Positions 1-55,377 of a stretch of DNA of 55,377 nt are shown one piece after another. Position numbers and translations under genes: made by a program. Source of the stretch: a bacterium (lineage in GTDB: Bacteria > UBA8248). Numbering within the stretch: position 1 is the first letter of the stretch; every line of letters begins with the position of its first letter. The stretch spans positions 1-55,377 of the forward strand of contig CBDBZY010000050.1 of the NCBI GenBank assembly GCA_965213685.1, given 5' to 3'. Under the pieces are notes generated by a model that was not told where the DNA came from, did not search any database, and worked only from the letters and a program-made list of their open reading frames with translations.

Positions 1-1041
<1,041 letters not shown>

Positions 1042-1177
1042 CGAATCCTCCCTTGAATCGTTAGTCACCAATGTGGCGATTATCTGGCGCAGGTCCAGTC
1101 CCAATGAGCCATTGATGTGCATGGGAGGGAAATCGTCGATGAGGCCGTGCTAGGCTCTGGGCAAAGGAGGGCCGGCC

Positions 1178-2110
1178 GTGGCAAAGACGATCTATTTCAG
1201 CCATCCCGTATGCGCGGACCACGACCCCGGTGCGCGGCACCCGGAATCGGGCGCGCGCCTCGGAGCGATCGACGATGCGCTCGCCGCCGACGCGTATGCG
1301 GCGCTCGATCGCCGCGAGGCACCGGTGGCCGAGCCCGAGAGCCTCGCCTGGGCGCACGACCGGCAGCTGGTGGACGCCATCCTCGCCAACGTGCCCGATG
1401 AGGGACGCGTCGCCATCGACGCCGACACGGTGGTCTCGCCGGCCTCGGGCGAAGCGGCGCGGCGCGCGGCAGGCGCGGTAGCGGCCGCGGTGGACGCGGT
1501 GTTCGCCGGCGAGGCGAACAACGCCTTCTGCGCGGTACGCCCGCCCGGCCACCACGCCGAGCCGCGCCGGCCCATGGGGTTCTGCCTCTTCAACAACGTC
1601 GTGATCGGCGCAGAGCGGGCGCGGCGCGCCCACGGCATCACCCGCGTCGCGGTGGTCGACTTCGACGTCCACCACGGCAACGGCACGCAGGCCGCATTCG
1701 AGCAGGACGGCGACCTCTTCTTCGGCTCGACCCACCAGTGGCCGCTCTATCCGGGCACGGGCGCCGCGAGCGAGACCGGCGTCGGCAACATCGTAAACGC
1801 GCCGCTCTCGCCGGGCACCGCCTCCGCCGGCTTCCGCGACGCGATGGAGAGCCGCATGCTGCCCGCGCTCCGCGCCCACCGGCCTGAGCTGATCCTGATC
1901 TCCGCCGGGTTCGATGCGCACCGCGACGATCCGCTGGCGAACCTCGAGCTGGTCGAGGACGACTACCGCTGGATCACCACGGAGCTGACCCGGCTCGCGG
2001 GCGAGCTTTGCGACGGCCGCGTCGTCTCGACCCTCGAAGGCGGCTACAACCTGCGCGCCCTCGGCGCCAGCGCTGCCGCGCATGTCGAGGCGCTGATGGC
2101 GGCGGACTGA
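1178..2110 (+). CDS. Histone deacetylase family (AcuC/AphA-like) Zn-dependent deacylase
   Basis: HPES, RPPGHHA, GFCLFNN, DFDVHHGNGTQ, SAGFDAH, LEGGY motifs. Confidence 0.95.
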   Translation: MAKTIYFSHPVCADHDPGARHPESGARLGAIDDALAADAYAALDRREAPVAEPESLAWAHDRQLVDAILANVPDEGRVAIDADTVVSPASGEAARRAAGAVAAAVDAVFAGEANNAFCAVRPPGHHAEPRRPMGFCLFNNVVIGAERARRAHGITRVAVVDFDVHHGNGTQAAFEQDGDLFFGSTHQWPLYPGTGAASETGVGNIVNAPLSPGTASAGFRDAMESRMLPALRAHRPELILISAGFDAHRDDPLANLELVEDDYRWITTELTRLAGELCDGRVVSTLEGGYNLRALGASAAAHVEALMAAD

Positions 2111-2117
2111 GCCGGCC

Positions 2118-2418
2118 TCAGCCCGCCGCGTCCTCCTCGGGCGTCACGGTCTTGAGCGCCAGCGCGTGCACATCGGTCCGCAGCTCGTCTTCGAGCACGC
2201 TGTAGACCAGGCGCTGGCGGGCGACGCGGGAAAGACCTGCGAAGCGTGCCGAGGCGATCTCGACGATGAAGTGGCTCTCGCCCTCGGGCCGCGCGCCGAC
2301 ATGGCCGGCGTGACGCGCCGAATCGTCCACGATATCGAGGCGGCTGGGCGCGAGCGCCTCGCTCAGCTTGCGCCGGATCGGCGGCCTGGACCCGGCCGCT
2401 TTCGCCCTCAACCGCCAT
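2118..2418 (-). CDS. bolA: BolA family protein (probable frameshift near the N-terminus)
   Basis: LAPSRLDIVDDSARHAGH...GESHF...F.GLSRVARQRLVY...VHALAL. The ATG at 2418 (MAVEGESGRVQAA) is out of frame with the conserved body. Confidence 0.9.
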
Positions 2419-2456
2419 GCCTCGGCCTGCCACTGCCGCCAGAACCCGTGACAGGC

Positions 2457-2762
2457 CTACAGCCGCTTCTCGAAGTAGAAGCGCATGGTGTCGTCGGTGG
2501 TCTCGATCCGGCCCGAGAACGAGCTGAGATTGACCTCCAGCTCCGCAATCCGGAACGGCCGGCCGAGCACCTTCGCCACGGTCTCGGCCCGCACCACGCA
2601 CTCGCCGTCGGTCTCGGCCCGGACGTAGGCGACGCGATCCTCGACCGTGAACTCCTTGCCTGGATTGTCCTCCTCCAGGGCCTCGACCACGGCATCGGCG
2701 ACCTCGCCGGCACGCAGCACCGGGCCGACCATGTTGTTGCGGGCCACGCCGTCACCGCTCAT
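2457..2762 (-). CDS. tmoD: Soluble di-iron monooxygenase effector/coupling protein (TmoD/MmoB/DmpM family)
   Basis: NMVGPVLRAGEVADAV..A.EEDNPGKE..VEDR.AYVR...LGRPF...ELEVNLSSFSGRI signature; position after the ferredoxin. Confidence 0.93.
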   Translation of the reverse strand: MSGDGVARNNMVGPVLRAGEVADAVVEALEEDNPGKEFTVEDRVAYVRAETDGECVVRAETVAKVLGRPFRIAELEVNLSSFSGRIETTDDTMRFYFEKRL

Positions 2763-2795
2763 CGCCGTCTCCTCCGCTCCACCTGCCGCCCGCCG

Positions 2796-3131
2796 TCACG
2801 GCTTGGCATGCTTGGGCTCGATGCCCTCGACGTCCACCAGAACGTCCTCGCCCTCGATCTTGACCGGATACTGGGCGATCTCTGCGTGACCGGGGTTCAC
2901 CCCCTTGCCCGCCACCACGTCGAACTCCCAGAGATGCATCATGCAGGTCAGCACCCGGCCCTCCAGGTCGCCGTCCACCAGGTCGACCTCCTGATGCGGG
3001 CACTGCGCCTGGACCGCGTGAATGCCCTCGCCTTCGACATGGACCAGCAGCACCTCGGTGCCGTCCACGTCGAAGGTCTCCATGTCGCCTTCCCAGATCT
3101 CGTCCAGCGTGCAGGCCTTCTTGAACGCCAT
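2796..3131 (-). CDS. tmoC: Rieske [2Fe-2S] ferredoxin of the monooxygenase (TmoC/XamoC-like)
   Basis: C-terminal 111 aa of ORF 2796..4976: MAFKKACTLDEIWEGDM...CPHQ...CMMHLWEFD (CxH...CxxH Rieske ligands). Confidence 0.93.
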   Translation of the reverse strand: MAFKKACTLDEIWEGDMETFDVDGTEVLLVHVEGEGIHAVQAQCPHQEVDLVDGDLEGRVLTCMMHLWEFDVVAGKGVNPGHAEIAQYPVKIEGEDVLVDVEGIEPKHAKP

Positions 3132-3163
3132 GCGTCGGTCACTCCATCCCGTGTGCGCGCGGG

Positions 3164-3436
3164 CTACCGGGGCTCTTCGAAATAGATGTCGATGCAGTCG
3201 TAGTAGCGGATGCCCGCCTTCTCGACCGTGAGATCGCGCGGCCAGGGCGGCGCGGAGTCGTCCTCGGTGGTGGGCCGCACGCGCAGCGTCCGGCCGGGCT
3301 TGTCGGCCACGTGAAGGCCGATGGAGTGGAAGGCGCAGGTCGCCGCCACCTCGTCCATGGTCTGCGACGAATCGATCTCGACCGTCTTGATGTGCGCATC
3401 CTGCTGGAAGCGCGAGAGGATGGGGAACGCGCTCAT
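3164..3436 (-). CDS. tmoB: Hydroxylase gamma subunit (TmoB/TouB family)
   Basis: 90 aa, MSAFPI...F..D....V.ID...TMDEVA...A.HS.G..V...PG..LRVR...PRDLTV..AGI...D.IDI.FEE pattern, directly after the alpha subunit. Confidence 0.9.
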   Translation of the reverse strand: MSAFPILSRFQQDAHIKTVEIDSSQTMDEVAATCAFHSIGLHVADKPGRTLRVRPTTEDDSAPPWPRDLTVEKAGIRYYDCIDIYFEEPR

Positions 3437-3469
3437 GCCGCTCTCGACAACGCGATAGATGCCGCTGGG

Positions 3470-4960
3470 CTATTCCGCCGCCTGGGCCCGAAAGCCCTCG
3501 ACCCAGCCGTAATCGTGGCCGTCGCGGCCGCCCTCGCTGATGACGCCGATGCCCATGTAGGTGAGCACGTTCTCCAGCGTCGGCGGGTCGATCTCGCCCG
3601 AGTACATGCGGTCCACGATGGTCTCGTGGTCCTTGTAGCGCTCCGGGTCGGTATCGAAGATCCAGCGGCAGACCTCGGTGCAGAAGTTGTAGCGCCGCTC
3701 GCCGTACTCCCGCTGGTAGGCGCGCGCGCCCCATTCGGGGCCCGGCCGGTGCGAGATCGGGATCTGGCACATGTTGCAGATGATCGGGATGCACTGCGGG
3801 TGCGTCTTCTCCTCGTGCCCCTGCAGCAGATTGTTGGTGATCACGTCCCAGTAGCTGCCGTAGCTCTCGTTCCAGCCCGGATACTTCTCTTCCAGCCAGT
3901 CGCGCTCCGCAGGCCCCACCGCGCCCGGCGGGTTCCACCAGACCGTCGGCCGCCACGACCAGATGCCGCCCTGCTGGCAGTGGTGGTGGTTGTCGATATC
4001 CAGGAGGAAGATGTCCCAGTACCACGGCCGTTCCAGGCCGAGGTCCTGCACCTGCCGCTCCCACTGGTTGATCACCCACTCGTGCATGAACTCCTTGAAC
4101 GACATGTGCCGCTGCTCGAGCGGAATGTAGTAGTCCATCGGGATGCCGACGGTGATCGAGAACAGCCGCCAGACGCGCCAGAGCGCGATGTCCATCGCCT
4201 GCTGCGCTTCCTTCTTGCGGCCGTTGCGGATCATGATCTCGATGGTGGGCGTGCCGAGCTGGGCGTGACGCGCCTCGTCCGACTGGATGCTCGTGATCAG
4301 GTTCGCGAAGGTGTGATCGCCCATGTTCGCGGCGTCGGTGGAGAGCCCGATCATCTGCAGGTTGGTAAGCGCGGTCTCGAAGGCGAAGGAGACCATCACC
4401 GAGGACGTGATGGCGTCCCGCGTCATCATGATGTCGTCCATGGCGTGACGGCCGCCGAGCACCGCCCAGTTCTTGGAATGCTGCGCCTGATGGGCCCAGT
4501 CGTACTGGCGGTCGAGGTGAACCAGCTCGTGCGGGAAGAAGAGCTGCAGCTGGGTGTGCCGCAGCTCGTCGAGCATGCCGTAGACCGACATGTTGCGCAT
4601 CGCGGGCGACGGGCCGAAGCGCGACATCCGCGCCTGGAACTGGCAGGCCTGATACTCGGTCAGCGCGACCGCGCCATAGTGCAGCTTGAGCACGCTGGCC
4701 CAGCCCTCGTCGGCCTGGTCGTAGAACTTGGAGCGCGCCAGCGCCGCCTTCACCGAGTAGGCGGCCGAATCCTTCTCGCGCTGGATGTTCACGTACTCGC
4801 GGTACGCGACCTTGTACGGCTCGTCGAAGGTCTCCCACTCCTCGGTGGGAATGCCGTAAGGATCGCCCATCTGGGGCGGAAACAGCTCCTCCTGCGAGAC
4901 GTAGGAGGGCGTCCAATTTGTATCCCGCGCGATATCGTACCACTCGGAGCGCTCGAGCAT
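3470..4960 (-). CDS. tmoA: Toluene/alkene-type soluble di-iron monooxygenase hydroxylase alpha subunit
   Basis: MLERSEWYDIARDTNWTPSYV..., two DExRH di-iron motifs (DELRH, DEARH), FET..TN, WLEEKYPGW, C-terminal YHS-like domain; GGAGG RBS before the ATG at 4960. Confidence 0.96.
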   Translation of the reverse strand: MLERSEWYDIARDTNWTPSYVSQEELFPPQMGDPYGIPTEEWETFDEPYKVAYREYVNIQREKDSAAYSVKAALARSKFYDQADEGWASVLKLHYGAVALTEYQACQFQARMSRFGPSPAMRNMSVYGMLDELRHTQLQLFFPHELVHLDRQYDWAHQAQHSKNWAVLGGRHAMDDIMMTRDAITSSVMVSFAFETALTNLQMIGLSTDAANMGDHTFANLITSIQSDEARHAQLGTPTIEIMIRNGRKKEAQQAMDIALWRVWRLFSITVGIPMDYYIPLEQRHMSFKEFMHEWVINQWERQVQDLGLERPWYWDIFLLDIDNHHHCQQGGIWSWRPTVWWNPPGAVGPAERDWLEEKYPGWNESYGSYWDVITNNLLQGHEEKTHPQCIPIICNMCQIPISHRPGPEWGARAYQREYGERRYNFCTEVCRWIFDTDPERYKDHETIVDRMYSGEIDPPTLENVLTYMGIGVISEGGRDGHDYGWVEGFRAQAAE

Positions 4961-5091
4961 CGCCGACCTCCCGCACACTGACAATTCCGGGGCGCCGCGG
5001 CCTGCCGCCGCTGCCGCCGCAACGCCCGTCATTCTCTTGTCAAAGCAGGGCGGACGCAAGCAGGGACCCCGGAGCGCTTCACGGCCTGTCG

Positions 5092-6006
5092 TCAACCGAT
5101 CTGCGGCGCTTCGCGGCGCCAGGGCGCCAGCGCCTCCAGGGCGCGGTCCGGATAATCCGTCACGATGCCATCGACGCCGAGCCGGGCGAGCGCCTCCATG
5201 TCGGGCATCTCGTTCACCGTCCAGACGATGACCTTGAGGCCGAGCGTCCGGGCTTCGGCGAGCGATTCCGCCGTCAGGTCGGCATGAAAGGGCATCCATA
5301 CCGGGGCCCCGAAGCGATGGACCAGCCTCGGTACCGAGCCGCCTTCTGCGTCGACGCTCAGGCCCGCGGCCCACGGCGAGGGCTCGGCCCGGCCGCGCAG
5401 CACGGTGTCGCGCCAGCCTCGTTCGGAGGTCAGGCAGGCGATGGCGACTTCCGGCGCAATCGTGCGCAACGCCAGAAGCACGCGCCAATCGAAGGACTGG
5501 ACGGTCGCCCGGCCGATCGTGCCCTCCGCCCGCAGCACCGCCGCAACCGCCGATGCGAGCGCCTCCGGCCCCGCCGATTCGTGCGGCTCGAGCGGAGACG
5601 ACTTGATTTCGATATTGAAGCGGACCGTGCCGGCTGCCGGCCGCCGCCCCAGCGCCAAAACCTCCGCCAGAGTGGGAATGCGCGCGCCATCGCGCGGCTT
5701 CTGATGCGGGAACCGCAAGGCTGTCCGGCTGCCCGGCCTGGCTCTGCCGACATCGAGACCGGGCAGTTCCGCCGTATCCAGGTCCTTGAGCAACCGCCCC
5801 GACGGTTCGAGCCACGCCCAACTGGCGTCGCGCGTATGGTCCGGGTTGAGCGCCGGGTCGTGATGGACGACGGGAACCCCGTCCCGGGTCATGCAGACGT
5901 CCAGCTCCAGCGCATCGACGCCAAGGACGATCGCGCGCTCGAACCCGCACAACGTGTTTTCCGGCAGCAATCCGCGCGCGCCGCGATGGCCGTGTATCTC
6001 CAACAT
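5092..6006 (-). CDS. Glycerophosphodiester phosphodiesterase family protein
   Basis: HGHRGARGLLPENT, ELDV..TRDGVPVVHHD, NIEIKS, QSFD, WTVN, DGIVTDYP. Confidence 0.93.
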   Translation of the reverse strand: MLEIHGHRGARGLLPENTLCGFERAIVLGVDALELDVCMTRDGVPVVHHDPALNPDHTRDASWAWLEPSGRLLKDLDTAELPGLDVGRARPGSRTALRFPHQKPRDGARIPTLAEVLALGRRPAAGTVRFNIEIKSSPLEPHESAGPEALASAVAAVLRAEGTIGRATVQSFDWRVLLALRTIAPEVAIACLTSERGWRDTVLRGRAEPSPWAAGLSVDAEGGSVPRLVHRFGAPVWMPFHADLTAESLAEARTLGLKVIVWTVNEMPDMEALARLGVDGIVTDYPDRALEALAPWRREAPQIG

Positions 6007-6160
6007 TCGCGCGCTTCCCGCGGCGGCGCCTATCTGTGCCTCCCGGTCATGGGCTCCTCCTTCTGCTCGTCATGCGCGTCAGCCCGCGCGGCATCGTAGC
6101 GGAACGGCACGAGCGCCGAGGCAGCCCCCGCCAACTGGGACGCGCAACAAATTTTTATCC

Positions 6161-6310
6161 GGGATTGGCCGGGACTGGGCGAGACCACCGGGACAAGTGG
6201 GACGGATGGGACAAGTGGGATATCGCGCACGCGCGCAGCGTCGTGCAAGAGAAATGAAGAGTCCCGCCTCCGGCACGCGCGCAGCGTCGTACGCGCGAAA
6301 TGAAAAGTCC
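6161..6310. repeat. Short GGGA(C/T) tandem units followed by a ~38-bp imperfect direct repeat
   Basis: gggacaagt/gggacggat/gggacaagt/gggatat at 6190-6223; gcacgcgcgcagcgtcgt-N6-gaaatgaa-a-gtcc at 6227 and 6273 (46-bp period). Confidence 0.8.
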
Positions 6311-6487
6311 TGTCCCCGACACGAAGGCTCGCGGGCCCGCGCCACGCCCCGCTCTCCCCAAACGTCGACCCGACCCCGTTCCACATGGCGCGACCATGAC
6401 GCGGACGCCGCGCACCGTGCACCGCACCATGGTCCGGGGCACGGGGAGGACGCAGGTGGCGATGGCAGAATCGCCTCCGCCGGCTGG

Positions 6488-7187
6488 CTAATCCGAGGAG
6501 CGAAGGGCGCCGAACACTCCCTTGAGGCCGTCGCGGGCGAAGGTGCCGGCGGCGCCTTCATGGTCCGCGCCGTAGAAGCATCCGTCTATGCCCGCGGTTC
6601 CGCTCCCGAATCCGCCATTGGTAATGGCGAGCCCGTTCCAGGACATGTCTGCCCGGTTGTTGTCGAAGTTCGTGAAATCGACATCGACGGTCACGGCTGC
6701 GAAATCGACCTCCAGCCGCGCGTCGCCTTCCACCGGCACGTAGGTCGTGACGGAGGTCCCGTCGGAGGTCATGACATCTTCCGTTCCATAGGCGTGGACA
6801 TCGCCGCTCCAGACGGCGCTCCCGCTGACTGGCGCGGTTCCGGTCCGCGTGCCGTCCACCGTCGGAGTGACAGTCCCGTCGGTCTCGCTCGTCAGGTGCG
6901 CCCAGAAGATTGTTTCGCCCGCGGGCGGACAACCGATGGCCTGACACGTGACATAGTCATCTCTGAGGACTCCTCCCCATACCCCCCCATCGAAAAAACT
7001 CGGCGGTGAGGGCATCTCCAGCGCTATCGATCGGGACATCTCGAAACTCGCCCGTGGTGCTCAGCGTGGTTTCGCTGGCGGGCTCAGTCGGCTCCGTGGT
7101 CATCGTCTCCTTGACGCCACTGCCGCCCCCGCCGCCGCAACCGGCAACGAGCAACAACGCGCATCCCAGAACTGCCGTGCGTCTCAT
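6488..7187 (-). CDS. Surface lipoprotein with a transferrin-binding-protein-like C-terminal beta-barrel (frameshift in a G7 run at 6982-6988)
   Basis: Signal MRRTAVLGCALLLVAG|C followed by a Gly-rich linker; C-terminus G.FYGADHEGAAGTF....LKGVFGA.R typical of TbpB-like barrels; the halves lie in ORFs 6957..7664 and 6488..7039. Confidence 0.75.
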
Positions 7188-7234
7188 TTCCACTCTCTCC
7201 GCAAGTGAAAGCGGTTGTGGCGCAGCAGCTTTAG

Positions 7235-8440
7235 GGAAAGTCTGAACAACGCCATCTTCGCGGTTACGAGGGGGAGAGGGAGCTTGGATTTGAAGCGCGA
7301 CGATATTCCGGGCAGGCCGAGGGCTGCTGTCGTCGCAGGATACGGAGCGAAGGGGCGATATCCGCGTCGATCCGCCGCATTCCCCGCCGCCCCGCCAGCG
7401 GCGGCGGACAGACCGCTCCCCTGTCACCCCGTCGCGTAGCGGCCGGCGATCAGCAGGTTCGAGAACCCCAGCAGCAAGGCGATGCGCTGCCTGTTCTTCG
7501 CCACGCCCCGGTAGCGCACCTTGGCGTAGCCGAATTGCCGCTTCACGTACAGGAACGGATGCTCCACCTTCGCCCGCACCGACGCCTTGCGCCTCTCGGC
7601 CGCCGCTTCGGCGCCACCCTCGGCCAGAAGCCGCCGCCGCCCCGGCTTCATCGCCACATGCCACTCCACACCGCCATCCCGGTGCTCAGGCCGCTTCTCC
7701 ACCCCCTGGTAGCCCGCGTCGCCCCACGCCGTCGTCTCGGCACCATGCAGCAGCGCTCCCGCCTGCGTCACGTCGCTCGCATTGGCCGCCGTCGTCACCA
7801 CGCTGTGCGCCAGACCCGACCCGGCGTCCACCCCGATGTGCGCCTTCATCCCGAAATACCACTGCTTGCCCTTCTTCGTCTGATGCATCTCAGGGTCGCG
7901 GGCGCGGCGACGGTTCTTCGTCGACGACGGCGCCTCGATGATGCTCGCGTCGACGATCGTCCCCGTGCGCAGCCGATGCCCGCGCGAGGCCAGGTGCGCA
8001 TTGATCTCCTCGAACAAACCCGCGCCCAGATCGTGCCTCTCCAGAAGATGCCGGAAGTTCAGGATGGTGGTCTCGTCGGGCAGTGCCTCCGTCAGGCGCA
8101 ATCCTACGAAACGCCGCACCGACTCCACCTCGTAGAGCAGGTCCTCCATCCCCGGATCGCTCAGGTTGTAGAACAGCTGCACGCAGTGAACGCGCAACAT
8201 CACCTCAAGCGGGTACGGGCGCCGGCCGCGCCCCGGCTTCGGATAGAACGGCTCGATCCGTCGCTCCAACCGCTCCCAGGGAACCAGCTTGTCCATCTTC
8301 TCAAGGAACAACTCGCGCCGCGTCCGGCGCTTCTTCAAGTCGTGCTCCAGTTCCGAAAAGCTTGCCTGTGCCATGGCCCCATCATCCAGTCCGCGACTCC
8401 TGCCGCAAATCATCGCACACGAGACTTGATCAGAGGTTCC
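7235..8440 (-). mobile_element. Complete IS5-family insertion sequence (1206 bp) with TTAG target-site duplication
   Basis: Imperfect terminal IRs GGAAAGTCTGAACAAC (7235-7250) and the reverse complement GGAACCTCTGATCAAG (8425-8440), 12/16 identical; TTAG at 7231-7234 and 8441-8444, matching the IS5 YTAR target. Confidence 0.93.
7424..8374 (-). CDS. IS5 family DDE transposase
   Basis: MAQASF...TRRELFL..MDKLVPW, PDETTILNFRHLLE, IVDASII.APSSTKN, KGKQWYFGMKAHIGVD, GDAGYQG, RAKVEHPF. Confidence 0.96.
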   Translation of the reverse strand: MAQASFSELEHDLKKRRTRRELFLEKMDKLVPWERLERRIEPFYPKPGRGRRPYPLEVMLRVHCVQLFYNLSDPGMEDLLYEVESVRRFVGLRLTEALPDETTILNFRHLLERHDLGAGLFEEINAHLASRGHRLRTGTIVDASIIEAPSSTKNRRRARDPEMHQTKKGKQWYFGMKAHIGVDAGSGLAHSVVTTAANASDVTQAGALLHGAETTAWGDAGYQGVEKRPEHRDGGVEWHVAMKPGRRRLLAEGGAEAAAERRKASVRAKVEHPFLYVKRQFGYAKVRYRGVAKNRQRIALLLGFSNLLIAGRYATG

Positions 8441-9421
8441 TTAGCTCAACAGTTCGAGGCAAGCGTCCACGATGTGCTGCGCGCTCATGCCGTAGCGCGC
8501 GCGGATGCGATCGGTGGGGCCGACGACCGCGAACTCGTCGGGCATGCCGACCATGCGCATGGGCGTCGGCCGCCTGACCGCCAGCAGCTCCGCCACCGCG
8601 CCGCCGAGACCGCCGGTCAGATGATGCTCCTCGGCAGTCACGATGCCGCGCGTCTCCTCGGCGGCGGCGAGGATCGCATCCTCGTCGAGCGGCTTGATGG
8701 TGGACATGTTGAGGACGCGCGCGCCCACGCCCTGCCGGGCCAGCGCCGCAGCCGCCTCCACGGCCGGCGCCACCAGGGCGCCGCAGGCGATCACGGCGAC
8801 ATCCGAGCCATCGGCAAGACACGCGGCCCTGCCCAGGCCGAACGGCGTATCGACACGCGTCACCGGAGGCTCGGGCACGCGCCCGCCGAGGCGAATGTAG
8901 GCAGGGCCGTCGATGTCGTCGGTCGCCAGCGTCGCGTGCCACGCCTCGTGGGCGTCCGCCGGCACCAGCACCGTCATGTTCGGGAAGCTCCGCATCAGCG
9001 CGAGGTCCTCCAGCGCATGATGCGTGCCGCCGGAGACGGCAAGGGAAACCCCGCTCGCCGCCGCGCCGATCACCACGCGCTGGTCGGCGTAGGCAACCTC
9101 GTTCCGTACCTGCTCCATGGAGCGCGCGGTGATGAAGGGCGCGTAGCCGCAGACGAACGGGCGCAGCCCCGTGGTGGCGAGGCCCGCAGCCACCCCCATG
9201 GCGTTCTGCTCGGCGATGCCCACGTCGATGACCCGCGCAGGCGCGTGCTCGACGAAGCCGCGAAGCCCGATCAGGTCGAGCGTATCGGCGGAGACCGCGA
9301 CCACCCGCTCGTCGCGCCGGCCGAGCTCGGTCACCGCAAGCCCGAAGGCGAGCCGCGACTGATTGGCCGCCGCCTTGACCCAGGCGGGCTCGGCCCCGTT
9401 GCCCTGCTGCGGCGCGTTCAT
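8441..9421 (-). CDS. Split transketolase, C-terminal (pyrimidine-binding) subunit
   Basis: DVGIAEQN, RSMEQVR, GGTHHALED, GPAYIRLG, TIKPLD, TAEEH...GGLG. Confidence 0.92.
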   Translation of the reverse strand: MNAPQQGNGAEPAWVKAAANQSRLAFGLAVTELGRRDERVVAVSADTLDLIGLRGFVEHAPARVIDVGIAEQNAMGVAAGLATTGLRPFVCGYAPFITARSMEQVRNEVAYADQRVVIGAAASGVSLAVSGGTHHALEDLALMRSFPNMTVLVPADAHEAWHATLATDDIDGPAYIRLGGRVPEPPVTRVDTPFGLGRAACLADGSDVAVIACGALVAPAVEAAAALARQGVGARVLNMSTIKPLDEDAILAAAEETRGIVTAEEHHLTGGLGGAVAELLAVRRPTPMRMVGMPDEFAVVGPTDRIRARYGMSAQHIVDACLELLS

Positions 9422-10248
9422 GCGGGCTCTCCCAGCTCGGCCATCGCTTTCTCGTAGACCTCGTCGCTCACCGCGTTGTTGTGCCAGAGGTAGGTATCCT
9501 CGGCGAAGCTCGCGCCCTTGCCCTTCACCGTGTGGGCGATGAGCAGCGAGGGCTTGTCGGGCGCGGCGGGCAGCGCGTCGAGGGCGTCGACGATCTCAGC
9601 CATGTCGTGCCCGTCGCACTCGCGAACGAACCAGCCGAAGGTGCGCCACTTGTCGGCGAGCGGCTCCAGCCCCAGCATCTCGGCGACGTGGCCGCTCTGC
9701 TGCACCTTGTTGTAGTCGAGGATGGCGGTGAGCCGGAGCGGCGCGAGGTGGGCTGCGGCCATCGCCGCCTCCCAGTTGGAGCCTTCCTGCAGCTCGCCGT
9801 CGCCCAGCATCACCACGGTGCGCCAGTCCTTGCCCTGCACTTTGGACCCGAGCGCCATGCCGAGCCCCACCGACAGGCCGTGGCCGAGGGCGCCGGTGCA
9901 CATCTCGATGCCCGGCACCTTGATGTCCGGGTGCATGCCGAACAGCGATTCGAAGCCGTAGAAGGTGTCGATGAAGCCGTCCTCGACAAAGCCGGCCTGC
10001 GCCAGCACCGCGCCGAGCGCCGTGTTGGCGTGCCCCTTGGAGAGCACGAAGCGGTCGCGCTCGGGCCATTCGGGCTCGTCGGGTCTCAGCCTGAGGTAGT
10101 GGAAGTAGAGCGCGGCGAGCAGGTCGGCCGCGGAGAGCGAGCCCCCCATGTGGCCGGAGCCCGCCGCTCGCAGCGCCCGCCAGGTGTTGCGCCGGATTTG
10201 CAGCGCCTGCTCGCGCAGTTCGCGCAGCAGCGCCTCTCTGTTGCTCAC
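9418..10248 (-). CDS. Split transketolase, N-terminal ThDP-binding subunit
   Basis: GHMGGSLS, RDRFVLSKGH, TGALGHGL, GDGELQEGSNWE...DYN ThDP motif; GTG start after GGAGG; 4-bp overlap with the C-terminal subunit gene. Confidence 0.92.
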   Translation of the reverse strand: MSNREALLRELREQALQIRRNTWRALRAAGSGHMGGSLSAADLLAALYFHYLRLRPDEPEWPERDRFVLSKGHANTALGAVLAQAGFVEDGFIDTFYGFESLFGMHPDIKVPGIEMCTGALGHGLSVGLGMALGSKVQGKDWRTVVMLGDGELQEGSNWEAAMAAAHLAPLRLTAILDYNKVQQSGHVAEMLGLEPLADKWRTFGWFVRECDGHDMAEIVDALDALPAAPDKPSLLIAHTVKGKGASFAEDTYLWHNNAVSDEVYEKAMAELGEPA

Positions 10249-10388
10249 CGTCCCGGCCTCCCGCCTGAATTCCAACGCAGTGTGACGTGGCGCGCTCACG
10301 CTCGGGCGAGGCGCCACGCGCTCTCTTTAGCATGGCGAACGGACGCAACCACCCCCACCAGCGCCCCGCCAGGTCGCCGCAGAGCGTC

Positions 10389-12598
10389 TCAGCCGGAGGC
10401 GAGCCACCGCAGCACGTTCTCCGTGATGCGCGAGACGTTGTTGTCGTAGTCGTTGTGCGGCAGCGGCGGGGCACCAGCACATCGAGCCTGCCGAGAACAC
10501 GCCGCCGCCGGCAGTCGTTTCGTAGTAGCTGACGTCCGACCTGATCCTCGCCGCCTGCCTCTCGACCGGCTCGTAGGGCATGGAGAAGTTGAGGCACAGC
10601 GGCGAGTGATCGGAGGAGGAGGCGAGCTTCAGCGTGGTTGGGCGGCGAGTTGACGTGGAGGCAATCGAACTCGTCGCCGGCCGCACCGCCCATGGCGAGG
10701 GCCGAAATCGCCGATCGGCTCGTCCTCTGCGACACCTTCGAAGATGAAGGCCGCCCGTTCGTCGAAGCTGTCGTCCATGCGGGAGTAAGGCTCCGCCTTG
10801 CAGAATCCCTGCGAGGTGTAGCCGGAGCCGAACAGGCGCTCCGGGCCCTTGCCGGCACCGCGCCAGCCGCCGCCCAAAATGCCGGTCGTCGCGTTGGTGG
10901 CGTTCGCCCGGGGGCGGCACCCATGGCGCCGAGGCCCCAGGGGTCCTCCTTCCTGACCTCGATGACATGGGGCCGCACGGGATCGCGGCTCGTCACCCAC
11001 CAGGCGCCGTTGCCGCCCAGGTTCATCAGGCTGCCGCCGCCGGACAGATAGGCTTCGAACGCCTTGTGCATGGCGTGGGAGAAGTATTCGGGATGCGAGC
11101 CGAGCAGCACGACCCGGTAGGGCGCGAGCAGCGCGGCTCCCTCGGCGTCGAGGTCCTCGTCGGTCGCGACATCGAAGGAGAAGCCCTTCCGGTCGAGCCA
11201 GTCGACGAGGTACATCTCGGCGCCGAAATGCCTGCCCGCGCCGCTCCAGTAGGCGGTGAGCTTGGGGCGCAGGTTGAGCACCGGCTTCAGGCGGGAGACC
11301 GTGCAGCAATAGCTGCCGTCGGTGTGCGCATCGTAGGTCGAGGGGCCGAGCTGCGCACCGAGGCGGGCCGCGAAGGCATCCTGGCGCGAGAGCACCACCG
11401 GATGGTCGCTCGCCAGATCCCACTGGACGAAGTCCTGCACATGAAAGCGCTCGTTGGCGTAGGCCATGTAGGTGAAGGTGGGGAGCAGGAAGAGGATATC
11501 CGCGCGCGGTGCGCCGGGCCCCGGCCGCACGAAGAACGGGACGTAGTCCTCTTCGTCCTCCGCGCCCCTGAGCCGCGCAGCGTAGACGCCGCTCGGCAGG
11601 TCGCCGGGCACCTCGTACACGAAGTCTGTCTCCCAGCCCGCATCGTCGACATCGTCGTCATGGAAGTAGATCGCCGCGTAATGCTCGGGATTCGCCGCGA
11701 AGCTTGACGAGGAGGCGTCCCAGGCGTGGTCGGTGACCCCGCGGGCCGGATTGTTGACGACCTCTGCGTCGAGCCCGTGAGGCCCGGCATCGGGCACCGA
11801 GAGGCCGAACGGTGTGGTCGCGAAGTCCCACGCCGCCGCGACGTCGCCGGGCGGCTCGTCGCCGCGCTCGATGGCGTCGATCTCCTCTTCCGAGAGGGCA
11901 CGCGCGTAGACCCGCGGGCGGTCGATCTTGCCGTTGAAGCACGCCCGGAACGGTGTCTCGTCTCCGGGGGCGGCACCCAGCGCCGCGATCAGCAGATCGG
12001 CCTCCGTCTCCGGCGCCGCGACATCGCTCACGGCATGCCGGCGCGCCGCGTGCTGCACCCAATGCGGCGAAAGCGCGTCCGATGTCGTCTGGACGAGCCG
12101 AACGGCGCCGCTTGCCGCATCCCAGCTCGCGGCGACGAAGGTCCAGCGGCGCGGCGCGACCGCGAGGTCGGACTGCAGCAGGAACGTGCTCTTCCCGTCG
12201 CTCAGCCGGAACGCGGTCATGCCGGCCTCGTCGACGACGAGGCTGTAGCCCGGACCGTCCGGGCCCTCGGCCTGGCCGACGATCCCTTGCTCCGCACCCC
12301 CCGGCATGGTGGCGTAGATCCAGGCCGTGACGGCAAGGCCCCGGCCCGCCGCCAGCGCCGGCGCATGGGCGACGCGCAGATGGGAGCCGGGCTTCATGGT
12401 CTGGACACGGCCCGGATATGTCCCGTTGCAGGCGGCGACGATCTCGTCTTCTCGGTAGCCGGGCCCTTCCGGGCGGTCATCGGCCTGCAGAAGGCGCACG
12501 ATGTCGGCTCGATAGGCGCCGACCTCGCTGTTGATCTTGAAGGCGATCGGCGCGCCCTGGCGCACGCTCCAGCAGTCGGCATAGCCATAGAGTTTCAT
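10389..12598 (-). CDS. N,N-dimethylformamidase beta-subunit-like protein (several frameshifts in the 3' ~550 bp)
   Basis: MKLYGYADCWSV, LamG-like domain (FNGKIDRP), FHDDD.DDAGW, LPSGVYAARL, PTFTYMAYAN, STYDAH.DG, GSHPEY, LGGNG; the C-terminus GGAAGDEFD...GGGVFSAGS...NNVSRITENVLR is pieced together across frames. Confidence 0.85.
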
Positions 12599-12818
12599 CG
12601 CTGGTCCCCTTCTTCCGTCCAGCCCCCGCGACAAGCTCAGGAGAAAGGACGCGCCTGGAGGGCCGCCGGGGCGCGGCGCGGGATCCGGGCCGCCACCGAC
12701 TTCCAAATATGGTGAGCGAGACCCGGCGCACACTCACGACCGCCGCCGGCAGGCCGGGCCTCGCGGGTGTCTCCCCGCGCGCCTCCCGCCGCCCCCTTCA
12801 AGAACGCCCGCGAAACCG

Positions 12819-12855
12819 GGGCCCCGAGACACATCCACGTAATGTCACGGGGCCC
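12819..12855. terminator. GC-rich hairpin just downstream of the SBP gene (terminator or mRNA-stabilising stem)
   Basis: gggccccgagaca-N11-tgtcacggggccc, a 13-bp stem with one mismatch; no strong U-tract. Confidence 0.45.
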
Positions 12856-12869
12856 GCACGTTCGTGTGC

Positions 12870-14438
12870 TCAGTTCAGGAGGACGTACTCCTCGATGTAC
12901 TTGAAGTGGTTGACGTAGCCCTCGGCCTCGTGGATGCGGGGCCTCAGCCGGTCCTCGCGGTAGGCGATGATCGCGGGCTTGCCGACCAGGGCGACCATGT
13001 TGGCCTGCGCATCGATGATGCTGCAGATCTCGCCGAAGAGCGCGTCTCGCTCGGCCCCCGGCGCGGTCTCCTTCGCCTGGTCGAGGAGGGCCGTGAGCTC
13101 TTCGTCCTTGAGCATGAACTTGCCGTTCCACTTCGCAAAGTCGGGGTCCCACCACGCCGGCACCATGACCGGATCGGTGTAGCCGGCGAACCAGGACATC
13201 GACATGTCGAACTCCCCTGTCTGGAGAAACCGTTCCAGCCATTCGCCGCGCGGCACCGCCTCGACGCTGACCGCCATGCCGATGTCCTTGAGGCTCTCGG
13301 CGATCACCTGGGCGATGAGCGGGAACACCGGGACGGTGGGCGAAGCCAGAAAGCCCACCTCGACCCCTTCGGCGCCGGCCTCGGCGAGCAGCATCCTGGC
13401 CTTCTCCACGCGCGCAGAGCGCGGCTCCTGGTAGGACGGCATGTCGCGGCAAACCGCCGAGGAGGGGAAGGCTGCGGGCACCGGATAGTCGACGCCGGCG
13501 GTGCCGGCGAGCGCGATGTCCGAAATCTTCTGACGGTCGAGCCCCAGCACCATGGCCTGGCGAACCCGCTCGTCGGCGAAGGGCGAGCCCATGTCAGGCA
13601 GGGCCTGGACGTCGATGCGGTAGTAGTCGGTGGTCTGCTGCACCTCCGTCCTCACGTTGGGCGTGTCGGCCAGCAGGATCGGCGTGTCCGGATTGTCGAA
13701 ATTGGCGATATGCACGCGTCCGTCGCGCAGCGCCCCGATTCGGGCCGCGTCGTCCGGGATGAGGAGAATCTTGACCTCGTCCACGACGGGATGCCCCTCG
13801 CGCCAGTAGTGCGGATTGCGCTGAAGCGTCCAGGACTCGTTCTGCAGGTGCTCGGTCACCATGAACGGTCCCGATCCCAGCATCTCTTTCGTGATGTCGA
13901 AGGTCCCGGCTTCCAGCTCTTCGAACGGGACGATCGAAGCGTTGACCGACGAGAGCGCCGCGAGCAGCGGCGTATAGGGCCGCTCCAGCTCGATGCGCAC
14001 GGTGTGCGCGTCGTCCGCGGCGATTTCGGTAATGGGTCCGGTCTGCTGCGCCCAGAACGAGCCAGTCTCGGGGTTCCTCAGCCGGTTCAGGCTCTTCACC
14101 ACGTCATCGGCGGTGACGGAACGTCCGTTCGAGAACTTGGCGTTCTGCCGCAGGTGAAAGACGTAGGTGGTGGGCGAGGGCTGCTCCCACGATTCGGCGA
14201 GCAGCGGCTCGAAGGTGAAATCCCCCGTGGGTTCGATCAGCGTCTCGTACACGAGGAACAGCACCTGCCACGTCACGCCGTTGGTCGCCACGTGCACGTC
14301 GAACGAATCGATATCGTTGGGCTTGCCCCATACGAGCGTGCCGCCCTTCATGTCCTCGGCCGACGCAGAGGCCGCAAACGCAAGCGCGAGACCGGCGGCA
14401 AGCGCCGCGCGCCGAACGCTCCTGCTCCAAGCTTTCAT
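12870..14438 (-). CDS. ABC transporter substrate-binding protein, family 5 (DppA/OppA-like)
   Basis: Signal peptide, YETLI, LAESW, FHLRQNAKFSNG..VTADDV..S, GSGPF, D.RVRQAM...LDR. Confidence 0.93.
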   Translation of the reverse strand: MKAWSRSVRRAALAAGLALAFAASASAEDMKGGTLVWGKPNDIDSFDVHVATNGVTWQVLFLVYETLIEPTGDFTFEPLLAESWEQPSPTTYVFHLRQNAKFSNGRSVTADDVVKSLNRLRNPETGSFWAQQTGPITEIAADDAHTVRIELERPYTPLLAALSSVNASIVPFEELEAGTFDITKEMLGSGPFMVTEHLQNESWTLQRNPHYWREGHPVVDEVKILLIPDDAARIGALRDGRVHIANFDNPDTPILLADTPNVRTEVQQTTDYYRIDVQALPDMGSPFADERVRQAMVLGLDRQKISDIALAGTAGVDYPVPAAFPSSAVCRDMPSYQEPRSARVEKARMLLAEAGAEGVEVGFLASPTVPVFPLIAQVIAESLKDIGMAVSVEAVPRGEWLERFLQTGEFDMSMSWFAGYTDPVMVPAWWDPDFAKWNGKFMLKDEELTALLDQAKETAPGAERDALFGEICSIIDAQANMVALVGKPAIIAYREDRLRPRIHEAEGYVNHFKYIEEYVLLN

Positions 14439-14585
14439 GGCGTCATCCTCCGCAGAATTTCAGGGGACAAGTCTAGCCCGCATGTCTTGCCAAGGTCACG
14501 GGCTGCGGGGCATGCGCGGTTGCGCGCGCCGCGAGGCGTTCGTTAACCTTCCCACGCGGCAGCGCGAGGGAGGCAGCCGAAGAGC

Positions 14586-15644
14586 GTGGATACGGCAAAG
14601 CGAATCTGGATCGCGGGCGCGGGCGGCATAGGCTCGGTGGTGGGTTATCGCCTGGCGCGCGCCGGCCTCGACCCGTTGCTCATCGACGGGTGGGACGACA
14701 ACGTGCGTGCCATCGACGACGCCGGCCTGCGCCTCGCCGGGCAGTTCGGGGACGTCCCGGTGCCGGCGCGGGCCATCGCGTTCGGCGATGCCGGCCGGGA
14801 GCCGGAACCGCCCGCCATCGTCCTGCTGTGCGGGAAGTCCTTCCAGACCGAACCCGTGCTTGACGCGCTCGCAGCAAAGCTCGCGCCGCCCGCCATCGTC
14901 GTGTCGCTCCAGAACGGCATGAACGAGGAGGCGATCGCTGCCCGCGTCGGCGCCGAACGGACCGTCGGCGCGGTCGTGGTCATGGACGCCGCGCTCACCG
15001 GGCCGGGTGTCGCGGCACAGGAGAACCCGGACGAGCGATCCTTCACGCTCGGCAGCCTCGACGGGGGGCCGAGCGCGGCCGTCGAGGCCGCCGCCGCCGT
15101 GCTGCGGGTCGTGGGCGACGTGCGTATCTCCGACGACATCGTCGGCGAGCTGTGGTCGAAGCTCGTGCACAACTGCATGATCAACGCGGTGTGCGCGCTC
15201 ACCGGTCTCACCGGAGCCCGCGCGCTGCGGCATCCGCAGGCATGGCCCTTCATTCGGATGCTGGGCCGCGAGGCCGTGGCGGTCTCCCGTGCCGAGGGTG
15301 TGACGCTCGGCGCGGCCGGCCTGTTCGGCTGCACGGCCCCGGACTTCCTGGAGGACGGCCGGGCCGCCCTTCTCGAGGAAGCCATCCTCGCCGCCTATCC
15401 GGAGACCGAGGAGCTCTATCCCTCCATGGCGCAGGACGTGGCGAAGGGGCGGCCAACCGAAATTGGATGGCTCAACGGGTGGATCGAGGACGTGGGGCGC
15501 AAGGCCGGTGTCGCGACGCCCGCGAACAGCCGCATCGCCGCGTTGATCGGGGAGGTCGAGCGGGGCGCGCTCAAGGCCGGCGAACAGAACGTCGGATTGC
15601 TGGACGAAGCGCCCGCGGCCGCGACCCCGGCGGAAGGAGGATGA
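14586..15644 (+). CDS. Ketopantoate reductase (PanE/ApbA)-like NAD(P)H 2-oxoacid reductase
   Basis: GAGGIG, KSFQT, SLQNG, LWSKLVHNCMIN, SMAQDVAKGRPTEI..LNG. Confidence 0.88.
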   Translation: MDTAKRIWIAGAGGIGSVVGYRLARAGLDPLLIDGWDDNVRAIDDAGLRLAGQFGDVPVPARAIAFGDAGREPEPPAIVLLCGKSFQTEPVLDALAAKLAPPAIVVSLQNGMNEEAIAARVGAERTVGAVVVMDAALTGPGVAAQENPDERSFTLGSLDGGPSAAVEAAAAVLRVVGDVRISDDIVGELWSKLVHNCMINAVCALTGLTGARALRHPQAWPFIRMLGREAVAVSRAEGVTLGAAGLFGCTAPDFLEDGRAALLEEAILAAYPETEELYPSMAQDVAKGRPTEIGWLNGWIEDVGRKAGVATPANSRIAALIGEVERGALKAGEQNVGLLDEAPAAATPAEGG

Positions 15645-15645
15645 G

Positions 15646-16347
15646 ATGTCGGAGCCGACCGGCCTGACCGAGGCGGAGATCGAAGCGCTGCGCGCCATCG
15701 ATTCCGGCACCGTGGCCAACGCCGTCGACAGCTTCGGCGTGCGTGAGCGGATTGCTGGCTTCGCGTCCCTGGAGCTGCGCTGCCTCAACCCGGACCTGCC
15801 GCCGGTCGTGGGCTACGCCGTGACCTGCACCGAGGACGTCACGACCGCGCTCAGGCGACCGCGCGAGAGCTACGAGGCGCTGCTGCGCGCGATCGAGGAG
15901 ACGCCCAAGCCGGCAATCGTCGTCTTCAAGGCCCTGGGCCAGGACCGGCTGCGCTCGTGCCATGTCGGCGACATGATGTGCACGCTGCTCCAGCGCATGG
16001 GCGTCGTCGCGGTGGTGACCGACGGCGCGGCGCGCGACCTCAAGGCGGTGCGCGAACGCGCGCCGGACTTTCAACTCTTCGCCGCGGGCATGGTGCCGGC
16101 GGGCGGCGACTACACCATGTTCGACGTGGGCGGACAGGTCTCGATCTGCGGCCTCAGGATCGCCCCCGGAGACCTGCTGCACGGCGACGTCAACGGCCTG
16201 CTCTCGATCCCCGCCCAGGTCGCCCGACGCGTGCCCGAGAAGGCGCGGCAAATCCGCGAATTCGAGAGCGACTTCGTCGAGTTCGTCAACGGACCGGACT
16301 TCTCGGTCGCCGAGCTCGGCCGCAGGTTCGGGCCGCCGTGGGGATAA
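15646..16347 (+). CDS. RraA family / HMG-aldolase-like protein (paralogue 1)
   Basis: DSGTVANA, P.VGYAVT, GD, TDGAARD, PGDLLHGDVNG. Confidence 0.88.
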   Translation: MSEPTGLTEAEIEALRAIDSGTVANAVDSFGVRERIAGFASLELRCLNPDLPPVVGYAVTCTEDVTTALRRPRESYEALLRAIEETPKPAIVVFKALGQDRLRSCHVGDMMCTLLQRMGVVAVVTDGAARDLKAVRERAPDFQLFAAGMVPAGGDYTMFDVGGQVSICGLRIAPGDLLHGDVNGLLSIPAQVARRVPEKARQIREFESDFVEFVNGPDFSVAELGRRFGPPWG

Positions 16348-16361
16348 GAGGGGAACGCACG

Positions 16362-17075
16362 ATGACACCGCCGCCGCCACACCTCACCGCGCAGCAGATC
16401 GAGGCGCTCCGGAAGATCGACTCGGCGACGCTGTGCAACGCGATCGAGACCTTCGACGTGCGCGATGCGACCACCGGCTTCGCGTCGCTGGAGTTGCGCT
16501 GCATGTTTCCGGAACTGCCTCCGGTGGCCGGCTACGCGGTCACCTGCACGGTGGATTCGACCACCCCGCGTCCCGGCGGGCCGAGCGGACTCGATGGGCT
16601 CGTCCGGGCGCTCGCCGCGGCGCCCAAGCCGGCCATCGTGGTTATGAAGGCCGAGGGACAGGAGCACCTGCGCAACTGCCATCTGGGCGATGTCGTGTGC
16701 ACGATCCTCAGCAGAATGGGTGCCGTCGCAGCAGTGTCCGATGCAGGCGTGCGCGACCTCGCCGGAATAGCCGAGCGCGCGCCGGGCTTCCAGGTGTTTG
16801 GCGCGGGCTGCGTGGTATCGCACGGCTCCTACGCGATCGTGGATGTCGGCACCACCGTCTCGGTCTGCGGCCTCACGGTCTCGCCGGGCGACCTGCTGCA
16901 TGGCGATGCGAACGGTCTCGCCTCGATTCCCCACGCCATCGCCGACCGCCTGCCGGAGGCAGCCCGCGACGTCCTGGCGGCCGAGCAGCGCATCGTCGAT
17001 TACGTCCAGGGTCCGGATTTCGATCCGGAAACTCTCGCCGAGCGGCTGGCCGGCAGGGGCGGTGAGCACAAGTGA
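16362..17075 (+). CDS. RraA family / HMG-aldolase-like protein (paralogue 2)
   Basis: C-terminal part of ORF 15957..17075 from the ATG at 16362; DSATLCNA, GYAVT, GD, SDAGVRD, PGDLLHGDANG. Confidence 0.88.
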   Translation: MTPPPPHLTAQQIEALRKIDSATLCNAIETFDVRDATTGFASLELRCMFPELPPVAGYAVTCTVDSTTPRPGGPSGLDGLVRALAAAPKPAIVVMKAEGQEHLRNCHLGDVVCTILSRMGAVAAVSDAGVRDLAGIAERAPGFQVFGAGCVVSHGSYAIVDVGTTVSVCGLTVSPGDLLHGDANGLASIPHAIADRLPEAARDVLAAEQRIVDYVQGPDFDPETLAERLAGRGGEHK

Positions 17076-17099
17076 CTACTGCGCGTCCTCCAAGTTGAT

Positions 17100-17540
17100 C
17101 TACTCGTGATCCATGTCGCCGCCGTGGTCCTTCATCTCCCCGTGCGTGTGATCCATGTCGCCGGAGCCGGCACCGAAATCCAGCTTCTTGACGACACGGT
17201 CGCGGGTCGGGCCGCTGACGTCCAGAGTCAACGCCCACTCGCCCAGCATTTCGAGCTCCAGCGTGGCGGTGTAGTGGCCGGGCAGTGAGGCCGGCGCCGC
17301 CTTCACGGGTCGCACACTGTGCGCCAGCGGCATGGACGGCATGTCGGCCTTGATAATGACCTCGGCGCCCTCCACGGGGTCGCCGCTCTTCTTGCCCTTG
17401 AGCATGATCGTGCAGTCGTAGGTCAGCCTTTCTGCTGCTGGCGTGCAGCTCACGTCCGCCGCCACCCGCTCGCCCGCCCAGGCCGAAAGGCTCGCCGCCA
17501 ACATCGCCGAGAGCGCCAACAATCCGATCGGAATACGCAT
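17100..17540 (-). CDS. Exported YtkA/FixH-like protein with a His/Met-rich tail
   Basis: Signal peptide; G.PVEGAEV...ADMPSMPLAH...PG.Y...L...MLGEW.L; tail DMDHTHGEMKDHGGDMDHE. Confidence 0.7.
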   Translation of the reverse strand: MRIPIGLLALSAMLAASLSAWAGERVAADVSCTPAAERLTYDCTIMLKGKKSGDPVEGAEVIIKADMPSMPLAHSVRPVKAAPASLPGHYTATLELEMLGEWALTLDVSGPTRDRVVKKLDFGAGSGDMDHTHGEMKDHGGDMDHE

Positions 17541-17543
17541 CGT

Positions 17544-18260
17544 TCACCCTCCCCGTTGCAGACCCAGATAAGCACTGACCAACAGCTCGTGCTCGGCGAG
17601 CGCCGCAGCCTCGCCGTCCAGTATGATCCGCCCGCTTTCCAGCACGTAGCCCCGATCCGCGATCGCCAGTGCCTGGCGGACGTTCTGCTCCACCAGCAGG
17701 ATCGTCACGCCCGTATCCCGCAGCCGCGCGATCAGGGCGAAGACCTCCTGGGCGGCGATGGGGGCAAGGCCGAGGGAAGGCTCGTCCAGCAGCAGCAGCT
17801 TCGGCCGGGCCATCAGCCCGCGCGCCAGCGCCAGCATCTGGGCCTGACCGCCGCTCAGCGCCGAGCCGCGCTCGTCGAGCCTGTCGCGCAGCATCGGGAA
17901 GAATTCGAGCACGCGGTCGAAGTCCGCTTCCGCCCTAGCGCGGCCGGGCACGTTGTAGGCGCCGAGCCGCAGGTTCTGCGCGATGGTGAGCCCGCCGAAG
18001 ATCAGCCGTCCCTCCGGCACCTGCACGATTCCGTGCCGCATGATCCGATGCGGCGGTAAGCGCGCGATGCGCTGCCCGAGGAAGCGAATCTCCCCGGCGG
18101 CGGGCCGCTCGATGCCGCACACCGCATGCATGGTCGAGCTCTTGCCGGCGCCGTTGGCCCCGATCAGCGCGACGATCTCGCCCTCCTCCACTTCCAACGA
18201 CAAGCCCTGAACAGCGCGCACCTTGCCGTAGCTGACGTGCAGGTCGCTCACTTCAAGCAT
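17544..18260 (-). CDS. LIV-type ABC transporter ATPase (LivF-like, set 2)
   Basis: GANGAGKS, VPEGR.IF, LSGGQ, LLLDEPSLGLAP, VEQN. Confidence 0.93.
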   Translation of the reverse strand: MLEVSDLHVSYGKVRAVQGLSLEVEEGEIVALIGANGAGKSSTMHAVCGIERPAAGEIRFLGQRIARLPPHRIMRHGIVQVPEGRLIFGGLTIAQNLRLGAYNVPGRARAEADFDRVLEFFPMLRDRLDERGSALSGGQAQMLALARGLMARPKLLLLDEPSLGLAPIAAQEVFALIARLRDTGVTILLVEQNVRQALAIADRGYVLESGRIILDGEAAALAEHELLVSAYLGLQRGG

Positions 18261-19008
18261 GGACCGCATCCCGGCCGAGATAGGCCTCCAGCACCTCGGC
18301 CTGCTGCAGGACCGCATCCGGCGCGCCGTCCGCGATCTTGCGGCCGAAATTGAGCACGCAGAGGCGCTGGCACAGCGCCGAGATCAGGTCGAGCTTGTGC
18401 TCGATGACGATGCAGGTCCGCCCCGCCAGCGCGAAGTCGCGTATGAGAGCGGCTATCTCCGCCGTCTCGGCCGGGGTCATGCCGCCGGCCGGCTCATCCA
18501 GGAGCAGCAACGCCGGGGAGCGCACCAGCGCTCGCGCCAGTTCGAGGCGCCGCTGATCGGGCAGCGGCAGGCTGCCCGCGAGCACGTCCCGCCGGTCCGC
18601 GAGGCCGACCGCGTCGAGCAGCCGGTCCACCTCCTCCCTCCGCGTCCGTTCGCTCGCGGATCGGTTCGACAGCAGCTCCAGTGGCCCGACGCCGGGTAGG
18701 CTGTGTTGCGCCGCCCAGACGTTCTCGCGCACGCTCATGCGCTTGTAGATGCGGAGGTTCTGGAAGGTCCGCGCGATGCCGTGGCGGACGATCCGGGCCG
18801 GCGTGCTCTTGGTAATGTCCTCGTCGCGCAGGAGCACGCGGCCGGCATCCGGCGGATGGACTCCGGTGATCACGTTGAACAGCGTCGTCTTGCCGGAGCC
18901 GTTGGGCCCGATGAGGCCCACCACCTCGCCGTCGGCGACCGCGAGATCGAGCGCCTCCAGGGCCGCGACGCCCCCGAAGGACCGGCTCAGGCTTTCAATT
19001 CGCAGCAC
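18253..19008 (-). CDS. LIV-type ABC transporter ATPase (LivG-like, set 2)
   Basis: GPNGSGKT, ARTFQN, LLLDEPAGG, IEH, AYLG. Confidence 0.93.
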   Translation of the reverse strand: MLRIESLSRSFGGVAALEALDLAVADGEVVGLIGPNGSGKTTLFNVITGVHPPDAGRVLLRDEDITKSTPARIVRHGIARTFQNLRIYKRMSVRENVWAAQHSLPGVGPLELLSNRSASERTRREEVDRLLDAVGLADRRDVLAGSLPLPDQRRLELARALVRSPALLLLDEPAGGMTPAETAEIAALIRDFALAGRTCIVIEHKLDLISALCQRLCVLNFGRKIADGAPDAVLQQAEVLEAYLGRDAVHA

Positions 19009-19906
19009 GCCGAAGACCTCGCCACTGCCCGCGCAGCCAATGGACGGCGGCCTCGTCCAGCAGCCCGCGCGGGCGCACGATGAGCAGCACGGCGACCAGG
19101 CCGCCGAAGACGATCATCCGATAGCCGGAGATCGCGCGGATCGATTCCAGCAGGCCGATATCGATGGCGACGCCGATCAAGGGTCCGAAGGCCGTGCCGA
19201 GGCCGCCGATCAGGCCGTAGGCCAAGCCGTGCACGCCCAGCATGACGTTGAAGATCTTGGGCTCGACGTAGGTCGTCAGGTGGGCGTAGAGGGCGCCCCC
19301 GATGCCGGCGACGACACCGGCCATGACGACGGCCAAGATCTTGTAGAGGTTGACGTTGAGCCCCTGCATCTCCGTCAGCATCGGGTCCTCGCCGATCATC
19401 CGGAAGATGGCGCCGAGGCGGGAGCGTTCGAGGATCAGGAAGCCGATCAGGACCACCGCCAGCAGCCCGTAAATGATCAGCAGGTACTCGAAATCCGAGA
19501 CGTTGCTGTCGTAGATGGCGCGAATGTCGCGGAAGCCGTCGGAGCCGTCGGGTCCCACCAGCTCACCGTCGATCTCGACCCGGTAGGTGAAGATCTCGAG
19601 GATCAGCCGCACCATCTCGGCGAACGCGAGCGTCGCCACGGAGAAGTAGAGCCCGCGCAGCCGCACCGTGGGGATCGCCACCACCAATCCCGCGGCTCCG
19701 GCGAGCAGCGCGCCCCACAGCAGGCCGAGCCAGATCGGCCAGCCCCACATCGCGGTCGCGATGCCCGAGCCGTAGGCGCTGACGGCAAAGAACGCCTGCT
19801 GGCCGAACGAAATCTCGCCGACCACGAGCAGGAGATAGGCCGAGAGCGCGATGAACGAGATCATCCCGATGTTGGAGAGCACCGCGATGAGATAGATGCT
19901 GTCCAT
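18995..19906 (-). CDS. LIV-type ABC transporter permease (LivM-like, set 2)
   Basis: GEISFGQ.AFF, RLRGLYFSVATLAF, SRLG, GGLG...GP. Confidence 0.92.
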   Translation of the reverse strand: MDSIYLIAVLSNIGMISFIALSAYLLLVVGEISFGQQAFFAVSAYGSGIATAMWGWPIWLGLLWGALLAGAAGLVVAIPTVRLRGLYFSVATLAFAEMVRLILEIFTYRVEIDGELVGPDGSDGFRDIRAIYDSNVSDFEYLLIIYGLLAVVLIGFLILERSRLGAIFRMIGEDPMLTEMQGLNVNLYKILAVVMAGVVAGIGGALYAHLTTYVEPKIFNVMLGVHGLAYGLIGGLGTAFGPLIGVAIDIGLLESIRAISGYRMIVFGGLVAVLLIVRPRGLLDEAAVHWLRGQWRGLRRAAN

Positions 19907-19909
19907 CGC

Positions 19910-20809
19910 TCACACCCGCCGCGTCGCCGCCTGCTCGCGCTCGATGGCGAGCTGACCCATGAGGCCGCCGGGCCGGAAGACCAGGAACAGGAACAGCAGG
20001 AAGTAGGCTGAGAGATCGCGATACTCGGTGCCCAGGTACCAGAGGCTCTGGGCCTCGACGATGCCGAGCAGCAGCCCGCCCAGGATGGCACCGGGGATCG
20101 ACCCCATGCCGCCCAGCATCATGGCGATCAGCCCCTTGAACGTGGCCCAGAGGCCGAAGAGCGGCGTGATCTGACCGTCCGCGCTCACGATCAGATAGGC
20201 GGCAACGCCGCCGAAGGCGGACGCGATGACGAAGGCCAGAGACATGACCGCGCCGACGTCGATGCCCATGAAGCGCGCCGCGCGCGGGTCCTCGGAGACG
20301 GCGCGGAGCGCGAGGCCGAAGCGGGTGTACTGCAGCAGCCAGTGGAGCAGCAGGGTCATCACTGCCGCGCACGCGAACATCACGACGTGCTCCAGCCTGA
20401 AGAAGAACGGGCCCAGCTCCACCGGATCGGCCGTTATCATGGGCGGGAAAAAATAGGTCCGGTCGGGGAACACCACGGTCACGATCTCTTCGAGCTGCAT
20501 CCAGATGACGAAGCTCGAGACCATCGACGCCACCGCCGCGCCCCTGCGAATGGCCCGGAAGCACAGGCGCTCGACATAGATTCCGACAATCACCGCGCCC
20601 ACCACTGTGGCGGCGGCAATGGCCACGGCGTTGGCCTTGAACTCGAGATAGACCAGCGTGCCGACGAACGCGCCGACCATGATCGACGGCCCATAGGAGA
20701 GATTGAGCCGGCGCATGACGCCGAAGATCAGGGTGAATCCTATGGCGAGCAGCGCATAGGACGAGCCCAGCATGACGCCGTCGAGGCAGTTCTGGATGAA
20801 ATCAACCAC
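19910..20809 (-). CDS. LIV-type ABC transporter permease (LivH-like, set 2)
   Basis: YALLAIGFTLIFGV...N, TRFG.ALRAVSED, LGGMGSIPGA. Confidence 0.92.
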   Translation of the reverse strand: MVDFIQNCLDGVMLGSSYALLAIGFTLIFGVMRRLNLSYGPSIMVGAFVGTLVYLEFKANAVAIAAATVVGAVIVGIYVERLCFRAIRRGAAVASMVSSFVIWMQLEEIVTVVFPDRTYFFPPMITADPVELGPFFFRLEHVVMFACAAVMTLLLHWLLQYTRFGLALRAVSEDPRAARFMGIDVGAVMSLAFVIASAFGGVAAYLIVSADGQITPLFGLWATFKGLIAMMLGGMGSIPGAILGGLLLGIVEAQSLWYLGTEYRDLSAYFLLFLFLVFRPGGLMGQLAIEREQAATRRV

Positions 20810-20851
20810 CGACCTCTTCCCGCGTCGCTGTCGGAGGTCCGGCCACCGGCC

Positions 20852-21628
20852 TCAACCGCTCTGGAGCGTCGTCCCGTCGGGCCGGTCCTGGTCCGGCGCA
20901 GGTCGATTGCGAGCCTGACCCTTCCCCAGATAAGCGCGCTGGATCACCTCGTGCTCGGAGAGCTGGCCCGGCTTGCCGCTGAACGACACCTGCCCCTGCT
21001 CCAGAAGGTAGAAGTGATCTGCCACCTGCAGCGCCATGTGGGCGTTCTGCTCGACCAGGAAGATCGTGGTGCCGTCCGCGTTCAGATCGCCGATGATCCG
21101 GAATATCTCCTCGACCACCAGGGGCGCCAGTCCGAGGGACGGCTCGTCCATCATCAGGAGCTTCGGCCGCGCCATCAGGGCACGGGCGACGGCCAGCATC
21201 TGCTGCTCGCCGCCGGAGAGCGTGCCCGCCATCTGCTTCGAGCGCTCCTGCAACCTGGGAAAGCGCTCGAACACGTGGTCGATGTCCTGCTGCACCTGCG
21301 ACTTGCGCTTGCCGAGCCGCAGATAGGCGCCGGCGACGAGGTTCTCGTGCACGTTCATGTCGGGGAAGACGAGCCGGTTCTCAGGTACCAGCGCGATCCC
21401 CCGACGCACGATTCCGCTCGGCCTCATGCCCGTGATGTCGCGGTCGAGGAAGCCGATGCTGCCGCGTCTCGGCTTCAGGAGGCCGGCGATGGTCATCATC
21501 AGCGTCGTCTTGCCGGCACCGTTCGGGCCCAGCAGGCAGGTGATGCCGCCTTCTTCGACCGAGAGATCGACGCCGCGCAGGGCCTCGATGTTACCGTAGG
21601 CAGCGGCGATGCCGTCGATCTCAAGCAT
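20852..21628 (-). CDS. LIV-type ABC transporter ATPase (LivF-like, set 1)
   Basis: GPNGAGKT, LSGGEQQM, DEPSLGLAP, VEQN. Confidence 0.93.
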   Translation of the reverse strand: MLEIDGIAAAYGNIEALRGVDLSVEEGGITCLLGPNGAGKTTLMMTIAGLLKPRRGSIGFLDRDITGMRPSGIVRRGIALVPENRLVFPDMNVHENLVAGAYLRLGKRKSQVQQDIDHVFERFPRLQERSKQMAGTLSGGEQQMLAVARALMARPKLLMMDEPSLGLAPLVVEEIFRIIGDLNADGTTIFLVEQNAHMALQVADHFYLLEQGQVSFSGKPGQLSEHEVIQRAYLGKGQARNRPAPDQDRPDGTTLQSG

Positions 21629-22388
21629 GCGCCGCCTCCACGCTGCCGCCGAGATAGGCCTGCTGAACCGCCTGGTCCTCCTGAATCTCGGACGGCAGGC
21701 CTTCGGCGATCTTGCGCCCGAAGTTGAGCACGGCGATGCGGTCGGTCACGCCCATGACGAGCTCCATGACGTGCTCGACCAGGACGATGGTCATGCCCGC
21801 CTCCTGAAGCGTGCGCAAGCGGCCGTCGAGCGCGTGCACCTCCTCAAGGTTCATGCCGGCGGCCGGCTCGTCGAGCAGCAGGAGCCGGGGCTTGGTGGCG
21901 AGCGCCCGGGCCAGCTCGAGGCGGCGCTGCTCGCCGAACGCCAGGTTGGCGGCGAGCTCGTTCCGCTTGTCGATCAGGCCGGCGAAGGCGAGCTGCTCGT
22001 CCACCGCATCGCGTGCGGCGCCGGAGCCGAAGAACCACCGCTTCGCAAAGTTCTCGCTGCGGCGGTCCTCCGCGGAGTTCTGCGCCACCCAGAGGTTCTG
22101 CCAGACCGTGAGGTGGCCGAAGAGGCGGATGTTCTGAAACGTGCGCGCCACGCCTGCCGCCAGCACCCGGTGCGGCGCGGCGCCGGTAATGTCGCGGCCC
22201 TCGAACGCGACCTTCCCGCCGGTGACCGAGACGACACCGCAGATCAGGTTGACGGTGGTGCTCTTGCCCGAGCCGTTGGGGCCGATCAGGCCGAAGATCT
22301 CGCCCTCTTCGACCGCGAGGTCGAGCTCGTCCACGGCATGGACGCCGCCGAAATGCTTGGTGAGGGTTGTGAGCTCCAGTATCGGCAT
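21621..22388 (-). CDS. LIV-type ABC transporter ATPase (LivG-like, set 1)
   Basis: GPNGSGKS, ARTFQN, LLLDEPAAGMN, VEH. Confidence 0.93.
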   Translation of the reverse strand: MPILELTTLTKHFGGVHAVDELDLAVEEGEIFGLIGPNGSGKSTTVNLICGVVSVTGGKVAFEGRDITGAAPHRVLAAGVARTFQNIRLFGHLTVWQNLWVAQNSAEDRRSENFAKRWFFGSGAARDAVDEQLAFAGLIDKRNELAANLAFGEQRRLELARALATKPRLLLLDEPAAGMNLEEVHALDGRLRTLQEAGMTIVLVEHVMELVMGVTDRIAVLNFGRKIAEGLPSEIQEDQAVQQAYLGGSVEAAHA

Positions 22389-22392
22389 CGCT

Positions 22393-23286
22393 TTAGTTGC
22401 GGGTGAACAGCCCGCGGACGAGCTTCACGGAGCGCTCGTCGATCAGCCCGCGCGGCTGGATGTTCATGGCGAGCACGATCAGCGCCCCGAACAGCAGATT
22501 CCGCCAATCGCCCATGAAGCGCAGGCCCTCGACGAGAATTCCCTGAATGAAGATCACCGCCACGAGGGTGCCGAAGACATTGCGGAGCCCCCCCAGGATC
22601 GGATAGGCGATGGCGAAGGTCGCCAGCATGACGCCGAAGTTCAGGTGCTCGATGTGGGTCGTGTAGTGGGCGTAGATCGCGCCGCCGATGCCGGCGATGA
22701 AACCGCCTGCGGCAAAGGCGCCGACCTTCACCGCCGTCAGATTGATGCCGACGCTCTGCGCCGCCAGCTCGTCCTCGCCCACCGCCCTGAGCACGGTGCC
22801 GGCGCGTGAGCGGTCGGTCCACCACAACGCCAGCATGACGAGGGCGACGATCACCCAGATGAAGATCGCGACATCCAGGGTGCTCCAGCCGTTCTCGGGG
22901 AAGAAGCGAATCTGCTTGAAGCCTTCGCCGCCTTGCGGCCCCACGACGATGCCCTTCTTCTCGATCTGGTAGTCGAAGTTGAACCAGAACAGCCGGATGA
23001 ACTCGCCGAAGGCGATGGTCGCGACCACCAGCATCAGGCCCTTAATCCTGAGCGCAGGGAACCCGACGATGCCGGCCACGATGCCGGCGAGTGTGGCTGA
23101 GACCAGAAGCGCCGGAATGATGTGCCAGCCCGCCAGTACCGTGAGCATCGCCGAGACATAGGCGCCGATGGAGAAGAACCCCGCCTGTGCCAACGTGACC
23201 TGGCCGGTCTGCAGCACGACGTAGGCCGACAGCCCGAGAAGCGTGTGGACGCCGATGATCTGAAGGAGCCCGAAGAAGAAGTCCAT
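22393..23286 (-). CDS. LIV-type ABC transporter permease (LivM-like, set 1)
   Basis: TGQV.LAQAGFF.IGAY, LRIKGL...VATIAFGE, LRAVGEDE.AA...GIN. Confidence 0.92.
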   Translation of the reverse strand: MDFFFGLLQIIGVHTLLGLSAYVVLQTGQVTLAQAGFFSIGAYVSAMLTVLAGWHIIPALLVSATLAGIVAGIVGFPALRIKGLMLVVATIAFGEFIRLFWFNFDYQIEKKGIVVGPQGGEGFKQIRFFPENGWSTLDVAIFIWVIVALVMLALWWTDRSRAGTVLRAVGEDELAAQSVGINLTAVKVGAFAAGGFIAGIGGAIYAHYTTHIEHLNFGVMLATFAIAYPILGGLRNVFGTLVAVIFIQGILVEGLRFMGDWRNLLFGALIVLAMNIQPRGLIDERSVKLVRGLFTRN

Positions 23287-23301
23287 CGCCTTCTCCCCCG
23301 C

Positions 23302-24183
23302 TCAGTCGCGCGCCACCGAGCGCGAGAAGATGCCGCCCGGCCGGAACACCAGGAACACGAACAGCAGCAGCATCACGTACATGTCCCGTTCGGTGACTCC
23401 TCTGAACGCCAGGAAGAAGTTCTCGAAGGCGCCGACCGCGAGGCCGGCGACGATCGCCCCCGGGATACTGCCGAGGCCGCCGATGACGCAGACGATGAGT
23501 CCCTTGACCGTGATCGGGACGACCAGCAATGGCGACAGCACGCCGACCGAGGCGCCGATCATGGCACCGGCGAGCCCGCCCAGCAGGCCGGTGATGACGA
23601 AGGTGAGCGCGTTCGTGCGGTCAAGGCTGATGCCGGCGAGCTGCGCCGCGACCGGCTGTTGCGCCACCGCGCGTGTGGCGATGCCGAGCCGCGTCCGATA
23701 GAGCATGTACATCAGCACGACCATGGCGATCAGCGAGAGCACGAAGATGAAGACCAGGTCGCCTCGCAGGCCGAAATCGCCCCACTCGATATAGATGTCC
23801 GCGAAGAGCGCCGGGTAGGGCTGGGGCATGCCGTCGGTCGCATGGACCACGATCTCGTCGATCAGGATCAGCATGCCGACGGTCGCCATCAGCGTCGCCA
23901 GGGGGCTCGCCAGCGGAATGAAGCGGAAGTTGGCGAGGTAGATCAGGAACGCGATCCCGCCCGAGCCGATGGCGGCGATGAGGAAGGTAACCAGGGCCGG
24001 CAACGGCACATAGGCGGCCACGGCGATGCTGACGTAGGCACCGGCGATGGACGCCGCGCCATAGGCCAGGTTGATCTTGTGCATCACCCCGAAAATGAGG
24101 GTGAAACCGATACCGATGAGCGCGTAGATGGAACCGAACAGCAGGCCGTCGGTTATCGACTGAAAGAAGTCGAGCCAGTCCAC
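23302..24183 (-). CDS. LIV-type ABC transporter permease (LivH-like, set 1)
   Basis: YALIGIGFTLIFGV...NLAYG, TRLG.ATRAV, IGGLGSIPGA. Confidence 0.92.
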   Translation of the reverse strand: MDWLDFFQSITDGLLFGSIYALIGIGFTLIFGVMHKINLAYGAASIAGAYVSIAVAAYVPLPALVTFLIAAIGSGGIAFLIYLANFRFIPLASPLATLMATVGMLILIDEIVVHATDGMPQPYPALFADIYIEWGDFGLRGDLVFIFVLSLIAMVVLMYMLYRTRLGIATRAVAQQPVAAQLAGISLDRTNALTFVITGLLGGLAGAMIGASVGVLSPLLVVPITVKGLIVCVIGGLGSIPGAIVAGLAVGAFENFFLAFRGVTERDMYVMLLLFVFLVFRPGGIFSRSVARD

Positions 24184-24267
24184 CCGATCATCCCCCGCCA
24201 AAGAGGCGTCGGCGAAATGCGAGCGGGCGTGCGCCGGTGCCTGCGGCGCACACCTGCCCGATAACGA

Positions 24268-25479
24268 TTACTGCGACGGGTCGTGGAGGATGGCCCACTC
24301 GCCGGCTTGAGCGTGCACGTAGAGGTAAGGCTTGACCGCCTCGCCCTCGTCCGTGCGCTGGATCTTGCCGAGGAGCCCGTCGGTCTCCTTCAGGTTCGCC
24401 AGCCCGTCGCGGATCTTGCGGCGGTCGGCATCCACCGAATCGCCGTCCGCCGCGATGCCCTGGGCTTCCATGACCTCCTTGAGGATCATCACGATCTCCC
24501 AGGCGGCGGCGCTGTGCAGATCGGCGCTCCCTTCGTGCTTCGCCGCTGCGTCGGCCGCAGCCTTGGCGGCCTCGGTGACCGGCGCGAAGCTGGTCGGGAT
24601 GATGATGCCCTCGGCCTGATCGGCGCAGCCCTGGAGCGTCTCCATGCTCGACGAGCTGGTGAGACCGACCAGCAGGCTCGGCTTGACGCGCTGGCGCTTC
24701 ATCTCCTTCAGCACGCCGCAGGTGGTGAAGGGATGTGCCGAGATGGCGACGATGTCGGCCTTCGCCTTCTTCATCTGGCGCACCTGCGTGGTGAAGTTGG
24801 TGTCGTTCAGGAGCCACTTGGACTCGCCGAGCACCTCATAGCCGGCCTCGGGCGAGCGCTCCTTCATCACCTTGTGCCAGGTGAAGCGGGAATGGGCGAA
24901 GTCCTCCTCCACACCGCCATAGACGGTCTTGAGGTCCGGGTGCTCCGTGGCGATCCACTGGAACAGCGCCCTGTACATCTCGTTCTCGTTGGGAACGTTG
25001 CGGAACGCCCACTGGGAAATCTTCGCCAGTCCGCCCTTGATGGCGGTATCGGTGAAGACCGGGAGTTGCAGCCCCGAATCGCCCTCGTCGCCGACCGTCT
25101 TCTGCAGGATGCCGAAGAGCGGCTCGGCAACGTTCGAGCAGGTCGGGCCGATAGCAACGACCGCATCGCTGCCGGCGATGCGGCGCAGCACTGAAATTCC
25201 CTCTTCCGCGTTGCAGCGGTCGTCGTAGAACGAAAGCTCGAGCATTGCCATGGAGCCGTCGCCGAGCTTGACGCCGCCGCCGGCATTGATCGCTTCGATC
25301 GCGCCGTTCAACACCGCTTCCGTATTGATGCCGAACGAGCGAACGACGCCGGACTTGGCGCCGAAGCCTGCGATCTGCACCGTCTTCTCCGCGGAGAACG
25401 CCACGCTCTGCACACCGAAGCTCGCAGCCACGGCAAGCGTGGCCACGGCCCCAAGCCTGACTAGCTTGCTATCCAACAT
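24268..25479 (-). CDS. LIV-type (class I) ABC substrate-binding protein
   Basis: ATG at 25479 with a signal peptide; AI..INA.GG, YDDRC, IGP.CS; heads the ABC operon. Confidence 0.9.
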   Translation of the reverse strand: MLDSKLVRLGAVATLAVAASFGVQSVAFSAEKTVQIAGFGAKSGVVRSFGINTEAVLNGAIEAINAGGGVKLGDGSMAMLELSFYDDRCNAEEGISVLRRIAGSDAVVAIGPTCSNVAEPLFGILQKTVGDEGDSGLQLPVFTDTAIKGGLAKISQWAFRNVPNENEMYRALFQWIATEHPDLKTVYGGVEEDFAHSRFTWHKVMKERSPEAGYEVLGESKWLLNDTNFTTQVRQMKKAKADIVAISAHPFTTCGVLKEMKRQRVKPSLLVGLTSSSSMETLQGCADQAEGIIIPTSFAPVTEAAKAAADAAAKHEGSADLHSAAAWEIVMILKEVMEAQGIAADGDSVDADRRKIRDGLANLKETDGLLGKIQRTDEGEAVKPYLYVHAQAGEWAILHDPSQ

Positions 25480-25744
25480 CTGCCTCTCCCTCTCTCGATG
25501 ACAATGGAAATGGTTTCGACCGGCCCCGTGCGGTTCGGGCTTCCGCCATCCAATGCGGCGAATGGCCGATCCGCCCCGGCCGATATATCGTTGACTCGAT
25601 CTTATACCCGCCGCGCGGTGGGAGTCAGGGGATACTTGCCGGCGGCAGCGAGCCTGACCATCCGAGACTGCCCCTTCCCTCCTGTCGCTCGCGGCAAAGT
25701 GGTATGGAAACGGCTGAACGCCACCGCTCGAACCGGGAGCCACC

Positions 25745-26741
25745 ATGAGCAACAAAGCCGCCGTCATCCACGAGAAAGGCACACCCGACGTCTTCCGCTG
25801 GGAGGACTGGCCGGTCGGCGAGCCGGGGCCGGGCGAAGCCCTGATCCGTCACGGCGCCATCGGGGTGAACTATATCGACACCTACAACCGGCGCGGCATG
25901 CCGCATCCATGGCCGGTGCCGCCGCTGCCCTTCGTCGTGGGGATCGAGGGCGCGGGCACGGTGGAAGCGGTCGGCGACGGCGTGACGGAGTGCACGGTCG
26001 GCGACCGGGTCACCTATGCCAGCCCGCCGCACGGCGCCTACGCGCAGCGCCGGGTGATGCCGGCCAAGCGGCTGGTCAAGCTGCCCGACGGCATCTCCGA
26101 CGAGGACGCGGCCGGCATCACGCTCAAGGGCCTCACCGCCCAGTATCTGCTGCGCCGGACCTACCGGGTGCAGCCGGGCGACCCGGTGCTGGTCCACGCG
26201 GCGGCAGGCGGCATGGGGCTGATCCTGTGCCAGTGGGCCAAGCACCTGGGTGCGACCGTGATCGGCACGGTGTCTACCGACGAGAAGGCGGAGCTCGCCA
26301 AGGCCCACGGTGCGGACCACGTCGCCGTCTATTCGCGCGAGGATTTCGTGCCGCTGGTCAAGGAGGTCACCGAAGGCAAGGGCTGCCCGGTGGTCTACGA
26401 GAGCATCGGCAAGGACACGTTCACCCGCTCGCTGGACTGCTTGCGCCCCCCTCGGCATCCTGGCGTGCTACGGCCATGCCTCGGGCGCGCCGGACCCGGT
26501 CGATGTCGTGGAGCTGGGCGCACGCGGCTCGCTGTTCGTCACCCGTCCGGCGCTCATGCACTACATGGAAGAGCGCGAGGATCTGGTCGCTGCGGCGCAG
26601 GAACTGTTCGATGTCGTTTCCTCGGGGGCGGTGGCGATCACTGTCCGCAACCGCTATCCGCTGCGCGAGGCTGCCGAGGTGCACCGCGCCATCGAGGAGC
26701 GACGCACCACCGGCTCGACCGTGCTTCTGCCGTTCGCGTAA
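25745..26741 (+). CDS. qor: NADPH:quinone oxidoreductase (Qor, zeta-crystallin family); frameshift at the C6 run ~26445-26450
   Basis: GVNYID.Y.R.G, G.EGAG.VEAVG, HAAAGGMG; continues in ORF 26310..26741 as LG.LACYG.ASG...GSLF.TRP...TTGSTVL. Confidence 0.9.
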
Positions 26742-26782
26742 CGCAATTTCTCCCAGGCCCCATAGGCTTTAGGCTTGCCGCC

Positions 26783-27181
26783 ATGAGCGGGGCGAAGACC
26801 CAGCCGCCGAGCGCGGCGGACATCGAGCTGATCGCGGACCAGGAGTACCGTCGCATCCCGGCCTTCCTGCGCGAGAACGTCGACTCGGTCATCATCCGCG
26901 TCGTGGACTTTCCCAGCGACGAGGTGCGGGAGGAGATGGAGCTTGAGAGCCCCTTCGACCTGCTCGGCCTCTATCAGGGCGTCTCCCTCGACCAGAGCGG
27001 GGTCCATGACATTCGCGAGGACGTCGATATGATCTTCCTCTACCGCCGCCCGCTCCTCGACTACTGGGTCGAGACAGGCAACAGCCTGGAGGACGTGATC
27101 CGCCACGTGCTGATCCACGAGATCGGCCACCACTTCGGCCTCTCGGACGAGGACATGGAACGGATCGAGGAAGCCGGATGA
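26783..27181 (+). CDS. Minimal zincin metallopeptidase family protein
   Basis: DLLGLYQG, IFLYRRP, VLIHEIGHHFGLSD (HExxH). Confidence 0.88.
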   Translation: MSGAKTQPPSAADIELIADQEYRRIPAFLRENVDSVIIRVVDFPSDEVREEMELESPFDLLGLYQGVSLDQSGVHDIREDVDMIFLYRRPLLDYWVETGNSLEDVIRHVLIHEIGHHFGLSDEDMERIEEAG

Positions 27182-27199
27182 CGCAGGGCGTGCCGATCC

Positions 27200-27769
27200 C
27201 TACCCGGGATCCGCTTCCGCCAGCGGTGCCGGCGCCAGCGGGTAGCTCGCCTCCACCGCATAGTGCGCGCCGCCCGCGCCGAGCTGGCTCGAGAAAAGCT
27301 CGAACGAGCGCACCGCAAACGGCCCGCTGCTGAACAGCCCGTGGTAGGACACGAACTCCTGAAGCCGGTGCGCCGGCACCCGCGAAGCGAACCGCGCGAG
27401 AGTGACGTGGGGAGCATAGTTGCGGCCGTCGGGCTCGAAGCCGAGGCCGGTGATGGCGGCCTCGGTGCGCTCGCGCAGGCGCATGAGCGCGAGGTTGGGA
27501 GCGACTCCGGCCCACAGGATTCGCGCCTTCCCGTGCTGTGGGAAGTGGCCGACGCCTTCGAGTGTGAGCGAGAACGCGTCCGCCTCGATGTGCGCGAGCG
27601 CGTCCCCGATCTCGCGGAACGCACCGCCGTCGACCTCGCCGATGAAGCGGAGCGTCAGGTGCATCTGCTCCGCCGTCTGCCAGCGCGCGCCGGGCAGGCC
27701 GCCCCGCAGCATTTCGAGCCGGCCGAGCACATCCTCCGGCAGCGAAAGCGCGACAAAGAGGCGAATCAT
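27200..27769 (-). CDS. thpR: RNA 2',3'-cyclic phosphodiesterase (2H family)
   Basis: RLFVAL, HLTLRFIG and PHVTLAR (two HxT motifs). Confidence 0.92.
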   Translation of the reverse strand: MIRLFVALSLPEDVLGRLEMLRGGLPGARWQTAEQMHLTLRFIGEVDGGAFREIGDALAHIEADAFSLTLEGVGHFPQHGKARILWAGVAPNLALMRLRERTEAAITGLGFEPDGRNYAPHVTLARFASRVPAHRLQEFVSYHGLFSSGPFAVRSFELFSSQLGAGGAHYAVEASYPLAPAPLAEADPG

Positions 27770-27793
27770 CGGTCGTGCCCCCTCCCCCGCCCC

Positions 27794-28451
27794 TCAACCG
27801 CCCTTGCGCCCGGCGATGACGGCCACCACATGCGGCACGATGCGCCGCACGATCTCGGCCACGCCCGCCGCATTGGGGTGGATGCCGTCCCCCTGGTTGA
27901 GCGCGGGCTCCATCGCCACGCCTTCGAGGAAGAACGGATAGAACGCCACCCCATGCTTGCCGGCGAGGCGCTCATAGACCGCGTGGAACGCAGCTTCGTA
28001 TTCGGCCCCGAAGTTGGCCGGCGCGCGCATGCCGGCGAGCAGCGTCGCCGCGCCCGCTTCGCCAATCTGAGTGAGGATCGCGTCGAGGTTGGACTCCATC
28101 CGGTCGGTCGGCAGGCCGCGCAGGCCGTCATTGGCGCCGAGCTCGACGATCACGACCTCCGGAGCGTCAGCAAGCACCCAGTCGAGGCGCGCGAGCCCGC
28201 CGGCGCTGGTGTCGCCCGAGACCCCGGCGTCGATCACACGCCAGGCGTGGCCCTCCGCCCTGAGCGCGGCTTCCAGACGTGCCGGGAAGGCATCCTCGCG
28301 CGGCAAGCCGTAGCCGGCTGTCAGGCTGTCCCCCAGCACGACGATTCGGAGCTCCTCGGTGGCACCGGGGGGTGCCGAGAAGCAGGAGCCACGCACACAA
28401 GGCGGCTCCGATCCACGATGCGGCGCGGCCGAGGGAGCGGCGGGATGACAT
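27794..28451 (-). CDS. tesA: Arylesterase / acyl-CoA thioesterase I (SGNH), with an N-terminal frameshift at the G6 run ~28367
   Basis: GDSLTAGYG, AGVSGDT, ELGANDG, DGIHPN; signal peptide [26 protein letters not shown] in the neighbouring frame. Confidence 0.88.
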
Positions 28452-29134
28452 GAGCGAACCGGCGGTGGTGCTGGATAACGTGCACCTCACCCTGACCAGC
28501 AAGGCCGGGCCCGTCAACATCCTGCGGGGCGTTTCGCTCACCGCCGAGCGAGGCGAGAGCATCGCCGTGCTCGGGCCGTCTGGCGCCGGCAAGTCGACCC
28601 TGCTCGCCATCGTCGCGGGACTGGAACGGGCGGATCAGGGCCGCGTCGTCGTGAGCGGCACCGATATCGGCGGGCTCGGGGAAAGCGACCTCGCCGCCTT
28701 CCGGCGCAGCGCCGTCGGCATCGTGTTCCAGGCCTTCCACCTGATCCCGACCATGACGGCGCTGGAGAATGTCGCGCTCCCCCTGGAGCTCGGCACCCAC
28801 GGCAACCCCTTCGGCGCGGCGCGGGAGGCGCTGGAGAGCGTCGGTCTCGGCGAGCGCGTGCAGCACTATCCGAGCCAGCTTTCGGGCGGCGAGCAGCAGC
28901 GAGTCGCCCTCGCCAGGGCCTTCGTGCCGCAACCGCACGTGCTTCTCGCTGACGAGCCGACCGGCAATCTCGACGGCGAGACCGGCGGCGCGGTGATGGG
29001 CGAGCTCTTCCGCATGCGCGCCGTGGGGGGCTCGACGTTGATCCTGGTCACCCACGATCACGAACTCGCCGCGCGGGTGCGATCGCATGGTCCATATCGC
29101 GGACGGGCGGATCGTGGCGCCCGCCGAGGGCTGA
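28450..29134 (+). CDS. ybbA: ABC transporter ATP-binding protein YbbA-like (frameshift ~29076)
   Basis: [29 protein letters not shown]; C-terminus [12 protein letters not shown] in another frame. Confidence 0.88.
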
Positions 29135-29140
29135 GTCCCG

Positions 29141-31664
29141 GTGACGCTACTCCATCGAGCGCCGCCTGCGTGGCGCATCGCCCGGCGCGAGCTCCGGGGG
29201 GGTGTGCGGGGCTTCCGTGTCTTCCTCGCCTGCCTGATCCTGGGGCGTCGCCACCACCGCCGCCGTCGGCTCGCTGGGCGAGGCGCTGAAGGCCGGCCTC
29301 GCCCGGGACGCGAAGATGATCCTGGGCGGCGACGTCGAGCTGGTGCAGTTCTCCCTGCCTCTCGCGGACGAGGCGATGGCCTGGCTCGACGCCAACACCA
29401 CCGCCATCTCCCACGTCGTCACCATGCGCGGGATGGCCCACCTGGAGGACGGGTCGAGCCGCTCGCTGGTGGAGCTCAAGGCGGTGGACGGCGCCTATCC
29501 ACTGGTGGACCGCGCGCGTCTGGAAGGCGGCACGGCGCTCGCGGACGCGCTGGCCGATGGCGGCGCCGCGGTCGAGAAGAGCCTGCTCGACCGCCTCGGG
29601 ATCGGGATCGGCGACAGGCTCCGGGTGGGCTCGGCGCTGCTCACCGTGCGCGCCGTGCTCGAACGCGAACCCGACAAGCTCACCTCGGGATTCGCGCTCG
29701 GCCCCCGGCTGATGATGGATCAGGCGTCGCTGGAGGCGACCGACCTGATCCATCCCGGCACCCTGGTGCGGCACCGCTACCGCGTGCTGGTGCCCGACGG
29801 CACCGACATGGCGGGATGGGTGGCCGGGTTGGAGGCGGCGTTCCCCGACGCCAACTGGCGGCTGCGCGACACCCGCGACGCCAACCCATCCCTCCGGCGC
29901 CAGCTCGACCGCGTCGGTCTGTTCCTCACCCTCGCCGGCCTCGCCGCCCTCCTGGTCGGCGGCATCGGCGTCGCCAGCGCCGTCTCCAGCCATCTGCACG
30001 GCAAGCTGCACACCGTCGCGACCCTCAAGTGCGTGGGCGCCACGCGCGCGACGGTGCAGCGCGCCTTCCTGCTTCAGATCGGCGCGCTCGGGCTCGGAGC
30101 CATCGCGGCAGGGCTCGTCATCGGCGCGGCGGCGCCACGCGTCCTCGCCGCGCTCATGGGCGACTCCCTGCCGGTGCCGCTGGCGGGCGTGATCCACGGC
30201 GCACCGCTCGCCCTGGCGGCAGCCTACGGCGCGCTCACGATGCTCGCCTTCTCGCTCTGGCCCCTGGGCCGCGCCGCGCGCACCCGGCCCGGCGTGCTCT
30301 TTCGAGGCGCCGCTGCGCCTGCGTCGGGCTGGCCGCCCTTGGCGGCGATCGCAGGCACGGTGCTCGCGGCAGGCGCACTTGCCGGCATCGCCGTCGCCAC
30401 CGCGCCGCGACCGAGTATCGCATTGGGGTTCGTCCTGGGCGCGCCTGCCGCGCTCGCGATCTTCAGGGCCGCCGCCGCCCTCGTGGTGATCCTGGCGCGT
30501 CGCACGCGCCCGCGCCGTCTGCCCGCGCTCAGGCTGGGCCTCGCCAATCTGGGCAGGCCGGGGGCGCCCACGGTCCCGGTCGCGATGTCGCTCGGCACCG
30601 GGCTTGCGGTGCTGGTGGCGATCGCGCTGGTCGAAGGCAATCTCGGCGCCCAGATCGGCCAGCATCGCGCCGAGGAGCGTCCCGAGTTCTTCTTCCTCGA
30701 TATCCAGAAGCATCAGATCGCGCCGTTCGAGCGGCTGGTGGAAAAGACCGACGGCGCGGAAAACGGCCGCCGGGTGCCGATGCTGCGCGGCCGCGTCGTG
30801 CGTATCGCGGGCGTCCCGGTGCGCGAGGCCAAGGTCGCCCCCGGCTCGGAATGGGTGGTGCAGAGCGATATCGGCCTCAGCTACGCCGCCGAGCAGCCGC
30901 CCAATGCGGAGATCGTTGCGGGAAAATGGTGGCCCGCCGACTACGACGGACCGCCGCTGGTCTCGCTCGCCGAAGAGGAGGCAGTCGATTTCGGACTGGA
31001 GATCGGGGACACCTTTTCGGTCAACGTGCTCGGACGCGAGTTCACGGCCGAGCTCGCGAGCCTGCGCAGGGTCGACTGGTCGGCGTTCGATATCAACTTC
31101 GTCGTGATATTCTCACCCGGAGTCCTGGAGGGAGCGCCGCAGACACAGCTCGCCACCGCGCACGCGACGCCGGAGGCGGAACCCGTGCTCGAGCGCGCGG
31201 TGACGGAGCACTTCGCCAACATCACGGCGATCCCCATACGCGCGATCATCGAGGCACTGGACGAGCTCATGGGGCGTATCGGCGTGGCGATTCAGGCAGT
31301 AGCCGGGCTCACGGTGGCCGCGGGCCTGCTGGTGCTGGCGGGCGCGACCGCCGCCGGTCACGAGCGCCGGGTTCACGACGCCGTCGTCTTCAAGGTGCTC
31401 GGCGCCCGGCGGGGCGACCTGCTACGCGCCTTCCTCGCCGAGCACATCCTGCTCGGCTGCGCCATCGCCGGGCTCGCCATCGGCATCGGCACGCTCGCCG
31501 CCTGGGCCTTCGTCACGCAGGTGCTCGACCTGCAATGGCGCTTCCTGCCCGAATACGTGGCCGTGACCGCCGCAGCCTGTATAACCATGACGCTCGTTCT
31601 CGGATTCGCGAGCACATGGCGCGCGCTCGGCCGCAAGGCCGCGCCCCTCTTGCGAGTGGAATAG
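29141..31664 (+). CDS. ybbP: FtsX-like ABC permease YbbP (frameshift ~29242)
   Basis: AWRIARRELRGG.RGF.VFLACL start, LGGD, ELKAVD..YPL, P.FFFLDIQ, LR.VDW....NF; tesA-ybbA-ybbP synteny. Confidence 0.88.
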
Positions 31665-32432
31665 ATGTACGGCCACGGAGCCCCCTCGCCCCCGAGGCTC
31701 AGGGTGTACGAAACGGTGGGTGAGGCCTTCCGGCTCACCTTCCGCAACTTCCGCACCATGCTCGGGTTCGCACTGGCGCCGATGGTGCTCGCGGTGCTGT
31801 TGCCGGCGGTCATGCGGCTCGACCTCGAGAGCATGGCCTCCGAAGAGCTGCTCGTCATTCACGCGCTCGCCCGGCTCTTCCTGCTCTCGGTGTTCGCGGT
31901 GGCCTGGCACCGCTACCTGCTGCTGGGGACGCGCGATACGGCCGTGCCGATACAATTCTGGCCCGGCATTCGGGACGTAAAGTACTTCGGCCGGCTGATC
32001 CTCTTCTTGCTGCCGCAGGAGATCATCCTGGTCGCGATGCAGGCGCAGGACCTGGTGCTGGTCCTGGTGCTGCTGCTGATTACGCTCTTCGTCGCCGCGC
32101 CGTTCGCGCTGGCCTTCCCGGCGACGGCGGTCGACAACTACCAGGGGCTCCTCGCCTCCCGGCGCATGCTGCGCGGCGCCACGCTTCAGCTCGTCGGCGC
32201 GATCCTGCTCTCCTTCGTGGCGATCACCGCCATCCTGTTTCTGCTCGGCGGCGTGCTGGGCTCGTTGATCCTCGCGACGTTTGGCCCCGGCGCGATGGTG
32301 TCGTTCTTCAACGCGCTCACCTTTCTCACCGTCAGCATCCCGGTGGCGGTGGTCTCGGTCGCCTACCGCAAGCTCAATACGCCGGGATCCCCGCTGGGAG
32401 CGGCAGGCAGCCCCCCGCCCACATCCGAATAG
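31665..32432 (+). CDS. Hypothetical multi-pass membrane protein
   Basis: 255-aa hydrophobic ORF directly after ybbP, with an AVAWHR.LLLG motif. Confidence 0.7.
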   Translation: MYGHGAPSPPRLRVYETVGEAFRLTFRNFRTMLGFALAPMVLAVLLPAVMRLDLESMASEELLVIHALARLFLLSVFAVAWHRYLLLGTRDTAVPIQFWPGIRDVKYFGRLILFLLPQEIILVAMQAQDLVLVLVLLLITLFVAAPFALAFPATAVDNYQGLLASRRMLRGATLQLVGAILLSFVAITAILFLLGGVLGSLILATFGPGAMVSFFNALTFLTVSIPVAVVSVAYRKLNTPGSPLGAAGSPPPTSE

Positions 32433-32477
32433 CCGCTTGCAGGCCCGTCGTTGAAGAAATGGTGATGCGCCCAGGCG

Positions 32478-32506
32478 TTGAAAGTCGGCCGCGGGCTTCC
32501 TAATAT
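32478..32506 (+). promoter_or_regulatory. Putative sigma70/RpoH-type promoter of yccA
   Basis: TTGAAA-17 bp-TAATAT (preceded by CC), ending 43 bp upstream of the ATG. Confidence 0.5.
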
Positions 32507-32549
32507 GAGTCTTCGAATCCGACACTTTGCCGCACTAGGGGACGCTTCG

Positions 32550-33266
32550 ATGGCACTCGGAACGCAAGGCCAGCCGTTCGCTGGCACGACTCTGACCCAG
32601 GCGCAGATCGACCAGGGTCTCCGGAGCTACATGCTCCGGGTCTACAACTACATGGCCTCGGGCCTAGCCCTTACGGGCGTCACCGCCTACGTGATCGCCA
32701 ATACCGGGCTCTTCAACGTGCTCTACGGCTCGGGCCTCGGCTTCGTGGTGATGCTGGCCCCGCTCGGCATCGTGTTCTTCCTGGGGATCAAGATCCAGAC
32801 CATGAAGCACACCACGGCGCAGTGGTTGTTCTGGGTCTTCTCGATCCTCATGGGGGCCTCGCTCTCCTACATCTTCATGGCCTACACGGCGACCAGCATC
32901 GTCCGGGTGTTCTTCATCACCATGGGCATGTTCGGGGCCATGAGCCTTTACGGCTACACCACCAAGCGCTCGCTGGTCTCGTGGGGCTCGTTCCTGTTCA
33001 TGGGCCTGATCGGCGTCATCATCGCGATGGTGGTGAACATCTTTCTGCAGTCGGAATTGATGTACTTCGTGATCTCGGTGGTCGGCGTGCTGGTCTTCCT
33101 CGGCCTCACCGCCTACGACACCCAGCGGATCAAGGATGTCTATCGCGAGACCGACGGTCAGGCGGTCATGGTGAAGAAGTCGGTGATGGGCGCGCTCTCG
33201 CTCTACCTCAACTTCATCAACATCTTCATCCTGCTGCTGCATCTCTTCGGCGCCGCACGAGAATAG
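32550..33266 (+). CDS. Bax inhibitor-1/YccA family membrane protein
   Basis: IDQGLRSYMLRVYNYM, SLYGYTTKR, TAYDTQRIK, ALSLYL.FINIF. Confidence 0.93.
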   Translation: MALGTQGQPFAGTTLTQAQIDQGLRSYMLRVYNYMASGLALTGVTAYVIANTGLFNVLYGSGLGFVVMLAPLGIVFFLGIKIQTMKHTTAQWLFWVFSILMGASLSYIFMAYTATSIVRVFFITMGMFGAMSLYGYTTKRSLVSWGSFLFMGLIGVIIAMVVNIFLQSELMYFVISVVGVLVFLGLTAYDTQRIKDVYRETDGQAVMVKKSVMGALSLYLNFINIFILLLHLFGAARE

Positions 33267-33288
33267 CGGCTCTGCTGTACTAGGACGG

Positions 33289-33322
33289 AGGGCACCGGGC
33301 AGCCAACGCCCGGTGCCCTTTT
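33289..33322 (+). terminator. Rho-independent terminator
   Basis: agggcaccgggc-7 nt loop-gcccggtgccct followed by TTT. Confidence 0.85.
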
Positions 33323-33331
33323 CGTTGAACG

Positions 33332-34111
33332 ATGCTCGCGGCATTTCAGCGCTCGCTCACCTACTATCCCGACCGGACCCGACCGACTCCAGCCGAGTCG
33401 GACGTTCCCGAGCTTGAGCCGGTCACGCTCGAGACCGAGGACGGGCTCTCCCTGCTCGCCTGGTACGCGCCGCCCCGCGCCGAGGGCGCCCCGAGCCTGA
33501 TCTACTTCCACGGCAACGCCGGCCACATCGGCATGCGGGGCTTCAAAGTACGTGCCTATCTCAATGCCGGGCTCGGCGTCCTGCTCACCACCTGGCGCGG
33601 CTACAGCGGCAATCCGGGCACGCCGACCGAGGACGGTCTCTACGCGGACGGCCGCGCGGCCCGCGCCTTTCTCCGGGCGCGTGGCTGCGGCGACGCTCAG
33701 CAAGTCCTCTACGGGGAATCCCTGGGCACCGGCGTCGCGGTCCACCTTGCGCGGGAAGCCTCACCCGCGGCCCTGGTGCTCGAAGCACCCTTCAGCTCGG
33801 TCGTGGATATCGCCTCTGGCCGCTTTCCGCTGCTCCCCGTCAGGCCCTTGATCGTGGACCGCTTCGATTCGGCGGCCAAGATCGGCAAGGTCGCGGCCCC
33901 TGTCCTGATCGTGCACGGTGAGCGCGACCGAACCATCCCCGTGCGCCTCGCGCGCAAGCTGTTCAAGCGGGCGCGCGAGCCCAAGGAGGGGGTGTTCATC
34001 CCCAAGGCCGACCACGCCGACCTCGTAGACTTCGGCCTGCCCACCTACGTACTAGAATTCCTGTCCCGCCACGGTCTTGTGCCGGCCGCCGCGACAGAAA
34101 ATCCGGATTGA
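33332..34111 (+). CDS. Alpha/beta hydrolase (ABHD13/BEM46-like)
   Basis: YFHGNAG, GESLG nucleophile, HGERD, H of the catalytic triad. Confidence 0.9.
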   Translation: MLAAFQRSLTYYPDRTRPTPAESDVPELEPVTLETEDGLSLLAWYAPPRAEGAPSLIYFHGNAGHIGMRGFKVRAYLNAGLGVLLTTWRGYSGNPGTPTEDGLYADGRAARAFLRARGCGDAQQVLYGESLGTGVAVHLAREASPAALVLEAPFSSVVDIASGRFPLLPVRPLIVDRFDSAAKIGKVAAPVLIVHGERDRTIPVRLARKLFKRAREPKEGVFIPKADHADLVDFGLPTYVLEFLSRHGLVPAAATENPD

Positions 34112-34136
34112 TCCCAATTTGGGATCACAATATTAT
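34108..34136 (+). promoter_or_regulatory. higBA promoter with an overlapping palindromic operator
   Basis: TTGATC-17 bp-TATTAT; perfect inverted repeat TGATCCCAA-T-TTGGGATCA at 34109-34127. Confidence 0.75.
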
Positions 34137-34143
34137 TCGTGCA

Positions 34144-34446
34144 GTGAGAGTTATCGCGCTTTCAACCTTGAGGCGGTTTATCGAGACGGAGGATATTCGC
34201 GCCGAGGCTCGCGAGCCGGTAATGGCATGGTACCGCCAGGTCAAGGCGGCGGACTGGGCCAATCCCGCCGAGGTCAAGCGGGAAATCAGAAGCGCGAGCA
34301 TTCTCAAGGACGGCAGGGCGGTGTTCAACATCGCCGGCAACAAGTACCGCGTCGTGGTGTGGATCAACTATCCGTACCGTGTCGTTTACATACGGTTCAT
34401 CGGCAGCCATCGGGCCTATGACACCATCGATGCCCAGACAATTTGA
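34144..34446 (+). CDS. higB: Type II toxin HigB (RelE-like mRNA interferase)
   Basis: MRVIA..TL..F, W..P.EVK....ASI, VFNIAGNKYR, IRFIGSH..YD. Confidence 0.92.
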   Translation: MRVIALSTLRRFIETEDIRAEAREPVMAWYRQVKAADWANPAEVKREIRSASILKDGRAVFNIAGNKYRVVVWINYPYRVVYIRFIGSHRAYDTIDAQTI

Positions 34447-34456
34447 GGGGCAACCC

Positions 34457-34831
34457 ATGGATATCGCACCGATCAAGACCAAACGTGACCACCGACGTGC
34501 GCTGAAGGAAATCGAGGGCCTGATGACGGCGAAACGGAATACGCCAGAAGGCGACCGTCTCGACGTCCTCGTGACCCTCGTCGAGGCCTGGGAGGCCAAG
34601 CATTATCCCCTCGACCTGCCCGACCCGGTCGCCGCGATTCGCTATCACATGGAGCAAAACGGGCTGACACCGAAGGATCTCGTTCCCTACATCGGCAGCC
34701 GAAGCCGGGTTTACGAGGTCCTCAACCGCAAGCGTCCGCTGAGCCTGCGAATGATCTGGCGGCTACACCGAGGATTGGGCATTCCGGCGGAATCCCTGAT
34801 TAAGCTTGATTCAACCGTGGCCGCCGGTTGA
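34457..34831 (+). CDS. higA: Type II antitoxin HigA (HTH)
   Basis: PIKT..D...AL..I..L, TPEGDRLDVL.TLVEAWE, DPV.AI...MEQ.GL..KDL...IGSRSRV.EVLNRKR.LSL.MI..LH..LGIPAE. Confidence 0.93.
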   Translation: MDIAPIKTKRDHRRALKEIEGLMTAKRNTPEGDRLDVLVTLVEAWEAKHYPLDLPDPVAAIRYHMEQNGLTPKDLVPYIGSRSRVYEVLNRKRPLSLRMIWRLHRGLGIPAESLIKLDSTVAAG

Positions 34832-34859
34832 ACGAGAAGACCGGGCTCACTCCTGAGAG

Positions 34860-35576
34860 TTACTCTGCCGCCCCCATCTGCCGGGCGAGGGCCACGAAGT
34901 CCGGCACCACGGCCTCCCAGTCGTCGCTGGGGGCGAGATCGGGTTTGCCGACCGGACCATCGCCGTACTCTTCGGGGCGCGACACGAAGGCCGTCTTGAG
35001 CCCCGCTTCGCGCGCCGCCGCGAGGTCGAAGTTGTGCGCGGCGACCATCATCACCGCCTCCGGCGCGAGGCCGAGAGCGGCGGCAGAGGCGCGGTAGACC
35101 GCCGCCTGCGGCTTGTAGTCGAGCGCGATATCGGCGCCGACGATGGCGTCCCAGGGCAGCCCGGCGGAGCGCGCGAGCCGCGCCATCATCGCGATCGAGC
35201 CGTTGGAACAAGGCGCGAGGAGATAGCGGCCGTGCAGGGCCTCCAGGCCAGGCGCGACATCCGGCCACGGCGGTAGCTTCTCCCAAGCCCGGTTGAGGCG
35301 CGCGCGGCCCTCGTCGTCCACAGCGTCGTCGAGCCCGAACTCCGCGAGCGTCGCGTCCAGATTCTCGCGATGGAGCACGTCGAGCACCGTGTAGCCGCGC
35401 CGCCCGGACCGAATCTCCTCCATCGAGGGCTGGTACTTGGCCCGCCACGAGTCCGCGAAAGCGATGGAATCGACCTGATGCTCCGAATCCGCGAAGAACG
35501 CCTCGACCTCGCGGGCGACTCCGGTGCGCCAGTCGACCACCGTGCCGAACACGTCGAAGATCAGGGCCTCGATCAT
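34860..35576 (-). CDS. Haloacid dehalogenase type II
   Basis: FDVFGTVVDW, W...Y, SNG, YKP, MVAAH..DL. Confidence 0.92.
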   Translation of the reverse strand: MIEALIFDVFGTVVDWRTGVAREVEAFFADSEHQVDSIAFADSWRAKYQPSMEEIRSGRRGYTVLDVLHRENLDATLAEFGLDDAVDDEGRARLNRAWEKLPPWPDVAPGLEALHGRYLLAPCSNGSIAMMARLARSAGLPWDAIVGADIALDYKPQAAVYRASAAALGLAPEAVMMVAAHNFDLAAAREAGLKTAFVSRPEEYGDGPVGKPDLAPSDDWEAVVPDFVALARQMGAAE

Positions 35577-35622
35577 CGCGGCCTCATGCGCCAAAAGTTA
35601 TGGGACCGAAGATGGTCGGCGC

Positions 35623-36142
35623 TCAGCGCGCCTCCACGGACCAGGTGTGGCCCGTCCGCAGCAGGGCGTCGATGCCGGCGGCCTTCGATGTCGCCTTGGC
35701 GTCCTCGATCTGCGCGTAGACCGCAGCCTCGTAGCTCTCTTCCGGGCTGCAGAAGAGCACGCCGAGCGCCACGGGGAAGTCCGGCGGCTCCATCTCCGCC
35801 AGGATGCCGGCGAGCGGCCGGTTGGTCTGGTCGTGAACCAGGAGCTCGGACTCGTCCACGCCGCCCTCGCCGAGCGGCACCACCTCCAGCGAGAACGTGC
35901 CGGGCGCGAGCCGGAGCCCGCGGTCCCGTTCCCTGCCGAAGATCAGCGGCTTGCCGTGCTCCAGGAAGATTTGCGTCTCCGGTGCGTTCTTGCGCTCGGC
36001 AAACGCATCGAACGCGCCGTCGTTGTAGACGATGCAGTTCTGGAAGATTTCCAGGAACGAGGTTCCTTTGTGCGCGTGCGCCGCCTTGAGGATGTCGGGA
36101 AGCCGCTTCTGGTCGGTGTCGATCGCGCGGGCGACGAAGCGG
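35623..36142 (-). pseudogene. 3' part only of a 2-oxoacid:ferredoxin oxidoreductase beta subunit (KorB-like)
   Basis: Manual reading from 36142: RFVARAIDTDQKRLPDILKAAHAHKGTSFLEIFQNCIVYNDGAF...LEHGKPLIFG...LLVHD...FPVALGVL; the N-terminal WCPGCG/GDG region is absent. Confidence 0.8.
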
Positions 36143-38733
36143 TGAGCTCAGGCAGGGCCGGGTCGATTCCGCCTGGAGTGCCGCAACTCGCTCCCGGCAC
36201 CGAGATGAGGGGCTGGGGCGTCTCGGCATCGACGGACCAGCGCAGGTGGGCGGTCAGCGTGGTGAGGAGGTTTCCGGCCGCTGCCTCCGCGATGAGCTCG
36301 GAGCGCGAGAGCGTCGCATTCCCCACGCGGTAGGTACCGGTCCCCTCACGGAACGAGACGGTCACCGGAGAGCCGTTGCGCAGGCCCGCTCCGCGGAGAT
36401 TGACCAGGCCGCGGATATCGCTCGTCTCGAGGTCGGCGAGGATCGTCTCCGCCTCGCAAGCCGGGCACCCGCTCGCCGTGGCTACGTCGAGGGTCACCTG
36501 CCGGGCGAAGGCGCCGGACACGCCGGTACCCGCCTCCTCGAGCATCTGGAAGATCGCGTTCGCGCCCACGCCGTACACGGGAACGAAGAGCGTCGAGAAC
36601 GCGGCGAAGAAGGTGGTCCGTTCGTCGAGGGGCTGAAAGGTCGGGCTCCAGGATACCGTGGCCTGGAGGAACTCTTCCGCCGCGGTGATCCCCAGGGAGA
36701 ACTGAACGAAGCGGTCACCGAGACCCCGGAGGCTCGGTACGTCGAAGCCCTCGAGCTCCGCCGAGTTCGTGCCGGCCATGAGGGGCGGTGCGTGACACCC
36801 GAGATCGGCACAGGTGGCCCGCTCGTCTCCGCCGAATCCGCCCCGGTCCGTGAAGAAGTCCCGGAATCCGTCTGCCGCGGTGGCGGAGATCTGGTCGTTC
36901 CCTGGGCGGGAGCGCGCCGGGGCGTGGGCAATGGACTGGAGGAAGGACGCGAGATGGTCGCGAGTCGCCGGATCGAACGCCCCTCCACCTGCGCATCCGT
37001 CACCCTGGTCGCACATGACCCGGGACAGGCTGGCATCGACGAGCTGGCGGACGCAGGCGTCCGGGTCGGCTGGCGTGCAGCTCGCCGCCACCACGCCTCC
37101 TGCGCCCACCACTCCGTTGCTTCCACCGAAGGGGTCGCCGAGGCTTCCGTCCCAGTGCAGCGGAAGGGTGTCCCGAAGTCCCCGAAGTGAGAGTGCCAGG
37201 CGAGGCTCGTCCTGCCCCGCGACACAGCCCGGAAGCATGCATTCCCCACCGATCCGCCACAGGAGGTGGTCGGTATGGCCGTCCGGATGGCAGCTGGCAC
37301 ACGCGAAGCTTCCGGAGCTGGAGGCAGCGGCGCTGTTGAACGCGATCCTGCCCAGGCGCAAGGGTTCCGGTGTGGGATCTTCTCCCACGGAACCGTGGCG
37401 ACGAGAGCCGGGCTGGACGGCGCCGAGACGTCTAGGACGCTCACCGAGTTCCCCAGGGAGTTCAGCACGTAGGCCGTCTGGGGAGCACCCGACGGCGCCG
37501 AGCGGAGGGCGATGCCCCGGGGATTGGCTCCAACCGCGAGGTGGGCGATGGATTGCGTCCCGACGTCGAACGTGAACAGACGATCGGAACCCGCGGCCGT
37601 TCCCACCAGCGTCGAAGCGTCGTCGCTGATCGAGACGCCGTAGGGCGTAGCGAGGGGGACACTGTGGGAGTCGAGGGAGATCCGGTCGGAGGCGGGGTCG
37701 AACGAGCAGGAGCCACCTCCACAATCGATGGTTGATAGTTGGTTGAGGAAGGGCCCGGTTCTCCAGGTCCTCCAGATCGGTGAACCCGTCGCCATTGACA
37801 TCGTCGCTCTCCCGGCCATTCACGTGATTGCGGGCATCCGTCTGGGTGACATACGCGCGGCCGGCGCCGTCGCTCGTCACGCCATAGAGGAGCGTTCCCA
37901 CCGATGCGACCGGACTGCCGGCTACCGGAGCATTCGTTGCGGTGTCAAAGACGAAGAGGTCGCGATCCGGAAGGTCCGGATCGACCACGATGTTCAGCAC
38001 CCGATCCGGGAGCGTCCGGGCTGAAGTTGAACGAGATGAAGTCGAAGAGGTCGAGGGTGCACTGGTCCGATCCGTCGATCGTGGCGCAGGCGGAGATCTC
38101 GGTCTGATTGCCGGACTCGAAGGCGGCGACGAAGAGGAGCTCCGGAGCGGAAGGGCCTGGCCCTGCCGGCCCGACGGCCAGGGCGCGAGGGTCCTGGGCG
38201 GAGATGGCGAGGTGGCCGGATATCGCGTAGGAGGCCGTGTCGATCACCGCGATCCGGTTGCTCGACGACAGCGCCACGTACGCCTTCGCGCCTCCTTGGG
38301 CGAACACGATGCCCACCGGTTCGTCGAAGTCCGACACCCCCGCCGGATCGATCGCTTGAATCGTTCGGATCACCTGGCCCCGTGTAGGACTCTCCGGATC
38401 GACGTCCACGACGCTGACGGAATCGGAGACGTGATTCGACACCCAGAGCTCGTCACCACTGGGGTGTGCCGCCAGGCCCACCGGTTCCACACCGACGGCC
38501 ACGCGATCCGTGAGCGTCAGGCTCTCCGTGTCGAGGATGTCCACCTGATTGCTGGTGGTCGAGGCCACGAACAGCTGGGATCCGTCGGGTGAGAGCGCGA
38601 CGGGGTTGGATTGAGGCCCCTCGAAGAGCCGATGGCCCGGAGATTCGTGGCCGGAGCCGCCGCAAGTGGGAGCCGACAAGGCGATCGCGGCGGCAGCGAG
38701 GGCGCCCGAGAGGATGAGCCGGCCGGGCTGCAC
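36143..38733 (-). CDS. Secreted YncE/YVTN beta-propeller plus c-type cytochrome domain protein (frameshifted, 3'-truncated at the junction)
   Basis: Signal peptide, PVALSPDG..LFVA, VG.EPVG, ELWVSNHVSDSVSV; CASCH and CADLGCH motifs; PLHWDG, VPSLRG; split across ORFs 37945..38733, 36494..37819 and 35943..38000. Confidence 0.7.
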
Positions 38734-38739
38734 GGGGGG

Positions 38740-40090
38740 TCAGCTCCGGTCGGGAAGAGGCATGCCCGCGTCGTGTCGCCGTCTCAGCACGGCACCGAGG
38801 GCGACGAGCGCAGGCACCGCCAGGCCCGACCCTGTGCCCCCGGATCCGCAGCCCCGGGCGGTCTCACGAGAATCGTACTGGCTGGAGCATCCCGAGTCGT
38901 TCGGATAGTCGGCGAAACCGTCGCCATCGTTGTCGAGGCCATCGGAGCACGCAGGAGGGAGATGCAAGACCCAGGTGTCGTAGTAGTACTCGCTGTCGAA
39001 GCGATGGCCGTAGCCCACGATGGTCCGGTCCGTCCTCGCTGATGCCGCGGGCCTTGCCGAGCCACTGCCATTCCGAAAGATCGATTCCGTAGGATTCGAT
39101 GACGTCGCGCAAACCGCGCATTCCGTGGGCGTGGTCCCATACGAAGGGCTCGAAGCCGTAGAAGGTCTGATCGCCACCGATCGCAATCTTCCCGTTCGCC
39201 GATATGTCGTAGACCACGCTGTAGTCCGAGGTCGAGCCGGCCAGATGGCCGAGTCCGACCATCCCGGTCTCTTCCGTCCAGAGATAGGCTTCGTGCCCGG
39301 CTGGCGTCGAGCCCCAGCCGCCGATCGCCGTTCCGTCGTCCGACATCGCAGAACTGACGCTCGTGTGGACTCCGCCAGGCAGGTCTCCGAGAAAGGTTGC
39401 GCCATCGGCATCGGTGTAACGGAAGGCTTCGATCCCACCGCCCCCGATCGCCGTGCCAGCAATCACTTCGCCGTCCGCCGATACGGAGAATGCCGCGGAG
39501 AACAGGCTCGGCGCGTTGATGGGAAGTTCTTCGATCCCCGCCGAGGTCCAGCGGACTGCCCGGCGGGTTCCATAGACCGTGTTGGGTCCAATGGTTCCGG
39601 AGCCCACGATGACGGACCCGTCGGCCGAGATCCCGCTCACATAGCTGATGTAGGGCCCGCCCGGCAGGTCGCCGAGTGAGACGAGGCCATTCACGGCGTC
39701 CCATCGGAAGACTTCGCTCCGATTGCCGGCGACCTGGCCGAGTGCCTCGTGGAACGCGACCGCAACGACGGATCCATCCGCCGAGACGGCACGAGATTCT
39801 CCGTCGTGTGCCCACGCTGGGGGCGGGCCGATGCTGAAGGACTCTTCCTCGGTCCAGTAGAGGGGCATCTGGTTCAGCTGAGGGTGTGCGGGATCGATGG
39901 TCCTGCCGATCAGCGTCGATCCGTCGGCGGAGATGCCGTAGGGGCCGTTGATGTGGGCACCCGTGCTGGTGTCCGTCAGGATCTCGAGCGAGGCCTGGGC
40001 GTTCGCGTTCCCGCCGTACACGGCAGTGGCGAGGAGGACCGCGCCGACCAGCTTTCGCGAGACGCGCAGCGGCGACGGTATGCTGTCCAT
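38740..40090 (-). CDS. HAF-repeat extracellular protein with a Ca-binding motif and a C-terminal Cys/TM/Arg sorting-like tail (frameshift ~39030)
   Basis: Repeated [VI]SADGS.[VI].G / LGDLPGG / EAF.W units; tail CSDGLDNDGDGFADYPNDSGC...GCG...LAVPALVALGAVLRRRH. Confidence 0.8.
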
Positions 40091-40179
40091 GGGGTCGGCC
40101 TCGGTCGAGGAACGGGGATCAGTGTACAATGAATCCGCGCTGCAGTGGGTCCTCCAAATGGTCCGAAGGATGCTCGAGA

Positions 40180-41635
40180 TGCGAAAGGAGTGGCGATTCA
40201 CCGGGCTCCGAGCCGCTCTCCGTGGTTCGGTTCTCGCGCTGATCCTCGTATCTGTAGGGATACTGGGCAACAACTGCAGGCGGCCGCCGTGGCGCCATGG
40301 TCTCTATCTGGATCGGACGGTGATCGAGGCCGGTGAGGTCACGAGCCTTCGCGTGTCCACGGCGCTGCCCTGGGGGAGTACTACATCAAGGACCTGGTGA
40401 ACGACACGGAGGTTCACCGGCAGAACATCCAGACGGCGGCACAGGCCACGGGCGCGGCGCCACACCTGGACGCGGGGTGGCCGCGCTCTCATACGCTCCC
40501 AGTCCTCGCACCTGGGCTCTATCGAGTCGGAGTGGCGCCCGAGCTCCTCCACGCCGAGGAGAGGATCGTCGAGTTCAACGACCAGCGGACCTACGAAGCC
40601 GGACTGATCGTGAGACCCCAGTCACCGGAAGGGGCCGTGCTCCTCGTCTACTCGCGGGACACCCAGAATGCGTACAACCGATGGGGAGGGCGCAGCTACT
40701 ACACGGATCCCCCGACCTTCACGATCGGGGAGAAGCGGCCCGGTTACTGGCCCGTGTTCCTGGAGAGCGTCGTAGACCTGGCTCGAATCCTCGAATCGCT
40801 GGGTGTGGGCTGGGATGCAGCGGACCCCCGGTGGATCGAGGAGCATCCCGGGGCTCTCGCCGCCTACCGGGCTGTCGTCCTCGTGTCGCAGAGCGAGTAC
40901 GTGACGCGCGACTTCCGCGACGCGATCGAAGGCTTCGTCGACCAGGGAGGCCGACTCCTGGCCCTGGGCCCCGAGCTCATGCTGTACCAGACCCGCCGCG
41001 TCGGCGACCGCTTGACTTGCTACAAGAACCCCTTCCGAGGCGTGGATCCGATTCTGAGCGATGGCGATCCCGACAACGATCATCTCGTTTCGTATCAGTG
41101 GGCCTATGCCGGGCCGCCGGAGACCACGCTCTCCGGGACTTCGACGTGGCTCGGGCACCAGCTGGGCCAGCCGGGAGCTTGGCGAGTGGCTCGGTCGCTC
41201 CACTGGGTCTTCGCTGGGACGGGACTGGCCGATGGGTCGACGTTTCGGGAGCATCCCGCGACAGGCATCGTCGATGGCACGGATATCGCCTGGGAGGATG
41301 GATTTCCGTACGTCACCAACCTTCAGGCCACCCAGACGCCCGCCGACACGCTCGTTCTCGCAACCGTTCCGACCCAGACCGCCGCTTCCTTCGACTGCAT
41401 CCTTCCTCCACCCCTCGGGATCGCGGGAGGGGTTTCGTGCTACCGGGATGGACACGGAACGATCGCGATCCGGCAGACGCCCGAAGGGGGAGTGGTGGCG
41501 ACGGTTCCCGACCTGGGCTGGTTGGAGCTCATGGCCAGCGATCCGCTGGTCCAGACGATCACGACGAACCTGCTCGCGGCGTTTGCTTCGCCAGCGCCCA
41601 TGGATGTCTACGCGGGCTACTCGCCAGCGCCGTAG
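40180..41635 (+). CDS. Secreted DMFase-beta-like domain protein (frameshift at the G5 run ~40372)
   Basis: N-terminal hydrophobic signal ending in LGNNC; GW......P...PGLY, T.NAYN.WGG.S.Y, EY, GG.L..LG, HWVFAGTGL.DG..F. Confidence 0.65.
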
Positions 41636-41656
41636 GGGCGTGGGTGGCCCCGACCG

Positions 41657-42178
41657 CTAGCGCGGGAAGGTCACGTAGAGCTGGGTGTAGTAGAGGCTGC
41701 CGTCCGCGGCGCGAGCGACGCCAATCCCGGATGCGTTGTACGGGCGCGCCATCAGGTTGTCCCGGTGGACCTTGGAGGCGATCCAGCCCGACAGGATCTC
41801 GCGGTTCGGGTCCTGGCGGCTGGTCAGGCCCACGTTCTCCCCGGCCATGGCGAAGCCCTGGACGCCGGCCAGCCCGAGCCGGTCCACCCAGTTCCGGCCT
41901 TCCGGCGACTCGTGGGCCAGGTAGCCGCGTGACGCCATGTCACGGCTGTGGGCGCGGGCCACCGCGTCCAGGTCGGGGCGGCGGGCCAGCGGAATCAGGT
42001 TGTGCTCCGAGCGGAACCGGTTCACCGCGTCGGAGAGGGCGGCTTCGAGCCGGGCGATCTCCGGATGCGAGGCTCCGTCGGCGAGCAGGGGCTCGGGATG
42101 GGCGGGCGGCGTCAGCGCCGTCAGCATGAATCCGAAGCCCAGCAGGAAGAAGATCGCCTTGGGGATCGTGTCCGGCAC
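41657..42178 (-). CDS. CAP/SCP domain protein
   Basis: VN.FR....L.PL, ARAHSRDM...GY.AH, GENV, W..S..HR.NL, GIGV, TQLY. Confidence 0.9.
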   Translation of the reverse strand: MPDTIPKAIFFLLGFGFMLTALTPPAHPEPLLADGASHPEIARLEAALSDAVNRFRSEHNLIPLARRPDLDAVARAHSRDMASRGYLAHESPEGRNWVDRLGLAGVQGFAMAGENVGLTSRQDPNREILSGWIASKVHRDNLMARPYNASGIGVARAADGSLYYTQLYVTFPR

Positions 42179-42180
42179 CG

Positions 42181-43573
42181 TCAGTTTTCCGGGCCGTCGT
42201 CCCAGGTGGCCGAGAGCTGCGGGCGCCTCTCGATGGTGGCGGCTGCGCTCTCGGGGACGATCTCGCGGCGCGTGAGCTTGCCTGCCTCGTAGAAGGAGCG
42301 CACGTCCACGAGACCGTCCCCGTTGGTGTCCTCGTCCAGCTGGTGGACCCGCTCGTCGGCATCGTAGAGGGTCACCCGATCCGGACGGCCGTCGCCGCTG
42401 CGGTCCTCTTCTTCCCGGGCCAGGCGGCCTCGGTCGTAGTAGGCCACGCGATCGCGGAAGCCGTCGCCGTCACGGTCCTCTTCCTGGCGCGCGAGCTCGC
42501 CGGCGGCGTAGAAGGTCCAGGTGTCCAGGGCACCGTCCCGGTCGGAATCGCTGCGGCGCCGCACGATCGTGCCGTTCCGGTACTCGACGAAGGAATCGAC
42601 CCGGCCGTCGAAGTCCGCGTCCTCCTCCACCCGAAGCTGCTCGCCGGTGGCGGGATCGAAGTGGACGGTGCGGTCGGGGCGCCGTCGGCGTTCTCGTCGA
42701 AGAGCTCCCGCACCAGGCGGCCGCCTTCGCTGTACTGCCAGTGGTCGGGACGGCCATCCCGGTCCCGGTCGCCCACGCGGTCCGCCAGACCCTGGGGCGT
42801 CGCGCTCGCCCGGGGCGCCGGGCCGCGGGGCGCGGCGCCGGGGGTGCTTCCGCTGCGCAGGGCCGCGAGCTCCTCGGCGATGGAGAGCGGCGCCTGGGAG
42901 GCCCGTGCGCCGTAGGGATTGGGGGCTGTCGCCTGGTAGGGCGTGGCCTGCGGCGCTGCCCGGTGCGGCGGCGCGGCACCCTGCGTCGGCTCGCCGCCGC
43001 GGGAGGCGAGCTCGCGTTCCATCGCTTCGAGCTGCGCTTCCTCGTGGGCTGCCTGCATGTTCCCGCGCTCGGCGGGAGACGGCGGCGCGGTCGAAGGCGG
43101 CGGACCGTCGTCGCCGGCGATGGCCTCGTAGGCCTTCACGAAGGGCAGGGCCAGCAGTGCGAAGGGCGCCTTGGCCCAACGCACGGGAAGCGGCTCGATG
43201 GTGAGCTCGTCGTGCGCCGTGATGTCCTGCTGGGTGCCTCCGATCAGGGTGACGCCACCCTGGGAACGCCCGGAGGTCGGCTGGGACGGCGGCGTGCCCT
43301 GGGGCGGCGGCGCCTGACTGGGGTACTGGGGCTGGCCGGGCTGCTGGACCGGCGGTGCCTGGCCCGGCACCGGGTACCCCGGATAGCCTTGTAGGTCTGG
43401 GGGAAGGCCGGGCCCCCCTGGCCCGGATAGAGAATGGTGGCGCCGACCCCGGTGTTGACCACGGGTTGTTCGTCGTGGACTTCTTCACGTTGCCGAAGGG
43501 CGCAGCCCAGGGGCAGGGCCAGGCCAGCGACGGCGACAACGACAGAGCAGCGGCGGAGCAGGAACCTCGACAT
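42181..43573 (-). CDS. Putative lipoprotein with a Pro-rich linker and about seven Dx[DN]xDG repeats (frameshifted)
   Basis: Lipobox LPLG|C; repeats DRDRDGRPD, DENADG, DADFDGRVD, DSDRDGALD, DRDGDGFRD, DRSGDGRPD, DTNGDGLVD across three frames. Confidence 0.7.
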
Positions 43574-43772
43574 GAGAAGCCTCCCGGCACACAGGTCCGG
43601 GAAGAGTCATTGCAAGAAGCGTGCTTTCCGGACTCCTGGTGGGACGCAGGAGGCCGGGACTTTGTTCGAACGAGGGTCTGCAGGGGAAGCTGCGCGCGGC
43701 CTGCCTGCGGAGCCCGGCGCGCTTCGAGGGAAACCGGCTTCCGTTGCTGGGAAGGCCGGGGGGCCGGCCGGC

Positions 43773-44830
43773 TCAGGCCCGGGAGGCCTCTCCGCCGCCG
43801 TTGCCGCCCCGCCGGCCCACCCGGTCGATGGCGGTGGTGGCGCCGAAGCCGGCGAGGGCGAGGGCAACGGCGCCCAGGGCCTGCCCCGCCGAGGGGGCGA
43901 AGCGGCGCACGGGCCAGTCCTCGGGCTCGATCTCCGCCAGGCGTTCGGCGGTGAGGGGGGTACCGTCGAACGGGTCGCCCACCTGCGGCTCGACTCCCTC
44001 CTGGAAGGGCCAGAGCCCGAAGAGAGCTCCCACCAGGAGCCCCAGGAGGAAGCCCAGGGTCGGCTTGGGGAACCGGTTCAGTGCGAAGCGCAGCAGATTG
44101 CTGATGCCCACCACCCCGACCACCACGCCGACGCCCACGGGAATCACCACGTGGAGCGCTTTCCAGGAGGAGCGCCGGGTCCCGCGCCACGAGGCCCTGC
44201 TTCAGCGTATCCACGCCCGAAAGGATGGGGACGTACTGGCCCAGCAGGAGCAGCAGGTAGCCGCCGCTCACGCCCGGCAGGATCATCGCCGCTGCGCCGG
44301 CGGTGCCCGCCAGCCCGAGGAGCAGGTAGTCGGGGCCGCTGGTCCCGGCCTTCGCCGCCAGGCGCGAGGGCCATCACCGCCATGAGGCCGACGCCCACCA
44401 CCGCTCCTGCCCAGAGTGCCGGCGTGGCCGGCCGGCCCAGCCGCCAGACCAGGGGCACACCGCCCAGGGTGAGCCCGATGAAGAGGCTGTACATCACCCA
44501 GCGCTGCTCGACGACGAGGGTCTTGGTCGGGCCCGCCAGGAGCAGGACCGCCATGGCCGCCGCTGCCACCACCGTTCCCAGCAGGACGAGAGAGCGGGGC
44601 CGGAAGCGGAGCGTGGTGACCTCGGCGATGGCGGCGATGAAGCCGGGTAGACGCCGGTGGCCAGGAGCATGGTGCCACCGGAGATTGCCGGGGACCAGGT
44701 TGGCCAGGCCCATGAGGACGCCCCCAGGCCCCCGCGCGTGGCGACGCTCGCGAGGGGCAAGGGAGGTCCGCGCCGAGCCGAAGGCGGAGGCGGTCTCGCT
44801 CGGCTCTGCGGGTGCGGACTCGTCCTGCAT
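43773..44830 (-). CDS. DUF368 family membrane protein (frameshifted)
   Basis: GGVLMGLANLVP.ISGGTM....G.Y, FIGLTLGG.P, AMILPGVSG.YLLLLLGQY, GFLLGLLVG.L..LWPF. Confidence 0.85.
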
Positions 44831-44907
44831 GTCGGGCTGGCTGCGCCTCCGGTCCAGCGGGGCGGCTACTGTAGCAGTCCGTGAGCATCCGACCGGTGAC
44901 TCCGTAG

Positions 44908-45592
44908 ATGTGCGGCCGCTACACCCTCAGCCACTCGGCCCGGGAGCTGGCCGAGCACTTCGACGTGGACGCGCCGGATGGGATGGAGGCGCGCTACAAC
45001 ATCGCGCCCACCCAGTCCGTGCCCGTCGTGCGCTTCGATCCCGAGGCCGGGGGGCGGGTGCTGGAAGCGCGGCGCTGGGGGCTCGTTCCCCACTGGGCGA
45101 AGGATCCAGGCGTCGGGGCCCGGCTCATCAACGCCCGCTCCGAGACCGCCGCCAGCAAGCCCGCCTTCCGGGTCGCGTTCCGCAAGCGGCGCTGCCTCCC
45201 TCCCGGCCGACGGATTCTACGAGTGGAAGGCCCATCCGCGCCGTCGCCGGCCCCACTTCGTCCATCGCCCCGGCGGCGCGCTCTTCGGCTTTGCGGGCCT
45301 CTACGAGCACTGGAGCGGGCCCCTGGGTGAGGTGATCGATTCCTGCGCCCTGCTCACGACCGGAGCGGGGTCGCGCATCGCCGCACTCCACCACCGCATG
45401 CCCGTGGTCCTGCCGCCCGAGCGCTACGCGGCCTGGCTGGATCCGGACACGGCAGATCCGCTGGCGCTCCTGGAGGCCCCGCTCGAGGACTGGAGCTACC
45501 ACCGGGTCGGCTTCGAGGTGAACGACCCTCGCAAGGAGAGTCCGGACCTGGTTCGTGAAGACGTTCCCCTCCCTGCGGACGCCGAGTTCTAG
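44908..45592 (+). CDS. SOS response-associated peptidase (SRAP/YedK, abasic-site protection); frameshift ~45200
   Basis: MCGRY, YNIAPTQ, WGLVP.W, INARSE, DGFYEW, HHRMPV. Confidence 0.92.
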
Positions 45593-45617
45593 GGATGCGC
45601 AGCTACTCTCCCGTCCC

Positions 45618-45845
45618 ATGAGGGTCACGCTGCGCCGGATCCTTCTCACCAGCGTGGTCGGGCTCCACGCGCTCGCGATCCCGTGGTACCGGGACGCGGC
45701 GGCGGAGCCCCGCTTCTGGCTCGGCCTGCCCGACTGGGTGGCCGTGGCCGTGGGCTGCTACGCGGCAGCCGCCACGCTGAACGCCGTGGCCTGGCTGCTC
45801 ACCGACCTGGAAGATCCGGGCGCCGACGAGGAGAGCGGCACTTGA
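45618..45845 (+). CDS. Small two-TM membrane protein, partner of the sodium:solute symporter
   Basis: 75 aa, IPWY...LGLPDW, overlaps the symporter start. Confidence 0.7.
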   Translation: MRVTLRRILLTSVVGLHALAIPWYRDAAAEPRFWLGLPDWVAVAVGCYAAAATLNAVAWLLTDLEDPGADEESGT

Positions 45846-47289
45846 GCTTCCCGGTTCTGGGCGTTCTCGGCCTCGTCGGCTACCTGGCGGCGCTGATCGT
45901 GGTGGCGGGGGTTGCCCGGCGTGCGCGGCGGGACGCGAGTCCGGCGGACCACTTCCTGGCGGCGCGGCACCTGGGCACCTTCGTCCTGCTGCTCACGCTC
46001 TACGCCACGGCCTACAGCGGGAACTCCCTCCTGGGCTACCCGGGCGAGGCCTACCGCCGTGGCTTCTCGTGGATCATGGCCACCGGCTTCATGATGGCCA
46101 TCATCGTCGCCTTCCACGCGCTGGTTCCCCCGGCTCCGGCCCATCGCGGTGCGCGAAGGCTTCGTCACGCCCGGCGACTGGGTGCGTTGGCGCTTCGGCG
46201 GTGATCCCTGGGGACGCGCCCTGGGCATCGCCGTCGGCGTGCTCATGGCGATCGCGCTGGGGAACTTCCTGGTGGCCCAGCTCGTGGCCATGGGGCACGT
46301 CACCCGGGAGGTCACCGGGGGCATCGTTCCGTACGAGGTCGGAGTGATCGTCCTGGCGGGCATGATCCTCTTCTACGAGACCCTGGGCGGGATGCGCGCC
46401 GTGGCCTGGACCGACGCAGCCCAGGGGGTGCTGATGCTGGCCGGGTTGACGACCCTCCTGCTCTGGCTGCTGGGAGAGGCCGGCGGGCTGGCCGAGACCA
46501 CCCGGGAGATCGCCGCGCTGCGCCCGGAGATCGTCCGCGTACCGGACTCCGCGGAACGCGCCAACTGGTTCAGCTCGGTCGTTCTCCTGGGCCTGGCCAG
46601 CGTGGTCTACCCCCAGGCGATCCAGCGCATCTACGCCGCGAAGAGCGGGGGCAGCCTGAAGCGGGCCCTGGCGCTCATGAGCTTCATGCCGCTCACCACG
46701 ACCCTGGTGGTGACGATGATCGGCTGGGCGGCGATTCCTCGGCTCCAGGGGCTCGGGGGAGTGGAGGCGGACGCGGTGATGCCGCGGCTGCTGGGCGAGT
46801 GGGCCGCCGCCGGACCGGGGGCGGCGGCGCTGGCGATCCTGGTTTTCCTGGGTGCCCTGGCGGCGATCATGTCCACGGCGGACTCGGTCCTGCTCTCCCT
46901 GGGCTCGGTGGTGGCGGGAGATCTCATGGAACGCCCCAGCCAGGACGAGGCCACCACCGGCACGGGCAAGCGCGCCGCTGCGATCCTCCCTGGTGGTCGC
47001 GGTGGGAATCGCCCTGGTTCCGTGGGTCACCCTGTGGCGGCTCATCGAGCTGAAGATGGAGCTGCTGATCCAGTGCGTGCCTGCCTTCCTGCTGGCCATC
47101 CGCTGGCGGCGGCTGGATGCCCGGGCATGTCTCACCGGGCTGCTGGTGGGCACGGTGATCGCCGTAGGGGTCGGGCTGGCCGGGCACAAGCGGATCCACG
47201 GCCTCCACGTGGGCGTGATCGGCCTGGGCGTCAACCTGCTCGTGACGGTGGGGCTCGGCCTCTTCGCTGCGGCCCGGAAGAGCCGATGA
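45842..47289 (+). CDS. Sodium:solute symporter family protein (frameshifts ~46128 and ~46990)
   Basis: D.FLA.R.LG, AT.YSG....[19 protein letters not shown]....[14 protein letters not shown]. Confidence 0.88.
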
Positions 47290-48524
47290 GCGTGCGCCGC
47301 GCGCTGGTCCTCTCGGGAGGCGGTGCCCGCGGTGCCTACGAGGCCGGCGTGCTGCGCTTCGTGCTGGGCGAGCTGCCCGCACGGCTGACGAAGCCGCCGG
47401 TATTCGACCTGGTCTGCGGCACGTCGGTGGGCGCGATCCACGCCTGCTACCTGGGGGCCACCGCGACCCAGGGTCCGGAGCGGGTGGACCGCCTGGCGGA
47501 CATCTGGCAGCGGATGCACCTCCACGAGATCTTCCACCTGACCTCCCGCGAGGCCTTGCGCATCCCGCGCCGGCTGTTCGGCCTGATCCGCAAGTCCGGC
47601 GAGCTCCCGCCGGGTCGGCTCCCGCCAAGGCTCTACGGTCTCCTGGACACGGGTCCCCTGGAGCGCATCGTGCTGGACTCGATTCCGTGGCGATCGATCC
47701 GCCGCAACGTGCGCTCGGGTGCGCTCGAGGGGCTGTGCGTCACGGCCACCCAGATCGCCACGGGGCGGGCCATCGTCTTCACCGAGCACCGGGACGCGAA
47801 CCGCATCCCCTGGACCGTGGATCCCAGCGTGGTGCTGCGCCCGACGCGTCTGGGGCCCCACCACGCCCTGGCATCGGCGGCGATCCCGTTGCTCTTCCCG
47901 GCGGTGCGCGTGGACGGTACCTACTACGCCGACGGCGGCCTGCGCCTGAACACGCCCCTGGCGCCGGCCCTTCGCCTGGGCGCGGACCGGGTGCTGGTGA
48001 TCGGACTGCGCCACGGCCACGCGAGCCCGGAGGAGGCGGACCTGGCCGAGCGGCGGGTCTCGGCCTACGGGAATCCCATCTATCTCTTCGGCAAGGTGCT
48101 GAACGCGCTCCTCCTGGACCACGTGCAGACCGACCTGGCCCAGATGCGCATCGTGAACGACATGCTCGAGGCCGGGACCGACGCCTACGGGCCGGACTTC
48201 GTGGAGCGGCTGAACGAGAGCATGGCGAAGCGGTCTGCCGGTCCGCTGCGCGTGGTGGACGAGCTGTTGATCCAGCCGTCGTCGGACATCGGCCGGATCG
48301 CCGCCCAGATCCTGGACCGCCAGCGGGAGCAGGGGCGGCTCTCCACCGTGCTGCGGGTCCTCCTCGGAACGCTCGGGGTGGGCGAGCAGCCGCTCGAGGC
48401 GGACCTGCTCTCCTACCTGCTGTTCGAGGAGGAGTACACCGCCGCGCTCCTCACCCTGGGCTACGCCGACGCCCGCGCCCAGGAGGCGGCCCTGGTGGAA
48501 TTCTTCGAGGACGAGGCCGGCTGA
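47286..48524 (+). CDS. Patatin-like phospholipase
   Basis: [27 protein letters not shown]. Confidence 0.93.
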
Positions 48525-48541
48525 CGACTTCGCGTCTGCGG

Positions 48542-49340
48542 TCAGCTCTTCCCGTACAAGCTCTCGAAAAGCCGGCGCATGCCCTGGAGCCACCGGTCCC
48601 GGTCGGCGGTCCGGCGCTGCTCGTATCCGGCGACCTCGGGGTGGCGGGAGGATCAGGAACCGCTCTTCCTCGAGCCCGGCCACCACGGCGTCCGCCACCG
48701 CCTGGGGCTCGATGGCGTCCGGCACCAGGTGGGCGCCGCCACCGGCCTGGGCCGCGCCCTCGAGCATGGGCGTGCGCACGCCCATGGGGCAGAGGCACGA
48801 GACCCGGATGCCGCGGCCGCCGTAGCGAATGGCCAGCCACTCGGCGAAGGCGACCGCCGCGTGTTTGGTGACGGAATAGGCCTGCGTCCCCAGATCGGTG
48901 AGCAGGCCTGCCGCAGAGGCGGTGGAGAGGATCGTTCCCTCGCCGCGCTCCAGCATGGCCGGCAATACGGCGCGAGCCGCATAGACGTGTGCCATGACGT
49001 TCACGTCCCAGCTTCTCTGCCACTCGGCGTCCGGGGCGAAGGGGCCGCCGGCATCGCCGGCCCCGCCTCCCAGTGCGACGCCGGCGTTGGAGCAGAAGAG
49101 GTCGATGGGGCCGAACGCCTCGCCGGCTCGCTCGACGAGGCGGGCTACCTGGGTCTCCACCGCCACGTCCGTCGCCACGGCGATCCCACCGCAGGCATCG
49201 GCGACCCGCCGTGCGCCTTCGGCGTCGCGGTCTGCCACCACCACACCCCGGGCGCCCTCGGCGGCGAAGCGCAAACACAGGGCTTCGCCGATCCCGCTGG
49301 CGCCGCCGGTCACCACCACCACCCGATCGCGCAGCTTCAC
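48542..49340 (-). CDS. Short-chain dehydrogenase/reductase (frameshift near the C-terminus)
   Basis: [25 protein letters not shown]; C-terminus [11 protein letters not shown]...RWLQGMRRL in another frame. Confidence 0.9.
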
Positions 49341-49401
49341 CCGGCCAGGGTAGCCCGCTTCGCCTATTCTTGGACCCGATGCCGCTCGGTGCTCGGTCGC
49401 G

Positions 49402-50244
49402 ATGACGGTGGGAGTCGGAGCGCCGGAGGGGAGCGATCTCCGCCGCCGTCTCTACGTGGTGATCTTCGAGGCGGATACGCGCGCGGGCAAGGCGTTCGAT
49501 GTGGCCTTGCTGGTCCTCATCCTGGCCAGCGTGCTGGTGGTGATGCTGGACAGCGTGGGCCGGGTGGAGACGCGTTTCGGCGCCGAGCTTCGGCTCGCCG
49601 AGTGGGTGGTTACGGCGCTCTTCACCGTGGAGTACGTCCTGCGGCTCTACTGTACGCCCGCGCCGCTGCGCTACGCCCGCAGCTTCTTCGGCCTGGTGGA
49701 CCTGATGGCGATCCTTCCCACGTACCTGGGTCTGCTCTTCCCCGGCGCGGAGTCGCTTCTGGTGATCCGGGCCCTGCGCCTGCTGCGGGCCTTCCGCGTG
49801 CTGAAGATGGCGCGCTACCTGGGCGAGGCCAACGTGCTGCTCACGGCCCTGCGCTCGAGTGTGCCCAAGGTGGCCGTCTTCCTGGGCACGGTGCTGGTGC
49901 TGACGCTCATCATGGGCTCGGCCATGTACCTGATCGAGGGCGCCGAGCGCGGCTTCACGAGCATTCCGCGCTCGGTCTACTGGGCGATCGTGACCATGAC
50001 CACCGTGGGCTACGGCGACCTGGCGCCCCAGACCGTCCCGGGGCAGGTCCTCGCGGCGATCGCCATGATCATGGGCTACGCGATCATCGCCGTACCCACC
50101 GGGATCGTCTCGGCGGAGATGGTGCACTCCGGCAGGCCGGTCACCACCCGGAGCTGTACCGAGTGTCTCTCCCAGGGCCACGAGCTGCGCGCGCGCCACT
50201 GCATGGACTGTGGCGCGGAGCTGCCGGCGTCCGCCTCCGGATGA
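49402..50244 (+). CDS. Voltage-gated potassium channel / ion transporter with a C-terminal Zn ribbon
   Basis: [14 protein letters not shown]4 segment, TMTTVGYGD filter, CTEC...CMDCG. Confidence 0.93.
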
Positions 50245-53200
50245 GCGACGACCTGGACGAGCTGCTTCAAGCCCTGGGCGGCGGCGAGGGCGCCCGCGTC
50301 CTGGACGAGGCGCTCCGCGCGGCGCCCGAGCCCGACGCCGCGCGGCCGCGGGCGGTGCGCCTGCTGGGTGCGGCGCTGGAACACGACGAGGCTCGCGTGC
50401 GCGGGGTCTGGAGCGGCACGCCCGCTCGGCTCGGGCCGGTGGTGGCCGGGCTCTGCGGTGTCGCGCCGTTCCTGACGGCGGTCTTCGCGCGCCGGCCCGA
50501 GGATCTCCTGTGGCTGCTGGAGGAAGACCTGTCGCGTCCGCGCGATCTGGAGGATCTCCAGACCGCCGCCGATGCCGTACTCGGGGACGCCGGCGACGCG
50601 GCCGCCCTGCGCCGCTTCAAGTACCGGGAGCTGGGGCGCCTCACGGTGCGGGATGCCGCGGCTGTGCCGGTCTCCGAGACCCTGGCCGAGATCTCTGCCC
50701 TGGCGGACGTGCTCCTGTCCCGTGCGCTCGGCTGCGCCGAGGCGCGGCTCGAGGCCCGCCACGGCCCGGCGGTCTGGACCGGCGCGGACGGAAGCCCGGT
50801 GCGCCTGGGCTTCTGTGTCCTCGGCCTCGGCAAGCTCGGATCCCGGGAGCTCAACTACTCGTCGGACGTGGACCTGGTCCATGTCTTCGAGAGCCCGCCG
50901 CCGGATGTCAGCGGGGGGACCGGGGGAGCGGGCGCCGGCAGAGCACTTCACGCGTCTGGCTCGGGAGTTCGCTGCGCTGGTGGGCGACCTCACCGATGAT
51001 GGCTTTCTCTACCGCATCGACCTGGACCTGCGGCCCGAGGGGACCCAGGGCCCATGGTGAGCTCCAGCGAGTCGCTGGTCGAGTATTTCGATTCCCGCGC
51101 CGCCACCTGGGAGATGGCGGCCTACATGAAGGCTCGGCCGGTCGCCGGGGACGAGGCCTTCGGTTGGCGGGCGATCCGCTCCCTCGACCCGATCATCTAC
51201 CGCTCGGCCATGGACTTCGCCGGCGTGGCCTCGATTCGGGAGATGAAGGCCCGCATCGAGGCGGAGAAGGCCCGCGCCGGCGCGCGCTTCGACGTGAAGC
51301 TGGGGCCCGGCGGCATCCGCGACCTGGAGTTCGTGGTCCAGGCGCTCCAGCTCCTGCACGGCGGGCGCATCCCCCAGGTCCGGCATCCCTCCACCCAGGG
51401 CGGGCTCGCCGCCCTGGCCGGCGCAGGCGTCATGCCCGCCGATGAGGCCGAGGGGCTGCTCGAGTCGTACCGCTTCCTGCGCCGTACGGAGAATCACCTC
51501 CAGATGGTGGACGAGCGCCAGGTGCACCAGCTGCCTCCGGCCGGTCCCGCACTCGTTGCCCTGGCCCGCTCCCTCGGAAACGGCGGAGACACGCCGGTTG
51601 CGGACTTCGAGGGGGACCTCGAGCGCCACCGCTCGCGGGTGCGCGTGGCATTCGAGTCGCTCCTCCATCGGGGCGGGGGTGAGGGCATTCTCGATCTCTT
51701 CGCGCGCCACGTGCCGCGGCTCCTGAACGGTCCGGCAACCCGCGGCCTCATCGAGAACCTGGCCCGGCGCCTGGCACGGGAGGTCGAGGCTTCCGCGAGC
51801 CCGGAGCGGGCGCTGAACAACCTGGACCGCTTCATCGCCGGCGTGGGTGGCCAGACGTTCTACTACGGTCTGCTCATCGACCGCCCCGAGCTGGTGCCGC
51901 GCCTGGCGGCGCTCTTCGGCGCTTCCAACTACCTCTCGTCCATCCTCGCGACGCGCCCCCACCTGATCGAGCCGGTCTTCGAGGACCCGAACCTCCTGCT
52001 TCCGTCGGAGGCCCAGCTCCGGAAGCACTTCGCGGGAATCCGTCAGGAGCTGGGAGAGGGCGACGACATCGAGGCCGATCTCTCGGCCCTGCGCCGCTTC
52101 GTCCACCGGGAGACCGTGAACGTCGGGCTGCTCGACCTGGGCGGGAAGGTGGATCTGCGCCGAGGCGGAGGCGGCGCTCACGCGAGATCGCGGAGGTGTG
52201 CGTCGAGGAAGGGCCTCGCGCATCGCCCGGGAGCAGCTCAGCTGCCCGGCCGAATCGCCCCGGGCGATCCGAGGCCGAGCTTCCTGGTGGTGGGAATGGG
52301 GAAGCTCGAGCAGCGCGGGAGCTCTCCTACGGCAGCGACCTGGACGTGATCTTCCTCTACGACCTGGAGAGCGGTGGGGACGTGACGTCTACACCCTCCA
52401 GGAGCACTTCGCGCGTCTGGCCCAGAAGCTCATCTCCACCCTCCAGACTCCCGACCGCCGAGGGCGTCTGCTACCCGGTGGACTCGCGCCTGCGTCCCTC
52501 TGGCCGCCAGGGAACGCTGGTCACCTCCCTCGTCGTCCTTCCGCGACTACCACGCAAAGCAGCGCGCAGGTGTGGGAGCGCCAGGCCCTGCTGCGTGCTC
52601 GACCCGGTGGCCGGGTAGCACCGTCCCTCGGCAGAGCGCTTCGAGCTGGCTGCGCCGCGAGATCCTCGGGCACCCGCTTCCCGAGGATGTGGGCGAGCCC
52701 GGTCTGGCCCGACGAGATCCATCGCATCCGGCGTCGGGTGGAAGAGGAGCTGGCGCGGGAGGAGGGCGGGACGTCGGGACGCCAAGCTGGGGCAGCGGCG
52801 GACAGATCGAGGTCGAGACCGTCGTGCAGTTCCTCCAGCTCCGGCACGGCTGCGGACGCATCCCGGAGCTGCTCCGACCCGGAGCCCGGTGGCCGGGGAG
52901 ACCCTGGACCGCCTCGAGTCAGGCCGGGCTGCTGGCGGCCGGAGCTGGCCGGCTGCCCTGCGCGAGGGCTGGGCCTTCCTGAAGCAGCTCACCAGCCGGC
53001 TGCGCATCGTCGAGAATCGCTCCATCTCCCAGCTCGACGAGGAGCGCGGTGAGCTCGACGCCATCGCCCGGGTGCATGGGCTACCCGACTCCCCGGCGGC
53101 AGTCGGGTGGAGCGCGGGGTCGCCTGCTGGCGGACTACCGGCGCCATACCGAGGCGATCCGCGGAGGTCTATGACCGGGTGCTCGGTGCCGAGGCCGAAG
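50241..53200 (+). CDS. glnE: Bifunctional glutamine synthetase adenylyltransferase/deadenylylase (heavily frameshifted; end approximate)
   Basis: Two NTase motifs (GLGKLGSRELNYSSDVD; GMGKL..RELSYGSDLD), D..LRP.G..G twice, WE.AA/WERQA, DVKLGPGGIRDLEF. Confidence 0.88.
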
Positions 53201-53223
53201 CTGGGCTACAGGACTGGACGACG

Positions 53224-54055
53224 ATGGATGAGCGAGACGCGGAAGGCTCACCTGGAGCCGGATCGAGCGCGACGGCTACACCGTGCTGGACCGCGTCATC
53301 GAGCCGGAGCTCCTGGACGGACTCACCGAGGACCTGCTGCGCCGGATCGAGCGCGAGCTCGAAGCATCCGAGCCCGCCGAGCAACGACTTCGAGGGCTCA
53401 CCGGACACGGTGCGGATCTACAACCTGCTCCGCCACGGGCCGCGCTTCGCATGCGGGTCCCGATCCATCCCGGAGATCCTTCCCGGTCGTCGAGGGGGTG
53501 TCTGGATTCCTGGGCTGCCTGGTTTCCTCCCTGTCCTCCATCGGGATCGATCCGGGCGAGACGCCCTCAGCCGATCCACGCCGACGACCAGCTGATCCCC
53601 CTGGAGAAGCCTCACCGGCCGCATGGTCTGCAACACGATGTGGGCGCTCACGGACTTCACGGAGGCGAACGGGGCCACGCGGATCGTTCCGGGCAGTCAC
53701 CGGGCCGACCACTCGCCCGAGCCTACGGCAAGCCCCAGGAGAGCATCGCCTGCGGAGATGCCCCGCGGCAGCGTCCTCGTCTGGCACGGCAGCCTGTGGC
53801 ACGGAGGCGGTGCCAACCGTGCCACCACACGCCCGGCGCGTCGGGATCGCGATGAACTACTGCGCCGGCTTCATCCGGCAGCAGGAGAACCAGCAGCTCG
53901 GCCTGCCCCGGGAGCTGGTGGCGGGCTTTCCGCGGCGGCTCCAGCGGCTCGTCGGTTACGGCGTCTACAACCAGCTGATCGGGCACATCGAGAAGCATGA
54001 CCCGGTGGATCTGCTGGGCGAAGGCGAGGCGCACCGCATGGTGTGGGACCTGTGA
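53224..54055 (+). CDS. Phytanoyl-CoA dioxygenase (PhyH) family Fe/2OG enzyme (frameshifted)
   Basis: DGYTVL, QPIHADD (HxD), WALTDFTEANGAT..VPGSH, LWHGGGAN, IRQQENQ. Confidence 0.85.
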
Positions 54056-54786
54056 GCGAGCCCGGCGCGGCGGTGGTGGTCGGAGTCGGGGCCCGGGCCG
54101 GGCTCGGCGGAGCGCTCTGCCGCCGCTTCGCCCGGGAGGGGCTCCATGTCTTCGTGTCCGGCCGCACGCCGGAGAAGCTCCAAGCGGTGGTGGACGAGAT
54201 CACGGCGACGGGTGGACGGGCCAGCGCCGTGGCGGGTGACGCGACCCGGGAGTCGGACGTGGTCCGCCTGTTCGACGCGGTGGAGGCCGAGGCCGGCGCG
54301 CCGCGGCTGGTCGTCTACAACGCGGGGAACAACCGCTTCCGTCCGCTGCTCGAGATGGACGGCGCCTTCTTCGAGGACGTCTGGCGCCTGTGCGCGTTCG
54401 GCGGCTTCCTGGTGGGGCGCGAATCTGCGCGGCGCATGCTGCCCGCCGGCGGCGGCACCCTGATCTTCACCGGTGCCACGGCGTCGCTTCGCGCCCGGCC
54501 CCCGTTCACGGCGTTCGCGGCGGCCAAGGCGGCCGAGCGCTCCCTGGCACACGGCATGGCGCGGGAGTTCGGGCCCCAGGGGCTCCACGTGGGACACGTG
54601 GTGATCGACGGCGTGATCGATGGCGACCAGGTGAACCAGCGCTTCCCCCAGCTGAAGGAGCAGCGCGGCGCCGACGGCATGCTCGAGATCGACGCGATCG
54701 CCGACGCCTACTGGACGCTCCACACCCAGAAGCCCAGCGCGTGGACCCTGGAGCTCGATCTGCGGCCCGCGGCGGAGACGTTCTAG
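54052..54786 (+). CDS. Short-chain dehydrogenase/reductase
   Basis: VGVGA..GLG, YNAG, FTGATAS.R, FAAAK, HVVIDG.I, WT.ELDLRP. Confidence 0.9.
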   Translation: MSEPGAAVVVGVGARAGLGGALCRRFAREGLHVFVSGRTPEKLQAVVDEITATGGRASAVAGDATRESDVVRLFDAVEAEAGAPRLVVYNAGNNRFRPLLEMDGAFFEDVWRLCAFGGFLVGRESARRMLPAGGGTLIFTGATASLRARPPFTAFAAAKAAERSLAHGMAREFGPQGLHVGHVVIDGVIDGDQVNQRFPQLKEQRGADGMLEIDAIADAYWTLHTQKPSAWTLELDLRPAAETF

Positions 54787-55377
54787 GCCGGGGCCGGTGC
54801 CAGGAGGAGCAGGGCCAGGAGCGCCGCGCGCTCGGCGAGCTTCTCCTCGAAGAGGAACTCGTGGGGAGCGTGGGCACCGTCTCCGACCGCACCGAGTCCG
54901 TCCAGGGTCGGCGCGAAGGCGCTCGTGGTGTTGCCGTCCGAGGCCCCGCCGGCCGCGCCCTCCGCCAGCTCCAGCCCCAGCTTCCTCCCCGCCTCCCGGG
55001 CCAGCTGCCAGAGCGCCCGGTTCCCCGGTGTCGCCTCCATCGGCATGCGCCGGAAGCGGCCGGCCACGTGGAGGCTCGCGCCCTCCGTGGCCGGGGCGAG
55101 TGCGCGAATCGCGGCCTCCACACGCTCCGCTTCCGCGCGGGACGGCACCCGTGCCTCGACCTCGGCCCGGGCTTCCGGCGCGATGACGTTGGGATTGATC
55201 CCGCCCTCCACGAGTCCCACGTTCACCGTGACGCCCTGCTCCGGGGCGTTCAACGCGAAGAGCTCCTGGATCACGTGGGAGAGCTCCCGGATCGCGCTCA
55301 CGCCCCGCTCGGGATCCAGTCCCGCGTGGGCCGCGCGTCCGTGGGCCGTGACGGTGAACCGGCCGACGCCCTTGCGG
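54783..55377 (-). CDS. M20 family metallopeptidase (carboxypeptidase G2-like), 5' end beyond the window
   Basis: RKG.GRF.V...GRAAHAG..PE.GVSAI, NVG.VEGG...NV, GGASDGN, TLDGLG..GDGAH...E. Confidence 0.9.
   Translation of the reverse strand, partial: RKGVGRFTVTAHGRAAHAGLDPERGVSAIRELSHVIQELFALNAPEQGVTVNVGLVEGGINPNVIAPEARAEVEARVPSRAEAERVEAAIRALAPATEGASLHVAGRFRRMPMEATPGNRALWQLAREAGRKLGLELAEGAAGGASDGNTTSAFAPTLDGLGAVGDGAHAPHEFLFEEKLAERAALLALLLLAPAPA

Follow-up and report, generated by a model that had tools for sequence, protein, structure and literature searches.

Gene content and borders of the cassette

The window analyzed here (the whole stretch of DNA, 55,377 nt, contig C50 of assembly G000) carries on its minus strand tmoA-, tmoB-, tmoC- and tmoD-like genes, all of them intact and in the order A-B-C-D. 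The features of the locus, in the direction of transcription, are:

5092-6006, minus strand: GDPD-family phosphodiesterase gene (PF03009, 5.7e-42), upstream border, outside the enzyme
5031-5060, minus strand: promoter-like motif CTTGCG-N17-GAGAAT, ca. 70 nt before the start codon of alpha
3470-4960, minus strand: tmoA/touA-like hydroxylase alpha subunit, 496 aa (Pfam Phenol_Hydrox PF02332, 2.1e-71, plus a YHS domain)
3164-3436, minus strand: tmoB-like hydroxylase gamma subunit, 90 aa, encoded after alpha (TmoB PF06234, 3e-19)
2796-3131, minus strand: tmoC-like Rieske [2Fe-2S] ferredoxin, 111 aa (Rieske PF00355, 2.8e-17)
2457-2762, minus strand: tmoD-like cofactorless effector, 101 aa (MmoB_DmpM PF02406, 9.6e-31)
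2419-2456, minus strand: D-bolA spacer, 38 nt, the site where other genomes carry tmoE
2118-2418, minus strand: bolA-like gene (BolA PF01722, 4e-29), downstream border, outside the enzyme

The hallmarks of group 2 are found at the locus, i.e., an alpha subunit of ca. 500 aa bearing two E...EXXH motifs, a gamma subunit, a Rieske ferredoxin (its translation carries a CPH...CMMH motif, of the CxH...CxxH type) and an effector. The alpha subunit could be aligned end to end with that of ToMO (1t0q_A, residues 1-492, E 2e-201) and in this alignment keeps E102, E132, H135, E195, E229 and H232, which occupy the positions of the di-iron ligands. The first-pass annotation had considered the cassette a candidate for an undescribed system, a claim that is not supported, since the alignment to the alphas of both ToMO and T4MO spans the protein from end to end (E about 1e-199).

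The six genes ABCDEF are not contiguous at this locus. The effector ends with a TAG at 2459-2457 and, 38 nt after D, bolA begins with an ATG at 2418 that matches the bolA start of relatives in the alignment; an HDAC-like gene comes next. No remnant of tmoE was detected in the D-bolA spacer, either by tblastn with beta subunits or by alignment with four relatives. At the other side, 131 nt separate the end of the GDPD gene from the alpha start. The description of an intact A-B-C-D set with no E or F at the locus, made in the first-pass annotation, was thus correct. Among the compared loci a GDPD gene next to the cassette was seen only in L025, so the upstream context varies. No genes for a downstream catabolism of hydrocarbons, epoxides or catechol were found among the 41 other ORFs of the window that were scanned. 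An IS element lies at 7424-8413, 2.5 kb from the cassette.

The source assembly is a mixture

When the whole 7.97 Mb assembly G000 was searched with the PF02332 profile, the cassette alpha was the sole match, and tblastn with two betas and two reductases found neither a beta subunit nor a TmoF-like reductase in it (best E 0.17). Within the window, no beta gene was present in the 2.4 kb past bolA or in the ca. 50 kb past the GDPD gene. G000 is a mixture of several organisms that holds almost nothing else of the lineage of C50. The GC content of its contigs spans 0.327 to 0.688, seven proteins of the relative G005 found best identities of only 33-45% in it, and ca. 112 kb of non-syntenic DNA from the relatives gave no match above 70% outside C50. 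Nothing in the relatives matches contig C8, and their matches to contig C47 come mainly from multi-copy repeats (70-86% identity). C50 itself derives from a high-GC alphaproteobacterium and is present in this assembly as a stray fragment. The absence of beta and reductase from G000, and with it the count of alpha versus beta copies that the first-pass annotation had advised, says little because the rest of the organism is lacking as well; in a mixed-organism assembly, the absence of a gene from the source genome means nothing.

The same arrangement in related genomes

The first-pass annotation had raised the question of whether close alpha homologues also sit in ABCD-only clusters, and they do. 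We have found A-B-C-D without E after D in five relatives (L025, L006, L007, L008 and L009) with alpha subunits 94-100% identical, the one of G005 being nearly the same as that of the window, so that the arrangement is kept in six genomes, the window included. Two of these records are at chromosome level (L008, 6.17 Mb, and L009, 4.15 Mb). Past D, bolA and then the HDAC-like gene follow in L025, L006, L008 and L009, and the contig of L007 stops 1 bp after D. There are ca. 150 extra bp between D and bolA in L025, L006 and L008. We considered them as possible remains of tmoE and rejected this origin, the extra DNA being a noncoding inverted-repeat element.

A wider comparison included 37 informative related loci. 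E was directly after D in 30 of them and elsewhere in the cluster in three; the four that lack it all come from the subclade of the window. The reductase gene is a different case. Of the related loci having at least 2.5 kb after D, 7/28 have a reductase nearby and 21/28 do not, so its absence is not unusual in this collection; ABCDEF contiguity is a trait of the model operons that the enzyme does not require.

An orphan tmoE in the relatives

The genomes of the five relatives contained 26 matches to PF02332, classified as 13 alpha and 13 beta subunits: two of each in G003 and G005 and three of each in G001, G002 and G004, counts that could be incomplete in the three relatives that are fragmented MAGs. 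In every one of the five, one beta had no alpha within ca. 9 kb, and the number of alphas equals that of betas in all five only if this orphan beta is included. Its distance to the ABCD cassette was 120 kb in G003 and 33 kb in G004. The orphan tmoE heads a row of genes coding for a thiolase, an enoyl-CoA hydratase, an acyl-CoA dehydrogenase and a FAA-hydrolase.

In the beta tree (both trees were built by a quick method, with SH-aLRT support only) the five orphan betas form one clade (SH-aLRT 96), nested in a clade of nine rows (SH-aLRT 99) whose other members are the betas encoded immediately behind D in L010, L011, L012 and L013. The alpha tree has a matching shape, with a six-row clade (99) inside a ten-row clade (98). 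Identity to L010 is 80% for the orphan beta, in line with the 92, 81, 83 and 85% of A, B, C and D. Compared to the reference beta E14, the orphans are 66-70% identical and the paralogous betas 55-62%. As judged from trees and identities, these data show that the orphan beta and the tmoE located behind tmoD in the next-closest genomes are orthologues.

Reductase and ferredoxin

A full-length TmoF-like reductase (E 1e-56 to 1e-60) occurs once, and only once, in each of the five relatives, encoded at a remote site and with the architecture Fer2 + FAD_binding_6 + NAD_binding_1. It is conserved among them (76-93%) and just 34-43% identical to in-cluster reductases. Being the only match, this remote gene probably serves the enzyme described here. 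A split operon had been one of the options of the first-pass annotation, and it is the one that gained support, with a cognate beta and a single TmoF-like reductase at other loci in 5/5 relatives.

The relatives encode in addition one or two further group-2-like clusters with their own beta. Their second cluster is A-B-D-E, its own ferredoxin gene having been lost, and in G004 an A-B-E cluster adjoins ABCD divergently. The tmoC orthologue is the sole TmoC-type gene in four of the five genomes (one copy 91-97% identical, next best at most 33%), the exception being G002. It is conceivable, if on balance not what we would expect, that the cassette is the hub of a distributed network in which one ferredoxin and one reductase feed two or three hydroxylases. 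The hydroxylases served would then differ in specificity, and the cognate beta would be co-transcribed with a beta-oxidation-like operon from the same type of promoter as ABCD. Beta subunits themselves may be shared in the wider clade, since G008 and G009, with a tandem A-B-A2-B2-C-D-E cluster, have three alphas for two betas.

A promoter-like motif upstream of A and of the orphan E

The motif upstream of the alpha gene occurs once in the window (0.02 expected), and all eight aligned upstream regions agree in its TTGC and GA.AAT columns. The pattern CTTGCG-N17-GA(G/C)AAT, set only after viewing both upstream alignments, is found upstream of A and of the orphan E in 5/5 relatives and, among the 98 loci compared, its sites were located only upstream of alpha and of the orphan E. 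A relaxed form appears upstream in L010, L011 and L012, of which L010 alone has the strict pattern. The motif probably acts as a promoter. It is not proof of co-regulation of ABCD and E because it was defined post hoc and resembles a generic alphaproteobacterial sigma-70 promoter. A scan of 1900-6200 for sigma-70 and terminator consensus sequences gave no promoter-like site, a result not above shuffles, and one terminator-like site, inside the alpha gene and again no more than in shuffles. We also tried to read the TTGC as part of a sigma-54 element (GG-N10-GC) and discarded it; by eye, the GG spacing was right in only some of the eight sequences.

A split operon as the best explanation

Our analysis makes it very probable that this is a canonical group-2 soluble di-iron monooxygenase encoded by an operon that was split in this specific lineage, with E and F elsewhere on the chromosome. 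The cassette would supply four of the six parts (alpha, gamma, Rieske ferredoxin and effector), the cognate tmoE would have moved to another chromosomal site, and a third site would hold the gene of the NADH:ferredoxin oxidoreductase, one copy standing alone. The working enzyme would have the usual (alpha-beta-gamma)2 hydroxylase, which would receive its electrons via the reductase and then the ferredoxin and be modulated by the effector. The components would be assembled from the products of three transcription units, two of which (ABCD and E) share the promoter-like motif in the relatives. For the organism of the window itself, an orphan E and an F gene are predicted on the basis of these relatives, whose DNA is about 85-93% identical.

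The best surviving alternative, which we nevertheless regard as improbable, is that the cassette is a swappable alpha-gamma(-C-D) module that borrows the beta of a paralogous cluster (of the 52% or 68% type) and any reductase available. The further clusters with their own beta in the relatives, the A-B-E cluster beside ABCD in G004 and the excess of alphas in G008 and G009 are in its favor. However, all five relatives keep an extra orphan beta, orthologous to the in-cluster tmoE and closer to E14 than the paralogous betas are, and with it the numbers of alphas and betas balance. Borrowing, as had been proposed in the first-pass annotation, is not needed because this orphan beta co-diverges with the cassette alpha.

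Less likely still is a beta-independent hydroxylase, an alpha-gamma pair working without any beta. The lack of a beta gene in the window and in G000 would fit, but in a mixed assembly without the rest of the organism this has no evidential value. Besides, the alpha closely resembles, over its full length, the alphas of ToMO and T4MO, which are beta-dependent, and 5/5 relatives have kept the cognate beta under purifying selection (dN/dS of the orphan E among them 0.14-0.16). With an orthologous beta kept and the copy counts balancing only when it is included, this suggestion of the first-pass annotation found no support.

We give equally little credit to a decaying, functionless remnant of an ABCDEF operon after the deletion of E and F. 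Both genes are indeed missing at the locus and there is an IS element 2.5 kb away. Against it, the four frames are intact, the di-iron ligand positions are conserved and the arrangement is maintained in six genomes. The dN/dS values against close relatives, calculated over five genomes with dS of 0.16-0.39, were 0.01-0.10 for A, 0-0.20 for B, 0.04-0.13 for C and 0.06-0.30 for D. These data show that purifying selection acts on A, B, C, D and the orphan E. RNA-library contigs at 90-95% identity covered D, C, B and A, a cover that could include DNA carry-over. In run X1 there was depth in the bins at either side of 2418-2457, with no listed piece shown bridging them; one X1 contig carries a joint from 2378 to 2805. 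Run X2 had zero cover across 2278-2691. We base no conclusion on the cover around the junction in either run.

The loss of tmoE and tmoF through a mis-join between 2418 and 2457, which would make the D-bolA junction an assembly artefact, has next to no probability and no support was found for it other than the window being a metagenome-style contig, since L006, L008, L009 and L025, all assembled independently and two of them to chromosome level, show the same junction, and the spacer of L009 is equally short, so there was no deletion of the kind that the first-pass annotation had advised to check.

If the operon is split as we propose, surveys requiring a complete tmoABCDEF would score the lineage as incomplete, or the cassette as exotic, when the parts are actually dispersed. 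A shared ferredoxin and reductase, if true, would represent a natural modular wiring in soluble di-iron monooxygenases. This shared chain would help the heterologous expression of these enzymes, and also the reading of the potential for hydrocarbon and aromatic oxidation of uncultured marine Alphaproteobacteria. In a narrow full-text search limited to main texts, no split tmo-type operon or orphan tmoE was found in print; incomplete operons may figure in the supplementary tables of PMC13603553.

Comparison with known systems

In ToMO (touABCDEF, 1t0q), a single operon continues from touD into touE and touF. The alpha of the window is about 65% identical to its ToMO counterpart and keeps the di-iron ligand positions and the T201 equivalent; the A-B-C-D order and the TmoB, Rieske and MmoB/DmpM families are common to both. 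They differ in that the locus of the window lacks E and F, which the relatives carry at separate chromosomal sites, and at two gating or active-site positions, I100 (V in the window) and E103 (T in the window), in TouA numbering.

T4MO (tmoABCDEF, with structures including 3dhg) is matched by the window alpha at E 6.5e-199 over residues 3-489. The same four-component logic, in which reductase and Rieske ferredoxin work with an effector and an (alpha-beta-gamma)2 hydroxylase, probably applies here. The six T4MO genes form one contiguous cluster (PMC13603553), whereas in the relatives the window-type system is spread over three or more units.

The isoprene (isoABCDEF) and Xanthobacter alkene monooxygenases belong to the same SDIMO group and have the A-B-C-D order (in part after PMC5864225). 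In contrast to them, the scanned ORFs of the window include no glutathione- or CoM-dependent epoxide genes, and E and F are non-contiguous with the cassette.

The ABCDE clusters of related uncultured Alphaproteobacteria (L010-L028) are orthologous, with alpha subunits 75-92% identical and the same A-B-C-D order, and they too lack a reductase gene in place. Their tmoE has stayed immediately behind tmoD, whereas the subclade of the window (six genomes with that of the window, for which it is predicted) has tmoE elsewhere.

Gene content of the cassette

The four genes of the monooxygenase cassette, examined by ORF listing and sequence inspection, have the same orientation and are tightly spaced on the minus strand:

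3470-4960, minus strand, alpha-like protein of 496 aa (tmoA-like, A; Pfam Phenol_Hydrox and YHS)
3164-3436, minus strand, gamma-like protein of 90 aa (tmoB-like, B; Pfam TmoB)
2796-3131, minus strand, Rieske ferredoxin-like protein of 111 aa (tmoC-like, C; Pfam Rieske)
2457-2762, minus strand, effector-like protein of 101 aa (tmoD-like, D; Pfam MmoB_DmpM)

Pfam scores were well over the curated cut-offs for all four proteins, and the alpha and gamma proteins had no equivalog match in NCBIfam. A GDPD gene lies upstream, its end 131 nt away from the alpha start. Downstream, the bolA ATG (aligned with the bolA start of the relatives) is found 38 nt past the effector stop, and bolA is followed by an HDAC-family gene on the opposite strand. 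The ORFs, Pfam matches, sequence and alignment with the relatives' bolA start agree in every particular with the gene content and layout described in the first-pass annotation, i.e., a cassette with neither a beta subunit gene (tmoE, E) nor a TmoF-like reductase gene (F). The window has one additional base near 2380-2385 when compared with four relatives, so that the reading frame of the BolA domain can be entered from a TTG at 2411 but not from the conserved bolA ATG (2418). This base, missing from one contig of sequencing run X1, reflects either strain variation or an error in the consensus.

The alpha protein could be aligned end to end with the alpha subunits of ToMO (1t0q_A, E 2e-201) and T4MO (3dhg_A, E 6.5e-199), with far weaker matches to phenol hydroxylase, at E 1.5e-41, and to methane monooxygenase, at about 1e-12. 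In the 1t0q_A alignment, E102, E132, H135, E195, E229 and H232 fall at the di-iron ligand positions of TouA, and T199 at the position of its conserved threonine.

Gene order in related genomes

Searching one genome per species, we found 46 loci with relatives of the alpha gene. Those that carry a name all come from uncultured bacteria, and the nearest bear the label Alphaproteobacteria or Rhodospirillales. Five close relatives (L025, L006, L007, L008 and L009) have loci syntenic with the window, with a nucleotide identity of 82-93% across most of the shared stretch; the sequence records of L008 (6.17 Mb) and L009 (4.15 Mb) both have the title 'chromosome: 1'. The order A-B-C-D without E was present in all five, which answers positively the first-pass question of whether close alpha homologues also sit in ABCD-only clusters. 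After D, bolA and the HDAC gene were found in L025, L006, L008 and L009; L007 stops 1 bp past D. In L025 (10203-10375), L006 (10497-10684) and L008 (10509-10700), tmoD and bolA have between them a REP/MITE-like element, about 150 bp long and with inverted repeats at its ends; the window and L009 lack it.

The gene order was informative (D plus at least 400 bp beyond it) in 37 of the 46 loci. A beta gene was located within 600 bp after D in 30 of them, ahead of A in L036 and L044, and between B and C in L037. The cluster lacked a cognate beta only in L006, L008, L009 and L025, the beta present at L009 being part of an adjoining A-B-E cluster in divergent orientation. Of the 28 loci whose flank was long enough, just 7 had a TmoF-like reductase no more than 2.5 kb from D, and all of these are titled as, or group with, Gammaproteobacteria, so the missing reductase is the rule in this collection. 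Two ABCDE clusters carry an insert of about 2.8 kb between tmoB and tmoC (L012:9777-12659 and L024:9754-12492).

The source assembly is a mixture

The first-pass annotation proposed a profile search of the source assembly (GCA_965213685.1, 7.97 Mb in 71 contigs) for the beta subunit and the reductase. The profile PF02332, which picks up beta as well as alpha subunits, matched only the cassette alpha gene; MmoB_DmpM and TmoB exceeded their cut-offs only in the cassette, and tblastn searches, for which the queries were two reductases and two beta subunits drawn from related clusters, gave a best E of 0.17. Neither gene was thus found here, while the close relatives have both a TmoE-type beta and a TmoF-type reductase, but the absence cannot be interpreted because the assembly is mixed. 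Contig GC spans 0.327-0.688 and falls into three or more groups (about 0.44-0.53, about 0.65 and about 0.69). The largest contigs lie in the 0.44-0.53 range, others cluster near 0.65, and the window has the highest value, 0.688. Seven proteins, DNA ligase included, of one relative (G005) whose alpha is all but identical to that of the window had best identities of 33-45% in the assembly. DNA of the relatives from outside the syntenic block (L072-L078), about 112 kb in all, matched only in short pieces at 67-69% identity. Contig C8 (GC 0.673) had no real match in four relatives, and contig C47 (GC 0.688) matched them chiefly in multi-copy repeats at 70-86% identity. The contig under study therefore comes from a high-GC alphaproteobacterium and is a stray piece within a multi-organism assembly, and presence or absence arguments resting on this assembly need care.

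An orphan beta gene in the relatives

In the genomes of the five relatives (G001-G005), PF02332 gave 26 matches, which were sorted with tblastn maps into alpha and beta, 13 of each (2+2 in G003 and G005, 3+3 in G001, G002 and G004). Each genome has one orphan beta, with no alpha within the 9-19 kb fetched around it, located at 120 kb from the ABCD genes in G003 and at 33 kb in G004. It is followed in all five by thiolase, enoyl-CoA hydratase and acyl-CoA dehydrogenase genes and, in G005 and G001, next by an FAA-hydrolase-family gene. In a tree of 45 beta sequences the five orphans formed a clade (SH-aLRT 96) nested in a clade of 9 rows (99) that also includes the in-cluster betas of the next-closest loci L010, L011, L012 and L013. 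The alpha tree (38 sequences) has a matching shape: the window and the five relatives group together (99), within a clade of 10 rows (98) that also holds the L010-L013 alphas. The G005 orphan and the L010 beta share 80% identity, in keeping with the values for A (92%), B (81%), C (83%) and D (85%). This tree position, the matching alpha tree and the comparable identities indicate that the orphan beta is the translocated orthologue of the cassette's own tmoE.

Alpha and beta numbers were also equal (2+2) in three more genomes of the clade (G006, G007 and G010), two of them chromosome-level. Genomes G008 and G009 carry a tandem A-B-A2-B2-C-D-E (L023:550-5884 and L021:5265-10602, the latter in G008), with two alpha-gamma pairs (alphas 76% and 64% identical to that of the window) and one ferredoxin, effector and beta gene. 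Genome-wide, PF02332 detected 3 alpha and 2 beta in each of these MAGs, which may be incomplete, a hint that beta subunit sharing is possible.

Reductase, ferredoxin and a second cluster

Every one of the five relatives has a single full-length match to an in-cluster TmoF-like reductase (E 1e-56 to 1e-60, 39-41% identity), far from the ABCD genes (0.54 vs 5.09 Mb in G003, 0.51 vs 1.63 Mb in G004). This lone reductase of 333 aa, with Fer2, FAD_binding_6 and NAD_binding_1 domains, is conserved at 76-93% between the five relatives, and has 34-43% identity with reductases located in clusters. Being the sole candidate in each relative, it would serve the cassette enzyme.

The tmoC orthologue occurs once per relative genome (91-97% identity to that of the cassette), with the next-best Rieske match at 33% or less in G001, G003, G004 and G005; G002 has a second tmoC-type copy (47% identity) in an A-C-D-E cluster. 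All five relatives also carry a second cluster, A-B-D-E, without a Rieske ferredoxin gene and with an alpha 52% identical (L074:5402-8788 in G005; also L084, L085 and L086), whose outgroup relatives L039-L041 retain C between A and D. The single tmoC (G002 apart) and the second cluster without its own ferredoxin gene raise the possibility that the electron-transfer chain of ferredoxin and reductase is shared by several hydroxylases.

Promoter-like elements, selection and expression

Upstream of alpha, the columns TTGC and GA.AAT were invariant in eight aligned sequences, with -35/-10-like spacing and variable surroundings. Upstream of the orphan E, CCTTGCG and GACAATCGC were invariant in five sequences at the same spacing. 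The ABCD unit and the orphan-E unit thus each have their own conserved promoter-like element. The joint pattern CTTGCG-N16-18-GA(G/C)AAT matched the window once (5031-5060, 0.02 expected) and, in 98 fetched loci, only upstream of alpha and of the orphan E. Relaxing it added the alpha-upstream regions of L009, L011 and L012 and six scattered matches, none at the loci of the reductase or of the cluster with the 52% identical alpha. Since the pattern was defined only after both alignments had been viewed, and resembles the general sigma-70 consensus of Alphaproteobacteria, it fits a common control of ABCD and orphan E but goes no further than that.

The dN/dS values (Nei-Gojobori) of the window against the relatives were 0.01-0.10 for A, 0-0.20 for B, 0.04-0.13 for C and 0.06-0.30 for D, and 0.14-0.16 for the orphan E compared among the relatives, with dS of 0.16-0.39 except for B against L025 (0.016). 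Relaxed selection on this copy, which the first-pass annotation had named as counting against its reading, finds no sign in these values. Logan contigs of two RNA libraries labelled sponge metagenome (X15 and X18) include pieces 90-95% identical spanning D, C, B and A, one of them an 875-nt contig over C, B and the alpha 3' end. They give a weak hint of expression in relatives, because RNA libraries can contain DNA and a contig across genes is no proof of a single transcript.

Other features of the window

An IS-type transposase gene (7424-8413, 329 aa, DDE_Tnp_1 and DUF772) lies inside a gap of the alignment with L025 (7201-8439) and therefore looks like an insertion in the window. About 16.4 kb (10360-26745) have no counterpart at that place in L006, L007 and L025, and code for a DMFA2_C/Laminin_G_3 protein, an SBP_bac_5 binding protein and two tandem branched-chain-type ABC transporter gene sets. 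A HigB/RelE-family toxin ORF (PF09907, 5.7e-29) is found at 34108-34446. GlnE/GlnD-type adenylyltransferase domains extend across two adjacent ORFs (48579-50999 and 51054-52349), which may reflect a frameshift or a mis-called start.

Comparison with known systems

Genes for downstream catabolism are absent from the window, and the beta-oxidation-like genes next to the orphan E give no more than a hint to the substrate. By five of the defining features, judged at the sequence level, the cassette belongs to the group-2 four-component soluble di-iron monooxygenases of the Tou/Tmo type. Its proteins are not new, and the undescribed system suspected at first pass is not supported. What is unusual is the split gene organization, conserved in six genomes including that of the window, and possibly the sharing of one electron-transfer chain; a narrow literature search retrieved no description of such a split tmo arrangement. 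The cassette departs from the contiguous ABCDEF order, which is a trait of the model operons and not a requirement of the enzyme.
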